Positions 1-64,000 of a DNA stretch of 64,000 bases are shown piece after piece. The notes beneath the pieces are model-generated. The model was not told the DNA's origin. It made no database searches and was given only the letters and a program-made list of their open reading frames with translations. The stretch spans positions 19,778,001 through 19,842,000 of the forward strand of contig CM060733.1 in the NCBI GenBank assembly GCA_030704615.1, read 5' to 3'. Position numbers and translations under genes: made by a program. Source of the DNA: Takakia lepidozioides (Eukaryota; Plantae; Bryophyta). Numbering within the stretch: the stretch's first letter is position 1; each line of letters opens with the position of its first letter.

Positions 1-1549
1 TTGTTTGATAGGTAGGTTGGTATTACTTGTAGATTTATATTAGTTGTCAGCTCCACGGCGCCGAAGTCAATGCGAACTACTTGCTGCTCCGTGCGTGGGG
101 TCGTTCTATTTCAGCTCAATGCAGAGGAAGAAGATGACCTTAAAAAGAAAAATGATATTAGGTCAAGCAACAGCCCGAACGATAGGACATTGAAAACAGA
201 AGTGAGTAGTTCATTTCCTTGGGTTTTAGAGTCGCTTAACGAACTGCTAGCTTGTATTTTCAGCAAGCGAGTTCCTAACAGAGGGTTTCTTAGGTCAGTC
301 CTGTAAGGGTCTCGTCTCCGTTTTCCTTACACATTCTTTCTATCTGAGCTCTCCTGATGAACTCTCGGGTTGGGGAAACGTGGTCGCCCCTCAAGTGCCT
401 TCCGGGGTTGCTCTTGTGTGTATGAGGCGTGTGAGTTAGACGCGTCCAAATGGTAGTGCTGAGGGAGAGACTCTGGGTCGTGGTTATCGGGAAGATGTGC
501 TCCATCGGCACCTTTTGCTGGTCCCAAGGAATCGACAAAGCATGGAGGAGCTCGAAGGAGGGGGAAAAGAAGAGCAAAGAGAACAACAAGGTTGCTGATT
601 ATATGTTACCATTGCGATTGGGTCGAGTCATGTTCTCGGTGGCCTTGGAATACTGCCGCTTGAGCATGTATGTATAGACATACTTGGTCCGCGGAGGTGT
701 TGTGAACTTTGTGCCGACCCGTGCGGTCGTAGCTATAGGAGTACTTGAGGAAGTAGTGTCATTTTCTTCATTTGGACATAAGTAGGTCCGCTTGGAGCCT
801 GTTAGCGAATAGCAAAGAGCAGACAAAACTATGACATCTTTTTGTATTGCGATACACCAGAAAGCATATATATTGTGAAACTTTCCAAAACTGGTTCCAT
901 TTGAGCAGCATGATGAGGCAATGGCCATGGTAGCAAACAGAGAGGTGGGAAAAGAGGACAAGCTGTTGAGAGACATTATAATTGGGTCCCATCAGGTCTA
1001 TAGCAGTAAGCATATATCCAGTAAGCTAAAAATGATCGAATTTGATGCACACCGACAATTGCGTCGCACGTGTCGATAAAGTTCACGTAACTATGATTTA
1101 TTACCGTAGTAGGCGCCAAATTCCCCCCTATGTTGGCTAGAAAATAGTTGAGAATTCTTCCCACAGCTTAAATCAATCGATCTCCTTGCGGTTTCAATAA
1201 ACCTGCAAGATGACCAAGTCTCTATCCAAACTAGCTCTGCCTCCGCTTACGGAAAAGCTTTGGCCTACAAGAATGATGGAAGACTATAGAGAAGGGAAGC
1301 TAAAGCAATCTCTAAGCCAAGAATGCTCTCATCCCATTACTCCCCATATCTTCATACTCACTCTTGTTCAAGCAATAGATAAGACTATCCTTAAAGAACC
1401 TCTCAAATAACTCTCACGAGCCCTCAAATTATTGCCATGAACTTCTGAAATCAGCCCTCAATCAGCCCCTCATATAGACCCACCGAGGTTCAAGAAGTTC
1501 GCAAACTTGGACTCTAAACAGTCCACCAAAAGGCCCTAGGCGCCCGCCA

Positions 1550-2212
1550 ATTAGTGGCCTCCAAGGTCTCCAACTAGCCCTCACAATGGCTCCACAAGCC
1601 TGCCCAATATGGCCTCCAAGGACCTCCAAGAGTCCTCCAAACAGCCCTTAAAAAGCTCCACAAATCTGCCAAGTATTGGCCTCCAAGGACCTCCAACAGC
1701 CTTTTAAGAAGCTCCTCAAATCTGCCAAGTATTGGTCTCGAAGGACCTCCAACAGTCCCCCAACAGCCCTTAAGAAGCTCCTCAAATCTGCCAAGTATTG
1801 GCCTCCAAGGACCTCCAATAGTTCCCCAAAGAGCTCTTAGAAAAGTTCCATAAGTCTGCCCAATATAGGCCTCCAAGGACCTCCAATCGTCCTCCAATCA
1901 GCCCTCACAAGGCTCCTTAGGCCTGCAAAACATTGGCCTCAAAGGACCCCAAATAGTCCTTCAAATAGCCCCAAGCAGGCTCCACAAGCCTGCAAGATAT
2001 TGACTTCAATAGACCCCAAATAGTCCTCAAAGCAGGCCCCAATACCTGCAAGATATTGATTTCAATAGACCCCAAATAGTCCTCAAAGCAGCCCCAATAC
2101 CTGCAAGATATTGGCCTCAATAAACCCCAAATAGTCCTCAAACATGCCCCAATACCTGCAAGATATTGGCCTCAATAGACCCCAAATAGTCCTCAAACAA
2201 GGCCCCATACAG
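1550..2212. repeat. Degenerate minisatellite array (~55-65 bp units)
   Basis: The unit gccaagtattggcctccaaggacctccaa...ctcctcaaatct recurs over 1600-1900. The unit ctgcaagatattggcctcaatagaccccaaatagtcctcaaa...cccaatac starts at about 1990, 2046, 2101 and 2156. Confidence 0.85.
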
Positions 2213-2236
2213 CTCCAAAAATATCCACAATCAGTC

Positions 2237-2660
2237 GATTTTTCATCCGTCAATGACCGAATTTCATCCAAAACCGCGATTTTTCATCCGCAGGTCCGAT
2301 ATTTCATCCGCCACGATAGTTCATCCATCGGTGCGATATTCCATCCAATGGCGCAATATTTCATCCGCTGGCACGATTTCATCCGCTGGCGCAGTTTCAT
2401 CCGCCGCTGCGATTTTTCATCCGATGGCACGATAGTTCATCCGCTGACCCATTTTCATCCATTGCCGCGATTTTCTATCCGATAGCGCGATAGTTCATCC
2501 ACTGCCACGATTTCATCCGCTGACGCAGTTTCATCTGTCGCGCAATTTTTCATCCAATAGTGCGATAGTTCATCCGCTGACGCAGTTTCATCCACTGCAA
2601 CCTATTCTCATCCAGGAGTGCCGATTCTCATCCACTGGCTCAATAGTTCATCCGATGGGA
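2237..2660. repeat. Short-period repeat array with core tttcatcc(g)
   Basis: About 20 copies of (t/g)ttcatcc separated by short, mutually related linkers (gctggcacga, gctgacgcag, gcgcgatag). Confidence 0.85.
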
Positions 2661-4696
2661 CAATGGTGGTGCTCCCAACTCTGAGGCAATGTTGCTGGAT
2701 ATTAGATGATATTTCGAAACCCATCAGTTCTTGCCAAAAATATGGCATATCACTATTCCTGTCGCATGCATGATTAGCCATTTCAAAATCTACATTTGTC
2801 GTCAAGCGTAATTAACTGGTAGGGATCTAACCAAAAAGTAGACGCTAACTATAGAATCTAAATTGCTACAGTTATTACAGTTTTTAACATGCACCCAAGT
2901 TATGAATTCCTTAGATGCATTACGACAATTAAACCAACCTTAATTTATTAAAAAAACAATAACATCTACTCTATTTAACACGGGCTCCAAATATCGGTAA
3001 TGTTTCTGTTCAAATAAAGCAAGCAACATCACCATGGGTGTTGGTAGTTGGTGAGCTGGTGAGTGGACCAAAATATTGATGAGCTGGTGAGTTGACCAAA
3101 ATATTGGTGAGTATAAAATCAAAAAGAATATCGTATGAGCACAACTTAAGATTTTCGGATACAATAAATTTATATATATGCTCACATATTATAATATGAG
3201 CATTAGTTTTTGTATTTTGTTTGGGTTGGAATTTGAATTGGGATTAGGTCAGCATCATGTAGTTCTCCAACGAACCACACACTATGTACGTGTGGCTCGC
3301 CAGAGAACCAAGCCCAAGCCTAATATTTCCGATCCTAAAGCAAACCTATATCGAAGCCATCTCATTGGTGCTGAACTTGTCAACACTCGTTGAACCTACA
3401 AGCCTGATTAGATTCTCATGTCCAAATGTGTTGGAATGGTATTATATAGGGCCTGGTTGGGTATCAACCAGGGTATTAAATAACCGGCCCGGCTGGTATT
3501 GGCTATTGTAATACTAGGGTTAGTAACCAAGCCGCCTGATATTGGCAATTCCAATACCTAGGTCGATACCCTACATAGGCTAGTATTGCCAAAAACAATA
3601 CCTGTGCAATACAACAAAAACAAGGACTACACACATTGTATAGATATGAAGTTGGGCGGGTGCACATGTTAGGGGTGATGGCATTCCAGCCCCAAAGGCC
3701 CGCCACTATTCTTCATTTTTTAGCACAACCTCCACAAATTGGTGCTAATTCTACAAAATTGGCCAGGAATTGGCCGGATGACGTGCGGACAAATTGCAAG
3801 GTGCTGGAGCAAGGGACCAAGGATTTTTTTTGTCAGAAGACAATATGATTGATGAATATAAGGACCTCATTGTAGATGTTGGCATATTTGATGAGGCTTG
3901 CAATCAGTTTTCTTTTAACTCATTTTGCATACTAAAATCTGCAACATTATTATGTAATGCAAAGTTTGAATTTGCAACAGAATATTTAATTTCTTTGTGA
4001 AATCAAGTATGCTTCTAGATTCAATTAAACACGTTAATAATTTAATGGTTGTTTTAATTCCAATTTTAATTATTCATATCCGGGTCAATTACCGGCTGAT
4101 ATTATGATTGGAATACCCATCCTATTGATTACTGTCCACAAATAAAAAATCATACTACTATTAAGGACTGGCGGATATTAAAATTAAATGAATCTTCCAA
4201 TACTATGGAACCGGCTGGTATTGAAAAATAATTTCTTTTCAATACCAGAACCCCGATGGTATTTTAAGAAAGTAATACCCGCTCAACACTGGTCTGAACC
4301 TGAAAAATTTAATGGCCATTGACAATTTGACACACTCACCCACTCGCCGCCGCTCATCCCCCATCAACCATCTACAGATCATATTGTATTCTACGTTGGC
4401 AAGGGGGTTGGTATTCTATGAGCACAGCGTTAGCATGCTCACGTGAGCAGGGCGTGAGCACAACCCGCGGTCGTAGGGGTTAACTGTTTCCAAACCGTGG
4501 TCATAGAAATTACATCTTAACAAGCACGGTGCTCACACGCTACCCAACCTTCGTTGGCAACAGTATAATGTCATGGAAGAAAATCCATCAGCGGGGGTTA
4601 TATTTCCTAGGCTTGGGCAATAGGTCTAGTCTGTATAACTACCAAGTTGTTTGTCTAAATATGAGTATGTTTTGGCAACACTTAGCAAATAGAACA

Positions 4697-7639
4697 ATGG
4701 ATTCCCAGCCGTCTACGCTTTTTATGAGCTGCCTCTTTCTTCTTGTACTATTACGAGTCAACTCATCGGGTGCCGCCAACGACTATAGCCATGGGACAAG
4801 ACGCACATTTGTGTTGGATGCTTCAATATCTAGAGAGCTGGTTGAGATCAATGCCACCCAACACGGTGTATCCCTTGCACTCACCCACGTCGACTCGCCC
4901 CACTCCCCTTTGAGGCCCTCTCATTGCCGCAAAGATGATGAGGCCTGTGTGCGTGCGGCTAGGAGGGCTCGGCACAATGTTGCAGCGTTGGGCCCTTCCA
5001 CGCGCAACAAGTTTCCTGGCCGGAACTTGAAACAAGATGTTTTTCTCTCCTCGACCCAACCACAAATAACCTACGGTTCGCAATTAGAATATTTTACAAC
5101 CATTCAAGTGGGCTCCAATCTGGGACGAACCCCCCAATACGTCCTCATAGACACCAGCAGCGACTTCACTTGGATCCAAGCCTACCCATGTGATGTGAGT
5201 ACATCCACCTCATTCAATATTTTTGGAAGATGCATCATGTTTGACAAGAATTAGAGAATAAATATGGTTTGACGAGAGTGTACACACTTTTTTCAAGGAC
5301 TATTTGAAGACAAATATGATGACATTATTTTTGTTTTGGTTGTGCAGTCTTGTCAACCACAAACATCAGCTGGTTATTCACCTTGGTCCTCGTATACTTC
5401 AAGAAATATTTTGTGTTGTGACGTTGAATGTCTTAAGTTATATTGGAATGGCGCCTTTCACGGTTGTGATGATCATAATAACGATAATTGTTTATACAAA
5501 ACTATGTATAGCGACCAGTTGCACCCGATAGGAGCCAACGATCGATATAGCTTGGGTCGACTTGCTACTGAGAACATAGCATTGATGAATCAGAATGGAC
5601 TCCTAGTCACCATTCCAAGTACGTTTGGTGACTCTTCTTGTTTTGAAATGCTTTTGGGCCTGTACGTTAGATTGAAAATTTGATACGAAAAACAATAGGA
5701 ATTTTGTAAGAACTCAATACACATGTGCGATCTGACTGTTCATGCGCCGGATGTAGGAAACGTGAGCTCTTCCAGTGGGCCCTCTTATAGATTCTCCCTA
5801 GGGGCCCACTTACCCAAATGTCACTAGTAAATACTTTGAATGCAAGAGGTTGGTAAGTAGTGGTGAGTAGCCCATGGGTGAGGTCCAGAGATGGCGGTGG
5901 AGGTTGTGGGATGGTGTCAACCCCCTACGTCTCATATAACTCCTCTTAGTGCATTGTATATTTAGCCAAATTTGGACAGTCCAATTGTGAAGCCAAGTGG
6001 GAGTTATTCCAAGTAGCCTTTACACTCCTTTCAGTGTCACCTGATTGGAGTTACATTCCCATATAAACCCAATTGACCGTTATCCCAACTTCTGTTCAAC
6101 ATCACTCTCGAGAGCCGATAAAAAAGATTTGATATGCTAGAAACTGACTTAGCATCATGTCAAACAATCACACATATGCATTAAATTCTTACGTTATTCC
6201 TAGTATTCGTCAGTTGATATTATTTGTATTGTTGTTTATTTTTCAGAGGTTATGATGGGATTTGGGCAAGAACAAACGCTATCTATGAATATGATGGCTG
6301 CCGGCATCTTGGGCCTTGGAGGTGGAGGGAAATCTGAGTTCTCCATGTCAGCCCAAATCGCCCTTCATGGTGGACCACTAATGACCAATCAATTCTCCTA
6401 TTGTTTGCCACAACCCTAGGGTCATCACAACGGATTATTGATCTTTGGTTCCAGGTCGATAACCTTATGTATGTTCAATTTTTCATCTTTTGAAGTTGCC
6501 AAATTATTTTGGAGATCATGAATCTTATATATATATATATATATATATCTTTTAAGTGTATATTTGAAACAAGCATCAACCAACAAACCATGGTCCAAAT
6601 ATTACGGGCATCAGTCTGTCTTTACAAGTGGTCATGTGTTCATATCCAAATAGGTGTATGTTGGATATCACATATTATGGCCAATTTAGCTGCAAAGGGG
6701 GTACTTGGATCGACGAGTAGAAAGCATAATGTGTGGATATGTGGGGATTTAATTTGAGTCCTAGCTAGGGAGGGGAGTGCAACTGCATTGCCTTGTTTTC
6801 GGCCATTAAAAGATGTCAACTTTCCAAACTGAAGGCAATAGTCACCCGGGTGAAGGGACAACAGAAGTTGCGCTTGCTTTGACTAGAGTCTTTCTTCTTT
6901 ATCTCACAGATATATTACGAGTCACATTTTTGTCATGAAAAGTATGGAAAAAGTGACATTCCACAATAGGATTTTGACTCAAACTTCTTTTGGGGCCATA
7001 ATTTTGTTTTATATAATATAGACGTTATCTAACAATGTTCCTTTTCCACAATACATTGCAGTTCCCGGCGTCATCTTTTTGCAAATGCCTAATAGAGGGG
7101 TTTATGGAGCGAGTTCATATTATGTTCCTCTCACGAAAATTTTAGTGAATGACCAAGAAGTGCCTAATATGCCTGCTTACATCTTTGACATTGACGGGGA
7201 AGGTGAAGGAGGTGTGATAATTGACACCAACACTAAATACACAACCCTCACTACAGAAGCATATTTGCCATTCAGGGCCGCATTTATTGATGCAGCATCA
7301 CGAATGCCGACTGGGCCTCGAGGCCCACCTCATGATGTCATCCAGACATACCATTACTTCGACACGTGTTGGGACGTGGATCTTGACTTGCCTCCTCCCG
7401 AATTTCCAACAGTGACATTTATATTTGACGACGGTGAAAAGACTTTGGGTTGGAGATTGAGTAGAGAACAAACTATGTTATCTGAAAGAGACGATGTATC
7501 TGGCATCGTGTGTTTAGCTTTTAGTTGTCGTAGTGAGCGTCAAATGAGTTTTCTTGGCGCTTGGCAACAACAAAATATGCAAGTTCTGTTTGATTTGCCT
7601 CAGAACAATATTGGATTTTTTGCATTTCGTTGCATGTAA
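4697..7639 (+). pseudogene. A1-family (nepenthesin/CDR1-like) secreted aspartic protease, 4 exons, in-frame stop in exon 3
   Basis: GT-AG exons 4697-5194, 5348-5618, 6247-6468 and 7062-7639 join in frame. Motifs: signal peptide MDSQPSTLFMSCLFLLVLL, EYFTTIQVG, LIDTSSDFTWIQ, GILGLG, FSYCLP, IIDTNTKYTTL, FDTCW, CLAF, LGAWQQQNMQVLFDL. TAG at 6417-6419. Confidence 0.85.
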
Positions 7640-8499
7640 GATTAATGGTCAATAAATTTATTGTAATTCATCTTTACAGTCAATTCTTCAAAAATATTTG
7701 TTGTAAGTATACAACCTATTTGACGGATGATGGAATGATATTTACTGTTTATTGTTTATTTTTTCTATGTCATTTGATTTTTAAAAAAATTAATTATGTT
7801 TTATTTAAGGTTTGTACTAATGTTGAGCGGACATTAGATTTAGCTTCAAACCCTTGGCGGATCCCAACCCGGTATATGTGTGTGTGTGCCAAAGGTCAAA
7901 AAATCTAATGTCCACCTCAATGAGGAATTACCGGATACGAAAATAACCGTAGTTGGTTGAGAACTGGTTATTTTGATTTTTATTTATTTTTAAAATTGTG
8001 GCAGTAGTTGATTAGAGAGGGTGAAAAAATAACCACCAAGAGGCCATGGAGCTTATAGTGGGAAGACTGCCTCGTAACCAAGAGTACAAAGAAAACATAA
8101 AGAAAGAAAGTTTTGAGATCAATGAAGCAAAGAGAAAAAGCCAGAATGTACTATCGTGAAGAAGATAAAGATAAGATAAGACAAAGTTTCTTTAACGTCC
8201 AGTGAATTTACAAAGCCTACTGCTCAACACACAGGCCATCAAGGGCCCAATGGACGGTTTGAAGGCACATGTTGAAGGATCGAACCCAGGATCACCTAGG
8301 TTATGCACAGACAAGGCACAAACACCCAACCAGTTAGGGCGGGAGATGATAGTAGAGAGTGAAACTTAAGTGCAGATCAAGAGACCTAACCCAAGAACCA
8401 GAAAATTGAGAAGGGCCCCACATTTTGGGCTATTGAATTGCGAAAAAAAAAAAAAAAAAAACATTTTGAAGCTGAAAAACCAAAATTGCATGGTGCTCC

Positions 8500-9511
8500 T
8501 CCCTCCTTAGCGTGTATCAGGTACATTGAATGTGGAGTCTTCACCTTGAAGCTAACTTGGCTGACATCATTGTTATGACGTCTCATTGACGTGTAGCTTG
8601 AGGCTTAGCTGGATATCGTTGATGAAACTCTCTTGGATTTTGTCAGATGTATTGGCGAGGTTGGATGAAGGTTCCCACGTTCGTTCGCTGATGTCGTAGC
8701 CTTTCCAATGTACGAAATACTCAAGACATTTATACTTGATGCGAGAGTCTAGGACTTCGTCGACTTCATACTCAATTTCCTGATTGACTTCGATTGGTGG
8801 AGGTGGTACGGAGACTCTCCCTGGAATATTCGATTGATGGTACAACTCCAATAATGAAACATGAAAGACTGGATGGATGCGCATACTTCGTGGGAGTTCA
8901 AGCCAAAAACTGATCGGATTTATTTGTCGAATAATTTTGAATGGTCCCAGGCGTTGATAATCCAACTTCCTTGAAGGTTGCGAGGTTTATATGTCACGTC
9001 GAAGAAGCCACACACGATCTCCGACTGGGGTTGGAGTTGGAGTTGGTGACGTTGATCTGCATACTCCTTATATTGTTTTTGAGCTTCTGCGAGGTGGAAT
9101 GTAAGCTCCTTGTGAATCGTAGCGAGATGATTAGCAAGGTTTTCTGCAGCAAGCCTTTCAACAGTCTTCATGTGGAAAATGTTTGCTCGAGGATGATGAC
9201 CATAATTGGAGAAAAATTGAGTTTGTTTGGTCGAAAAATGTATAGTGTTGTTGTAGGCTCTCAGCCAATGACAGAAGGTTCGTCCAATTATCTTGGTGAT
9301 AATTTATCGTACATCGAAAATACTGCTCCAAAATCTGGTTTACACGTTCGGTTTGATCATCAATCTGTGGATGATTAGCTGTAGAGAGGTTGATCTTAGT
9401 ATCCAATATGTGAAATAATTCCCTCCAGAAATTTGATATGAACAGTGGTCCTCGATCAGATACGATGTCCTTCGGGAGTCCATGAATGCAGTAGATATTA
9501 TTGAGGAAGAG
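8500..9511 (-). mobile_element. Tcn1-like chromovirus (Ty3/gypsy) fragment: integrase C-terminal half plus chromodomain, degenerate
   Basis: [46 protein letters not shown], chromodomain [24 protein letters not shown]. Closely similar to 15520-16535. Confidence 0.92.
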
Positions 9512-10752
9512 TTTAATTTCATATGACAAAATTGTGTGAAAGGTCAAAAATCTGTCAACCTGTCATGTGAAAGGCATTTTCTCAAAGTTGTCTAACACAG
9601 TGAAAGTCAAAAAAAAAAAAAAACCTGTCATTAAAAAGGTAGGCTACCTGTCAAAATACAACATTGTTTCTAGTGACATTCTCATATGTTTTGACACGCT
9701 TCTCAATACGCCAGCACGCTCTGACAAATCCATGGTCGGGGCAACTCGTGCTAGAGAACGGGCCGCGTTGGCCGATTCTGCCCTGTGCGCGGCCATAGGG
9801 CTCGCCCGTCATCAGAGCGTGCTGGCGTGTGAGAAGTGTGTCAAAGCATATGAGAACGTCACTGGGAACTCCAGCAAGGCGGGGACATAGGATACAGGGG
9901 CGTAACGAGGGGCAAGGGTGTGGCTACCCAGTGGCTACCAGCACAGGGCAGAGTCGGCCAATGCGGCCCGTTCGCTAGCGTTAAAAGCAGGTTGTGGCGT
10001 ATTCTCACCGCCACCTGGCACAATATGATTGAGGTTCCATTATCCCATATCGATTGCCCAGGTTTAGAGCCCCAGAGAGGATATAAACGGAGCGAGCCTC
10101 CGAGGGAAGGCGGGCGGGTTGATGGCTGAATGGTTGATGACATGGGCCATGGGCTTCAGTGGTTGCTCTGCCGTCCTTGGTGCGTAATCGGCCATCCTTG
10201 CCAATTCTGCCTGCCGAATCGGCAATACACCTTGGGTGGCCGATTCGGCCTGAGAATTAGGCTCAAAAAGTGGCAGAATACGCCACACATGCTTTTAACG
10301 TACTAGAGAGCTATGCCGATTATGACATCTTGCGAGGCCCTAAGGGCGAGCGGCAGACCACGGCCCGTTCCCTGGCGTTACCATATGGGGCTGCATATTC
10401 TCTGCACATACGAATCCGTAGGCATATACTTACGTGGAGAATCTGCTGTCCCGGCAGATTACGTTGCTGAATCAGCAGTGGGGTTTGGAAGGCCGATATT
10501 GCCACATAATTCAGCCCTAAACCTGCAGAATGTGCAGCCCCGGATGGTAACGGTTGTGGGACGAGTTCAAGTCACTGAATATCGTGCACGGTGAGTTAGT
10601 GTTGTTTTTTGACAGGTAGCCCTACCATTTTTGTGATAGGTTATTTTTTTTTTAAAACTTTCATTGGGACAGACAACTTTGAGAAAATGCCTTTCACTTG
10701 ACAGGTTGACAAGTTTTTGATCTTTCACATAACCATGTCATATGAAATTAAA
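9512..10752. mobile_element. Non-autonomous long-TIR (MULE/fold-back-like) element with GC-rich interior
   Basis: 9512-9665 (tttaatttcatatgac...ctgtcaacctgtca...aggcattttctcaaagttgtct...ctacctgtcaaaa) is the approximate reverse complement of about 10598-10752. Confidence 0.75.
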
Positions 10753-11544
10753 AATTAAAAATGAAAAGAAGTGTGAAGTGTGAACTTCTTACAATTAGTC
10801 CACAGTCAATCTTTGCAGGCTCAATCACTTAGACTATGTTGCTCGACCCTGGAAGACTGCCTGGGTCATGCGCACCATGGATGAAAGAGCAAATTGCTCG
10901 GGTCCTAATTATAAGTGCCCATCACAATGTGTCCAACAGAGCGCGGAGGGGCTTGGACGACCAGTCTTTGCATGCAGGCGAGGCTCTAAAATATAGCAGA
11001 TCCCCGAACCACTTAGGCCGTTTTGAACTTAAGTCCCCAGGTGTCTGTTTCTTGAAGTAAATCTTGAGCGCTAGATGACTAAAGAGCCCTTTCACAACCC
11101 AAAGCAGTATATGAGAACGCTTCGAAGATCAAAATCATCGAAATTCAGCTAGCTAGCTAATCTTGGGATTGTATTCTTCCAATGAGCAGAAATGACGTGC
11201 TTGAGCGTGTAATCTAAGCAGAGTCAAATACATACTGCAAAGCAATGGTCAGGACTTAAGACCTGATCACCTGAAACGTGGATTATTAAGGTTTATGATA
11301 AAGATCTACAAACCACACAGCTCTACTCATGGGCCAATGTAGCTTTCATTGAAGGTAGAACCCAAGACCCCTGAAGAGTAAGCCAACCTGCAGGCCTGTA
11401 TGCAACGCACGGTGGACGCAACTCACAGCCCAAACAATTCAGGCCCTTGAGGAGGAGAAAAAATAACCCCCTTTCATTTATGGGCCATGGAGGCACATAG
11501 GACAATAACAACATAACGCCACGAACAATCCCCACACGGGGCAG

Positions 11545-11612
11545 GGCAGCGGCTTTGAACCCCGAACCACCAAGGCGACACATTGTGCACTTTAACTTAC
11601 CAGCTGAGCTCG
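11545..11612 (-). other. tRNA-derived SINE-like head (A and B boxes)
   Basis: Minus strand reads AGCTCAGCTGGTAAG...GGGGTTCAAAGCC. No clean cloverleaf was verified. Confidence 0.35.
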
Positions 11613-11616
11613 GGTC

Positions 11617-11915
11617 CGACATATGAGACGCACTTGGATACATAGGAAAGTGCACTTGGTCTTAGATTTCTATTCTTTACACATGGGCCAACGACATAGG
11701 CTACACTAGAGGTCGCACTTGGGCCTCGACATAGGAGACGCACTGGGATATATAGGAAATAATTACACTTGGTCTTAGATTTCAATTCTTCACACATGGG
11801 CCAACGACACATGCTCCTCTAGAGGTCGCACCTAGGCCTCGACGCACAGGGATACATAGGGGATTGCACTTGGACTTAGATGACACTGGACACTTGGGCC
11901 AACGGCACAGGCTAC
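11617..11915. repeat. ~110-bp tandem repeat, about 2.7 copies
   Basis: gacataggagacgcac..ggatacatagg..cacttggtcttagatttc..acatgggccaacgaca..ctagaggtcgcac starts at about 11618, 11729 and 11840. Confidence 0.8.
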
Positions 11916-12523
11916 CCTAAGTATACCCTGAGGGTATGAATAGTTTCCGGGTATGGAGAGTTATTTCAATTAATATGTTTAATGGTTTTTTTTAGAGTTA
12001 AGATGTTTTTCAATACAAAAAAAAAAAGACAATATATGATAATAGAGAAAATTGATAAGATATTGCTGATTCAATTCCGAATGCAAGAGGAAGGAGGTTT
12101 GAGATTCAGGGTAAATATATCATAAAAATATACCCTTAATATAAGGATATATATCCAAGTACCTATACTTAACACACCAAGTACTATATATATATACCCT
12201 GATATACCGCCGAGTATATTAGGGTAATCAATATATCTGCCCAACATTGGTGTAAACCCACTCTATTACCCAATATAAGTCAAGCCAATGATACCTTTGT
12301 TAAAGGAATCTACCATGTAGACCTCACACACACTACCACTCAAGAACCAGAGCTATGGCTGTGAGAGAGGACTCGGGAGGCTCAACTAGAAGACGACAAG
12401 CCTTCTTGGGCCTCACGTGGAGATACGCCTCTCCACGTCCCAAATGAGATTCGCCACCTTACTTGGCCAAATGAACTCCCAATGCCAACAAAATATAAAT
12501 ATAATTATATATGTCATAATTAG

Positions 12524-12660
12524 TGTCACAGACATAGCCCAGAGGAACTTACCATGAGTAAATACCAGAAGTTACTAAGTTATCATGTTATCAAAAGTTA
12601 CCGTGATCTGCGATGATCTATCGTGATTTATCAGAGACTGGACACTCTTCAGTCTCGCCA
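12524..12660 (+). mobile_element. Internally deleted LTR fragment of the Tcn1-like family
   Basis: Starts tgtcacagacatagcccagaggaacttaccatgag, the same 5' end as the LTRs at 13564, 15452 and 45002. Confidence 0.8.
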
Positions 12661-13563
12661 ATTTTATATCTAAGGCTCATTTCAGACTAGCGACCAGACG
12701 AGTGTTAGCGGCTCTCATTTGTTGAATTTCGTGGCTTGGCCGGTACACATTTTCTCGCACACAGTTTTGTCCATTGGACAAGGTTGCCGAGTCATCACCG
12801 ACACCTTCCAACTTAGCGGGCAAGGAAAGCAAGATTTGGGCCTAGAGAGGGGTGGTCCCAAATTTTATCTAGTGGCAAAAACTTAATCTATGAATCAAAT
12901 TAGCGTCGGCTCATGCGTTCTCGTCCTGCCTACGTAATTTTTGGCATGAAAGTTTTTGTTTATTTCTGTGCACCTATATGAAACTTCGGGTGCGTAGGTG
13001 AGTAGATGTGTTTTTGGTCCACTCCATATCATCTTCTCTACCACAAGTTATTTATTTACCCAAAAAAAAAACCGCATAATATTGCATGTTTGAGCAACGT
13101 GGTGGGTCCACTACTAGAGCATTATCCCCTCCATGCCGTGCAGCGCCAGCTATAGGCCACTTAAGGAGACAACGCTTTTTCGTTTTGCGAGCAAGCTGTC
13201 GTTAATTTTCGAGCTAAAGACCTGACCACTTGAAGCTTACCTAAACACCTAAGAGTGGGAGTGAATGACGTTATTTTAGGATCATAACATAAGGTAGTTG
13301 GGATTTTCAAATGACCGAGTTGAGCTTGAGGTTATAAACGTAGGGCGAGGCCCAATGATGGGGGCCTTCTTGACATGAGGAGGCACAAGGCGTAGCCTAG
13401 GCCCCAAGTTTTAGGAAGGCTCCTGTTCGAGGGCCTCACCCTGTGTAAAGAAACAACAATGATTTTGATAACTTAAATTATCAAACGGTTCAGATACACT
13501 GTGTTGCAAGTTAATACCTTTGCTACCATTGATGGGCTACATGATGTCGATCAACGGTACAAT

Positions 13564-14220
13564 TGTCACGGACATAGCCCAGTGGAACTTACCATGAGTA
13601 AATATCAAAGTCACTAAGTTATCCTATTACCAAAAGTTACCGTGGATTTACCATAAGTTAGCATTAGTTACCAAGTTACTGGGAGTTTACCAAATTATCG
13701 AAAGTAACTTGGAAAACTGCTCAGGAAGCTTCTTTTGGAAGAAACTTCTCCATCAAGATACCTCCTTTGTTTAAAGAAACTTCTCCATCAAGATATCTCA
13801 TTTGTTTAAGGAAACTTCTCCATCAAGAAACCTCATTTGGGGAAGCTTCTTAGGGAACCTCTTAGTAGCCAGTATATATAGGAGGCGAGACTGGACACTC
13901 TTCAGTCTCGCCAACACCAATTCAAGCTATTCTTGTTTCCAGTTCCCAGTACTCCAGTCCAGTTCCCAGTACTGTAGCCCAGTTTCCAGTATCTGGTACT
14001 CCAGTCCAGTTTCCAGTATCTGGTACTCCAGTCCAGTTTCCAGCATTCCAATATTCAAGTCGTGTTCCAATATCTTGTACTCTTGTTCATTGTTATAAAG
14101 ATTATCTTGATTCCTATTTACTCATCATGCATTCGGCCATGCCGACCCTAACTTCTTGTCTAGTCTTGTATCTCTAGTTTAATATCTTGTTTGTGTTCAG
14201 TCATGTTCTCGTCCTTGACA
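13564..14220 (+). mobile_element. Solo LTR (~657 bp) of the Tcn1-like family
   Basis: TGTCA...TGACA termini, TATA (tatatata ~13873), internal ~27-bp ccagtttccagtatctggtactccagt repeats. Matches 44390-45002 in reverse. No matching 5-bp TSD. Confidence 0.9.
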
Positions 14221-14439
14221 CATATTAACCTCCGGATTAGGTTTTAGATGTAATTTATAAAGCTCTACGGTCAAGATTGGATGATTCTCCTAGATGGATG
14301 GTCACAAATCATTTAGATCTACGGCGAGGAATGTTTTGAATGACGCCTTATTATAATGGCATTTCAGGATCATTGTTGTCTCATTTGTTTGCAGTTTTGA
14401 GATCACATGCAACTCCGTAACTATAAACACATTATGCTA

Positions 14440-15290
14440 CAGTCTCGCCTCCTATATATACTGGCTACTAGGAGGTTCCCTAAGAGGCTTCCCCAAATGA
14501 TGTTTCTTGATGGAGAAGTTCCAGTAACTTGGGAAACTGCTCAGGAAGCTTCCTTTGGAGGAAACTTCTCCATCAAGATACCTCCTTTGAGTCAGGATTC
14601 TGCATGTGAGCCAAGTCATCTAGGGTCGTATAAGGAACATGGGTTTTGGTCTCTCCCCGAGTAAGTACATTAGCGTTGTTGTTTTCTTTCCCCTTCTTGT
14701 AAACAGTATCATATTCAAAACCCTGTAGAAGCAAAGACCATCTAGCAAGTCTGCCAGACAATTCACGAGGAGTTTTAAGGGCTTTGAGAGGTAGGTGATC
14801 TGTCTCCACGGTGAAATAACAACCATGCAGGTACTGCCTGAAGTGTTTCACACCAAAAATGACAGCCAACCCCTCCTTGTCAGTAATACTATAATTTTTT
14901 TTCATGTTTATCAAACCGCCTAGATGCGTAAGCAACAACATGTTTTTTACCATCTCGCACTTGGCTAAGAATTGCAGAAACAGCCATGTCACTGGCATCT
15001 GTTTGCAAAAGAAAAAAGATGGAGAAGTCTGGAAAAACCAGCACTGGAGCAGTTGTGAGGGCTATCTTCAGCTTCAAAAGCCTTGGTCTCAGGTATGCCC
15101 CAATGAAATCGAACATCTTTGCATAAAAGCCTGAATAATGGACCAGCCATGTTAGCAAAATGGAGGATAAAACGTCTATAATAGGAAGCAAGGCCAAGGA
15201 AGGCACGGACACAATGCTTGTCACGGGGAAGAGGGAAGTCCCATACTGCCTGGATTTTGCTAATATCAGGTTTGATGCCTTCCCAACAAA
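14440..15290 (-). mobile_element. LTR fragment fused to an RT/RNase H remnant of a second Ty3/gypsy family
   Basis: LTR piece at 14440-14588. Coding remnant: LKIALTTAPVLVFPDFS..FLLQTDASD, YASR, YSITDKEGLAVIFGVKHFRQYL, ETDHLPL, GRLARWSLLLQ. Confidence 0.85.
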
Positions 15291-15299
15291 GGATGTGAC

Positions 15300-18108
15300 C
15301 GAGAAACTAAAATTTGGTAAACTTCCGGTAACTGGTAACTAATGATAACTTATGATAAATCGTGGTAGATCATCGTAGCTTTTGGTAACATGATAACTTA
15401 GTAACTTCTGGTATTTACTCCTGGTAAGTTTCTCTGGGCTATGTCTGTGACATCACCCCCTCCTCTAGCGCCGAGTTCCTCGAGGAGCGATAAAATCTTG
15501 GACTTGCTTAGAGCCGGAGAACCTCCCTCCTTAGTATGTATCATATACATTAAATGTGGAGTCTTCACCTTGAAGCTAACTTGGCTGACATCATCGTTGT
15601 GACGTCTTATTGACGTGTAGCTCGGAGCTTAGCTGGATATCGTTGATGAAACTCTTGGACTTTGTCAGATGCATTGGCAAGGTTGGATGAAGGTTTCCAC
15701 GTTTGTTCGCTGATGTCGTAGCCTTTCCAATGTACGAAATACTCAAGACGTTTATACTTGATGCGAGAGTCTAGGACTTCGTCGACTTTATACTCGATTT
15801 CCTGATTGACTTCGATTGGTGGAGGTGGTACGGAGACTCTCCCTGGAATATTCGATGGATGATATAACTTTAATAATGAAACATAAAAGATTGGATGGAT
15901 GCGCATACTTCGTGGGAGTTCAAGCCGAAAACTGACTGGATTTATTTGTCGAATAATTTTGACTGGTCCCAGGCGTTGATAATCTAACTTCCTTGATGGA
16001 CGCGAGGTTTGTATGTCCCATCAAAGAAGCCACATACGATCTCCGACCTTGAACAAGGGTTGGAGTTGACAATGTTGATCTGCATACTCCTTGTATTGTT
16101 TTTGAGCTTCTGCAAGGTGGAATGTAAGCTCCTTGTAAATCGTAGCAAGATGAGTAGCAAGGTTTTCTACAGCAGGGCTTCCAACAGTCTTCATGTGGAA
16201 AGGGTTTGCTCGAGGATGATGACCATAATTGGAAAAAAATTGAGTTTACTTGGTCGAAGAATGTACAGTGTTGTTGTAGGCAAACTCAGCCAATGACAGA
16301 AGGTCCGTCCAATTATCTTGGTGATAATTTATTGTACAACGAAGATACTGTTCCAAAATCTGGTTTACAAGTTCGGTTTGACGATCAGTCTGTGGATGAT
16401 TAGTTGTAGAGAGGTTGATCTTAGTATCCAATATGTGAAATAATCCCCTCTAGAAATTTCATATGAACTGTGGTCCTCGATCAGATACGATGTCTTTCGG
16501 GAGTCCATGAATGCGGTAGATATTATTGAGGAAGAATCTTGCAGTTTCCTCACCGGTATCCGTCTTATTACATGGAATGAAATGTGTCATCTTCATAAAA
16601 CGATCTACAATAACAAGGATTGAATCGGTGGTCTTAGAAATTGGAAGGTTCGTAATAAAGTCCATAGACACGGACGACCATGGACCCTTGGGAATAGGTA
16701 ATGGTTGCAGAAGGCCGTAAGGTCGATGTCGTGGTCCCTTCGCTTTAGCACACGAGTCGTAAGATTTTATAAATTCTTTCACGAGTTTCCACATCTGCGG
16801 CCACCAATAGTCGCTGGATATTAATTCTATTGTTTTGTTGAAGCCGAAATGTCCTGCAGCCGGAAGATCATGACATGTTTGAAAAATTCGAAGTCGTGTA
16901 GACCCTGGAGATACATAGAGAAGTCCCTTGAAATAAAGTAAGTCATTTTTGAATTCGAAGTCGTTTGTAACATGTGGGTTGTCTCGAGGTCGATTTAGTT
17001 GACTTCGAAATGTCGTAGCAAATTGGTCGCTCTTCAGTGCTTCCTAAATCTCCATTATGATCTTTGTATCGTCATAGGAGGACATTGATAACATATTCAA
17101 TTGAAGATTTGCTGGTTTCAAAATGATGGATTTCTGCTGGTCGAAAGCTGCCTCCCCTTTTTTCGGCGCAAGATACGATCGTCGAGAAAGAGCATCGGAT
17201 TTTCCCTTGAAGATGTCCGGGGTAATAGGTAATAACAAAATTAAACCTTGCTAGTGACATACCTCATCTGACTTGACGTCGATTTAAAACACGAGCACTC
17301 ATAAAATATTCGAGGTTTTTGTGATCGGTGTAGATAGTGACATAATGTTTAGCTCCCTCCAGTAGATGACGCCACTCCTAAAAAGCATTGATGATCGCTA
17401 GAAGTTATTTGTCATGGATTTTATAATTGATCTCTGCAGCAGAAAATTTGCGAGAACGAAAACCAACAGAGTGAAGTCAGCCATCCGTACCGTATTGAGA
17501 GAATATAGCGCCAAGTGCAAAGTCCGATGCATCTGCTTCCAAGAAGAATGGTTTAGATGGGTCTGCATGTACCAGTATTGGAGGGGTTGTAAATGTCTGC
17601 TTCAGCCTTTCAAATGTCTGGTCAGCCTTCTCATCCCATACAAATTTGTCATTCCCTATGAATTGTGTCAATGATGCAACAATTTTGGAGTAGTTCTTGA
17701 TGAAGATTCTATAGAAATTTGCAAATCCCATAAAACATTGTTCATCTCGGACCGAAGTTAGTTTAATCCACTCGATGATGGTTTGTATTTTCTTCTGATC
17801 CATAAATACGCATTTGTCGGAAATAATGAAGCCCAGAAATTCGACCTCAGATTGATGGAAAAGATACTTTTCCAACTTGACATATAGTCATATTTTTCTT
17901 AATTTATCAATGACAAGGTGTACATAGCGGCCATGTTCTTCTTCATTCTGTGAAAATATCAAAATGTCGTCCAAATAGATGACTACAAAGTCATCTAAAA
18001 ATTCTCGAAAGATGTCATTCATCATATGTTGGAAAATTGCTGGAGCATTTGTACGACCGAAAGGCATAACACTATATTCAAAATGTTCATACCTTGTTCG
18101 AAAAGCTG
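15300..18108 (-). mobile_element. Tcn1-like chromovirus 3' half: RT, RNase H, integrase, chromodomain, PPT and partial 3' LTR, degenerate
   Basis: [11 protein letters not shown] (~17960-17995), GFANFYRIFI, EADASDFALGA, CDSC-like Zn finger, MDFITNLP, VDRF, chromodomain. PPT agaggagggggtga directly precedes the LTR start at 15452. Confidence 0.93.
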
Positions 18109-19330
18109 TATATGAATATCATTAGTCCGAAGAACTTGTCCCACTTCAAGTTGTTTCCTTTGGCTGGTCAACCCTGAGAAGTTGAAAGTGGCTAGCCGCA
18201 AGCCAGCCCTTTGCGGGTGAATTGTTTGTCGTCTAGGTAGCTTGTGATTGCTCCTGGACGGCCAACCGTTCTGCAAAAGGGGGACAGTTACCTCATGTGT
18301 AGATTTTGCTCGTCTTGTGTAAACTTTGAGAATTGGTAAACCATTCAGGGTACCAAATCTTTCAGTTACACGACGCACAGGCTCCGCACACATAGGGGCA
18401 GATTGTCCGTCAGACTGCTTGGGGACAATTACCCCGTGTATAGATTTTGCTCGTCTTGTGTAGACTTTGAGGATTGGTAAACCATTTAGAGTACCAAATC
18501 CTCCAGTTACACGATGTTCAGGCTCTGCACACTTAGGGACAGATTGTCCATCTGACGGCTTGGGGACAATTACCCCGTGTATAGAATTTGTTCGTCTTGT
18601 GTAAACCTTGAGGATTGGTAAACCATTCAGAGTACCAAATCCTTCGGATTCAGGACGTTCAGGTTCCGTACACTTAGGGGCATCTTGTCCTTCTGGCTGT
18701 TTGGATTCAACCTCATCCAGAGCATCAAACCGATTAGAAACTCTCAAGTTGAAGTTGTTGCCCTTGGTTGTCTTCCTAGAGTGCCCCATTGAATCACCAA
18801 TGTCTAAGACCGCTCTCCAGCCAGTCAAGGGACAAACTTCTTTGAGATTGAATTGATGCGGGACTCTATTAGAAGCACTTTTGGTCATTGCAACCTTCAA
18901 CGTACCCCTGTTATCGAAGTCGAGAGGTACCATTTAGCCATGAAATCCAAGCCTAAGCTAGAGCATGTAGTTTTAAAGGACACATTGTCCATCCTGGGAT
19001 TCACCCCAAAAACTACAACATGAAGCCCTAGATTTGGCATAAGTAACCAATTCCCAGGGATCACCCTGAGGAGTGTTGATGTTGATAGGAGCTAAATTTT
19101 TGATTGTTTTTGCAGGCCATAAGTTTAAGCACAGGAACCAACCCGAGCCCAAGTGCCGAGTATGCTAGACAGAGCATACGACTGCCCAATTTGGGCGGAG
19201 GGGCTGCCCCCAAGCGGTAGGAGTCCGCTTGTTACCATTCAGAGATCACACTCCAGGGAGTTGCAGGGAATGGCCCGTGTAGGCATATTCTAAAGAGGGA
19301 AAGGCCCCAAGCTTTCCAACTAAATCCAAT
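18109..19330 (-). mobile_element. LINE remnant: ORF1-like region with 3 x 141-bp repeats and the start of the AP endonuclease
   Basis: LRLATFNFSGL..RKQLEV..L..NDIHI is a typical APE N-terminus. A 47-aa repeat (GFGTLNGLPILKVYTRR) has a 141-bp period (18311, 18452, 18593). The upstream boundary is uncertain. Confidence 0.6.
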
Positions 19331-20395
19331 GCACTACCTTACCGAAAGCAAAGCGCTTCAGGTCGAAACAAACAAAGAACACGAGGTCACAAGGCCGGCA
19401 TTTAGTCACTGAGACATTAATGTACTCCCGTTTCAAGTCCACCCAATGTCAATAGGCTTCCTTGAGGACAGGGAGATGACAGGGGAAATTCAAAGATACA
19501 GTTGTCCCTTGACAGCCCAATTTGTCTTTTTTATGTGGAGCTCTCACGGTTGAACGAACATGGAGCAAGTTGTTGAGAATGTGCATCCTGATGAGCATAG
19601 AAGAAGGTCAACAGAGGGCAGAAAGACGTGTAAACAGACAAAACGCCAACCTTTTTTCTACACCCTTTTTAGGAGGTTTCTTGGGATCGGATTTTCTGCT
19701 GAATGTATTGCAGCCTTTCAGTCCTCTCACTACTACCCCAGATATAGCTGCCTGCATCCTCCCCTCCCCAGCAAGGTTCTGTTGCTGACCATAAGCAAAG
19801 ACTAATCGGTTCTAGTAAACTCAATGGGTGACTGTGTGAAAATATACACTGGCATAGTGTTATTCAAGTAGAATAAGAAGATTAATCTCTTGTATAGTAT
19901 TTGTGTTTACCCCCGGTAGTTCCAAGTTGATTCTTGATCATCTGTCCAGGCTGTCCAAGTAGACGACTTACCTAGTGACACTTGTCTTTCACTTGGGCCA
20001 CCTGATTTGAATGGGGTTTTTCCCTCCAGGCTCTTTAGGCCTTGAGCGGGATCTACATAGTCTGTAGACTTACGTCGTGATGCTGTCTTCTTGTTGTACC
20101 TGCACTGCACCAGTGTGCTTCTATGACTGACCTTGAACATTCTTTGTAGCATTTCAACAGACTGGGGTGCCTGAAGCTAATGTAAAAGCGGCATACTAGG
20201 TGACAGACAAAGAATGTACTCATAAGACGTTGTTTGCCGTAGCTTTGTGGCCATTGACCCCAGGACAAACAAAGAGAGAGCCTTGTGGGACTGGAAGGGA
20301 GTGGGGATTTAATGGCAGAGGTTGAAAACATTGTCTTGGCTTAGAAACTGAACAGAGAATTGACCGACGTTTTCTGAAAAAACAGGAGCTCTTAC

Positions 20396-22510
20396 CGGTA
20401 TGCATGAAGTGCTGCAGTGAATGAAAATGGCCTTACATCTGTGTTTCGCACCACCAGCTCTGTGTTTAGTTTGTTGGGCCACAATACAATCTGCATTTGC
20501 AACAAATCATTGTTACCCATATCTTTCATCGAAGAAATTCTAGTATAGCTAGACACGTCAATGAAGATTACGAGACGGTATACTAGAGCAATCGTTACTT
20601 CTAGTGCCATTTTCAGCTTGGCCACTGCAAGCATTAGGAATTAAGCATGTGGTGATGGCTACGTACGGTCAAACCATGACAGTTTGTTGTAATTTCGCTA
20701 TATACAATACTCTATTTGGCAAAGCTGTGTCTTTGCCATGGCTCAGTCGGTGTCTCATGCAGCAAATCTCCGACATGTAAGCTTGCAATACAAATTTCAA
20801 CTAGGAATACTTGCACTTTAGACGCACTACTTTTATCCATTGGAAGAATGAATAGGTTCTATACATGCTCAAGAATCAACCAAATTTGCACATGGTATAA
20901 ACTAAATTATTAAAGACGCAAGCTGAGTACTGGGAGAGGTCTCAATGGAACTACTGCAACCTTATAGTAGACAATGAAATGGTAATCCCACATGGTGAGA
21001 GTGTAATTGTTGGACTTGAGCTCCAGTATGAGAGTTGCGCTCTCTTTGTCACCCTGTGTGCTTGCAATTTCCCATGACATATTCCGGGCAAATCCATGCT
21101 GGCCCCATAACTCCAATATATTTCCTCAGATGAAGCTCATATTTTAACAGGTACGTTAAGCCATTCACATGGCATTGATCTACTGTGCCCTAGAACCACT
21201 TTTCAGTGCAAACAGAGGCTATATTGTAGGAATTTCAGAACTGGCTTCCTCTGCATTCTTATCCCATCCTACTGGACTGACCGTTCAAGTCTTTACAGTG
21301 CTTTGGCATTTACAACTAGCCTAGTACTGAGAAGACTGAGATAAACATCATATCATTACACTTCAACACATCAATATAACAACAGAGAATGGATGACCAC
21401 TTAGGGTAGGTACCTGCTGAAGAGCGCCGGGGCCAAATTGAGGGAAGCAATGGGGGATACCCCCCCTGCATACATGCCAACATGTGACTTAGATTAGCAC
21501 CCACCTCGTTGCCCAATCGTTTGTGTCAGGAATTGAGCCCCTACCATTCAATTTATCAACATTGTCTTCATTCGAGGGATCTAGCCATTGACAATTTTTT
21601 CGTCGCACATTGGCAGTGGTGTACTCTCAACCACGTAGTGTCAGGGTGATCATACCAACCCGCCTGTAGTGGACATTAATTAGGTCCACATAAGAGAGCT
21701 TATGACGTTCCACTGCATGCCAAAACGGCATAGAGGACCGAAAGTAGGTTCCAAAATGAGATTAACTCAACCCTAATAGGTAAAGAGAAAAAAGAAAGCC
21801 ACCAGGTACAGCTAATGAGACACTTTCAATTGCAAACCAACGAGCAGAGATAAAGTGCGAGTACATGCCGGATAGGCTTTTGGCCATCAAAGAAAGCATC
21901 GGGCCTCATAAACAACAACTCTCTCCCTTCGGAGGCCTTCCAAGACGTGATGGCCCCTCCAAATAAGTACACCTCCGCCACACTGTTTTCCAATCCAGAC
22001 CCAATTGACAGAACTACAAGTAAGAGATGAACATAACTGAGCTTTTATTGCCCCTATGTACATAGAGGAATATTAAATGGGGCTCCACAAAACTCTTGAA
22101 TGACCATCTTAGATGTAAATGCACCTCCACAGAAGTAAAGTAAGTTCTCAGTCCCTTCACCACCACCACAGAATATACAACAAACTTTGAAACTCTAGAT
22201 AGTACATTAATGTTCCTTTTGTCAACCCGCAAAGCCAAGGAAAGGTGTAAATCACTATTACTGTAGTCCTGTGTGGTTTCTTATCTATAATCAAACTAAT
22301 TAGCACAAGAAACTGAGGCTGACAGTGCCAGGTGAGCTTCATGCAGCTGGAGGAGGAATATAGGAGAGATCTATACCAAGAGAAAGAGCACAGAACCTGC
22401 CATGTGAAGTTGATAATACTACTTTGGGCAGGCCACCCTCTCCCCCCTCCATTTTTACACCGGTGGTGGCAAATTGGTGGTTCAAGCCGATGACTTCAGA
22501 ATTGATCTCA
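20396..22510 (-). CDS. Aldose 1-epimerase / glucose-6-phosphate 1-epimerase family (plastid type), partial; first exon probably ~23200-23400
   Basis: Exons: ~22510-22397 (GEGGLPKVVL), ~21985-21869 (AEVYLFGGAITSWK..LLFMRPDAFFDGQKPI), 21465-21414 (GGIPHCFPQFGPG), 21098-20961 (HGFARNMSW), 20490-20396 (NTDVRPFSFTAALHAY). Confidence 0.85.
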
Positions 22511-23562
22511 CTACCCCCCAACACCATATGAAAGGAAAGCAAAAGCTAAGTAAAGTCTCAGGAAACCCTTTACGCTTCTATGCAAGCCCTAAATTGGACT
22601 TTTGTAGTATCTACGTCCTAGTTTTGCCACAGCTAAAGGTTTTCACTTGTCCCTTTCATTCAAACTGGAGATGTGATCCTGACAAGGGCCAAAACTGTGG
22701 GAGAAAAAAATTGAGAATCCAAACTATCTATAATATGCGAATTCATATGCCATTTGAGCATGACGCCCACTATCTACTTCCCCTTTGGACCAATGCCATG
22801 CATATAACTACCACACACAAACCTTAATCCGTGCACAATCTTGACCGCCAGACAAGATTGAATGACGGAAGAAGTATTCCTACATCACTGTCATCGCATG
22901 GGACTTAAAGAGAGATCACCAGTGCCATTTTGATAGTTTATGTCAGCCTCACAAATATAAAGCAAATGCATGTATCATGCATTCACTCGAAAATGACCAG
23001 ACCTGTTGTTTCCCGGCGGATGATTCCTCGTCATGCCACAGTGCAGATTAGAAACAGGTCTTATTTCTTCAGTCTGACCTACAGGTACATTCTTTCAAAC
23101 ATTTGTAGTGCAATAAAAAATTGGAACGATGATGTCATGCATTTGAATCCATCGATCTTTACATCACTTGTACAAAAAAAATTCCTTAAAAAGAACAATA
23201 CCAGCTAGGGGCAGTGCAAGACCGAGGAGACCGAGGAGATTGATTGCCTTGATTGCCTTGATTGCGATTACCACAGCAGGGACAGAGGAGACAAGACGTC
23301 TCTGTCATCATACCCTTTTCATGGTAAGAGTGTTGTCGACGAGGCGATTGAACACCTCCTACTGCAGGAATTATAAGACGAGTCTGTCGACATTGTAAGT
23401 ACATGAAGTGGGGTGTGGCGGGTCAGATAACCACCACGTACGTGTGAAAGGAGGTTAGGGTGGGCTCCCGTGTACTGTCACAGGGAACGGATCCTTTCAA
23501 ATCCGGGGCAATCATCCCGAGAAAATTCCCTACGGTTTATATTATGCCGAGTACCTGCAAGG

Positions 23563-24648
23563 GATATCAGCAGTCTGCTTTATGCCTCCTGCCTTCTTCT
23601 TCCTTTCATGCTTGTGAGGTAAGTGTTTGCGATGCAAGTTTGTATTCAGACCTGAGCGGCAAATTGGTGTTAGGGCAGTCGAGGAGCGGAGAGAAGGGGC
23701 TGTCATCCCTCGCGCTCAGGCGTGTTGGAAATCCAAATACGGTTGTGATATTGGGAGCTGTGGCAACAGAGATTGTTTGAGTGTTGTGTATGACCCTGTG
23801 TATAGTGGCTGTGCATTTGAGAAATGCAGAGATAGTTTTCGTGCAGGTGGGTTGAGGAAGAAGAAGAGTGAAGCCCTGACCTTTCGTTCGCTGAGGGAAC
23901 ACCCGCTAGGGGGATGTAGCGTTATAACGGATTCTCCTGTGTTGGATTCACATGGAGAGATTCCCACTCCTTCGTTCCAAGATGTATCCGTGCGAAGAAG
24001 CGACAGTTGCGCTGGATTTGGTGACGAGCTCGGCGGAGGAGAAGAGCTGGGCATCGTAACACAACAACTATTGCTGCACAACAGTAGTGCTTTGTCTCCA
24101 GAGGCGGAGAGATATCAGGCAGGGGACCCGTTAGAGGAGAAAAAATGGTCACTTTTACCACTAGAAGCAGATAGATTCCAAACAGTAGAAGCCCAAGAAA
24201 GGTCGATGATGGTGACGAACCAGGGGTTCAATTATACGCAGAGAGCACAAGGGATTCGAGCAGCTTGATAGATACAGGCATTGCGAATGAAAGTGACAAT
24301 CTCAACTTCAGCCCTGGCATGTTTCATCGCACTACATAGGAGAGTAAGTTCGTAAGAACTGCCTGGGAAAAACTGGTTCGATGGTCAAGGTCATGGCAAT
24401 TGCTCAATGCTCGCAAACAATCCGATGCCCTGGTGAAGACCAAGAAAGTGGTTGTCCTGGGGGGAGGCTCGTTTGGTACGGCAATGGCCGTCCTATTGGC
24501 TAGAAACAAAGCTGAAATGAACTTCACCCTTCTTCTCAGGGACGATGTTGTGTGCCAGTCTATCAACAACCACCATACAAATATGAGTTATTTTCCAATG
24601 CATCTGTTTCCTGTCAATGTGGGGGCAACTACCAACGCCCAAGGAGCT
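23563..24648 (+). pseudogene. Inverted partial duplicate of the 5' half of the neighbouring G3P dehydrogenase gene
   Basis: Near-identical to the reverse complement of 26968-28100. Frameshifts near 23715 and 24205, TAG at ~24337, truncated after VNVGATTNAQ. Confidence 0.93.
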
Positions 24649-25289
24649 GTGTTGGTCACTTTGGCCTGTCCAAAGCCTTTCCAAGCTCCTCCTTGGTATG
24701 TGTGAACACACTGAACCCTTTTTGAAGAGTGTTTCTCTCACCAATCCATTCCATGAAATTGCAAGCAGCCTCAGTTCCTTGTCCTCCCTTAGCCAACATA
24801 GAGAGTTTCAAGACAGCATAGCAGCAACAAAGACAACTTGTTCTGGGAGTAACTGCGAGATTCAAGCACCATGTACAGAAGTCTCCGCCCAACAACCCTG
24901 ACAGGCTGAGGGCAGTTATTAGAAATTATTGTATAATCTTACAACGAGGTTAACTCAATTTGACCAATGAGCGTGATTGACAGTTCCAGCTTGATGTTAA
25001 CAAGCTAATCTGAACCAAACAGAGGGAGTCAAGCCCAACAAGAAGAAGATCAGAGACAAGACAAATAAGCATCTGCTCCCGTTATCCAATTGGTCTGCAA
25101 TACACTTCCGTTTTAAATCACTTGAATCTTCCAGGATCAAGGGACTATCACTGTGGGAAGGGAAGAGGGCAAAACACACAAAAGAAAAGTATAACAAAAG
25201 GCAGATTCTTTGCACAGCATATTCAGAAAGTTGTTCAAACTGGCAAGCGCAAAGCACTGAGTCTCACTAATTTTTTCACTGCAGAGGGA

Positions 25290-25620
25290 TAAACTCTGAG
25301 GTCAAGAAAACCATGCTTTGCCGCGTTATTAGACCTGCCTTGGAGTACGCATCTGCAATATGGGATGATAACTCCAACCAGGCTAAGTCTCTAGAATCCA
25401 TTCAAGTGGGGGTGCTTAAGGAGTGCATGTGAGCATGCTCCAAAACAGCCACTGTGGCTGTTGGGGGTGAATTTGGCATCCCTTCCTAAGCTCCCGAGGA
25501 GATGAATTCAAGGTCGGATGGCGGGGTCAGCTGCAACATATGCCCAACATCAGATATCCTAAGTTAATCGACTCTATGTCTTGGAAACAGGATCGCCCCT
25601 GTGAAACAGGCTAAGTCCTG
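25290..25620 (+). mobile_element. LINE reverse-transcriptase C-terminal remnant
   Basis: IRPALEYASAIWD...LESIQ...A.VAV.GEFG, interrupted by stops. Confidence 0.65.
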
Positions 25621-26172
25621 GCAGAAGAGCAAACCACGTCTTATGAGTAGATTCTTTGCACAGCATACCTGCCAGATTGAAGATCTGTAAATTGATGGCC
25701 TCCCTTCACCGAGGAGATAGATGGAGACGCAAATGCATACAGAGACTAAGGGTGGCAATCTGAACACATCTTCCAGGGTGTGCCAGTGGCCCTTCCACTG
25801 TCAGTTCCCGGTTCATATGTTTCCCCAAAGTAAATGGCACTTAACACTCTTATGTCTCTTGCCAACTCAAGTCTCTGGAAGAAAAGAAAATTTGAACCCT
25901 CTCCATTGCCCTACTTCACCAGGAGAGTGAACAACCGTTCAATTTGATGTTCTTGGCATATAGAATCCAAGGACATTAGGTAAGACAAAAGTCCTGTGAT
26001 CAGATGACAACTGCTACAACAGGTGGGGGAAGGCTGATAGTTGGCAGCCAATGTGTTTTACAATGACAACGGTACAAAAATACAAACAACTTTCTTAACC
26101 AGAAAAATTGATCTCAAGAAACCATTTAAAAAATTGTTCTGACTCCTGTGCGTCAAAATCATATAATTGCAT

Positions 26173-28077
26173 TCACACCTCCTCCACCTGTGGAAGGCTC
26201 ATCAAGGCCAGTACAGCTTTTTTGGGAGTCAGTTCATTGTCAAGAATGCGAGCTACAGCCGTAAGCACCGGCATTTGAACTCGATACTTCCGAGCCAACG
26301 CGATGACCGCACCTGCTGTGGCAACACCCCCCGCTACTTGACTCATGGAGGACAAAATGTCTTCAAGTTTTTCACCTGACCCCAGTCTGACCCCCACAGA
26401 TCTATTCCTTGACAGTGTCACAAAACAAGTAAGCATAATGTCCCCAGATCCAGAAAGGCCTGCCAGGGTTGTAGATTTTGCACCCATCTTTTCTGCCAGC
26501 CATCTGATTTCTGAGCAGCCCTGAGCAACAAGAGCCGCCATGCAATTGTTCCCAAGCTTCATGCCCTCGACAATTCCTGCTGCAATGGCTAGCACATTCT
26601 TGAGTGCTCCTGCCATCTCAACACCCACGACATCATTGGATGTGTTAACCCGAAGATAGCGAGAAGCTAGAAGCTGCTGAGCAGCCCTTGCTAGTTCCTT
26701 GTCTCGAGAGGCAGCCACCATGGCCGTGGGAAGCTCATCCATGAGCTCGATTGCAAAGGAGGGGCCAGAGATTACAGCAACTGGCTGTCGCGGGTTCCCA
26801 AGTGCTCTAGGAATAACTTGCGACATCATTTCCAGGGTGGATAGCTCCAAGCCCTTGCTTACAGACAGGAAAGGCAAGCTTGCTGGAACATGCTCTGCTA
26901 TGCTCCTTAGAAAGGCCGTACTCGACTGAACAGGGACTGCGTGAATGCAGAACTGGGCATCTTGCAGAGCTTCTTGGGCGTTGGTAGTTGCCCCCACATT
27001 GACAGGCAACAGATGTTTTGGGAAATACCTCATATTTGTATGGTGGTTGTTGATAGACTGGCACACAATATCGTCCCTGAGAAGAAGGGTGACGTTCATT
27101 TCAGCTTTGTTTCTAGCCAATAGGACGGCCATTGCCGTACCAAACGAGCCTCCCCCCAGGACAACCACTTTCTTGGTCTTCACCAGGGCATTGGATTGTT
27201 TGCGAGCATTGAGCAATTGCCATGACCTTGACCATCGAACCAGTTTTTCCCAGGCAGTTCTTACGATCTTGCTCTCCTCTGTAGTGCGATGAAACATGCC
27301 AGGGCTGAATTTGAGATTGCCACTTTCATTCGCAATGCCTGTATCTATCAAGCTGCTCGAATCCCTTGTGCTCTCTGCGTATAATTGAACCCCTGGTTCG
27401 TCACAATCATCCGACCTTTCTTGGGCTTCTACTGTTTCGAATCTATCTGCTTCTAGTGGTGAACGTGACAATTTTTTCTCCTCTAACGGGTCCCCTGCCT
27501 GATATCTCTCCGCCTCTGGAGACAAAGCACTACTATTGTGCAGCAATAGTTGTTGTGTTACGATGCCCAACTCTTCTCCTCCGCCGAGCTCGTCACCGAA
27601 TCCAGAGCAACTATCGCTTCTTCGCACGGATACATCTTGGAACAAAGGTCGCACGGACACATCTTGGAACAAAGGAGTGGGAATCTCTCCATGTGAATCC
27701 AACACAGGAGAATCCGTTATAACGCTACATCCCCCTAGCGGGTGTTCCCTCAACGAACGAAAGGTCAGGGCTTCACTCTTCTTCTTCCTCAACCCACCTG
27801 CACGAAAACTATCTCTGCATTTCTCAAATGCACAGCCACTATACACAGGGTCATACACAACACTCAAACAATCTCTGTTGCCACAGCTCCCAATATCACA
27901 ACCGTATTTGGATTTCCAACAACCCTGAGCGCGAGCCCATGACAGCCCCTTCTCTCCGCTCCTCGACTGCCCTAACACCAATTTGCCGCTCAGGTTTGAA
28001 TACAAACATGCATCCCAAACACTTACCTCATAAGCATGAAAGGAAGAAGAAGGCAGCAGGCACAAATGGGTTGCCAT
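26173..28077 (-). CDS. NAD-dependent glycerol-3-phosphate dehydrogenase, plastid SFD1/GLY1 type, intronless, long N-terminal extension
   Basis: KVVVLGGGSFGTAMA, SKGLE, SGPSFA, DVVGVEMAGALKNVLAIAAG, GLSGSGDIMLTC, SRNRSVG. First ATG (MATHLCL) at 28077; the frame is open to 28317. Confidence 0.95.
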   Translation of the reverse strand: MATHLCLLPSSSFHAYEVSVWDACLYSNLSGKLVLGQSRSGEKGLSWARAQGCWKSKYGCDIGSCGNRDCLSVVYDPVYSGCAFEKCRDSFRAGGLRKKKSEALTFRSLREHPLGGCSVITDSPVLDSHGEIPTPLFQDVSVRPLFQDVSVRRSDSCSGFGDELGGGEELGIVTQQLLLHNSSALSPEAERYQAGDPLEEKKLSRSPLEADRFETVEAQERSDDCDEPGVQLYAESTRDSSSLIDTGIANESGNLKFSPGMFHRTTEESKIVRTAWEKLVRWSRSWQLLNARKQSNALVKTKKVVVLGGGSFGTAMAVLLARNKAEMNVTLLLRDDIVCQSINNHHTNMRYFPKHLLPVNVGATTNAQEALQDAQFCIHAVPVQSSTAFLRSIAEHVPASLPFLSVSKGLELSTLEMMSQVIPRALGNPRQPVAVISGPSFAIELMDELPTAMVAASRDKELARAAQQLLASRYLRVNTSNDVVGVEMAGALKNVLAIAAGIVEGMKLGNNCMAALVAQGCSEIRWLAEKMGAKSTTLAGLSGSGDIMLTCFVTLSRNRSVGVRLGSGEKLEDILSSMSQVAGGVATAGAVIALARKYRVQMPVLTAVARILDNELTPKKAVLALMSLPQVEEV

Positions 28078-28802
28078 TGACAAAGCAGACTGCTGATATC
28101 TCCAACGGCATAGCTGCCTTCCCCTCCTCCGGCCACACCGACAAGAACGCTGCTCTTGTACTCTACTTACTGAACACGTCCCTTTCTTCTTCTCCAACGT
28201 CGCCGTGGTCCCCAAATTTGTAATCCGCAAATCCGATTGTCCCGCATTTGTCCCTCTCTCTATAACTATTTGCCGGCCACGAGACTGGGACACAAGACTG
28301 TAATTCTTCACTGGCACTTTGTTTCTCAGGGCTTATCCAATGGGCCACCCCTCTGAAGATGGGGTCGCCCCGGGTACGCGCCTTAGGGAAGATGACTCGG
28401 ATAGTCTAGAAAAAAAAAATATATATATATTATTACACAGTTGGAAAGATAATGGGTTGGCGGACCCACCCGTCGTATTGTCGGGCGGATCGTTGCGGAG
28501 GGCGTAAGAGACGAGGATGAAGATTCAGTGTATGATGAATCCAGGGGAGAATCCAGAGCGCTTTCTGGCCAGCTTGAATTGGAAAAGTGAAGATTAGGCG
28601 TGTTTTGTATGCAAATCTCAGCTTTCGGGGAGATAATTGTAGACTGAGGAGGAAGATTCCACAGCAGGTAATACTCTGCTGTCGTATGTTCATTCGAGTG
28701 GATCCAGAAGATTTGTGCTAGTGATATTTTCGCATTTGCGACCGCTGTATCTGATGCCAAGGAGGCTTGTCGATTGATGATCGTTTGTCGGCATGTTCAG
28801 CT

Positions 28803-31800
28803 ATGGTGAGATTTGGGAAGAAGCTGAAGGAGCGGCAAGTGCCCGAATGGGAAGAGTAAGCTCCGTTATTGTTGGATGCCATTTTTTGAGTTTAGTGCAG
28901 CTTTGTATACTGGTACAGAGACCAGGACTGGAGGTCAATATTTGGTCTAAATGTGCTGGGATCATCAGGATCTCTTTCAAAAGTCCACTTTCATCTCATT
29001 TGTGAAAAAGGGAATCCACCTGTCCGATCTGCTTGCATGTCTGTTTCTGTTACGATATCGAACATTTTGTGATGCCTTGTGATGGGTACTGTCTGAACGA
29101 GGGGCCCTTCATAAAAGCATCGAACATATTATCACTACACCACTTTCGCTCGGTTGAGAAGCTGGGAACTGTGGCTTTCCGTGGTTCCGAGTAACCACTC
29201 GCATTGAATTGATGGTGTGGTAAAGAGCTTCCTAAGAAAATCTAATTTCAAGCTACCCATTCCAGCTCATCTATATGACAGCTATGGAGGATTAGCACAC
29301 AATTAACATAAGCGATGGCAGGTACTACATATCTTACAAGCTCATGAAAAAGAAAGTGAAACAATATGCGCGGCAAGTTCAAGGGGGGAACAAAGAAGAC
29401 CGCAAGCGTGTCCTCAGAGACTTTTCGGACATGCTCGACCATCAGGTATGTTTACATCAACATCATTTATAACACCCTGCCAACTCCTCAGTTCCAATTT
29501 GTCATGTTTTGATTTAACCCTTCGCCTTTGTCCTCTCATTCTTTCTTGTATCCTACTTTCTTTTGTTCCATAAACTCTTTGAGCTGTCCAGGACGTTATG
29601 AAGTATCAGTTCATTTTATTTCTGTCCCTCTTCCCTCCAAACTACATGATAAAATTCTTCATTGCGCAGGGAACTACGCATCACTCTTGCAATAGGAATA
29701 CGGACTATCATCCTTGATGTCATCTACATGTGTATTGTTCTCTGGTAGGTTGAGAAGACGGTTCTCTTCCTACTGAGTAAGCAAGGGCAATTGGCAACCC
29801 GACTCTCCAAGCTGGCTGACGAGCGAGAGACCAAAGATTGGGAGGAAGGAGTGGGCAGGGGGCACATGGCTGTGCTGTTGGAGGCGTACAGGGCAGTGGG
29901 AAGGGATTTGCTGAAGCTTCTGTACTTTGTGGAGGTCAATGCAACTGGGTTGCGGAAGATTATGAAGAAATTTGACAAGCATATCGGCTATCATTTGAGT
30001 GATGAATATGTTGCCACCCGCTCAAACCACCCCTACTCTCAGCTTCAGCAAGTTTTTCGCCATGTGGTGGGTACGGCAGAATGCCTTTGCAGTAGCATTT
30101 GTGCTAGCCCAGGGTCTGGTTTCAGATGGTACCATTTGCATTGCAACTTGTACTGCAGTCACTCATATGGCATTTGGTAGCTCACATGTTTGTGTCAACG
30201 CTGGACTCGACTTGTGTACTCTGTTCGTGTGGAAGCACAGATGTTTACCTATCAACGCACTGCTCTCACAGCCCATAATACATGGACAGAGACTGCAGGC
30301 ACGTGTTAGTGTAGAAAGAATGGTGGAGGAAGGCAGGGAATTATGCTATCAGGGTTTTTCTGCAAACTTACCAACAATCCTCATGTCAAATTGCAGGGCA
30401 TAGGTGCGATGGTTGGAACGATATCCCGCAACCTTGCTGAGCTTCAAGCTGAAGGGCAACGTATTGTATCCATGTATGACCACCCTTCAGCACTGGTTTT
30501 CCATGTGAGATGAGAACCTTCTCAGCCACGTGGCTTTCAAGAAACCACATTTGGAAGGAGGATAGCTTGAATTCATGAGCACGTCTGTAGGTTGCCATGT
30601 TTTACCTGCATTATTTTGCTGAAGGGAGTTTTCTATGATTGCCGTAGCCCTGTACTTACCGAAAATATGAGAGGCAGTGGTCTGGTGAAACAACTGTAGA
30701 GGGAGAAGAACTCTCTGTAGAAAATAGTACCACAAGGAACTTCCAACTGAAATTGCAAAAGAGAAATGAAATGAAAAGAAAGGAAGAAAAGGAGCTTATA
30801 ATAATGTCAACAGGAACCCCAAAGAGCTCATGGGACAAGATCACAAAAGAAACAAACAAAGCCCTAGAAAGCCAGAGAAAGACACAAATGAAATGGAATG
30901 GTACTTTATAACGTCCGCGGAAAGCTATGGGACAAAAGGGAAAAAGAAGAAAGAAGAGACTAAACCACAGCCAAAAGCAGCCCAAAAGCAACTACTCCTC
31001 AAGGGACCACAAAGAAAGGATCGTGATACCATCCACAGGAGGGAGGCAGAAAGGAACTGATAGCCACCAATCTGGCTCATTGTGCAGGATCCAATAATTG
31101 AGTCAATCAAAGCAGCAGAAGACAGGTTGACAAATTCAACCAGCTTTTTACAGTTCTTGGGGAAACAAGCTTTATATGCAAGTGATGATCTGGCTAGGTC
31201 TCCTGAAGAAGGAATTGAGGAGGAAGAGTACCATTTCATGTCACTCGTCCTCAATCTTGCTAACACCTTTCTCTATATGGTGGGTTCCAAGTGTTCCATG
31301 TGCTCTTGGATAGATATTAGGCTAAAGCCTTCTGATGATATATCCTGTTTCATACCATGTTTCCTGTGCACGCAGAGTGAATCTGAGTATCTCTATGTCC
31401 TTCTTCTTCAGATTGTGCAGCTTCAAAGGAAACTGAGTTTGTGCCCATATGTCAATAGGGATGTTATAATGTATCTATCCAAGCTGAAGCTCAGTTTCAC
31501 TTTCTTTGTTTCTGATATAACAGGTGAACACATACATAATAGTTCCAACAGCTGACAAGTATGCTGAGAGCTTGGGGGCAGCGCCCACACTCTGTGGAGT
31601 AATTATTGGCTCTATGGCTGTGGCACAGCTGGTGTCATCGATTTACTTGAGTGCTTGGTCTAACAAGTCCTACTTTGGGCCTCTGATTTTCAGCAGTATG
31701 GTTCTTTGCCTTGGGAATGTTGTTTATGCCATCGCCTATGACCTGAAGTCTGTCACTATTCTTCTTATAGGACGTTTGCTCTGCGGGTATAGTTTCTCTC

Positions 31801-34723
31801 GCCTCTCCTGTTGTGGGTCTTGGTAATCTGAATGACGTTAATACCATTTTGGGCAGTGCCAGTGAGAATTTTGATGATTCTTGTTAGCACCAACTTAAAC
31901 ATGTTATGGATGGTAAATGACCTTTGCATACTGATTGAATGTCACACTCCTGTGACTGACAGGTTGGGTTCAGCAAGGGCAGTAAACAGACGCTACATCA
32001 GTGACTGTGTTCCTGCAAAATCACGGCTGCAGGCCTCAGCTGCTTTTGTCAGTGCCAGTGCGTTGGGAATGGCTTCAGGGCCTGCGCTTGCTGCAGTCCT
32101 GGATTTTGAGACAACCGTGTTTGGACTAACGCTTAATGGCAACACATTACCAGGATGGGTTATGGCGGGGGGTTGGCTTGTCTATCTTGTCTGGGTTTGG
32201 TCTGGCTTCAAGGAGCCCTCTCATGATCCTGATACTTATGAGTCAACAGAAGGAAATGATACAAATGTAATTGTAGGTAAGAAAGAATCACTGTGCTTGG
32301 AGTGCCGGTGTGCTTTTCAAGTATTGCTCATTATGTTAGAAAACAAATGTTCTAGTCAATGTCTTATAGCTGTTAACCCTGGTTACAGGCAGAGGATCTT
32401 TGGATTACAGCTTTTGAGATATTCTTTAAGAACTTCTGTTGTGCAATCCTCTCATCTCACACCATCCTCAAAGCTGAAAACCTAGATCATCATGCTGTTG
32501 GGTCAAGAATAAATCAAATGGCTGATAGGTGGTATCGTCTTCTATTCCAGCTCTACGGTACCACTGTGGGCTGGGCCTTCAGTCTCCTTTTCTTCCTGCT
32601 TGTTGGATTGCCCTCCCTTCTATTGGATTTTTGCTTTGTTTCTCCATATCCATACATTACCAGGTTCAAGCGAAGCATTGTCTGATAGTGTGTCCTAAAT
32701 GATTGCAGATAGTCCTGAGGAAAGCCTTGCAAATGAACAAGGAAGAGAGGACGGGTTCTTGGAACCACTCCTTTCAGTGATTGTGCGGCCTACAGAGACA
32801 GAAGCTGAAGCTGAAGCTGCAGGTGATCTTGTTTTGCTAATTCTGAGATGTGAATTGTTTCCAATGCATTCTGGGTTGTAGATATGGATTTGGGCAGTCT
32901 TATTTTGTATTGCCTCGTACGTCGTGACTCTAATGGTTTGGGTCAGGCTAGGCATCTTGATCAGCTTTCTTCCTTCCTCTTCCAAAGATAAAAACTACAT
33001 CGCATTCTTACAGACAAACTATTGACTTTGCTGCCAGCTAGTGAGTTTCCCAGGAGTGTTTCCATGCCTGATTGGAGGATTCTCCAACCAGAACGTTCCG
33101 TCAATGACCTTCCCTTGGTCTTCTGGGAACAAGTCATTTTATAAGTTGAGATGCCTCCATAATCCAGTCACCCAGACCCACTGTCACAATTCTCCAAAGG
33201 TAGCTAAACTTCAGAACAGGATTTGGACTGTAGTGTCCCCTAGCACACTGGTCATGCAGAGGCCTTTTTCGGGTGAGGTGTTCACATTGATTTTTGGCTA
33301 CAGATGACTACCTGGATGATAGAGCGGACAGTGAGGTCTCAGAAGAATCTGCTAGGCCAGCAAATTCAATTCAAGAAGCATATCAGTTACTAACTTCATC
33401 TGTAAAGGTAAAGACTTCTTGTTCTGATTTCATTTATTTAGTTTCAAAATTTTCAGTGGACTATACACAGTGACTTTAGATGTCTTAAGAAGTACTGTGA
33501 GCACTAACGGAAGATGAGTGTAGCCATTTTGACTGTGGGGATAGCAGATGTTACCTGAACTTGATTTCCAAGATGAAACCTTTCTGTAGTATCCTCAAAT
33601 TGACATCAGCACTTGTCCTTTGTTTGAGATGCAGGTGCAACTGTTTATTTACTTCTTTCTCAAGTTTGCAATGGAGGTTTTGATTTCGGAGTCCAGTGTT
33701 GTAACGGCGTACTATTTCCAGTGGGGAACGCATTTGGTGGCATTATTTCTAGCCTTCCTGGGGCTCACAGTCTTGCCTGTCAACTGGGTCGTAGGGAGCG
33801 TTGCAAGCAATATTTTTGAGGAACGGTATGCTCTTAAGATTTTGAACGACCTAATCTATAATTTAGAATTGTATGTTATTATGACTGCGACAGAGAACAC
33901 ATAAGAGCAACAGATGGAGAGGTGCCTGCAAGAGAGGGAGAAGTGGAACGGGGTGGGTTGGGGCAGGAGAGGGATTTGACCAAAAGAATCATGGAGTTGG
34001 AGGTGCACATTTAGGAGGGTCTGAGGATGTTCTCTTTTTTGGCAGGCAATTACTTCTCGCTGCGGAAATATCAACATGCTTTGGAGTGGTGGTGAGCTTC
34101 ACGTATGGTCTGGTGCCCTACACTGTGGCTCAATATGTGTGCGGAGCTCTCCTCATTTTTGTGTCTGCAGAGGTTCTTGAAGGTATCTGAATCCCTTCTA
34201 CATTTGCTCGTTGCTTTGTTTATGAAGGCAGACTCTTTCAGTAGCCCCATCTGATTCATCCAAAGTGGTTGCAAGGTGTGGGGCCAAGAGCTTTTCAAAA
34301 GCAAAGTGTATTTGGTATGGCACCTGTCAGCCAGCATGTGTGGTTTGCCAAGCAGCATGAATGTAAAATGAGAATGTCATGTTCTTCAGTCTCTTCAGTT
34401 GCTTCTCATTCACTCACAGCAAAGTGCAGAGTTGAAAACACTGGTGCTTATAGTCATGTCTTTCGTGTCTCATGATACCTGCAGGTGTAAACTTGGCACT
34501 TCTGTCCAAGGTGATGTCGTCACGGCTGGCAGGCGGGACCTTCAACGGTGGTCTCCTATCCACTCAAGCGGGCACTTTAGCACGGGTGGTGGCTGATGGA
34601 ACCATTACCTTGGCAGGCTACCTGGGGGAGAGCAAGCTTGTGAATGTCACAATGTTTCCAACACTAATTTTCGGGGTTGCATCTATCATTGGCACACTGT
34701 ACACCTACAATTCGCTGTTCTAG
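28803..34723 (+). CDS. SPX-MFS domain vacuolar phosphate transporter (PHT5/VPT family), multi-exon
   Basis: [17 protein letters not shown]|[107 protein letters not shown] introns. Confidence 0.95.
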
Positions 34724-36021
34724 GCTTCAATCTGGGTTGCTGTTGTTTTGTACTTGTGAGCCTTCAAAGGAATGTTACAGTCTGCCTAGCTCTCATTTTG
34801 AACCGATCTCCTACACCCTTTTGCCATATAGTTCCCTTCAGATTGGATGGAGTTAGGGGGGAGGAGGCAACAGAAGAGCAAAAATTCGCAATTCCCTCCT
34901 GGAAAGGTTTGCTCCTGAAGTGGGACTCACCTTTGACAAGAAATTTGGCTCTGAGCTAACAGATTTTTCTTCAGAAAGACAACTATAGTGCAAATTTTCA
35001 CCTTAGATGTCAGACCCAATGAGGGCCACAGCCTTGGCCGTTGTCTCAAGCTTCTTGAATGCAAAAAGATGCATTTCTGACGCATTAGACCACATCCACC
35101 TGGAACCTAGCGTTGTAGACATGGGAATTATTTTGGCAACTGCAACTTTAGGTTCATTCATGCGTCCTTTTTCGACCAGAGTTCCTCAAATCCAAGGAGT
35201 GAAGGTTTTCCATTACTGCACTAGAGTGGTTCTGAGATATAGGCTTCTGATTTCAGATCCAGCCAGAGAGTGAACGATTTTCTGAGATCTCGGTTGTCGC
35301 ATGCTCTTCCCCAGAAACTTTGGAGGTAGCCATTAGCTTCTGATTCTTGAATGGCTTCATTGATGGGAAAAGGATGTTATGATCCTGTGAAGTAATGATC
35401 AAAATGTGTTATAAACTTCTTTTCATTTGAAACCATGATTGAAGGTTATGTATGCTGACAGATGATGCAAGTTGTTTGTCCATGGAGCACCCCTAATTGC
35501 GTTATAGTTTCCTGAACTCAAAAGCGCTCGGATCTCTTTTACACACAGCCCAGGGCCCAAACCCCAATAAAATTTGATTTGGGTACCAGTTAGTGTTGCC
35601 ACGTAATCTTGAGCAGAGACCTTCTCTGCAGTGCCCAACAAGGATCCCAGAAGAATATCCATGTTCGCTATGCAGTGAGTGCACAGTGCACCCACTCCTT
35701 GCTATATATACAATGCCATATCCTACGTACTCACAATCCTGACAATACTCACATGTACTCACAATCCTGACTCCTGACCTGTAGAGGTGGGAAGGTCAAT
35801 AGTGGTAAACGTGTTAACGTGCAATGGCTTATTGGACATTCACACCAAAACCCAGTCAAGAGAGGAGAAATTTGGGGTCTGAGCTCATTTTTAATGTACA
35901 CGTGATGTCTGACAAAGTGTTGTAAAAAGAAGGTATGGCTTTTGGTGGATAGGTACTCTGCAAGTTTCTTTCTTTTTTGTTTAATGATACCAGCCGCTTT
36001 TTGTTTACTTTGGATCATACG

Positions 36022-36165
36022 ACTGATCCCCACTAGTTTCAGATGTTGGTCGGAGCTTTTCACTCATTAGAACTTATGTGATCCCACACGTTTCAGATCC
36101 GGTGGAGCTTTTTACTTTACTTTTGCTGATCCCCACCAGTTTGGTGTTTGGGTGGAGCTGCCGGT
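36022..36165. repeat. Degenerate ~55-bp repeat x3
   Basis: gatccccac...tttcagat...ggagctttt at about 36026, 36080 and 36128. Confidence 0.55.
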
Positions 36166-37422
36166 TTGGGGTAAGTTATTGGACCTGTAACTCAATCACA
36201 TGTGTGGTTTTTTTCGTTTGAAGGAAACCAGAGCACTTGAGAGGGAAAGTAAACCCCTTCTTGCATCCATGGGACAGAGCCCCAACGACTCTGCAGGGTA
36301 TTGAACCCCACCATAGTCTCATATGCTGTAGAAATTGTGTGAGATTATTATCTTAAAAGCTCAAAACATGGCTGAAGCAACATGTGCTAATTTGCCAAGT
36401 GTATATCTAACAAGTCGGATCTCTATTAACATCCTCCCTGCAGGCTGTTATTGGCCATGTCTGCACCAACTTCATTAAAAAAGACAAAGTCTTCACAAAA
36501 TTCAGAAGAGACTGTGAGAGGAACTGTTTCCTCAGAAGCAGAAGGGAGAAAGACTGTTAAAAATTTCTCCTTTTCGTGTGTTCGTTGATGCTGCATGCTC
36601 AAGTCTTTAATGGCCAGAGCTGTCTATCCTCCATTCTTGTCAGTAGTTGTTGGGCAGCTATGATGGCGGGCCACTAGTCCCTGTTAACCAGATTGTTCTT
36701 TCCTGATTGGCATGACCGCTGGGCAAGTACAATTGCAAAGGATGAAAAGGCAAGGACAGATGGACAATGAGATTCAAGGTAAGTAGTTGCTTTGGTAAGC
36801 AACACGGTGGGCCATGTACCGATATGGAAACACATTTGGCGGTGCCATTAGGCTAGCAACATTTACAGGTAATTCTTTGCAAGAGCTGCTGTTCTCAAAT
36901 GAGGGAGAGAATCGGTCGGAGTCTGGAGAGAGTGTACACCTATCTAAGTTATTAATGGAGGCATGCTCGAAGGGTGAGCCTTGTTTCCTGCCGAAGGAGA
37001 AGGGAGATCGAGAAAAGATACCTATCTATTTTATTCATGGAGGCATGCCTGTAAGGCAACCGTCGTCTATTTGAGGAGAGTTCCATTCCTGGGGTAACCA
37101 ATGCGGCTGAGTTGAGACGCGCTTTGACTTCCCTTGTGGCTGTCTATATTATCAATTGTGGATGTCTGTGGTTGAGAACTCGTCGAATTTGTCGAGTGTT
37201 GTGTATTCTCCTTTTTGCCTTCCTCCTGTTTTCAAGAACGAGGTTGGATGTTCGCCTTGCAATTTTTTTTTCCCGCCATCTCCTTCCACACAATCCCGAA
37301 GATTTTCTCTTCTTTTATGCAACTTGTACTCTTGTTGAACTGGAGACACTTCCGGTTGTCTCTTTGACAAGAGTTTGTCTTAACTGATTCGGATTTTGCA
37401 TTTCGTCAGCAGATACACAACT

Positions 37423-40400
37423 ATGGATGTAATAGAATCTCCCGAAGATTTGTGTCTACTTCAAGAAGGAATGCGTGGAATGGACACAGAAGATGAGAGG
37501 AACGGGATAACTCATTCACCAGTTGAGAACTGCAGGGCGGAAGAAGGGAAAGCAGCAGGTTGTTCAAGCAGTCCTAGAAGTGACTCCATCTTGATGACTA
37601 GAACCATAGGGTCTCAAGGAACCTGTCTAAGGAACGATGTTACCAATGGAGGGACGGATTGTAAAAGCTTTGGAAGCATTCGAGAACTTGGAGTGGTACT
37701 TGAAGATGACGTTTGTTCACCCTCTGGTCAAGACATTGGGAAAGGTCACTGGATGGCATTAGAGCGCTGCGTGGCAGCATCGACCAAGGGTTTTGTGATT
37801 GGGGCAGGTCTCCGGGGCGGTCTCGCCCTTTTCGCCATTCTCACTCGCCTGAGAAGAAGATCGGCCAGGTGAGTGTACCAAATACAATTGCGTCTTAATT
37901 TTGGACTGGATCGAAGAAATTAGCTGGAAACGTCACCTCACGTGAAAAGTCTAAACCATAAAACAGCAATTTCTATTTACCTACATACTTCCATAGAATT
38001 GGAATAAGCTGTCTGGAAGAAATCGATGCAAATTAGGCAAGTAGAGGTGCTGCCTCAGGACTCGTCTCATTGAGAGCGGATGGAAAGTTACCCTCTAGTT
38101 GATGGGTCTCTGAACATATTTTCTGTCCTCCTCTATTTCTCCAGACAGTTCCATCATATATTGTCCTCATAAGACTTTGTTTGCAGTAGCCTATTGTCCA
38201 TGCTCAAGTCTATCAAGTCCTGGTGTGGTCTTTATGAGAAGATGGCTGACAACAAGGGGTTGCACGATGGTCTTTTACAGTAATTACTCTTAGAACCTGG
38301 TGACAGCTGTCTTGTAGTTAATAACTCCATCCAAAAACCTCTTAGAAACTTTATGGATAGGGTGCAGTGCTTAGTTCACTGTAGATATGTAACTCATATC
38401 CTCAGAGTGACACTGCCAAGTCAATCTGCTCCAAGAAGACAACATGAGCTGAGTTTTTGATCGGTTGCAGAGCCAAAGTGCTGGATTTACGTGGCAAGAC
38501 AAACACGGAAGCAATTATTGCTGCATTGAAAGAGACATTGCGCTATGGTCTGTTTTTGGGAACATTTGCAGGAGCGTTCTGCACTGTTGATGAAGCCATT
38601 GCTGCTATGGGAGGCTGTCGCAGGTCTTGTTACGGCACCTTATGTTATTTCTATGCTATAGAACTCCGTGTGAGTACAACATTCTTGCAGGCAATAAACA
38701 GGAGCACCTGGCATTGTGATTGTGAGGTAGAGTTTGTATTTGGCAGTCATTGCTGCAGGGTATCCAGTCTAGAAACACCCAGAGAGGAAGATTAAGAACT
38801 TCAATTCCTGTTCAGTATAACACACTCTTCAGCTTTATCTTACAATGTTCAGTTTCTTTATGTGTAGAACTGCGAGATGGAGATCATTGGCTGCGGGGGC
38901 AGTTGCGGGCCCTTCGTTGTTGTTAACAGGCCACAAAATAAGGCACACTAGCATGGCTGTCTACATTCTGATGCGTGCAGCAGTTCTAGCTACTCGGTGT
39001 GGGATCAAGAATGAGCAAGCTGGGTGGCTATTTCGCCCTCTGTCATGGAAGCACGGTGACACATTTTTGATGTGCTTGTCGTCTTCGCAGATTCTGTATG
39101 TAAGACGTTTCACTCTCTTTTAGGCACTTCCCGTGGACGTAACAAATGTATTCTCTCTTTCTTTGTCTGTGTCACTTCCTTCTTCTTTGTCGAAGCATTA
39201 GCATCTCGATCAGTCTTGAAACATATTGGTCCCACAGATAGCCGCATATCTTCCATTTTAAGTTCTGAAACGTTAGCCAGTGGCTTTTTCATATTATGTA
39301 GATTGAAATTGCTTTCATAGTGTCTGGTTCTTTGTTTGTTTCACAAACAAACGATCCAGCACACGTTGCTTGTAGAATGTGTGTTAAGTGTTGACTGTTT
39401 ATGCCTTGGTAAATGTAAATTTTGCCTGGAACAGAACAGCTGAGAGCACCTGACTCCCCTTGTTTGGATTGCTCTCTTCCTGCTTTCTGCTTCTCCTGTG
39501 CTTCTGGGAGGGATGAAGATACTGTAAAAAATCTAAAGTAGAGGGACACAAAATGTGTTCCACATATTAATGCTTCTTTCACCTTGCCCTATAGGTCGGC
39601 CTGGATTCTGAAGCCAGACAGTCTTCCCTCATCATACATCTCATTCCTCAACAAGCATGGTGGCAAAGATGTATCGATTGTTAGAGGTATCAAGGAGCTG
39701 GCTCTCAAGATGGAGCCTTACTCGGCACTCAAAGTTATTGAGGAGCACTATAAGACAAATGGTGTTGACATCAAACTTGATCCCGATATGTCCATTCCCT
39801 GCACGGTAATAATGCAGCCCACTGCCAGGAGGTAATGTTGAAACAGAGTCAAATGCATTATTTCTGGTGCATTCACCAGCTCAACCAGGACTAAAATTTG
39901 TGAAGGTTGAGCTTCTGTGTGCCGGTTTTCACAGAATGGGTATGTTTTGTGTTTTCTGTGTTGATACGGCAGATGGTACATGGAAATCAAGGATGTGTGT
40001 CACATTTTTTTTCCTTCTTGGGGCAAGCATATTTGCGATCATTACCCGTCTATCTACCAGTTTACCTTGTTCCTGCTCTTCTTGTTCATCGGCAAGCACT
40101 CTTTGCAAGGTAAGGGGAATATCTTTTAGCTCTTCAGCTTGAAGGCAGGTTGTTAAAGCTCTGTGTTACTATGTCTGCATTTGGAGGTGGTGGTAAATCA
40201 ATACCTTGCTGCAATCTTTTGCTTCATCGATTATCTTTTATTGCCCTCCTTGCTAGGTCTCTTGTTAGGCCCCCTTTCTTTGAACCAGGGAAGAATGTGT
40301 GGGCATTCAGCAGACAAGCAAGAGTTACCCAGGGCAGAATGGGGAAGATATGATCGACATCGACCTCTAATCCTGGACAGAGTCTCACTGCATGCGCCAT

Positions 40401-41851
40401 GAAATACACGCCTCTCTCTGTTTCTCTCTTATAGCAGAGAGGCTACAGCCCAGATCAAAGCTTTATTAGAAAACTTGTGTCACAAAACACCTTGACAAAG
40501 CTGAGAAATACCATGAAGGCAAGAAGCTGCAAAGGTGGGACAACCTGAACGCAGGAAATGCACAACCTTTCCCACTTGAAATCATTTGGGAAAAGATCAG
40601 TTTACTGTGTACTGGCTTGTCTTCATCATGCTGCAGGCCTCTTCCCATTCTCTTAAGGGTGCTGCTGGGCACAGCTAGATCCAGCCTTTTCCTCGCTGTT
40701 TATACTTCCTCTGCATGGTAAGCAACTGACCAATCTTTTTTTTTCTTCTTTTTTACCCTGCATGTCTACTTGATCTCCTCTTGAAACAGTGTATCAGACC
40801 ATTCTCCAGTTATGCTCTGTTTGTTGGAGTCCCAACTTCCTTATCTTTCTGCCTGTGCTTTGGGTGTGTCTCCATTTGCAATGGCACCTTTTTATCGTTT
40901 AGTTTTCTTTTTCCTGGCTCTCTGCAGACCAGAAGCAATGGAGAAAGATTGGCCTGATAGTCCCCCTGTCTCATGTTGACAGGTCCTGGACATGTGCCTT
41001 ATTCAGGGCCACAGGGATGTGCAACTCGTCACTTGTTGCAGCAGGAACTGTACGGATCTTTTGCTTTTGCTTCTCCATGGTACTCTAGTCTTGATGATCT
41101 TTTCTGTTAATTTTTCCTGGTCTGTATCGATACACTGTTATTGTCTTGTGTATGGCCTATACTGTATAGAGAGAAAGCCAAAGAGAGCCAGCATTTAGTA
41201 TCATGAAAATTTGGCAGGTTTGCACTCGGAACCTTTCCTCAAATACAGCTTCAAATACTCTCATATTTTAGGCACCTGTTCAAGCATGACTCATCTGGAT
41301 GGAATCAGGTCATCTGTTCTGAGATTGGTGGACCAAGTTAGAGTTCAATGTTGATTCCTGTGCAGGCAGCTCTCTTTTTGGTAGAGGCTGGTAACATGGG
41401 TTACATTTTTCATGCATTTACTGACGCAAATCTGTCCATTGTTTGACAGTTTCCAGTTGGGTTAGCTTTAATGATAGAGAAGAAGTCGCGGCGCCAGGAG
41501 CTAGCACTGTACTGCCTAGCGCGAGCAATTGAGAGTTTTGCCATCTGTGTCACTGACTGGGGGCTACTTCAACGCTACAATTTGACACCCCCTAAACGAA
41601 TCGATGTGATCCTCTTCAGCATAGCGACATCCATCATTATGCACTGCTATGCTCAAGAGCGCGATGTCTTTCGGTCAAAGTACCTCAATGTTCTTGACTG
41701 GGTGTTCGGGCTCCCTGACGGGGCTACACCATATTCACCTGCTTGGTCCACTTCTGTGTCTGTAGATGTCAGGCCACAAGCTTTTCCCTCTAAATCTGGA
41801 GGTGAAATTTCTGGTCCCAAGACAGGTGAACCAAGAGATACTGCAGAATGA
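37423..41851 (+). CDS. TMEM135-like (Tim17 superfamily) membrane protein, multi-exon
   Basis: KGFVIGAGLRGGLALF, ETLRYGLFLGTFAG, WRSLAAGAVAGPSLLLTG, HGDTFLMCLSSSQIL, SYISFLNKHGGKD, AYLRSLPVYLPVYLVPALLVHRQ, IEKKSRRQELALYC, FRSKYLNVLDWVFG. Confidence 0.9.
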
Positions 41852-43854
41852 GGGTATCCCATTTGAGGAATGGAGAAGGCTGTGCGATGATAGATGATTG
41901 TTTGGCAGGATGTGAGCCTACAACTGTCTGGGAACTGAAACCAATATCGCTCTGCAGAACTTCTACCCCAGTATAGCTCTTTTAGTCTCACACAATGGGG
42001 AGGAGGGCAACTTTCTGTTATGCTGTGTGCAGTTGAGTTGTTATGAGACTTCAGTCTAGCCTATTTTTGTCTTCCACTATTTGAGCAGGTAAGTCAAAGA
42101 GGAGCATGCGTCTTCAAAGTGGAAGTGGATGGACACAGCAGGACTAATATGAACTGGTTTCTGACTGTGAGTAGCATTAGCCCATTCATTTGAAGATTAT
42201 GATGGAATTGATCTTAAGATACTGCGTGGCTGCCATTGGCCACTACTCTTTTATACTCTATGCCGTAACTGATACCTCATTTTGAACTATTTCAGTAGAT
42301 TTTGATCCGAGTGTTAATTCTTCAAGTTTATACTTTGAAGGTGTTCATTGGCTTTTGAAGACAGCAGGATTTCTTGAGGCCGAGTGTTCCTAGGGAAGAG
42401 GTGGTTAAACTGCATTGTGATGTGCCACCTGAGAGAACAGTCACGTTTGCATCATCACCACACCCTGCTACTGTTCTTAATCCTTGTTTGTCATAGAGAA
42501 ACATAGGAAAAGGACTGTGAAGTGTAACCGTGATGAGTCCCTTTTCATGATGAGTCCCTTCTTTGCTATCCTTCTCACATGACAATTCAAGCTGAACGTC
42601 ACTTGTGCAACAGTATGATACCACTGCGAACCCACAGCTGGTATGGACGTGTTTATGGCACATTGCTGGGCTCCTCAACTTTGACCTCCCGTTTGCCAGT
42701 TCTCAGCCTCTTGTATCATCTGAATGGACATGAGTACTTCTTAAGCACTCCAATTATCGATCTGCACTCCAGTGCCTAGTTTCGCCTCTAGAAAGCTCTC
42801 ATGATCTCGGGTCTCAGCCTTCCCACGAAATCTTCTACGCTGTTCAGGAAAAACCTGCTGAACTTATCAAAAGAGGCTTGAACACGCTGCTTGTTCTCTT
42901 GCTTGATTCAGTCCAACCTCATTTTGATCTCAGCCATACCGACTGTACCAAATTTCGTAGCTATGGCAGTCTGAAAATCAGGCCAATTATCTGGTCTATC
43001 GTTCTGTTTTCTATACCACACGATCGGCCTTGGATCGCAGGTTTAGCGTTGCAACCTTAACCCCTAAGTTTTTGGGGGTCCACCTCAAAAATGGGACCCA
43101 CTGACACCTTCCAGGCCATATCTGCCAATAGGAGTTCATCCACGGAAATGAACCTTACTAAGTGGCAGTTACCTACTAGATGCAGGCACTGTGCAGGAAG
43201 AATTGACCGTTCCGTTTGGGAGATTATAATAATTTACCAGGGGTTTTTTTTCAACTCCAAGAAAGTTTTTAGGGAAAAATATTGTTTGACCAAGCAAATT
43301 TTCCCTGACAGAGATTTTTTCTGGGAGCCTGACCAACTCAAACACAATCTTTGCAGGGTTACACATGTTCTCAAGAAATTTGAGGGCAAAATTCCCCAAA
43401 AAAAATATGGCACCTTTGTATGTGCAATGGGGGGGGTTTCAATGGAAGAAAAACTACACTGCAAAAGGTAGCTCCTGGAGTTTTTACAAAATCAAGTTTC
43501 CTTTGGTGCAATCCTGCAGGGCCCACGGGGCAAGAAGAATGCCCAAATTTTTTTTCCAAAAAACAAAAAATTGCTCTGTAGATGGGTTTTTTTGTGACTT
43601 TTCCAGGGTTGTCCGAAAACCACGTCGGCAGGTCAACTCTAGCGACCTCGGATCCATCTATCTGGGGTACCCTGATCTTTTGAAAAATCTTAGTGGGCTG
43701 AGTTTTGGGTTTTTGGGGCGCAGTAAAGTGGAGCGTGTGGCATTAATTCCAGCGCTCATTTTCCATTCAGACACTTTTTTCATCTGTTTTCATTCATAGA
43801 AGTTATTCCGTGGATGAAAACGGCTGCGACCCGATTCAGGTCGCCGGCCTTTAG

Positions 43855-45002
43855 GGGTCTCTCTCCCTATCATTTTCTCCAAATGTTGCAGTGAACTCGG
43901 ACATGAATGCTTCAAAATTGTATAGTAAATGCAATTTTTTTTCTAATAGCGGTGCAAACCAAGATAGGGCAGTGTCTGATAGAATGGTGCCCACGAATCC
44001 CACTTGAATACCTTCATCGGGGTAGCGTTGTGGATGTAGTCGTAAGAACAGTTGTATTTGTTGAACAAAACCGCGAAATCTTGATCTCGTCCCATCAAAT
44101 TTCTCGGGCATGCTGATCTTTGGTTCTCTTGTAATTTGTTGAAGATGAACCGTTGTAGTAGAAACTTGTATGGTTGAAGATCCATTGTTCGACTCCTTTA
44201 ACTCTGAAATTTGTTGTTGCAAATTGTGGAGAGTGTTGTCAAGATCTTGAGACTGATCAGCTTGTAATTGGGCGGTAGAGGTACGAAGTTCTTACATCTG
44301 GAGCTGAAGACTCTACAATGTGGCGACCATTTCCGCAAATGTGCCTTCCATCTTAACTAACTAAGGAACAAACTTTAATCTCGCCAAACTGTCAAGGACG
44401 AGAACATGACTGAAATACAAACAAGAGATCAGACTAGAGGTACAAGACTAGACAAGAAGTCAAGGTCGACGTGGCCGAATGCATGATGAGTAAATATGAA
44501 TCAAAACGATCTTTATAACAATGAACAAGAGTACAAGATATTGGAACACGACTTGAATACTTGAATGCTGGAAACTGGACTGGAGTACCAGATACGGAAA
44601 CTGGGCTAGAGTACTGAGAACTGGAAATAAAAGTAACTTAAACTGGTGTTGGCGAGGCTGAAGAGTGTCCAGTCCCGCCTCCTATATATACTGGCTACTA
44701 GGAGGTTCTCTAAGAGGCTTCCCCAAATGAGGTTTCTTTATAGAGAAGTTTCCAAGGTTAAACAAATTTTTCTTAATGGAGAAGTTTCCTTAAACAAATG
44801 AGGTATCTTGATGAAGAAGTTTCCTTCAAAAGAAGCTTCCTGAGCAGTTTCCCAAGTTACTCTCGATAATTTGGTAAACTTTTGGTAACTTGATAACTAA
44901 TGGTAACTTATAGTAAATCATGGTAGATCATGGTAGATCACGGTAACTTTGTAACTTTTGGTATTTATTCCTGATAAGTTCCTCTGGGCTATGTCTGTGA
45001 CA
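43855..45002 (-). mobile_element. Tcn1-like chromovirus 5' end: LTR (44390-45002) plus truncated gag
   Basis: LTR TGTCA..TGACA. Gag starts at ATG ~44351, has early TAG/TAA stops, then EPKISMPEKFDGTRSRFRGF..YPDE..LSDTALSWF. Confidence 0.9.
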
Positions 45003-45682
45003 CCCTCCGATGAAGCTAAGCTATTTCACATGATGCCACTGCAGTTATGACTGACGATCGCCCCAGTTGTTTCCGCTATCCTAGAGGAAATGGGATTGTT
45101 GTCCAGTTACCACTTGGAAACAAAGGCATTCCACTGGAGGTTGTGGTCTCACCTGGGTTTGCTTTCTGGCTATAAACTTAAGCAGTTTGCATACGGCTGT
45201 ATGCTGTTTGAATTGCTGGATTTTAAACTTCATTTCTTTTTCTTTCACGGCATCTCGTCTTCGTGTTTTATGTGGTTCATTAAGGGCATGTTTTGGACAC
45301 ATATTTTGTCTTCTTTCCCACAAATCTGTTGAATATGTCGACTCTAGAACTGAGAAAAGGTTACACCTATGGTGATTAGCTTGAGATGGTAATCCTGAGT
45401 GTGACACAGAACTTACCTTTGACACCCCTAGTCTGGCCATGATAAGGGTAAGTAACCCTCACTTAACCTATTATGAAGTATCTATCCAAACCTATCTGCA
45501 AAGAGGACCTGCCATAAACTGGTGGTGGTGGTTCAAAACCCTTCTAGTCAATGTTCTCTTTGTTCATTCTTTGATCAAATTCCCCATCTGTGCAGGTTGG
45601 AATAGGAAGGTACAGACCCTTTTGGGATATGGGACAATGCTTCAGAATTGTCTGGCAGCACATTCCAGCTAGCAAGGGAACA

Positions 45683-47010
45683 CACTAGAAGAAAAACGCG
45701 GAATAACCACTTTATTAACCACTCATTTTGAGTGGTAAAAGACACTAAACCACTCTGGCCCTAGAGTGATGAAGAACTAGTGGATTAGGACAATTGAGTG
45801 GTAAAAGACATTACGTGGCACCAGTGGTTAAGGACAGTGGTTCGAACCACTCACGTCCGGGTCCACCTGTTAGCTGACGTGTCACTGAGGTAAACCAACC
45901 ACTTATGACGTATCACAGTGGTAAACTGACGTGTCATAGTGGTAAAGTAACCACTTCTGTCTTGTAGTGGAGACGTGTAAGCCGGTGGTCCGTGGATGAT
46001 ATTGGAGATTATGTCGACACGTGGCGACACTCTCAGCATGGACACGTGTCGTCTGTCAATGCTACGAAATGGATGGAGTGAAAAATTCACTAACTTCCGA
46101 AACCACTTGTTGAGTGATCACAAAATGACTCATAGAGTCATTCTATGAAAACTGAGAATATACAATATCACTCACAGAGTGGTTATGTGAGTGGATGACG
46201 TCTCTTAGCAGGTCATTGGAATGATTACCCACAGAGTGGTGTGTAAGCTATTTGAGTCATTCATGGTGTCTATCTGAGTGGGAACTATGGATTGGAGTGA
46301 TTACTAACAGAGTGGTGTGTAAGTGATTAGGAATACCACTGGAGGAATTCATACCACTAGTACAGTAATATATATGTGACTACTTATACCACTATACGAG
46401 TGGTAATGTAGGCAATTGTGTGCATTGGGCTACTCCCACAGTTTTAAATTATACCACTATTACAATGATGTGCAAGTGATTATGAACATGACTAGAGGAA
46501 CACATACCACTAGTGTAGTGAAAGAAGTACCATTGGGGATTCAAGCTCCACAAAATAGAATAGAATCCCAGAGAGTTAAGTGCTGGAACACTGTCAACAA
46601 AATCCAGCCATGATAAAAGTCTGAGCCTAACTTCTACACGGCGCCTCCGCATGCATGCTAGGAACAGTGAACTGCTTTCCTGCCTTCTTCTCACTGCCGG
46701 CAATGTCTATGCCCGAGCGAACGAAATCTAAGCCCTCTTCATGTTCTTCTCTGGCCAAAGACAATTCAAACCGATGACATCCTCCAACATTGTTTGCAGT
46801 GGGACCTCTTCCTCGTTAGGGTGAGGCAAGACACAATTGGCAATATAGATATCATTCACCTCCACCCACCACAATCCTTCAGGTACAACACGGCAGTGAT
46901 ATGTGTCTTTGCCAGGCACACCAGTGACAATTCCACTAGCAGCCCTGTGTCGTGGTAAATGAGGATCATACAGGCTGATTTTGTCCTTCAACTTAAATTG
47001 CATACAGCAC
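45683..47010. mobile_element. CACTA (En/Spm) element end with subterminal repeats and a transposon-associated domain exon (46728-47003, minus strand)
   Basis: CACTAGAAGAAAA at 45683 is followed by many accact/agtggt motifs in both orientations. The ORF segment ASGIVTG..HCRVVPEGLWWVEV..LPHP resembles the En/Spm Tnp1/DUF8039-type domain. The other TIR was not found. Confidence 0.6.
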
Positions 47011-49299
47011 CCACCATAAAACCCACATTAATCAACCCATAAAGACTTACATGTACATTGAAAACTAGATAATGAGGACCATCCAGTATAAGCAATCACT
47101 CAAAAGTGTAGAGTACTTTTGGTAGCATAAGAATATCTGCCACTGTGGTAGGGGGTCGCCTTTGAAGGCGCCATAGTTGGTGCACTGTCGGTGGCAATAT
47201 CAAGAGTGGATTTCTCAGCCTGCAAACATCACGCCCAACACCCCTTAGCAGTTACATTTAGCAATGCATCTACTAATAGTTTGAAGTACCCAACATGTAA
47301 ATGGCCACATTGTACATAACTGATAGCTAACAGTTGCATGCATGCTCACCTCTAGTACGGAAACTGCTGCATGGAGAGGTGCCTCGTGAGGCCCACCTGA
47401 CTCTTACTCCCGCTAGAACTTGGTGTTATGTCACCATTTGCATCAGTCAAGGACTTTGTGCCTTTGGCAGCAGTGGCTCTGGTTACACGCTTTCCTTTTC
47501 ACATGTACTTCTTCTCAGCTCCCTTCACGATGGCTGGGGCAGGGTCCGCTGCTTTAGTCCCCTTCTACATGCAACAACACAAGGTTAGTGCATGAGTACG
47601 TCTTACCATACCTGATGCATAGAATTCATGGCACACACCAATAAATAGATCATTCATCATGTTTTCAGAGTCAAAAACAGAAAGCCCAAGGACAAGAACC
47701 AAGATAAAGTCTTTGAGGGCGTACCTCTTTCTGTGGGGAAGTTGGCTTCATATGCTGATCTGCCAACCCCCTACTGTCACCCTTACCAGCACTCTCGGTG
47801 GAGCAGACGTCCTCACAACAGCCAATATTTCCCGCCAGCTCCACCTCCCTTCTTACGTGGCAATTTATCAGGAATTCCCTTGCGCCCCAATATTACTTGT
47901 TTTACCACAAGGTCCTCAATGGCAGACGACTTTGGCTTTTCCCCAACCTCAAGAGGTTCTCCCTGCACCCAAGCAAAACATACCAGAGCAGTAAACTTCA
48001 AAGTCAACTAACACTGAATGGATGACAACCACAAAAATAAGTTGGGGTGAAGGTGCACAAACCACCTTCTCCGTAGCAGTCTTGCCTCCCAAGCCTGCGT
48101 CGGAATCGCAAGGTTCAATAATAGTACATATTGGGATAGTAGTTGGAGGAGGAGCGGTTGCTGACATTCCCAACATCATTGCCATCAATGCATCCAGTTG
48201 CAGCCTAACACAAGCCCCTCCACCCCCACAAAGTTAGCAATTATGGAAAATAAGGTCAACCGGGCAACGAGCAAGGTCGACAGTTTGTGAACGCATACAA
48301 ACCTTGGTCCAACGTGCCAAAAAAAGTTTGGCATCCAATGGCGTGAATGCATGGAATGTCATGCTCTGGCACCATAGCAATGTCCCACATCTATTCAGTA
48401 TTAAAACCCTAACACATGTTCCATACATAGTCCAATTCGTAAGCCATTCATCTTTCTAACAAGGTTTCCAGGTCATTCACATTTAGGAAAGAACCTTGGT
48501 TTGATATATAACATTTACCACCATATATGCAGATTGTAAACTTATCACAAACGCAGATTGCAGGTCTAGAGATAAATCTCCGGAACCAGGCTCAAAGCAT
48601 ATCAGGTTCGAAATGAAACAATCAGCCACTCATGCCTTAAGTTCATGAGGTTTTTACCTCGGTTGTCCCACCATTGACTGGGGTCAGAAAAGTATTCATT
48701 CCACAGCTTCTCCTCGTCTCAGCTGTTATCTGTTTCTGGATACTTCCCTGTTGTCACATTGGCAGTAGCATGTCAAAGTCGCTCCAAACTATCAAAGGCT
48801 CACTCAACCAGCTAACTTGCAGAATTCAACATGAAAATTTAGGGCCGATTCAATGCAGATCAAACGAAACCTCTCACGTAACAACCAACCTCTGCCATAC
48901 CTTTTTTTGGGTCCAGAAGATCGGGATGATGCCACTGGAATCATTTGCGAACGTGTTGAGTCCAAGTCAAATGAAGAGATGCAAGGAGAAGAAGCTCGTC
49001 ACCTGGTATAGCCTAACAAGAGAGGCATGCATTTCTTGACTATATGTACACGGTAAAGAAACCGAAACCGAATTTAAATCCAGGTTAGTTTTTTCCCTCA
49101 AAGGATTTGAATTTAAGGATCCTAAATTTTGGATTGTTTGCAGCAAGAGATAGCGGAGACAGGCTTGAAGGCGAAGGCCGAATACTACGCCACTCACGCA
49201 GAGGAGGAGAGGTCTGCTGTAGGGGTGGCGGAAGCAATCAGGTTTGAGATGGATAACATGTGAAATGTGTTGAAGAAGGTGCCTTCATTACCAGTGCCT

Positions 49300-51320
49300 G
49301 AGTTTATACATTTCCAGCTTTGGTGATGCAACCATGCACCTCCGATGCCCTTTTCCAGGGCTGCCAAGCTTGCACACGCACTGCAAACGCACACAAACAT
49401 GATGTGGTCGAACTTCACCCCTTCCCCCATCATTTGCTTTCAGGTCTCCAAAGCCCCATACAGCGCCCTTGCTCTGCACACCCTGCAAACATCACATTCC
49501 ACAACACCACATCTCATTCAGCCATAGTGTTGCTTGGCATCCTCAATGCTACCATATTTGGCATACATGGCCACCAGAGCAGTGTTCAAGATGACATCTG
49601 GAACAATTGCAGATTTGATCATGTCACCAGGGATCTCTTTGCCCTTTTCCAGGGCTGCCAGACACACTGCAAACACACACAAACCTTATGTCGGCGGGCT
49701 TCACCCCTTCCCCCATCATTTGCTCATAGGTTGGAGCCTCCATCCTGCACCCGTGCTGTGCATACCCCGCAAGCATCGCACTCCACGACACCACATCTCG
49801 TTCAGCCATAGTGTTGAACACTCCCTTGGCATCCTCGATGCACCCACATTTGGCATACATGTCCACCAGGGCAGGGGCAGTGTTCAGAATGACATCTGGT
49901 AATCTGACAAACATTCTCCTTTTAGAATTGTTTCAGCAAATGCCCCAACCCTACTGACTTAGAGGCTGTAGTGTCCAAAGCCATGTCCGTTTCCAGAAAA
50001 TTGTCTGATGAAAATGAAGTTAGGCAGAAAACTCCCCTGGACTTGTTTCCGGTCTGTGACATGGGGGAGGACATCATGGATGACCTCAAGGGTCTACCCA
50101 CTCTCGGCACCAGACTGAAATTTAAACTAAGGGCATGAATCCTACCTTTGAATAGCAAACAGAAGCAGAGAGGAAAGGGAGTGTGCAATTGCACCCAACT
50201 CAACTTATCACACTAGTTCCTATGGTCAATTGCATCTGCTACACTCTGTAATCTTACAGGCATTCACCTTTTTGCCTCGGTTGTCCCACCAGTTACTGGG
50301 GTCAGAAAAGTATTCATCCCCACAGCTTCTTCTCATATATGTTACCTGTTTTTGGATACTTAGGGACGACTCTGATAGCAGGGGAATTCAGGGTGAAATA
50401 TGTTGAAGAAGGTACCTTCATTAGCAGTGGGCCTTGTTCTATCAATTGCGTTGCTGCCATTGCTATTTCCAGTTGACCATCTACCCACTCGTAGCCGTTG
50501 TGCTATTGAAGAAGGTGCCCCCCCTTCCCCCATCATTTGCTCATAGCTCTCCAAAGCCTCTATCCCACGTCCCTGCCGTGCATACCATGCAAGCATCGCA
50601 CCCACGACACCACATCTTGTTCAGCCATAGTGTCGAACACTCCCTTTGTATCCTAGATGCACCCACATTTTGCAAACATGTTCACCGGGGTTTTGTTCAT
50701 AATGACATCTGGTACAATAATAACTCTGAAGATGTCGCCATGCACCTCTTTCCCCTAAGCTGCCAGGGCAGTGTTTAGATTGACATTTGGCACAATTCCA
50801 GCTTTGATGATATCCCCATGCACCTCTTGCCCTTCTCCAGGCCGGCTGTCAGGCTTGCACAAGCATTCCAAATGCACACAAACATGATGTGCTTCCCGCA
50901 TCATTTGCTCATAGCTCTCCAAAGCTTCCATCCCACGTCCCTACCGTGCATACCCTGCAAGCATCGCACTCCACGACACCACATCTCGTTCAGCCATAGT
51001 GTCGAACACTCCCTTTGCATCCTAAATGCACCCACATTTTGAAACATGTTCACCAGGGTATTGTTCAGAATGACATCTGGTACAATTCCAACCCTAAAGA
51101 TGTCGCTATGGACCTCTTTCCCCTTTTCCAAAGTTGTTAGGGCAGTGTTCAGATTGACATTTGGCACAATTCCAGCTTTGATGATATCCCCATGCACCTC
51201 TTGCTCTTCTCCAGGGCTGCCAGGCTTGCACAAGAATTGCAAATGCACACAAACATGATGTGCTTCCCCCAGGCTCATAGGTCTCCAAAGCCTCCATCCC
51301 ACGTCCTTGCCGTGCATACA
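49300..51320 (-). pseudogene. Several tandem fragments of PLS-class pentatricopeptide repeat coding sequence
   Basis: Repeated DVILNTALVDMYAKCG.IEDAKGVFNTMAERDVVSWSAMLAGYAQHG and FVCVCSACASLAALEKG, with many frameshifts. Confidence 0.85.
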
Positions 51321-52287
51321 CTGGTGTCTCTCTTCCCTGATTCTCTCCCCAGCACGAGGGTTGGACAGCCCAAATCAGAAAGAGTCAGGTAAAATTACTT
51401 ATATCTGAATTCTAACTCGTCCTTTTGTTTTCCTTAGTACTAGATCTGATGTTCTTGTTTTACTCCAGGCCAAAAAATCTGCGGATTATGACCTTCCTGT
51501 CAAACGATGTCTTCATTGGAAATCTATTTCGAGGTAATCCCTTTGTTACGTGTGAATTTCATTCAGGATTTGGAGTGCTCAAGGGAAAATTTCCATTCTG
51601 TTCCCCTTCTCCGCAACCCTTTGGACGAAGACAAGGACGAAACTTCAATTACAACTTCTCGGCTTCCCGACCCTGCAGTGTTGGCGCAATGTTCTGCACC
51701 GATGAAGCGGAATAGGGCCCCGAAACCATTTCCATCTCTTCTACAAATCGGTTCCACCAGAGAGAAGTTTGTCTTCAGAGACAGAGTAGACTCGAGGAAG
51801 AAAATGAATACCTCGGACATACTGGGGTCTCGTCAAAACACGTCCGTTGGGATCCTAAGTCTGCAAGCGAGACTTTCAAATAAGGCGACATCGGTATTAT
51901 TCGATATCATTTCTCCACTTTATTCTCTTTTCTGTTCGTTTGGTTCTGCACGAATTAACTCTATTTTTTCTCAACAGGCAGGGATGCAGCACGATACCTT
52001 CATCAATTTCGCTCCGTACAAGGTACTGTCTTCAACCACCATTTGGCAGTCGACATTCATCTTCTTAGCAATATTAACCCTCCTCTTGAAACATTCGAAG
52101 CCCACAACATGTACAAGATTTTGCCTCTTTTTGCACAATCGTGTTGATCTTCCATACACTCACTCAATCATTCTGGGTCATGGGTATTTTCATGGAAAAA
52201 ACACTAATGTCAGTGTGTGTTTAAATTCCTCAGGATAACTTTGTCTCTCATCCTAAGTTACATGCAACAGCGGGGAAGAGGAAACAG

Positions 52288-52895
52288 ATGTTGTTAATTT
52301 TGAGTGTTAACGGACTCCTCTGCTACCGGCCACCCCCAATCGACAGTAAATTGTTTAAGGAAAAATTTCGTTTCAGAAATGTGACACTTCAAGTTCCTGA
52401 CAGACCGTTTGTGGTGCCTCGGCTTGGAGTCTTGGAGTTTCTGGACCTTGCATTGAAGCATTTTCACGTGGCCATTTGATCATGCGCTGATAGAGGTGTA
52501 GGATGTTGGAGAGCTTCGTCCCCACGGAAATAACGAAGAAGTTTTGCTTCATATGGTCTCCAGAGGATTGCAAGGATACCATCGGTTATATTAGGCCTGG
52601 GATGAAATATCTCGTGAAAGATATTCGAAGTGTTATTGCCAAGTACCCTGATAGACCATTTGCTACGCAGGGGAAAATACTTCTTGTAAATGATGAGCCA
52701 TCAAAGGGCCTTCGAAACCCACAAAATACTGGATTCTTCCTTTTTTCATTCAAGCCTTCACCAAACGGCTTGCGTGACCGGGATGATATGACAAAGGCAG
52801 TGTGGCCATATATATCAGAGATGGCTGGAGCTTCAACAGTCGTTGATTACATTAGCGAGAACCGGGCAAAGTGTTTTCATAAGCCTATTGGTTGA
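52288..52895 (+). pseudogene. Degenerate FCP1/NIF-homology (HAD-superfamily) domain
   Basis: LLILSVNGLL..R.GVLEFL...HFHVAI*S..FIWSPEDC..YLVKDI..ILLVNDEPSKGLRNP.NTGFF. TGA replaces the conserved Trp and the catalytic Asp is lost. Confidence 0.7.
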
Positions 52896-54308
52896 GACCA
52901 TGCCTGTTGGGCCTGGTATGGAAGATATCTTGATCCTCGTGTTTGGATCCCACAACAAAAGGAACCTGATTACCTTGGTAGGCATGTGGATCCCACTGTT
53001 TTGTTGTTTGTTCAGAATTTGATTTCCAATTCTTTTGCATTTGCATTTGCACTCTTACCTCAACAAATCCATATGCAAAACTTCCACTTTGGGCCTAACA
53101 TTTGTTATTTCAACCGCGTGTCCCCAATTACATTCAAGGAACGAATTCTAAAAGAGGAACAAGAGATGCGTGATTGGGAAGAATGGCGGGCGTGCCGGGA
53201 GGCTTTAAAGGCATCAAGTAGAGTTGGGAGTAACATTTCAGATGACAATGTCAGCTGGTTTCACCTTCCTGATAGTATCTTCGTTTTCTCTGGTGCGGAG
53301 ACCGTTGCAAGTGGCTGTGGTAACTGGAGGCGTCTTCGGACACATGCCTTGACTGCGAGCCGTTTGGGAGGAGGCTCAGTATTATTAATGAGTTAGTATA
53401 AGCCGTAACGGTTCTATGGCTTGTATGGCATTAAGTCCATGAACAGATGGACAGTTGACGTTCATTTTTCTGTTGGTCCATCGCCTTGAAAGATATAATC
53501 TCAAATAAAATATGAATGTTTCATATCATTAATCAGGTCTCGACAAACTCATTTTCCCATGTTGTCCTCTTCATCACATGCCATCATTGTTTCATATTTG
53601 CATCTGCCATTATTCCATGTTTGTTTGTGTATGTCATTTTGGATATCGAAGCTCTCATCATTGTTTGATTCATTGCATCCTCCCATTCCTTTTAATGAAC
53701 GTCAACTTGGTAGTGGATGTTCTTCTAAGACCACAATACATACTTGTATTTCTGCGTAGAATGTGTGGATGATTATATAATTCGTTGTTATATAATGCAC
53801 AAATAGCGAAATAATTATATATATATTTCTTTATTTATATTATAATTATATTTATTCATATATCTTATATTATTTCTGGACCAAACAAAAGTCCAGAATT
53901 AGTTAAAATAGTGTTAGGTTCTTGATTGCACTAGTTATTCACTATTTGCTATGTAGAGTTTGTGTCATGTATGTCTCCTTTTTAGTGAACTTGCAACCAC
54001 TACAATGAACACCTAGGAGGTATTCTTTCCTTCCATCTTGTTGTTCGCTGATTTCAAGTTGGGGCAAGGAAAATTGTGAGCTTTGTTTTGCGAGCAGGTC
54101 AAATTCTTACCCTCGAGTTCTCCTACATTTTGGGAATCTGCAAAGTCCAGAAAATTTAGACCGCTTTTAATGAGCTCTAGGAGAGGAAAACTTCAATTTT
54201 TGTGACCGATGTCCTTTATGGTTGGGAAGAGAGTTCCTTTATAAAACAATTACTTATGTGGAAAACAATAAGGAATAATGTAAGAACTGAATACAAGTCT
54301 GGTGTGGG

Positions 54309-54992
54309 TGTCGTGCGCATACATATCGCTACACAACTACATCGCTGTCCAAAAAAACCACACAACACATGTGCACACCACACACTAGTATACCACTAGT
54401 CCACCACTAGTCCAACCACTAGGCTACAACTAGTCAGTCACTAGGCTGCCACTATGCTGCCCACTATGGCAGTCACTAGTCCACACAATGATAAAGAAGA
54501 AGAATACAAGCACGAGCTCACAAAGCTGAAGCATAAACTCATGCATATATAACCTCATCACTCAAATACAAGTCAAGCCAAGTGCACCCCACGCCATGGG
54601 GAATCCACACTACGGCGCCATAGCTAGGCGCGGTGAGGCTCAACTCGAGAAAGATGAGCCTTCCGCGCTTGCCGTGAAGATAACCACTCCAGGGCCTAAA
54701 TCTGCCTTGACCCCTGGATTGACACTTGGGCCAATCCCAAATGTCAATATGTAAAAGCTAGCTATTTCCTAGCTAGTTTCACACTAGTGGTAAAATAACT
54801 TGACAGCTGTCGTGCGCATACATATCGCTACACAACTACATCGCTGTCCAAAACCACACAACACATGTGCACACCACACACTAGTATACCACTAGTCCAC
54901 CACTAGTCCCACTAGTCCAACCACTAGGCTACAACTAGTCAGTCACTAGGCTGCCACTATGCTGCCCACTATGGCAGTCACTAGTCCACACA
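54309..54992 (-). repeat. 3' LTR with ~180-bp direct repeat at both ends (A-B-A)
   Basis: 54309-54488 is nearly identical to 54808-54993. TG start follows the PPT and the end is CA. TATA-like tatatatg at ~54545. Confidence 0.75.
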
Positions 54993-55197
54993 ATCGCCCC
55001 CCTAGCTGGTGCTTAGGTCCCTCTAAGTCCAGGTAGCCACAAGATGTGATAGTGACCATAGCCTCACTAAGTCCTCCACCACTATCCCTACTACACTCAA
55101 ACTCGATAGATCAAGAGGCCGGGTGCAAGAGTTGCCCCATCGTTAGTCGCCGTCTTGCAACCTGTGAACTTGAGCTTGGGATCTCATGTATTGACTC

Positions 55198-56637
55198 CTA
55201 TGAGCTTGGCCTCCCATGTCTTGTTAGCTGCCTCCAGTCATGTCCACTGCCACTATCCCAAGCAGTGTGGACAAACCAATCTCCGTCAGGAACCTTCTCA
55301 AGAGGTGGTGTCAAGCATCCCATATGCCAACCCCTTGAGCATCGATCACACACCAGCATGGTGGCTGCCCCTTTGGCAGACCCACAGAGCATGCACCTCA
55401 AACCTGCAGGTACCACTGCCAAGTTTGGGTCAACTCTGCCATCGACATTGGGAAGGTGACATGGCGCACAATTACGCACATGGTCCTTCCAAGTCATGCC
55501 ATCCCGACCCTCCAAGATCAGGACCCCTGAGGGCAACACCTCTCGAACCCTCAGAATAACACGCCCTGCAGTAACATCCAGAGTCGTAGGAGCAGTCTGC
55601 TGCAAATAAACATAGTCACCAGGGCTAAACCTCCGAACCCCAGGACGATATCCTCCACCACGTATAGTGGCATACCTCAACGTATCACGGTGCTGTGCAA
55701 TGGCAAGGTTCTCAAAAGCCATGGGCATGACTTTCTTGAACAACTCTGCACGCTGATCACATGCACGTACCCACACGTCCGGATCGTCAAGGTTAAGGAC
55801 TTGAGCAGTGTCCCTACGAATGGCTGCAGGCAAATCCGGCTCTCGGCCAAAGAGAAGGAAATATGGTGAGAAGGAGGCAAGTGATGCTTGTTTGCTGAAC
55901 CTGTAGCCCATGGCTAACCAAGGAACCTGAAGATCCCAATCTCCTAGGTGTCCCTTCTGCAAGCCATACTTGCGCAAACCCCTCTTCACCGTCTGAACAA
56001 CTCTCTCTGCTAAGCCATCGGCCTCAGGATGATCCCGAGAAGTGGTGCGGTGGTCTATCAAGGCTTTATCACACAAAGCCTGAAACTCCCCCAAGAACTC
56101 TCTCCCTTGGTCCGTGAGTACCTCAGCTGGAGCACCAAATCGGCTAAGCACACGATCCAAGAATGCATACGCAGCCCCCTCACTAGCCTTGTCAGGCAAT
56201 GGAACCAACTCAATCCACTTGGAGAAGTGCTCCACCATCACCAACACATATCTGTGGTGGCGCATAGTCAGTGGCAACGGTCCTGCGAAGTCAAGACTCC
56301 ACCTGTAGCCCAATCCCATGATTGGTAAAGGATGCAACTGTGGTGTAGGGGCGTTGAATGAAGCACGCACCCTGTCACACACCATGCACCTAGCCACGAA
56401 CTGTTGCACCTCTGTATGCATACCACGCCACCAATACTGCCCCTGCAGTAAACTGTGAGTGCGTCGCACTCCAAAATGCCCCAACTCCTCATGGGCATGC
56501 CGCACTAACCGTGCACGCTGTGTGGGGTGAGGCACAATCCTCACCCGACCATCCTCCCACACTCGAAGTAGGTGTATCCCCTCCCACTTGAACCTCTTGG
56601 CTCGTTGCAGGATCCGATCCCTCTCCCTGGCAGTCAC
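55198..56637 (-). CDS. Retrotransposon integrase (HHCC + DDE) with C-terminal PHD finger
   Basis: [41 protein letters not shown], and PHD CMLC..CDRC..HMGC..DWF(CPHC). Confidence 0.95.
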
Positions 56638-56879
56638 AATGGCTGCCGTGTCTCCGTGCGGAGGTAGTCCAACACAGCCGAATCCTCATGTATATCTCTG
56701 GCACCACCTAGCTCATCACTAGCCTCAGGGTCCTCAGACACTCCGTCTACAGTCATCCCTGTTGTAGGTCCAACCTGACCTCCCGATGCCAAGATACACA
56801 AAAATGCAGATGCGTGCCATCCCGGCACCATCTCCTCGTCCGTCTCACCATGCCACCGAGCTCCAGTGTCATCCCTGCT

Positions 56880-58305
56880 GCATGGATTGCGACTCAATCC
56901 ATCCGCATCCCGATTGACCAAACCCGGTCGATGCACAACCTGAAAGTCATACTCCTGGAGTATAAGTGCCCACCGTGCAAGCTTCCCCGTAAGCTTCTGA
57001 CTCCATCAACCACTTGAGTGGCTGGTGATCCGTGACAAGGGTGAAAAGATTGCCGTATAGATAGCACCTGAAGTGTGCCACGGCCCACACTGCAGCTAAG
57101 CACTCTCCCTCATATGAGCTGTACTTAGCCTCTGCAGCGTTGTTCGAGCGGCTAGCGTAAGCCACTACGAACTCTCTTCCCTCATCATCCACCTGTGTGA
57201 GCACCGCTCCAAGCCCCAGCATGCTCCAATCCGTATGCAGCTGAAAGGGACGCCCCCTGATAGGTCGTCTCAGATAGGCGCCGAGGTCAACCTCGCCTTG
57301 AGCTCTTGAAAAGCTCGTTCCTGCTCATCTTCCCACTGCCACTCCTGGTCCACCTTGGTCAGCTTGGTTAGAGCCTTTGCAATGGTACTAAATCCCTTGA
57401 CAAACCGTCTATAATAGTTTGCCAACTCGGCTCACATCCGTGGGGCGTGGAATTTGTGCAATGGCCTCTACCTTAGTCTGCTGTACCCCCAATCCTCCAG
57501 GATATATCATGTGACCCAGATACTCAATCTGGTTGTGGAAAAACTTGCACTTCCCCGGATGCAACTTCAATCCGTGCGCTCTCAAGCGCTCCAATACCAC
57601 CTGAAGGTGTCTCTCATGCTCCTCCATCGTAACACTAAAGATGATGATGTCATCTATGTAGCACCGAGCAAAGTCCACCCCTGCTAGAATCCTATCCATG
57701 ACTCTCTGAAACTCTGCAGGAGCATTCTTAAGCCCAAATGGTAAGAACCGCCACTGATATAGGCAATCCTTGCCGTGCTCATTGATCCCCCATCGTCTTC
57801 TGCTTGTCCGCCTCCTTGATTGGCAACTGGTGATATCCGGATCGTAAATCCAAAGTGCTAAAGCCTTAGCATGCCCGATGGCATCAAAGATCTCCTCTGG
57901 TGTTGGCATGGCATACTTATCGGACTTGGTCTGACGATTTACAGGCCGGTAATCACCGCACATACGTCTCTCCGTCCAATTGCCATAGACATCCTTCTTG
58001 GCTGGCATCACTGTGGCTGAAGCATACTCTCCACCAGAGAGCTCCACCAAACCTGCCTCCCAGAGATCTTGAGTCCTCATCTGAATCAAAGACCTCTCCA
58101 TGTCACTGTATCTATAGGGTCTCCGAAAGATTGGCGTGTCAGTGGCCAACTCAATACGGATCTCTTGACCCTTCAGTGCTCCCAAGTCCTTCAAACTGAA
58201 GGCAAAGCAATTCCTGTAAGCCCTCAGGAACCGCCGTATACGTCGTCTCTCTCCTCCGGTGACAATGGGTCCAATGTCAGGCCCAATTGTCCTCCGTAAC
58301 TGCAA
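56880..58305 (-). CDS. Reverse transcriptase and RNase H of the Gypsy pol (single-base frameshifts)
   Basis: [68 protein letters not shown]. Confidence 0.95.
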
Positions 58306-58639
58306 CCTTAAGTCCAGTGGGCTTAGAGGTAGAGGACGCGTCCGTGGTTGCTATGTTGCAACCTCTTGAGCAGTACTCCCTGCCTGCTCAGTCAATGACA
58401 AGGCCTCATCCTGCCCCATCATCTCATCCTTGAGGACCTCCTCAACCCGAGAAGAATCCCCAACCTCATCCATCACAGCCGCCTTGGCTGCCAACTCCCT
58501 CTGAACCTCGAGCACCTCCCACGTGTGCCATGGATGCATGCACCCCGTGGTCCTCACATGCTCGCCCCCACTCACTGCCTGTACCGTCTCGGTAGGCAGA
58601 GAGACCATGAGGGAAGTGTACTCCGCACTCTGCGTTGCT

Positions 58640-59600
58640 CAGCCAGAGCCAAGCTGATAATCCAGGTCAAGCAATTGAGATCCATTGCTTGCCCCAACAC
58701 TTGACGACGTGATGCCTCAGAAAGAGACGACACCGCCGTGGTACCAGTGGTAAAACCCATTGCCCGCTCACGCTCGTCAGCATTAGGCTCCACTAACTGC
58801 TGCAACTGAGCATCCCACAGGAGGCCAGGTCCACTATCCCGGAAAGCATGCGATCCTGGGAAGCTGAGCAGTGTAGGTAATGCTGCTCGTGGTTGACCCA
58901 CCTTGTTGACCACTGCCAAAGGCGAACGGTCATCGTGTCTCACACGCTGAGACTGCCTCCCTGTGTCCAGAATGTTATCCACTGTGAGATGTGCTGGCCG
59001 CTGCACCCCATCAAATGCACGCTTGAGCAGTGCGGGTGGCATCAAGTTAGTCCACCATAGCCGTGGACGATGAGCCCGTGACCCCACTGTGCTGCATCTA
59101 GCAACACTGCTGACCCAAGCCACGACCGGACTTGATGCACACTGGCCATCACCCTGGCCCGAGAATCGCCCATCAGTGGCACATTCTCCAAGATGTATGC
59201 TGGAGAGATACAGCTTGATGAAGCTGCAAGTGGCGCAAAACCCGCACCATCTCCCAAAACAGACCCGACCTCGAGTCTCGCAATCCATTGCCATGCCCGG
59301 CTGATGAATGCCCTTGGCAGGGCCAACCTGCCACTACCAGATCAATGGAGCCAACCCGCTCCAAATCCTGCGCCCCCAGCAACGAAATGTCTGCTGGCAA
59401 GGCCTGCTGATATCCACGAATTGCAGACACCGACAACAACTCAGGGTACCGCTGCACCAACTGAGCAACATGGCGAAGTGAAACGCGTCGTGCAGTCTCA
59501 TCCCTCTCCACATACAGGTAACGCCGAACTCGTACACCTGCTGTAACACAGCAGCCAATCCGGTGCTGATCCCGCCAAACAAGTCCAGAAGACAAATGCC
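58640..59600 (-). CDS. DNMT3-like DNA (cytosine-5)-methyltransferase domain embedded in pol
   Basis: Motif I LLDLFGGISTG (~59590), II YLYVERD, III PADI, IV IDLVVAGWPCQGHS (~59320), VI YILENV (~59185), VIII AHRPRLWWTN (~59055), IX ERERAMGF, X RRQVLGQAMD (~58695). Split over four ORF segments by three single-base frameshifts. Confidence 0.92.
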
Positions 59601-59949
59601 TTCATCCGGATACTGCCACACAATAGGTGTGGTGTCCAATGGAGACAATTGAGGTGGTCCTGGTGCAATCCCCACTCCTCCTCTCCTGACGGTACAAAAG
59701 CCTCCACCCAGGCTTGTTGCACCCGTCGATCAGCATCCCGCTGCAAATCCTTGCTCGTGCCCCACAATGGAGTCTGAGCAACCATGGTAGGCAACTCCGC
59801 CATACCATACATGTCATCCTGCTCTCCCGGAGGTGGTACATCCTCTGAATGAGCATTGCCCTCAAGCAACTCTCTAGGCCAACTCACTGCCGCTGTGAAT
59901 GCTGCTAGTGTCGGCATCTTGCCTCGCTGGGCAACCGCAACTCCTCCTA

Positions 59950-62302
59950 TGAACGTCACAGGGAGCTGCACACGCCGGCCCTCCCCTGACTGCCATGCAG
60001 GCCTATAGGAAGCTGACTCCTCCCAAAAATCCAGGGTGAAGCCCATGGGTACAACACTGCCCCACCAACCAGGACATCGTATGAGACCGCGTCTGTCACA
60101 ATGGCCTTGGCTCGCATCACTGAGCCATCTGTAGGGTGATCCGGCCGTAGTCTGATAGCCAACTCACGCCGTGTCATGCCCGAGCCTGCTCCGATCCTCC
60201 CAGAGACGTCTGTATCTGGAAAGGACAAGGCTCCATATCCGCCTCCGTGAGGCCCAAGCCTGCAATAGCAGCTCTGCCCAGCATCAATGGCTGAGCTCCC
60301 GAGTCCAACAAGACCCGCAGTGGCCGGTACCTCTTGCCTGCCGGTCCACTCAAACAGAAAATGCCATCCTGGTTGTCTAACATGACAACTCCAGGTGTCA
60401 CCATGGCGCGCTCAATGGCTGGCCTAGCTGGCAGCTCCATCAACCTGGCAGCTGCAGCTTGCCATGGCGCCGCCGTGGCAGTCTTGACCCTCAAATCCGA
60501 GGATCCCTCCGGCACTACACCTCCCACTATCTCCGCAGAAGATGAAGTAACCTCCCCACTCTCACAGAGTGTAGCTGCCAGCCTGAACACCTCAGCTGGT
60601 CTTACCCCCGGCGTCGCAATCATGGTAGCCGAGAACAATGGAGCCTGGCACACAGATGTGGCCGCTCCTAGCAGCACACTAGCTGCCGTAGCCTTGGCAA
60701 CACTAGGTAGTGGTGCTACCCGTGTAGCTCTCCCCAATGGCATAGTAACCTCCGCCTCGGTAACAGTCGGGCGAGAACTAGGTGCCATGGATGGCGTCGA
60801 CACTGTCTCCGCCAATGTGAATGACTGAGGAAGCCTAGCTGACGGCTTGCCTCCCCACGCTGTGGATCCAACTCCACCTCTGCACCTCGTGGCTCAGGAA
60901 CTCGTGCTGCTCCTCGAGTCACGGCTGCAGCAGACTCCACCTGCACTAGTGGTAGTGCTGCTCCACACATGAATCCCATGCCTCCCATATCTCCTCCCTC
61001 AGGAGCAGGAGGTGGACCATCCGGCCTTAGAGCCGGTACCACCTGAGCTGTAGCCATGGCAGCGAGCCTCTGCTCTAGCTGCTGAAGCCGGTTGGCCATG
61101 CCTTGGTCAACACCCTGACCTCCGCGTCCTTGGCCATGTTGAGCTTGCCCTTGGCCTCGTGGCTGGCCACCTCGTCCTCTCTGGGCTGCTCCACCTCGCC
61201 CCCGGCCACCATTGTTCCCTTGGAACTGGCCTGGGCGCAACTCAGGATGCAAACCATAACACTGGGCCTCTCCATGCCCGTGCTTGCCACAATGCCCACT
61301 GCAACTGTGCAGGCTGTGCATGTGCCGGCCCTTTGCCTCCCTCTGGGCAATCCTTCTTGACATGGGGTCCTCCACATGTCCAGCACACCACATCCGCCCG
61401 TTGTTGGCCAGCAAATGAAGGGAGAGACCCCTGCATCTGAGGTCCTCTCTGCCCTTCCCTGAGCTTCACCTGAGCCCCCTTGTTGCCTTGAGCACGTTGA
61501 GGTAGTGGTTGGCTAGGAGCACCACTACCCCGTGGTGTCTCCTTAGCAAATCCCACCATGACCACTCGTTCCTCCACCATGTTGAGCTCTATCCGCTCTG
61601 CCAGCAAAAACACATTTGCTAAGGTGGGTTGGGCCGCTTGTAGGAGAGTTGCATCCCGCACCCTTCTCCTCAGCTCCTTGTCCAATATCCCATACCAGAA
61701 TTGGACTGCCTGAGCTTCCGTAACCCCTTGGGTTACATTTATCAAGCGCCTCATGCGAGTGAAAGCCTCCCTCAAGCTCTCGGTCGGCTTCCGTTGGAAC
61801 TCTTGCAAGCTCCGCAACTTCTCTGTCCTCACCCCTTGGTAGTTCCCTCTCAACTCTTCGAAGAACTCCACAACAGGGTTGAAGGCAGGCACGGGTGCTA
61901 GTGCTGGTGCGGTAGTGGCTTGGGTGGACGTCGTAGCTACTGTACCACCAGTCCCACTAGCTGCTACTTGCTGAAGCTGCCGGTGCAGCGGCAGGTGTAG
62001 CCACTGCCCTCGTGGCTCTAGTGCCCCTAGTGATGGAGACATAGTCGGGTGACCAGTACATCCTCCACTCCTCGATCTCAACCTCATGCCCCCGCCTGAA
62101 CTCATGGTAATCATCCATAGGCGGCCCCTCAAGGTGCTGAAACAGCCCCTTCCATGCCATGAAAGGCGTAAATAGTTGGATTGCGCATTTGCTGCAAATC
62201 ACACCAACTATCAAACTCTTGGATAAAATCATCCAACTCGATGGTGCCCACCGCCCCAGAGTACCTTCGTGGCCCCTTGGTAGCTCCATACATCTCCTCC
62301 AT
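59950..62302 (-). CDS. Gag with two zinc knuckles, and retropepsin protease (frameshifted)
   Basis: FQRKPTESLREAFTRM, CWTCGGPHVKKDC, C..CGKHGHGEAQC, RG-rich linker, protease RVLLDSGAQ (~60300), YDVLVG. Confidence 0.85.
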
Positions 62303-62859
62303 TGTGTCCCACAACAATGGCAAAGAAAAACAACTTGCACCGCCGGTATGAGTCCTCCTGATTCACAATCCGAATCAGAAACCTTCCGTAGAAGACACAG
62401 GAGGTGAAGGTGGCCTAAACCGCACACCTCGTCTCGTGTACCCACTAGTATCGCTAGTGCTCGAACCGGCACTGTCCCCAGCAACTAGTGGCACCTCCGT
62501 GTTGACACTCAACCGGTCATGAACATGTCCCTAACCCCCTCTCCACAAGGTAACCGGGTAGAGAACCTGTTGCGGCTTATGGTTTGGAATACTAAGTTCC
62601 TAACATAGCCTACACCTGTACCTGCATCCACCGCAAGCACTCCTATGGTTGGCTGGTCATCACCTCAACCTCACCACAGGAGAAACAATGATGGTCTGGC
62701 TGGTCATCACCCCAGCCTCACCATCGACAGCATGCTCTAGGACTGGCCGGTGATCAAATCCGGACCAATCACCTATAAAAACAAGCGGCATGTTGCCTTC
62801 AGCCCTCCACGAGCTTCAAAATTCGGCCTTCCAGACCACATGCCAGTCCTTAGGCAGTC

Positions 62860-63350
62860 CACCAGTGCCTCCACGAGTCAGCACAGGCCGTCCACAGGTC
62901 AACACGGGCCACCACAGACCAGCACAGGCCCACAGCTCAGTCACAGCCGTCACAGCCCACAGGCCACACACACACACAGTGTTTTTCACAGCCTGTCACA
63001 GCCCCTCACAGCCCGTCACAGGCCTCAGGCACGGCCTGCACAGCCGTCACAGCCCCAAAGGCCTTTCACAGGGGCAGCACACACAGGTTCACAGCCCGTC
63101 ACAGCCCCACAACAGTCACAGCCACAGCACAACACAACATTTGTCACAGCACACAGACACGGCCTGTTTTCACACACAACAGTTTCACAGCCCCTCCATC
63201 ACAGCCCCAAAGGCCACACAGCCGTCACAGTCACAGCCCGTCACAGCCCCACAGGCCTCAGGCACGGCCTCACAGCCCTCACAGCCCGTTGTCACAGCAC
63301 ACAGGGCCTTCACAGCCCTCACAGCCATCACAGCCCCCCCACACAGCCCC
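62860..63350. repeat. Low-complexity (c/t)cacag(cc/gc) tandem array upstream of gag
   Basis: Dozens of cacag-based 7-12 bp units. Confidence 0.9.
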
Positions 63351-64000
63351 CCATCCATGGCCGCTCTGGCAGTTTAGCCATTTCTCCAAGGGGTTTAGCC
63401 ACGCCAAGCTAGGGTTTGTGTCTCTTGGACTCTAGGCTTCTTTCCACCGAGCTATGGCGGCTGTGAGGAAATCAGCAAGGTATTCTTGCTCTTTCGGCTC
63501 CCACACACCACCATAGTAGCCCTAAGCCATGAGGTGGTTGCCACAAACCAAGCCTTCTTTCTCACTTAGCCTCCCCAAACACGCCACTAAACTCAATGGC
63601 AAACAACCAAGCCCTGCTGGTTCCCAGCCCTTGTGAGCACTCATTCAAGCACTCTCCTTGGCCATAGCATCTGTCTTAGAGCCTATTCCAGCCCCCTACA
63701 CCTGCTGCTTCAAGAGTTGCGCTCCCTTCAAGCTTGAAGTTGAAACCCCAACTCACATAGGCCCTACAAGTGCTTTTCTTTCACTCCAAGTGGAAACCAG
63801 CCCTAGACCTTCCGTTCTAGCTCTCTAAAGCTTGAAAACAAGAGCCTCAATGGGCTGAAGGCATGCTCCACACATGCCCCACTCTCACCATAAGAGAATC
63901 AGCTCCTTTGCTTCATTTCTTGCACCCACAAACCTGAAAATACAAGCTTCAGCAGGCTGAAAGCATGCCACATGCCCTACAGGGAAACCAGCCCTTCCTT

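Follow-up and report, generated by a model that had tools for sequence, protein, structure and literature searches.

Results

A moss window contains a Gypsy element with its own cytosine methyltransferase

The 64,000-nucleotide stretch of DNA analysed here (the window) carries a copy of a Ty3/gypsy retrotransposon family, known from mosses and liverworts, that encodes its own DNMT3-like C5 cytosine methyltransferase (DNMT). Judged by its domain order and repeats, the element appears to be a land-plant branch of a known Gypsy-DNMT3 kind. What appears to be new is a conserved, leaky-type UAG between the DNMT and the reverse transcriptase (RT) in the bryophyte branch, together with putative self-priming and integration ends that would lie inside the long terminal repeat (LTR).

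On the minus strand, from ~62300 to 54309, the element runs in the order gag, protease, DNMT, UAG, RT, RNase H, integrase and PHD finger. A 5′ leader with simple tandem repeats (62303–64000) extends to the window end, beyond which lie repeat A1 and the primer-binding site. It is followed by a frame-shifted gag with two zinc-knuckle-like motifs (61100–62302; PF03732, E=0.002; 71–80% identity to the Marchantia Mp4g09160 gag pieces), an aspartic protease (59948–60395; PF13650, E=0.03; 62% identity to a Marchantia relative) and the DNMT domain (58629–59640), which was assigned from motifs, PF00145, profiles and relatives. ORF2 is composed of a frame-shifted RT and RNase H (56946–58350; PF00078, E=2e-25; PF17917, E=3e-30), an integrase with an H2C2 zinc finger and DDE core in a single unbroken frame (55500–56685; PF17921, E=3e-16; PF00665, E=1e-13) and, at its end, a PHD finger (55270–55395; PF00628, E=4e-8). 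All of these features are on the minus strand. In unbroken relatives, gag, protease and DNMT share one frame and form single gag-PR-DNMT proteins (P0004, P0011, P0052 and P0056). The RT-RH-IN order and the DDE integrase, as detected by Pfam profiles, are those of Ty3/gypsy elements, while the chromodomain that follows the integrase in chromoviruses (Tcn1, Chlamyvir) is absent by Pfam from the window element, which has the PHD finger instead. The original prediction, made from this DNA alone, had described an intronless Dnmt3-like domain between protease and RT, with gag-PR upstream and RT-RH-INT downstream. That anatomy stands, but the PHD finger and the 3′ B-A-B repeats described below had been overlooked.

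The host is moss-like according to a neighbouring glycerol-3-phosphate dehydrogenase gene (26173–28332, minus strand), used here only for host placement, which is 90% identical to its counterparts in Physcomitrium and Ceratodon, with 85% for Calypogeia and 77% for Klebsormidium. With this gene closest to mosses, the predicted residence of a DNMT inside a land-plant Gypsy element is borne out. The 5′ part of the same gene is found in a long inverted duplication (23579–28066; arms of ~1.1 kb in pieces, 95–98% alike), which may give rise to hairpin RNA or may be a fold-back of the assembly. Further decayed Gypsy-like elements, with RNase H and integrase remnants, are located at 8500–17600 and 44400–45000; the same intervals hold a second repeat family with TG...CA repeats and a 7-kb direct repeat pair. 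Gene pieces in short frames at 49300–51400 (minus strand) are presumably pentatricopeptide-repeat-like.

The methyltransferase domain is DNMT3-like and under purifying selection

Three-frame translation of ~59640–58630 revealed motifs I, IV, VI, VIII, IX and X in canonical order. By hand count, motif I is at ~59585–59571, the catalytic cysteine of motif IV at ~59319–59317, and motifs VI, VIII, IX and X are at ~59188–59180, ~59069–59061, ~58775–58752 and ~58697–58680, respectively. The predicted C5-methyltransferase motifs and their order were thus recovered for these motifs, catalytic cysteine included, and the proposed Pfam check returned a match of PF00145 to 59173–59601 (E=9e-11, 42.2 bits, cut-off 22). 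The domain is on the strand of the element, as had been predicted, but it is not one continuous frame; three breaks, close to 59538, 59206 and 59087, distribute it among four frames. Four HSPs span residues 1–333 of a Marchantia relative with a combined E=3e-134, and the four window pieces, joined with X at the breaks, share 75% identity with Marchantia and Calypogeia proteins, 46% with the Klebsormidium protein and 43% with Scenedesmus proteins.

Family profiles found their best solved-structure match in DNMT3A (91.7 bits, compared to 54.8 for DRM and 32.5 for M.HhaI), and an AlphaFold model of the natural relative P0006 (74% identical; mean pLDDT 91.5) had DNMT3A/3B as its top Foldseek folds (E=9e-19). 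The closest solved relatives by profile and fold are DNMT3A/B/C, in agreement with the DNMT3-like identity originally proposed. Of 34 PR-DNMT-RT-type proteins, 29 retain the catalytic cysteine and the other five have a gap there; among 94 RH-DNMT-IN-type proteins, it is retained in 91. The proline preceding this cysteine is replaced by glutamate in 61 of the 94 RH-DNMT-IN-type proteins, with the cysteine unchanged.

By the NG86 method on query-anchored codons, with an identity filter that biases pN down, pS between subfamilies is saturated at 0.73–0.86 versus a pN of 0.15–0.30, RT and integrase being alike in this respect, and within-subfamily omega is 0.25–0.71. The substitution pattern indicates that the DNMT is under purifying selection, like RT and integrase; neutral dN/dS, named beforehand as an outcome that would refute the prediction, was not found. 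CpG depletion as a sign of self-methylation was not seen, as the CpG observed/expected ratio is 0.52 in the element versus 0.41–0.43 in host sequence of the window.

DNMT and integrase trees were built with FastTree (no bootstrap; P0070, L052 and L075 left out of the DNMT tree) from element sequences, with five phage enzymes added to the DNMT tree, host DNMT3 and reference Gypsy lineages not being among them. The window element groups with bryophyte copies in both trees, and RT-RH-DNMT-IN-PHD-type proteins form one DNMT clade (support 100). Klebsormidium is located in an open basal fork of the DNMT tree. A Coleochaete scutata transcript, P0355, encodes an integrase 77% identical to that of the window, versus 57% for Klebsormidium; combined with the 75% moss/liverwort DNMT identity, such similarity may reflect horizontal transfer, slow evolution or contamination. 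The domain might have been derived from a phage or bacterial DNMT3-like enzyme and not from a host DNMT3, as phage methyltransferases score up to 82.5 bits against the family profile, close to the 91.7 bits of human DNMT3A, and phage clusters appeared at 0.96 in the feature search. We regard such an origin as quite improbable: the highest profile score still belongs to DNMT3A, all element DNMTs separate from the five phage enzymes (support 100), which form a distant group in this tree without host plant DNMT3, and the Klebsormidium domain is placed inside the Dnmt3 clade in the portion of PMC5890265 available.

A conserved leaky-type stop codon separates the DNMT from RT

ORF1 ends in an in-frame UAG (58353–58351) between DNMT and RT. 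The UAG is followed by a CAR-YYA hexamer, and its sequence context makes this (58345–58353, minus strand) a likely readthrough site. Such a context is found at 4 of the 1528 TAG triplets of the window. By pattern, 46 of the 60 close loci have a stop at the corresponding junction, 42 of these with CAR next (the remaining loci being four pattern matches off target and ten without a stop), and so does L052. L047 consists of one 7.2-kb frame whose sole UAG is at the DNMT/RT junction, in perfect CAR-YYA context. Marchantia, Calypogeia and Sphagnum proteins terminate ~100 residues past motif X, at the stop position, and many pol proteins start just upstream of RT. No stop was found at this junction in the more distant subfamily L058–L080, in P0100 and P0512 or in the Klebsormidium gene model; DNMT and RT are in the same ORF in P0100, P0512 and apparently L058–L080, but not in the window element.

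The DNMT had been predicted to reside in the same pol chain as RT, which does not hold for the window subfamily: as the stop separates the two, the enzyme ends the presumably abundant Gag-side frame and not the pol chain, and, as DNMT and RT are in the same frame, a single chain would be made only through readthrough. CAR-YYA is the readthrough signal of TMV, for which the accessible text of PMC2754532 gives 6–10% in stable plants and 32% in a transient assay; the TMV stop has the same context but belongs to a viral replicase, while readthrough in the window element is predicted. By analogy, gag-PR-DNMT would be the abundant product and RT-RH-IN-PHD the readthrough product. In the commonest, peat-moss-like subfamily, the stop is followed by CAA-CCC, one base off consensus, and then by an in-frame ATG, which makes reinitiation possible there.

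Repeat anatomy suggests possible self-priming and possible integration from circular cDNA

The window element ends in PPT-B1-NN-A2-B2. A polypurine tract (PPT; 54995–55007), conserved in relatives, abuts repeat B1 (54808–54994), and a 2-nt spacer (54806–54807, no strand assigned) forms the centre of a palindromic CA-NN-TG junction in which the element end (B1) is joined to the element start (A2). Repeat A2 (54490–54805), with a TG start, is delimited by contigs of other runs that diverge at 54805 into unlike flanks, and repeat B2 (54309–54489), with a CA end, is the 3′ end of the element; B1 and B2 were defined by repeat comparison. The tract and the three repeats are on the minus strand. Five complete relatives are A1-coding-B1-NN-A2-B2 with a TG start and CA end, four with exact 4-bp duplications. 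The full A-coding-B-A-B layout was read in L043, L051, L061, L065 and L072, of which the window copy shows B-A-B. Nine distinct copies end at B1; where both ends are available (five copies), the duplication is exact in two and 3-of-4 in two. The four exact duplications of the complete relatives do not fit the NCGN insertion motif of the REXdb clade Phygy.

No tRNA-type primer site was found after A1 at the A1 ends of the relatives. The 14 nt following A pair with a site 163–165 nt into A, ~25–30 nt past a TATA-like box. Pairing is 14/14 in L051, L061, L065 and L067, 13/14 in L001 and 12 in L029 (0 of 200 shuffles each), and 11 in L016, L043 and L072 (shuffle fraction 0.04–0.045); in 8 of the 17 loci tested, mostly decayed copies, it was not above shuffles (fraction 0.05 or more). 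The pairing letters differ between subfamilies while the offset in A stays fixed, as seen in three subfamilies. In the window's own family, the 16 nt of a site in A (54644–54659, minus strand), the likely RNA 5′ end and self-primer, can pair with the bases downstream of A in one contig of run X1. Taken together, we infer that reverse transcription is likely self-primed from the RNA's own 5′ end, as in the Tf1 type.

In every subfamily read, the PPT is directly next to B and the primer site directly next to A. Under the usual mechanism of LTR elements, B-NN-A would therefore be present at both cDNA ends, and the integrated ends would lie inside the LTR. Joined cDNA ends cut at the first CA-NN-TG junction would give A-coding-B-NN-A-B, and a one-LTR circle A-coding-B. 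Insertions thus have their ends at a CA-NN-TG junction that lies within the LTR as defined by RT, and this suggests that circular cDNA is the integrating form. To our knowledge, DDE-integrase retroelements are not thought to integrate from circular cDNA cut inside the LTR.

A circular intermediate may not be needed if the A-coding-B-A-B layout is produced in another way, such as a DIRS/PAT-like switch of template across the B-A junction or a tandem duplication that follows insertion. The layout equals the split direct repeats of DIRS-like elements, as these are described in the part of PMC5890265 consulted, and the nine copies ending at B1 are also expected from B1-B2 recombination. Moreover, the mirror product A-B-A-coding-B that a 2-LTR-circle model predicts was seen at none of about 21 distinct 5′ ends, although collapse of adjacent A repeats could mask it. 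We nonetheless consider an origin without a circle somewhat unlikely, given the constant placement of PPT next to B and primer site next to A. In addition, the A2/B2 junction is heterogeneous among the 12 copies read, and the rearranged locus L056 keeps ~14 nt of the primer-binding site at A2/B2, followed by a precise B start, as end joining would give. Finally, the tyrosine recombinase and lack of target duplication of the DIRS type were not found; the 4-bp duplications show a DDE integrase instead.

The family occurs in mosses and liverworts and has chlorophyte relatives

Using the C-terminal half of the DNMT domain as query, 70 relatives were identified among 2054 candidates, the named ones, at 56–78% identity, being from Marchantia polymorpha, Calypogeia fissa, Riccia sorocarpa and three Sphagnum species; at E<=0.001, a 50%-identity library contained 822 representatives. 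Of 600 pattern matches in a metagenome scan, 307 were relatives, from which 80 loci were retained, a count that overstates independence since many of them represent one insertion assembled more than once. The 45 loci of at least 6 kb all have a protease before and/or pol after the DNMT domain; as the loci were found via the DNMT, members without it could not appear. An IMG/VR scan gave 14 pattern matches and 0 relatives. In Marchantia polymorpha, the family is annotated as hypothetical proteins without having been recognised, and the P0004 cluster has 18 members, several of ~1280 aa. At least four members of this cluster are on the male V chromosome (Mp_Vg names).

RT-RH-DNMT-IN-PHD order was found in 47 proteins, including those of Scenedesmus, Pleodorina and Haematococcus, and DNMT-IN pieces are present in Volvox and Cymbomonas. 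In these chlorophyte relatives, described here as new, the same DNMT is placed after RNase H and before the integrase. The clade is wider than published, as far as the literature covered extends, and includes chlorophytes. Some chlorophyte-type relatives (P0068, P0212) have, by pattern matches, an amino-methyltransferase-like tail beyond the PHD finger; such elements would combine a DNMT3 with a second, DAM-like methyltransferase and so differ from the DNMT4-related EpiLTRs discussed below. P0403, P0422 and P0469, whose integrases are within the chlorophyte-type clade, show no DNMT match between RNase H and integrase and are possible DNMT losses.

The window copy is likely young, and its breaks are likely assembly errors. 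All 14 breaks counted (in ORF2, DNMT, protease and gag start) are 1–2-nt deletions, with no substitution stop, and B1 and B2 are identical in bases over 178 matching positions, with two indels; it is on these grounds that we favour assembly errors. By comparison, the A repeats of older relatives differ by 8–9%, and three older copies have 5–7 stops in ORF2. Several deletions of the window copy are absent from contigs of other runs, while the homopolymer context of the 14 breaks is not striking (longest runs 2–5). No contig compared bridges the 3′ insertion junction, which proves nothing either way on whether the element is a one-off capture of a host DNMT retrocopy, part of a chimeric contig or algal contamination. 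That any of these explains the element is exceedingly improbable, as the same architecture is present in chromosome-scale bryophyte assemblies and contigs 90–99% alike to the element are found in runs that bear the organism label of the moss-like neighbour gene; a one-off retrocopy, which the original prediction had raised, is excluded for the family by the 70 relatives and 80 loci.

Discussion

The closest described system is KnitGypsy-Dnmt3 of Klebsormidium nitens (de Mendoza et al. 2018), a Gypsy element with a Dnmt3-like domain and DIRS-like repeats. As far as the available text of PMC5890265 shows, it equals the window element in its PR-DNMT-RT-RH-IN order (read in gene model KFL_009030040), its A-coding-B-A-B repeats and purifying selection on the DNMT. 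The position of the DNMT between protease and RT, at which the original prediction noted no domain in standard Ty3/gypsy pol, is thus not new. The same text treats KnitGypsy-Dnmt3 as an acquisition in the Klebsormidium lineage, and later papers that cite it say "streptophytes". The window element differs in its land-plant host and conserved UAG, where one ORF is stated for KnitGypsy-Dnmt3; the sections consulted do not deal with self-priming or with integration ends inside the LTR. A PHD finger is present in the window element and not in the partial Klebsormidium model, yet it is found in that model's nearest integrase neighbours, P0377 and P0385.

Other known elements share single features. 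SymbioDIRS-Dnmt3 likewise has a Dnmt3 domain in a split-repeat retroelement, but it is a dinoflagellate element of the DIRS class with a tyrosine recombinase, whereas the window element has a DDE integrase and its family 4-bp duplications (PMC5890265, in part). EpiLTRs/DAM-LTRs, too, are LTR elements that encode DNA methyltransferases of their own together with a chromatin reader; unlike in the window element, their DNMTs are DNMT4-related and appended at the pol end with DAM and a chromodomain. The accessible part of that preprint (bioRxiv 10.64898/2026.05.21.726589) names "streptophytes (Gypsy-DNMT3)" as known and contains no mention of bryophyte elements. The self-priming chromoviruses Tf1, Tj1 and Tcn1 have the kind of primer-binding site, complementary to the RNA 5′ end, that is predicted for the window family, but they possess ordinary full LTRs, a chromodomain or none, and no methyltransferase, and the stop of Tj1 is between gag and pol, not after PR-DNMT (PMC4600332, PMC6317226, both in part). 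Gypsy-7a_cRei of Chlamydomonas is another green-lineage Gypsy with a PHD finger, for which the figure legend consulted in PMC9940879 lists no methyltransferase. Within the openly accessible literature, in part excerpted and exclusive of subscription papers, theses and Repbase notes, we found no report of a land-plant Gypsy-DNMT3, of the leaky stop or of internal ends.

The explanation that we favour for the whole, and hold to be reasonably probable, is a bryophyte Gypsy family in which the DNMT at the end of ORF1 is likely made in near-Gag amounts and is predicted to methylate the element's own cDNA. Ribosomes would pass the UAG at a low rate, as at TMV-type CAR-YYA signals, to produce RT and integrase, and the protease would free the DNMT inside the particle. 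Reverse transcription, self-primed by the 5′ end of the RNA, would yield cDNA with B-NN-A at both ends; this cDNA may be circularised, and integrase would then cut the circle at its internal CA-NN-TG junction. Once packaged, the DNMT could methylate the double-stranded cDNA, most likely at CG by analogy with DNMT3A and SymbioDIRS-Dnmt3, and new copies would then arrive already marked like host chromatin, with the PHD finger likely guiding the choice of insertion site. Protease release, packaging and cDNA methylation are inferred.

The same element and ORFs are also compatible with a DNMT that acts during or after integration on host chromatin or the element promoter, for self-restraint or insertion-site marking, or that acts on RNA. 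These options are raised in the available part of PMC5890265, and no result here indicates the substrate. Moreover, the PHD finger and the DNMT could act jointly on chromatin, and the DNMT is next to the integrase in the chlorophyte-type relatives. In the window subfamily, however, the DNMT ends the Gag-side frame, away from the integrase, which fits a particle-borne enzyme, and the predicted DNMT3-type fold points to DNA as substrate. We thus view a role outside the particle as unlikely and prefer methylation of the cDNA. In yeast, no methylation was obtained with the Klebsormidium domain in isolation, an outcome that the authors regard as inconclusive; SymbioDIRS-Dnmt3 was shown to methylate CG de novo there (both from the consulted part of PMC5890265).

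A broader and more tentative reading, to which we give somewhat less than even weight, joins these features: a Gypsy clade spanning the green lineage (chlorophytes, charophytes, liverworts and mosses), with its own DNMT3-type writer and PHD reader, would prime itself and integrate from circular cDNA cut at attachment sites buried in the LTR, and the leaky stop of its bryophyte members would load the DNMT into particles at Gag amounts. In annotated bryophyte genomes, DNMT counts may, in addition, be too high owing to such element domains.

It has been an open question since 2018 why a transposon should encode an enzyme with which hosts silence it, in part because its known hosts are ill suited to genetics and no signal was obtained in yeast with the domain from Klebsormidium. 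Marchantia polymorpha is a tractable model with methylation mutants and, were the joint reading true, its unbroken copies would make transposon self-methylation testable in a model land plant. The leaky stop predicts the dosage of the enzyme, and the repeat anatomy predicts a circular integration intermediate. What the finding offers is a land-plant model host together with three testable features.
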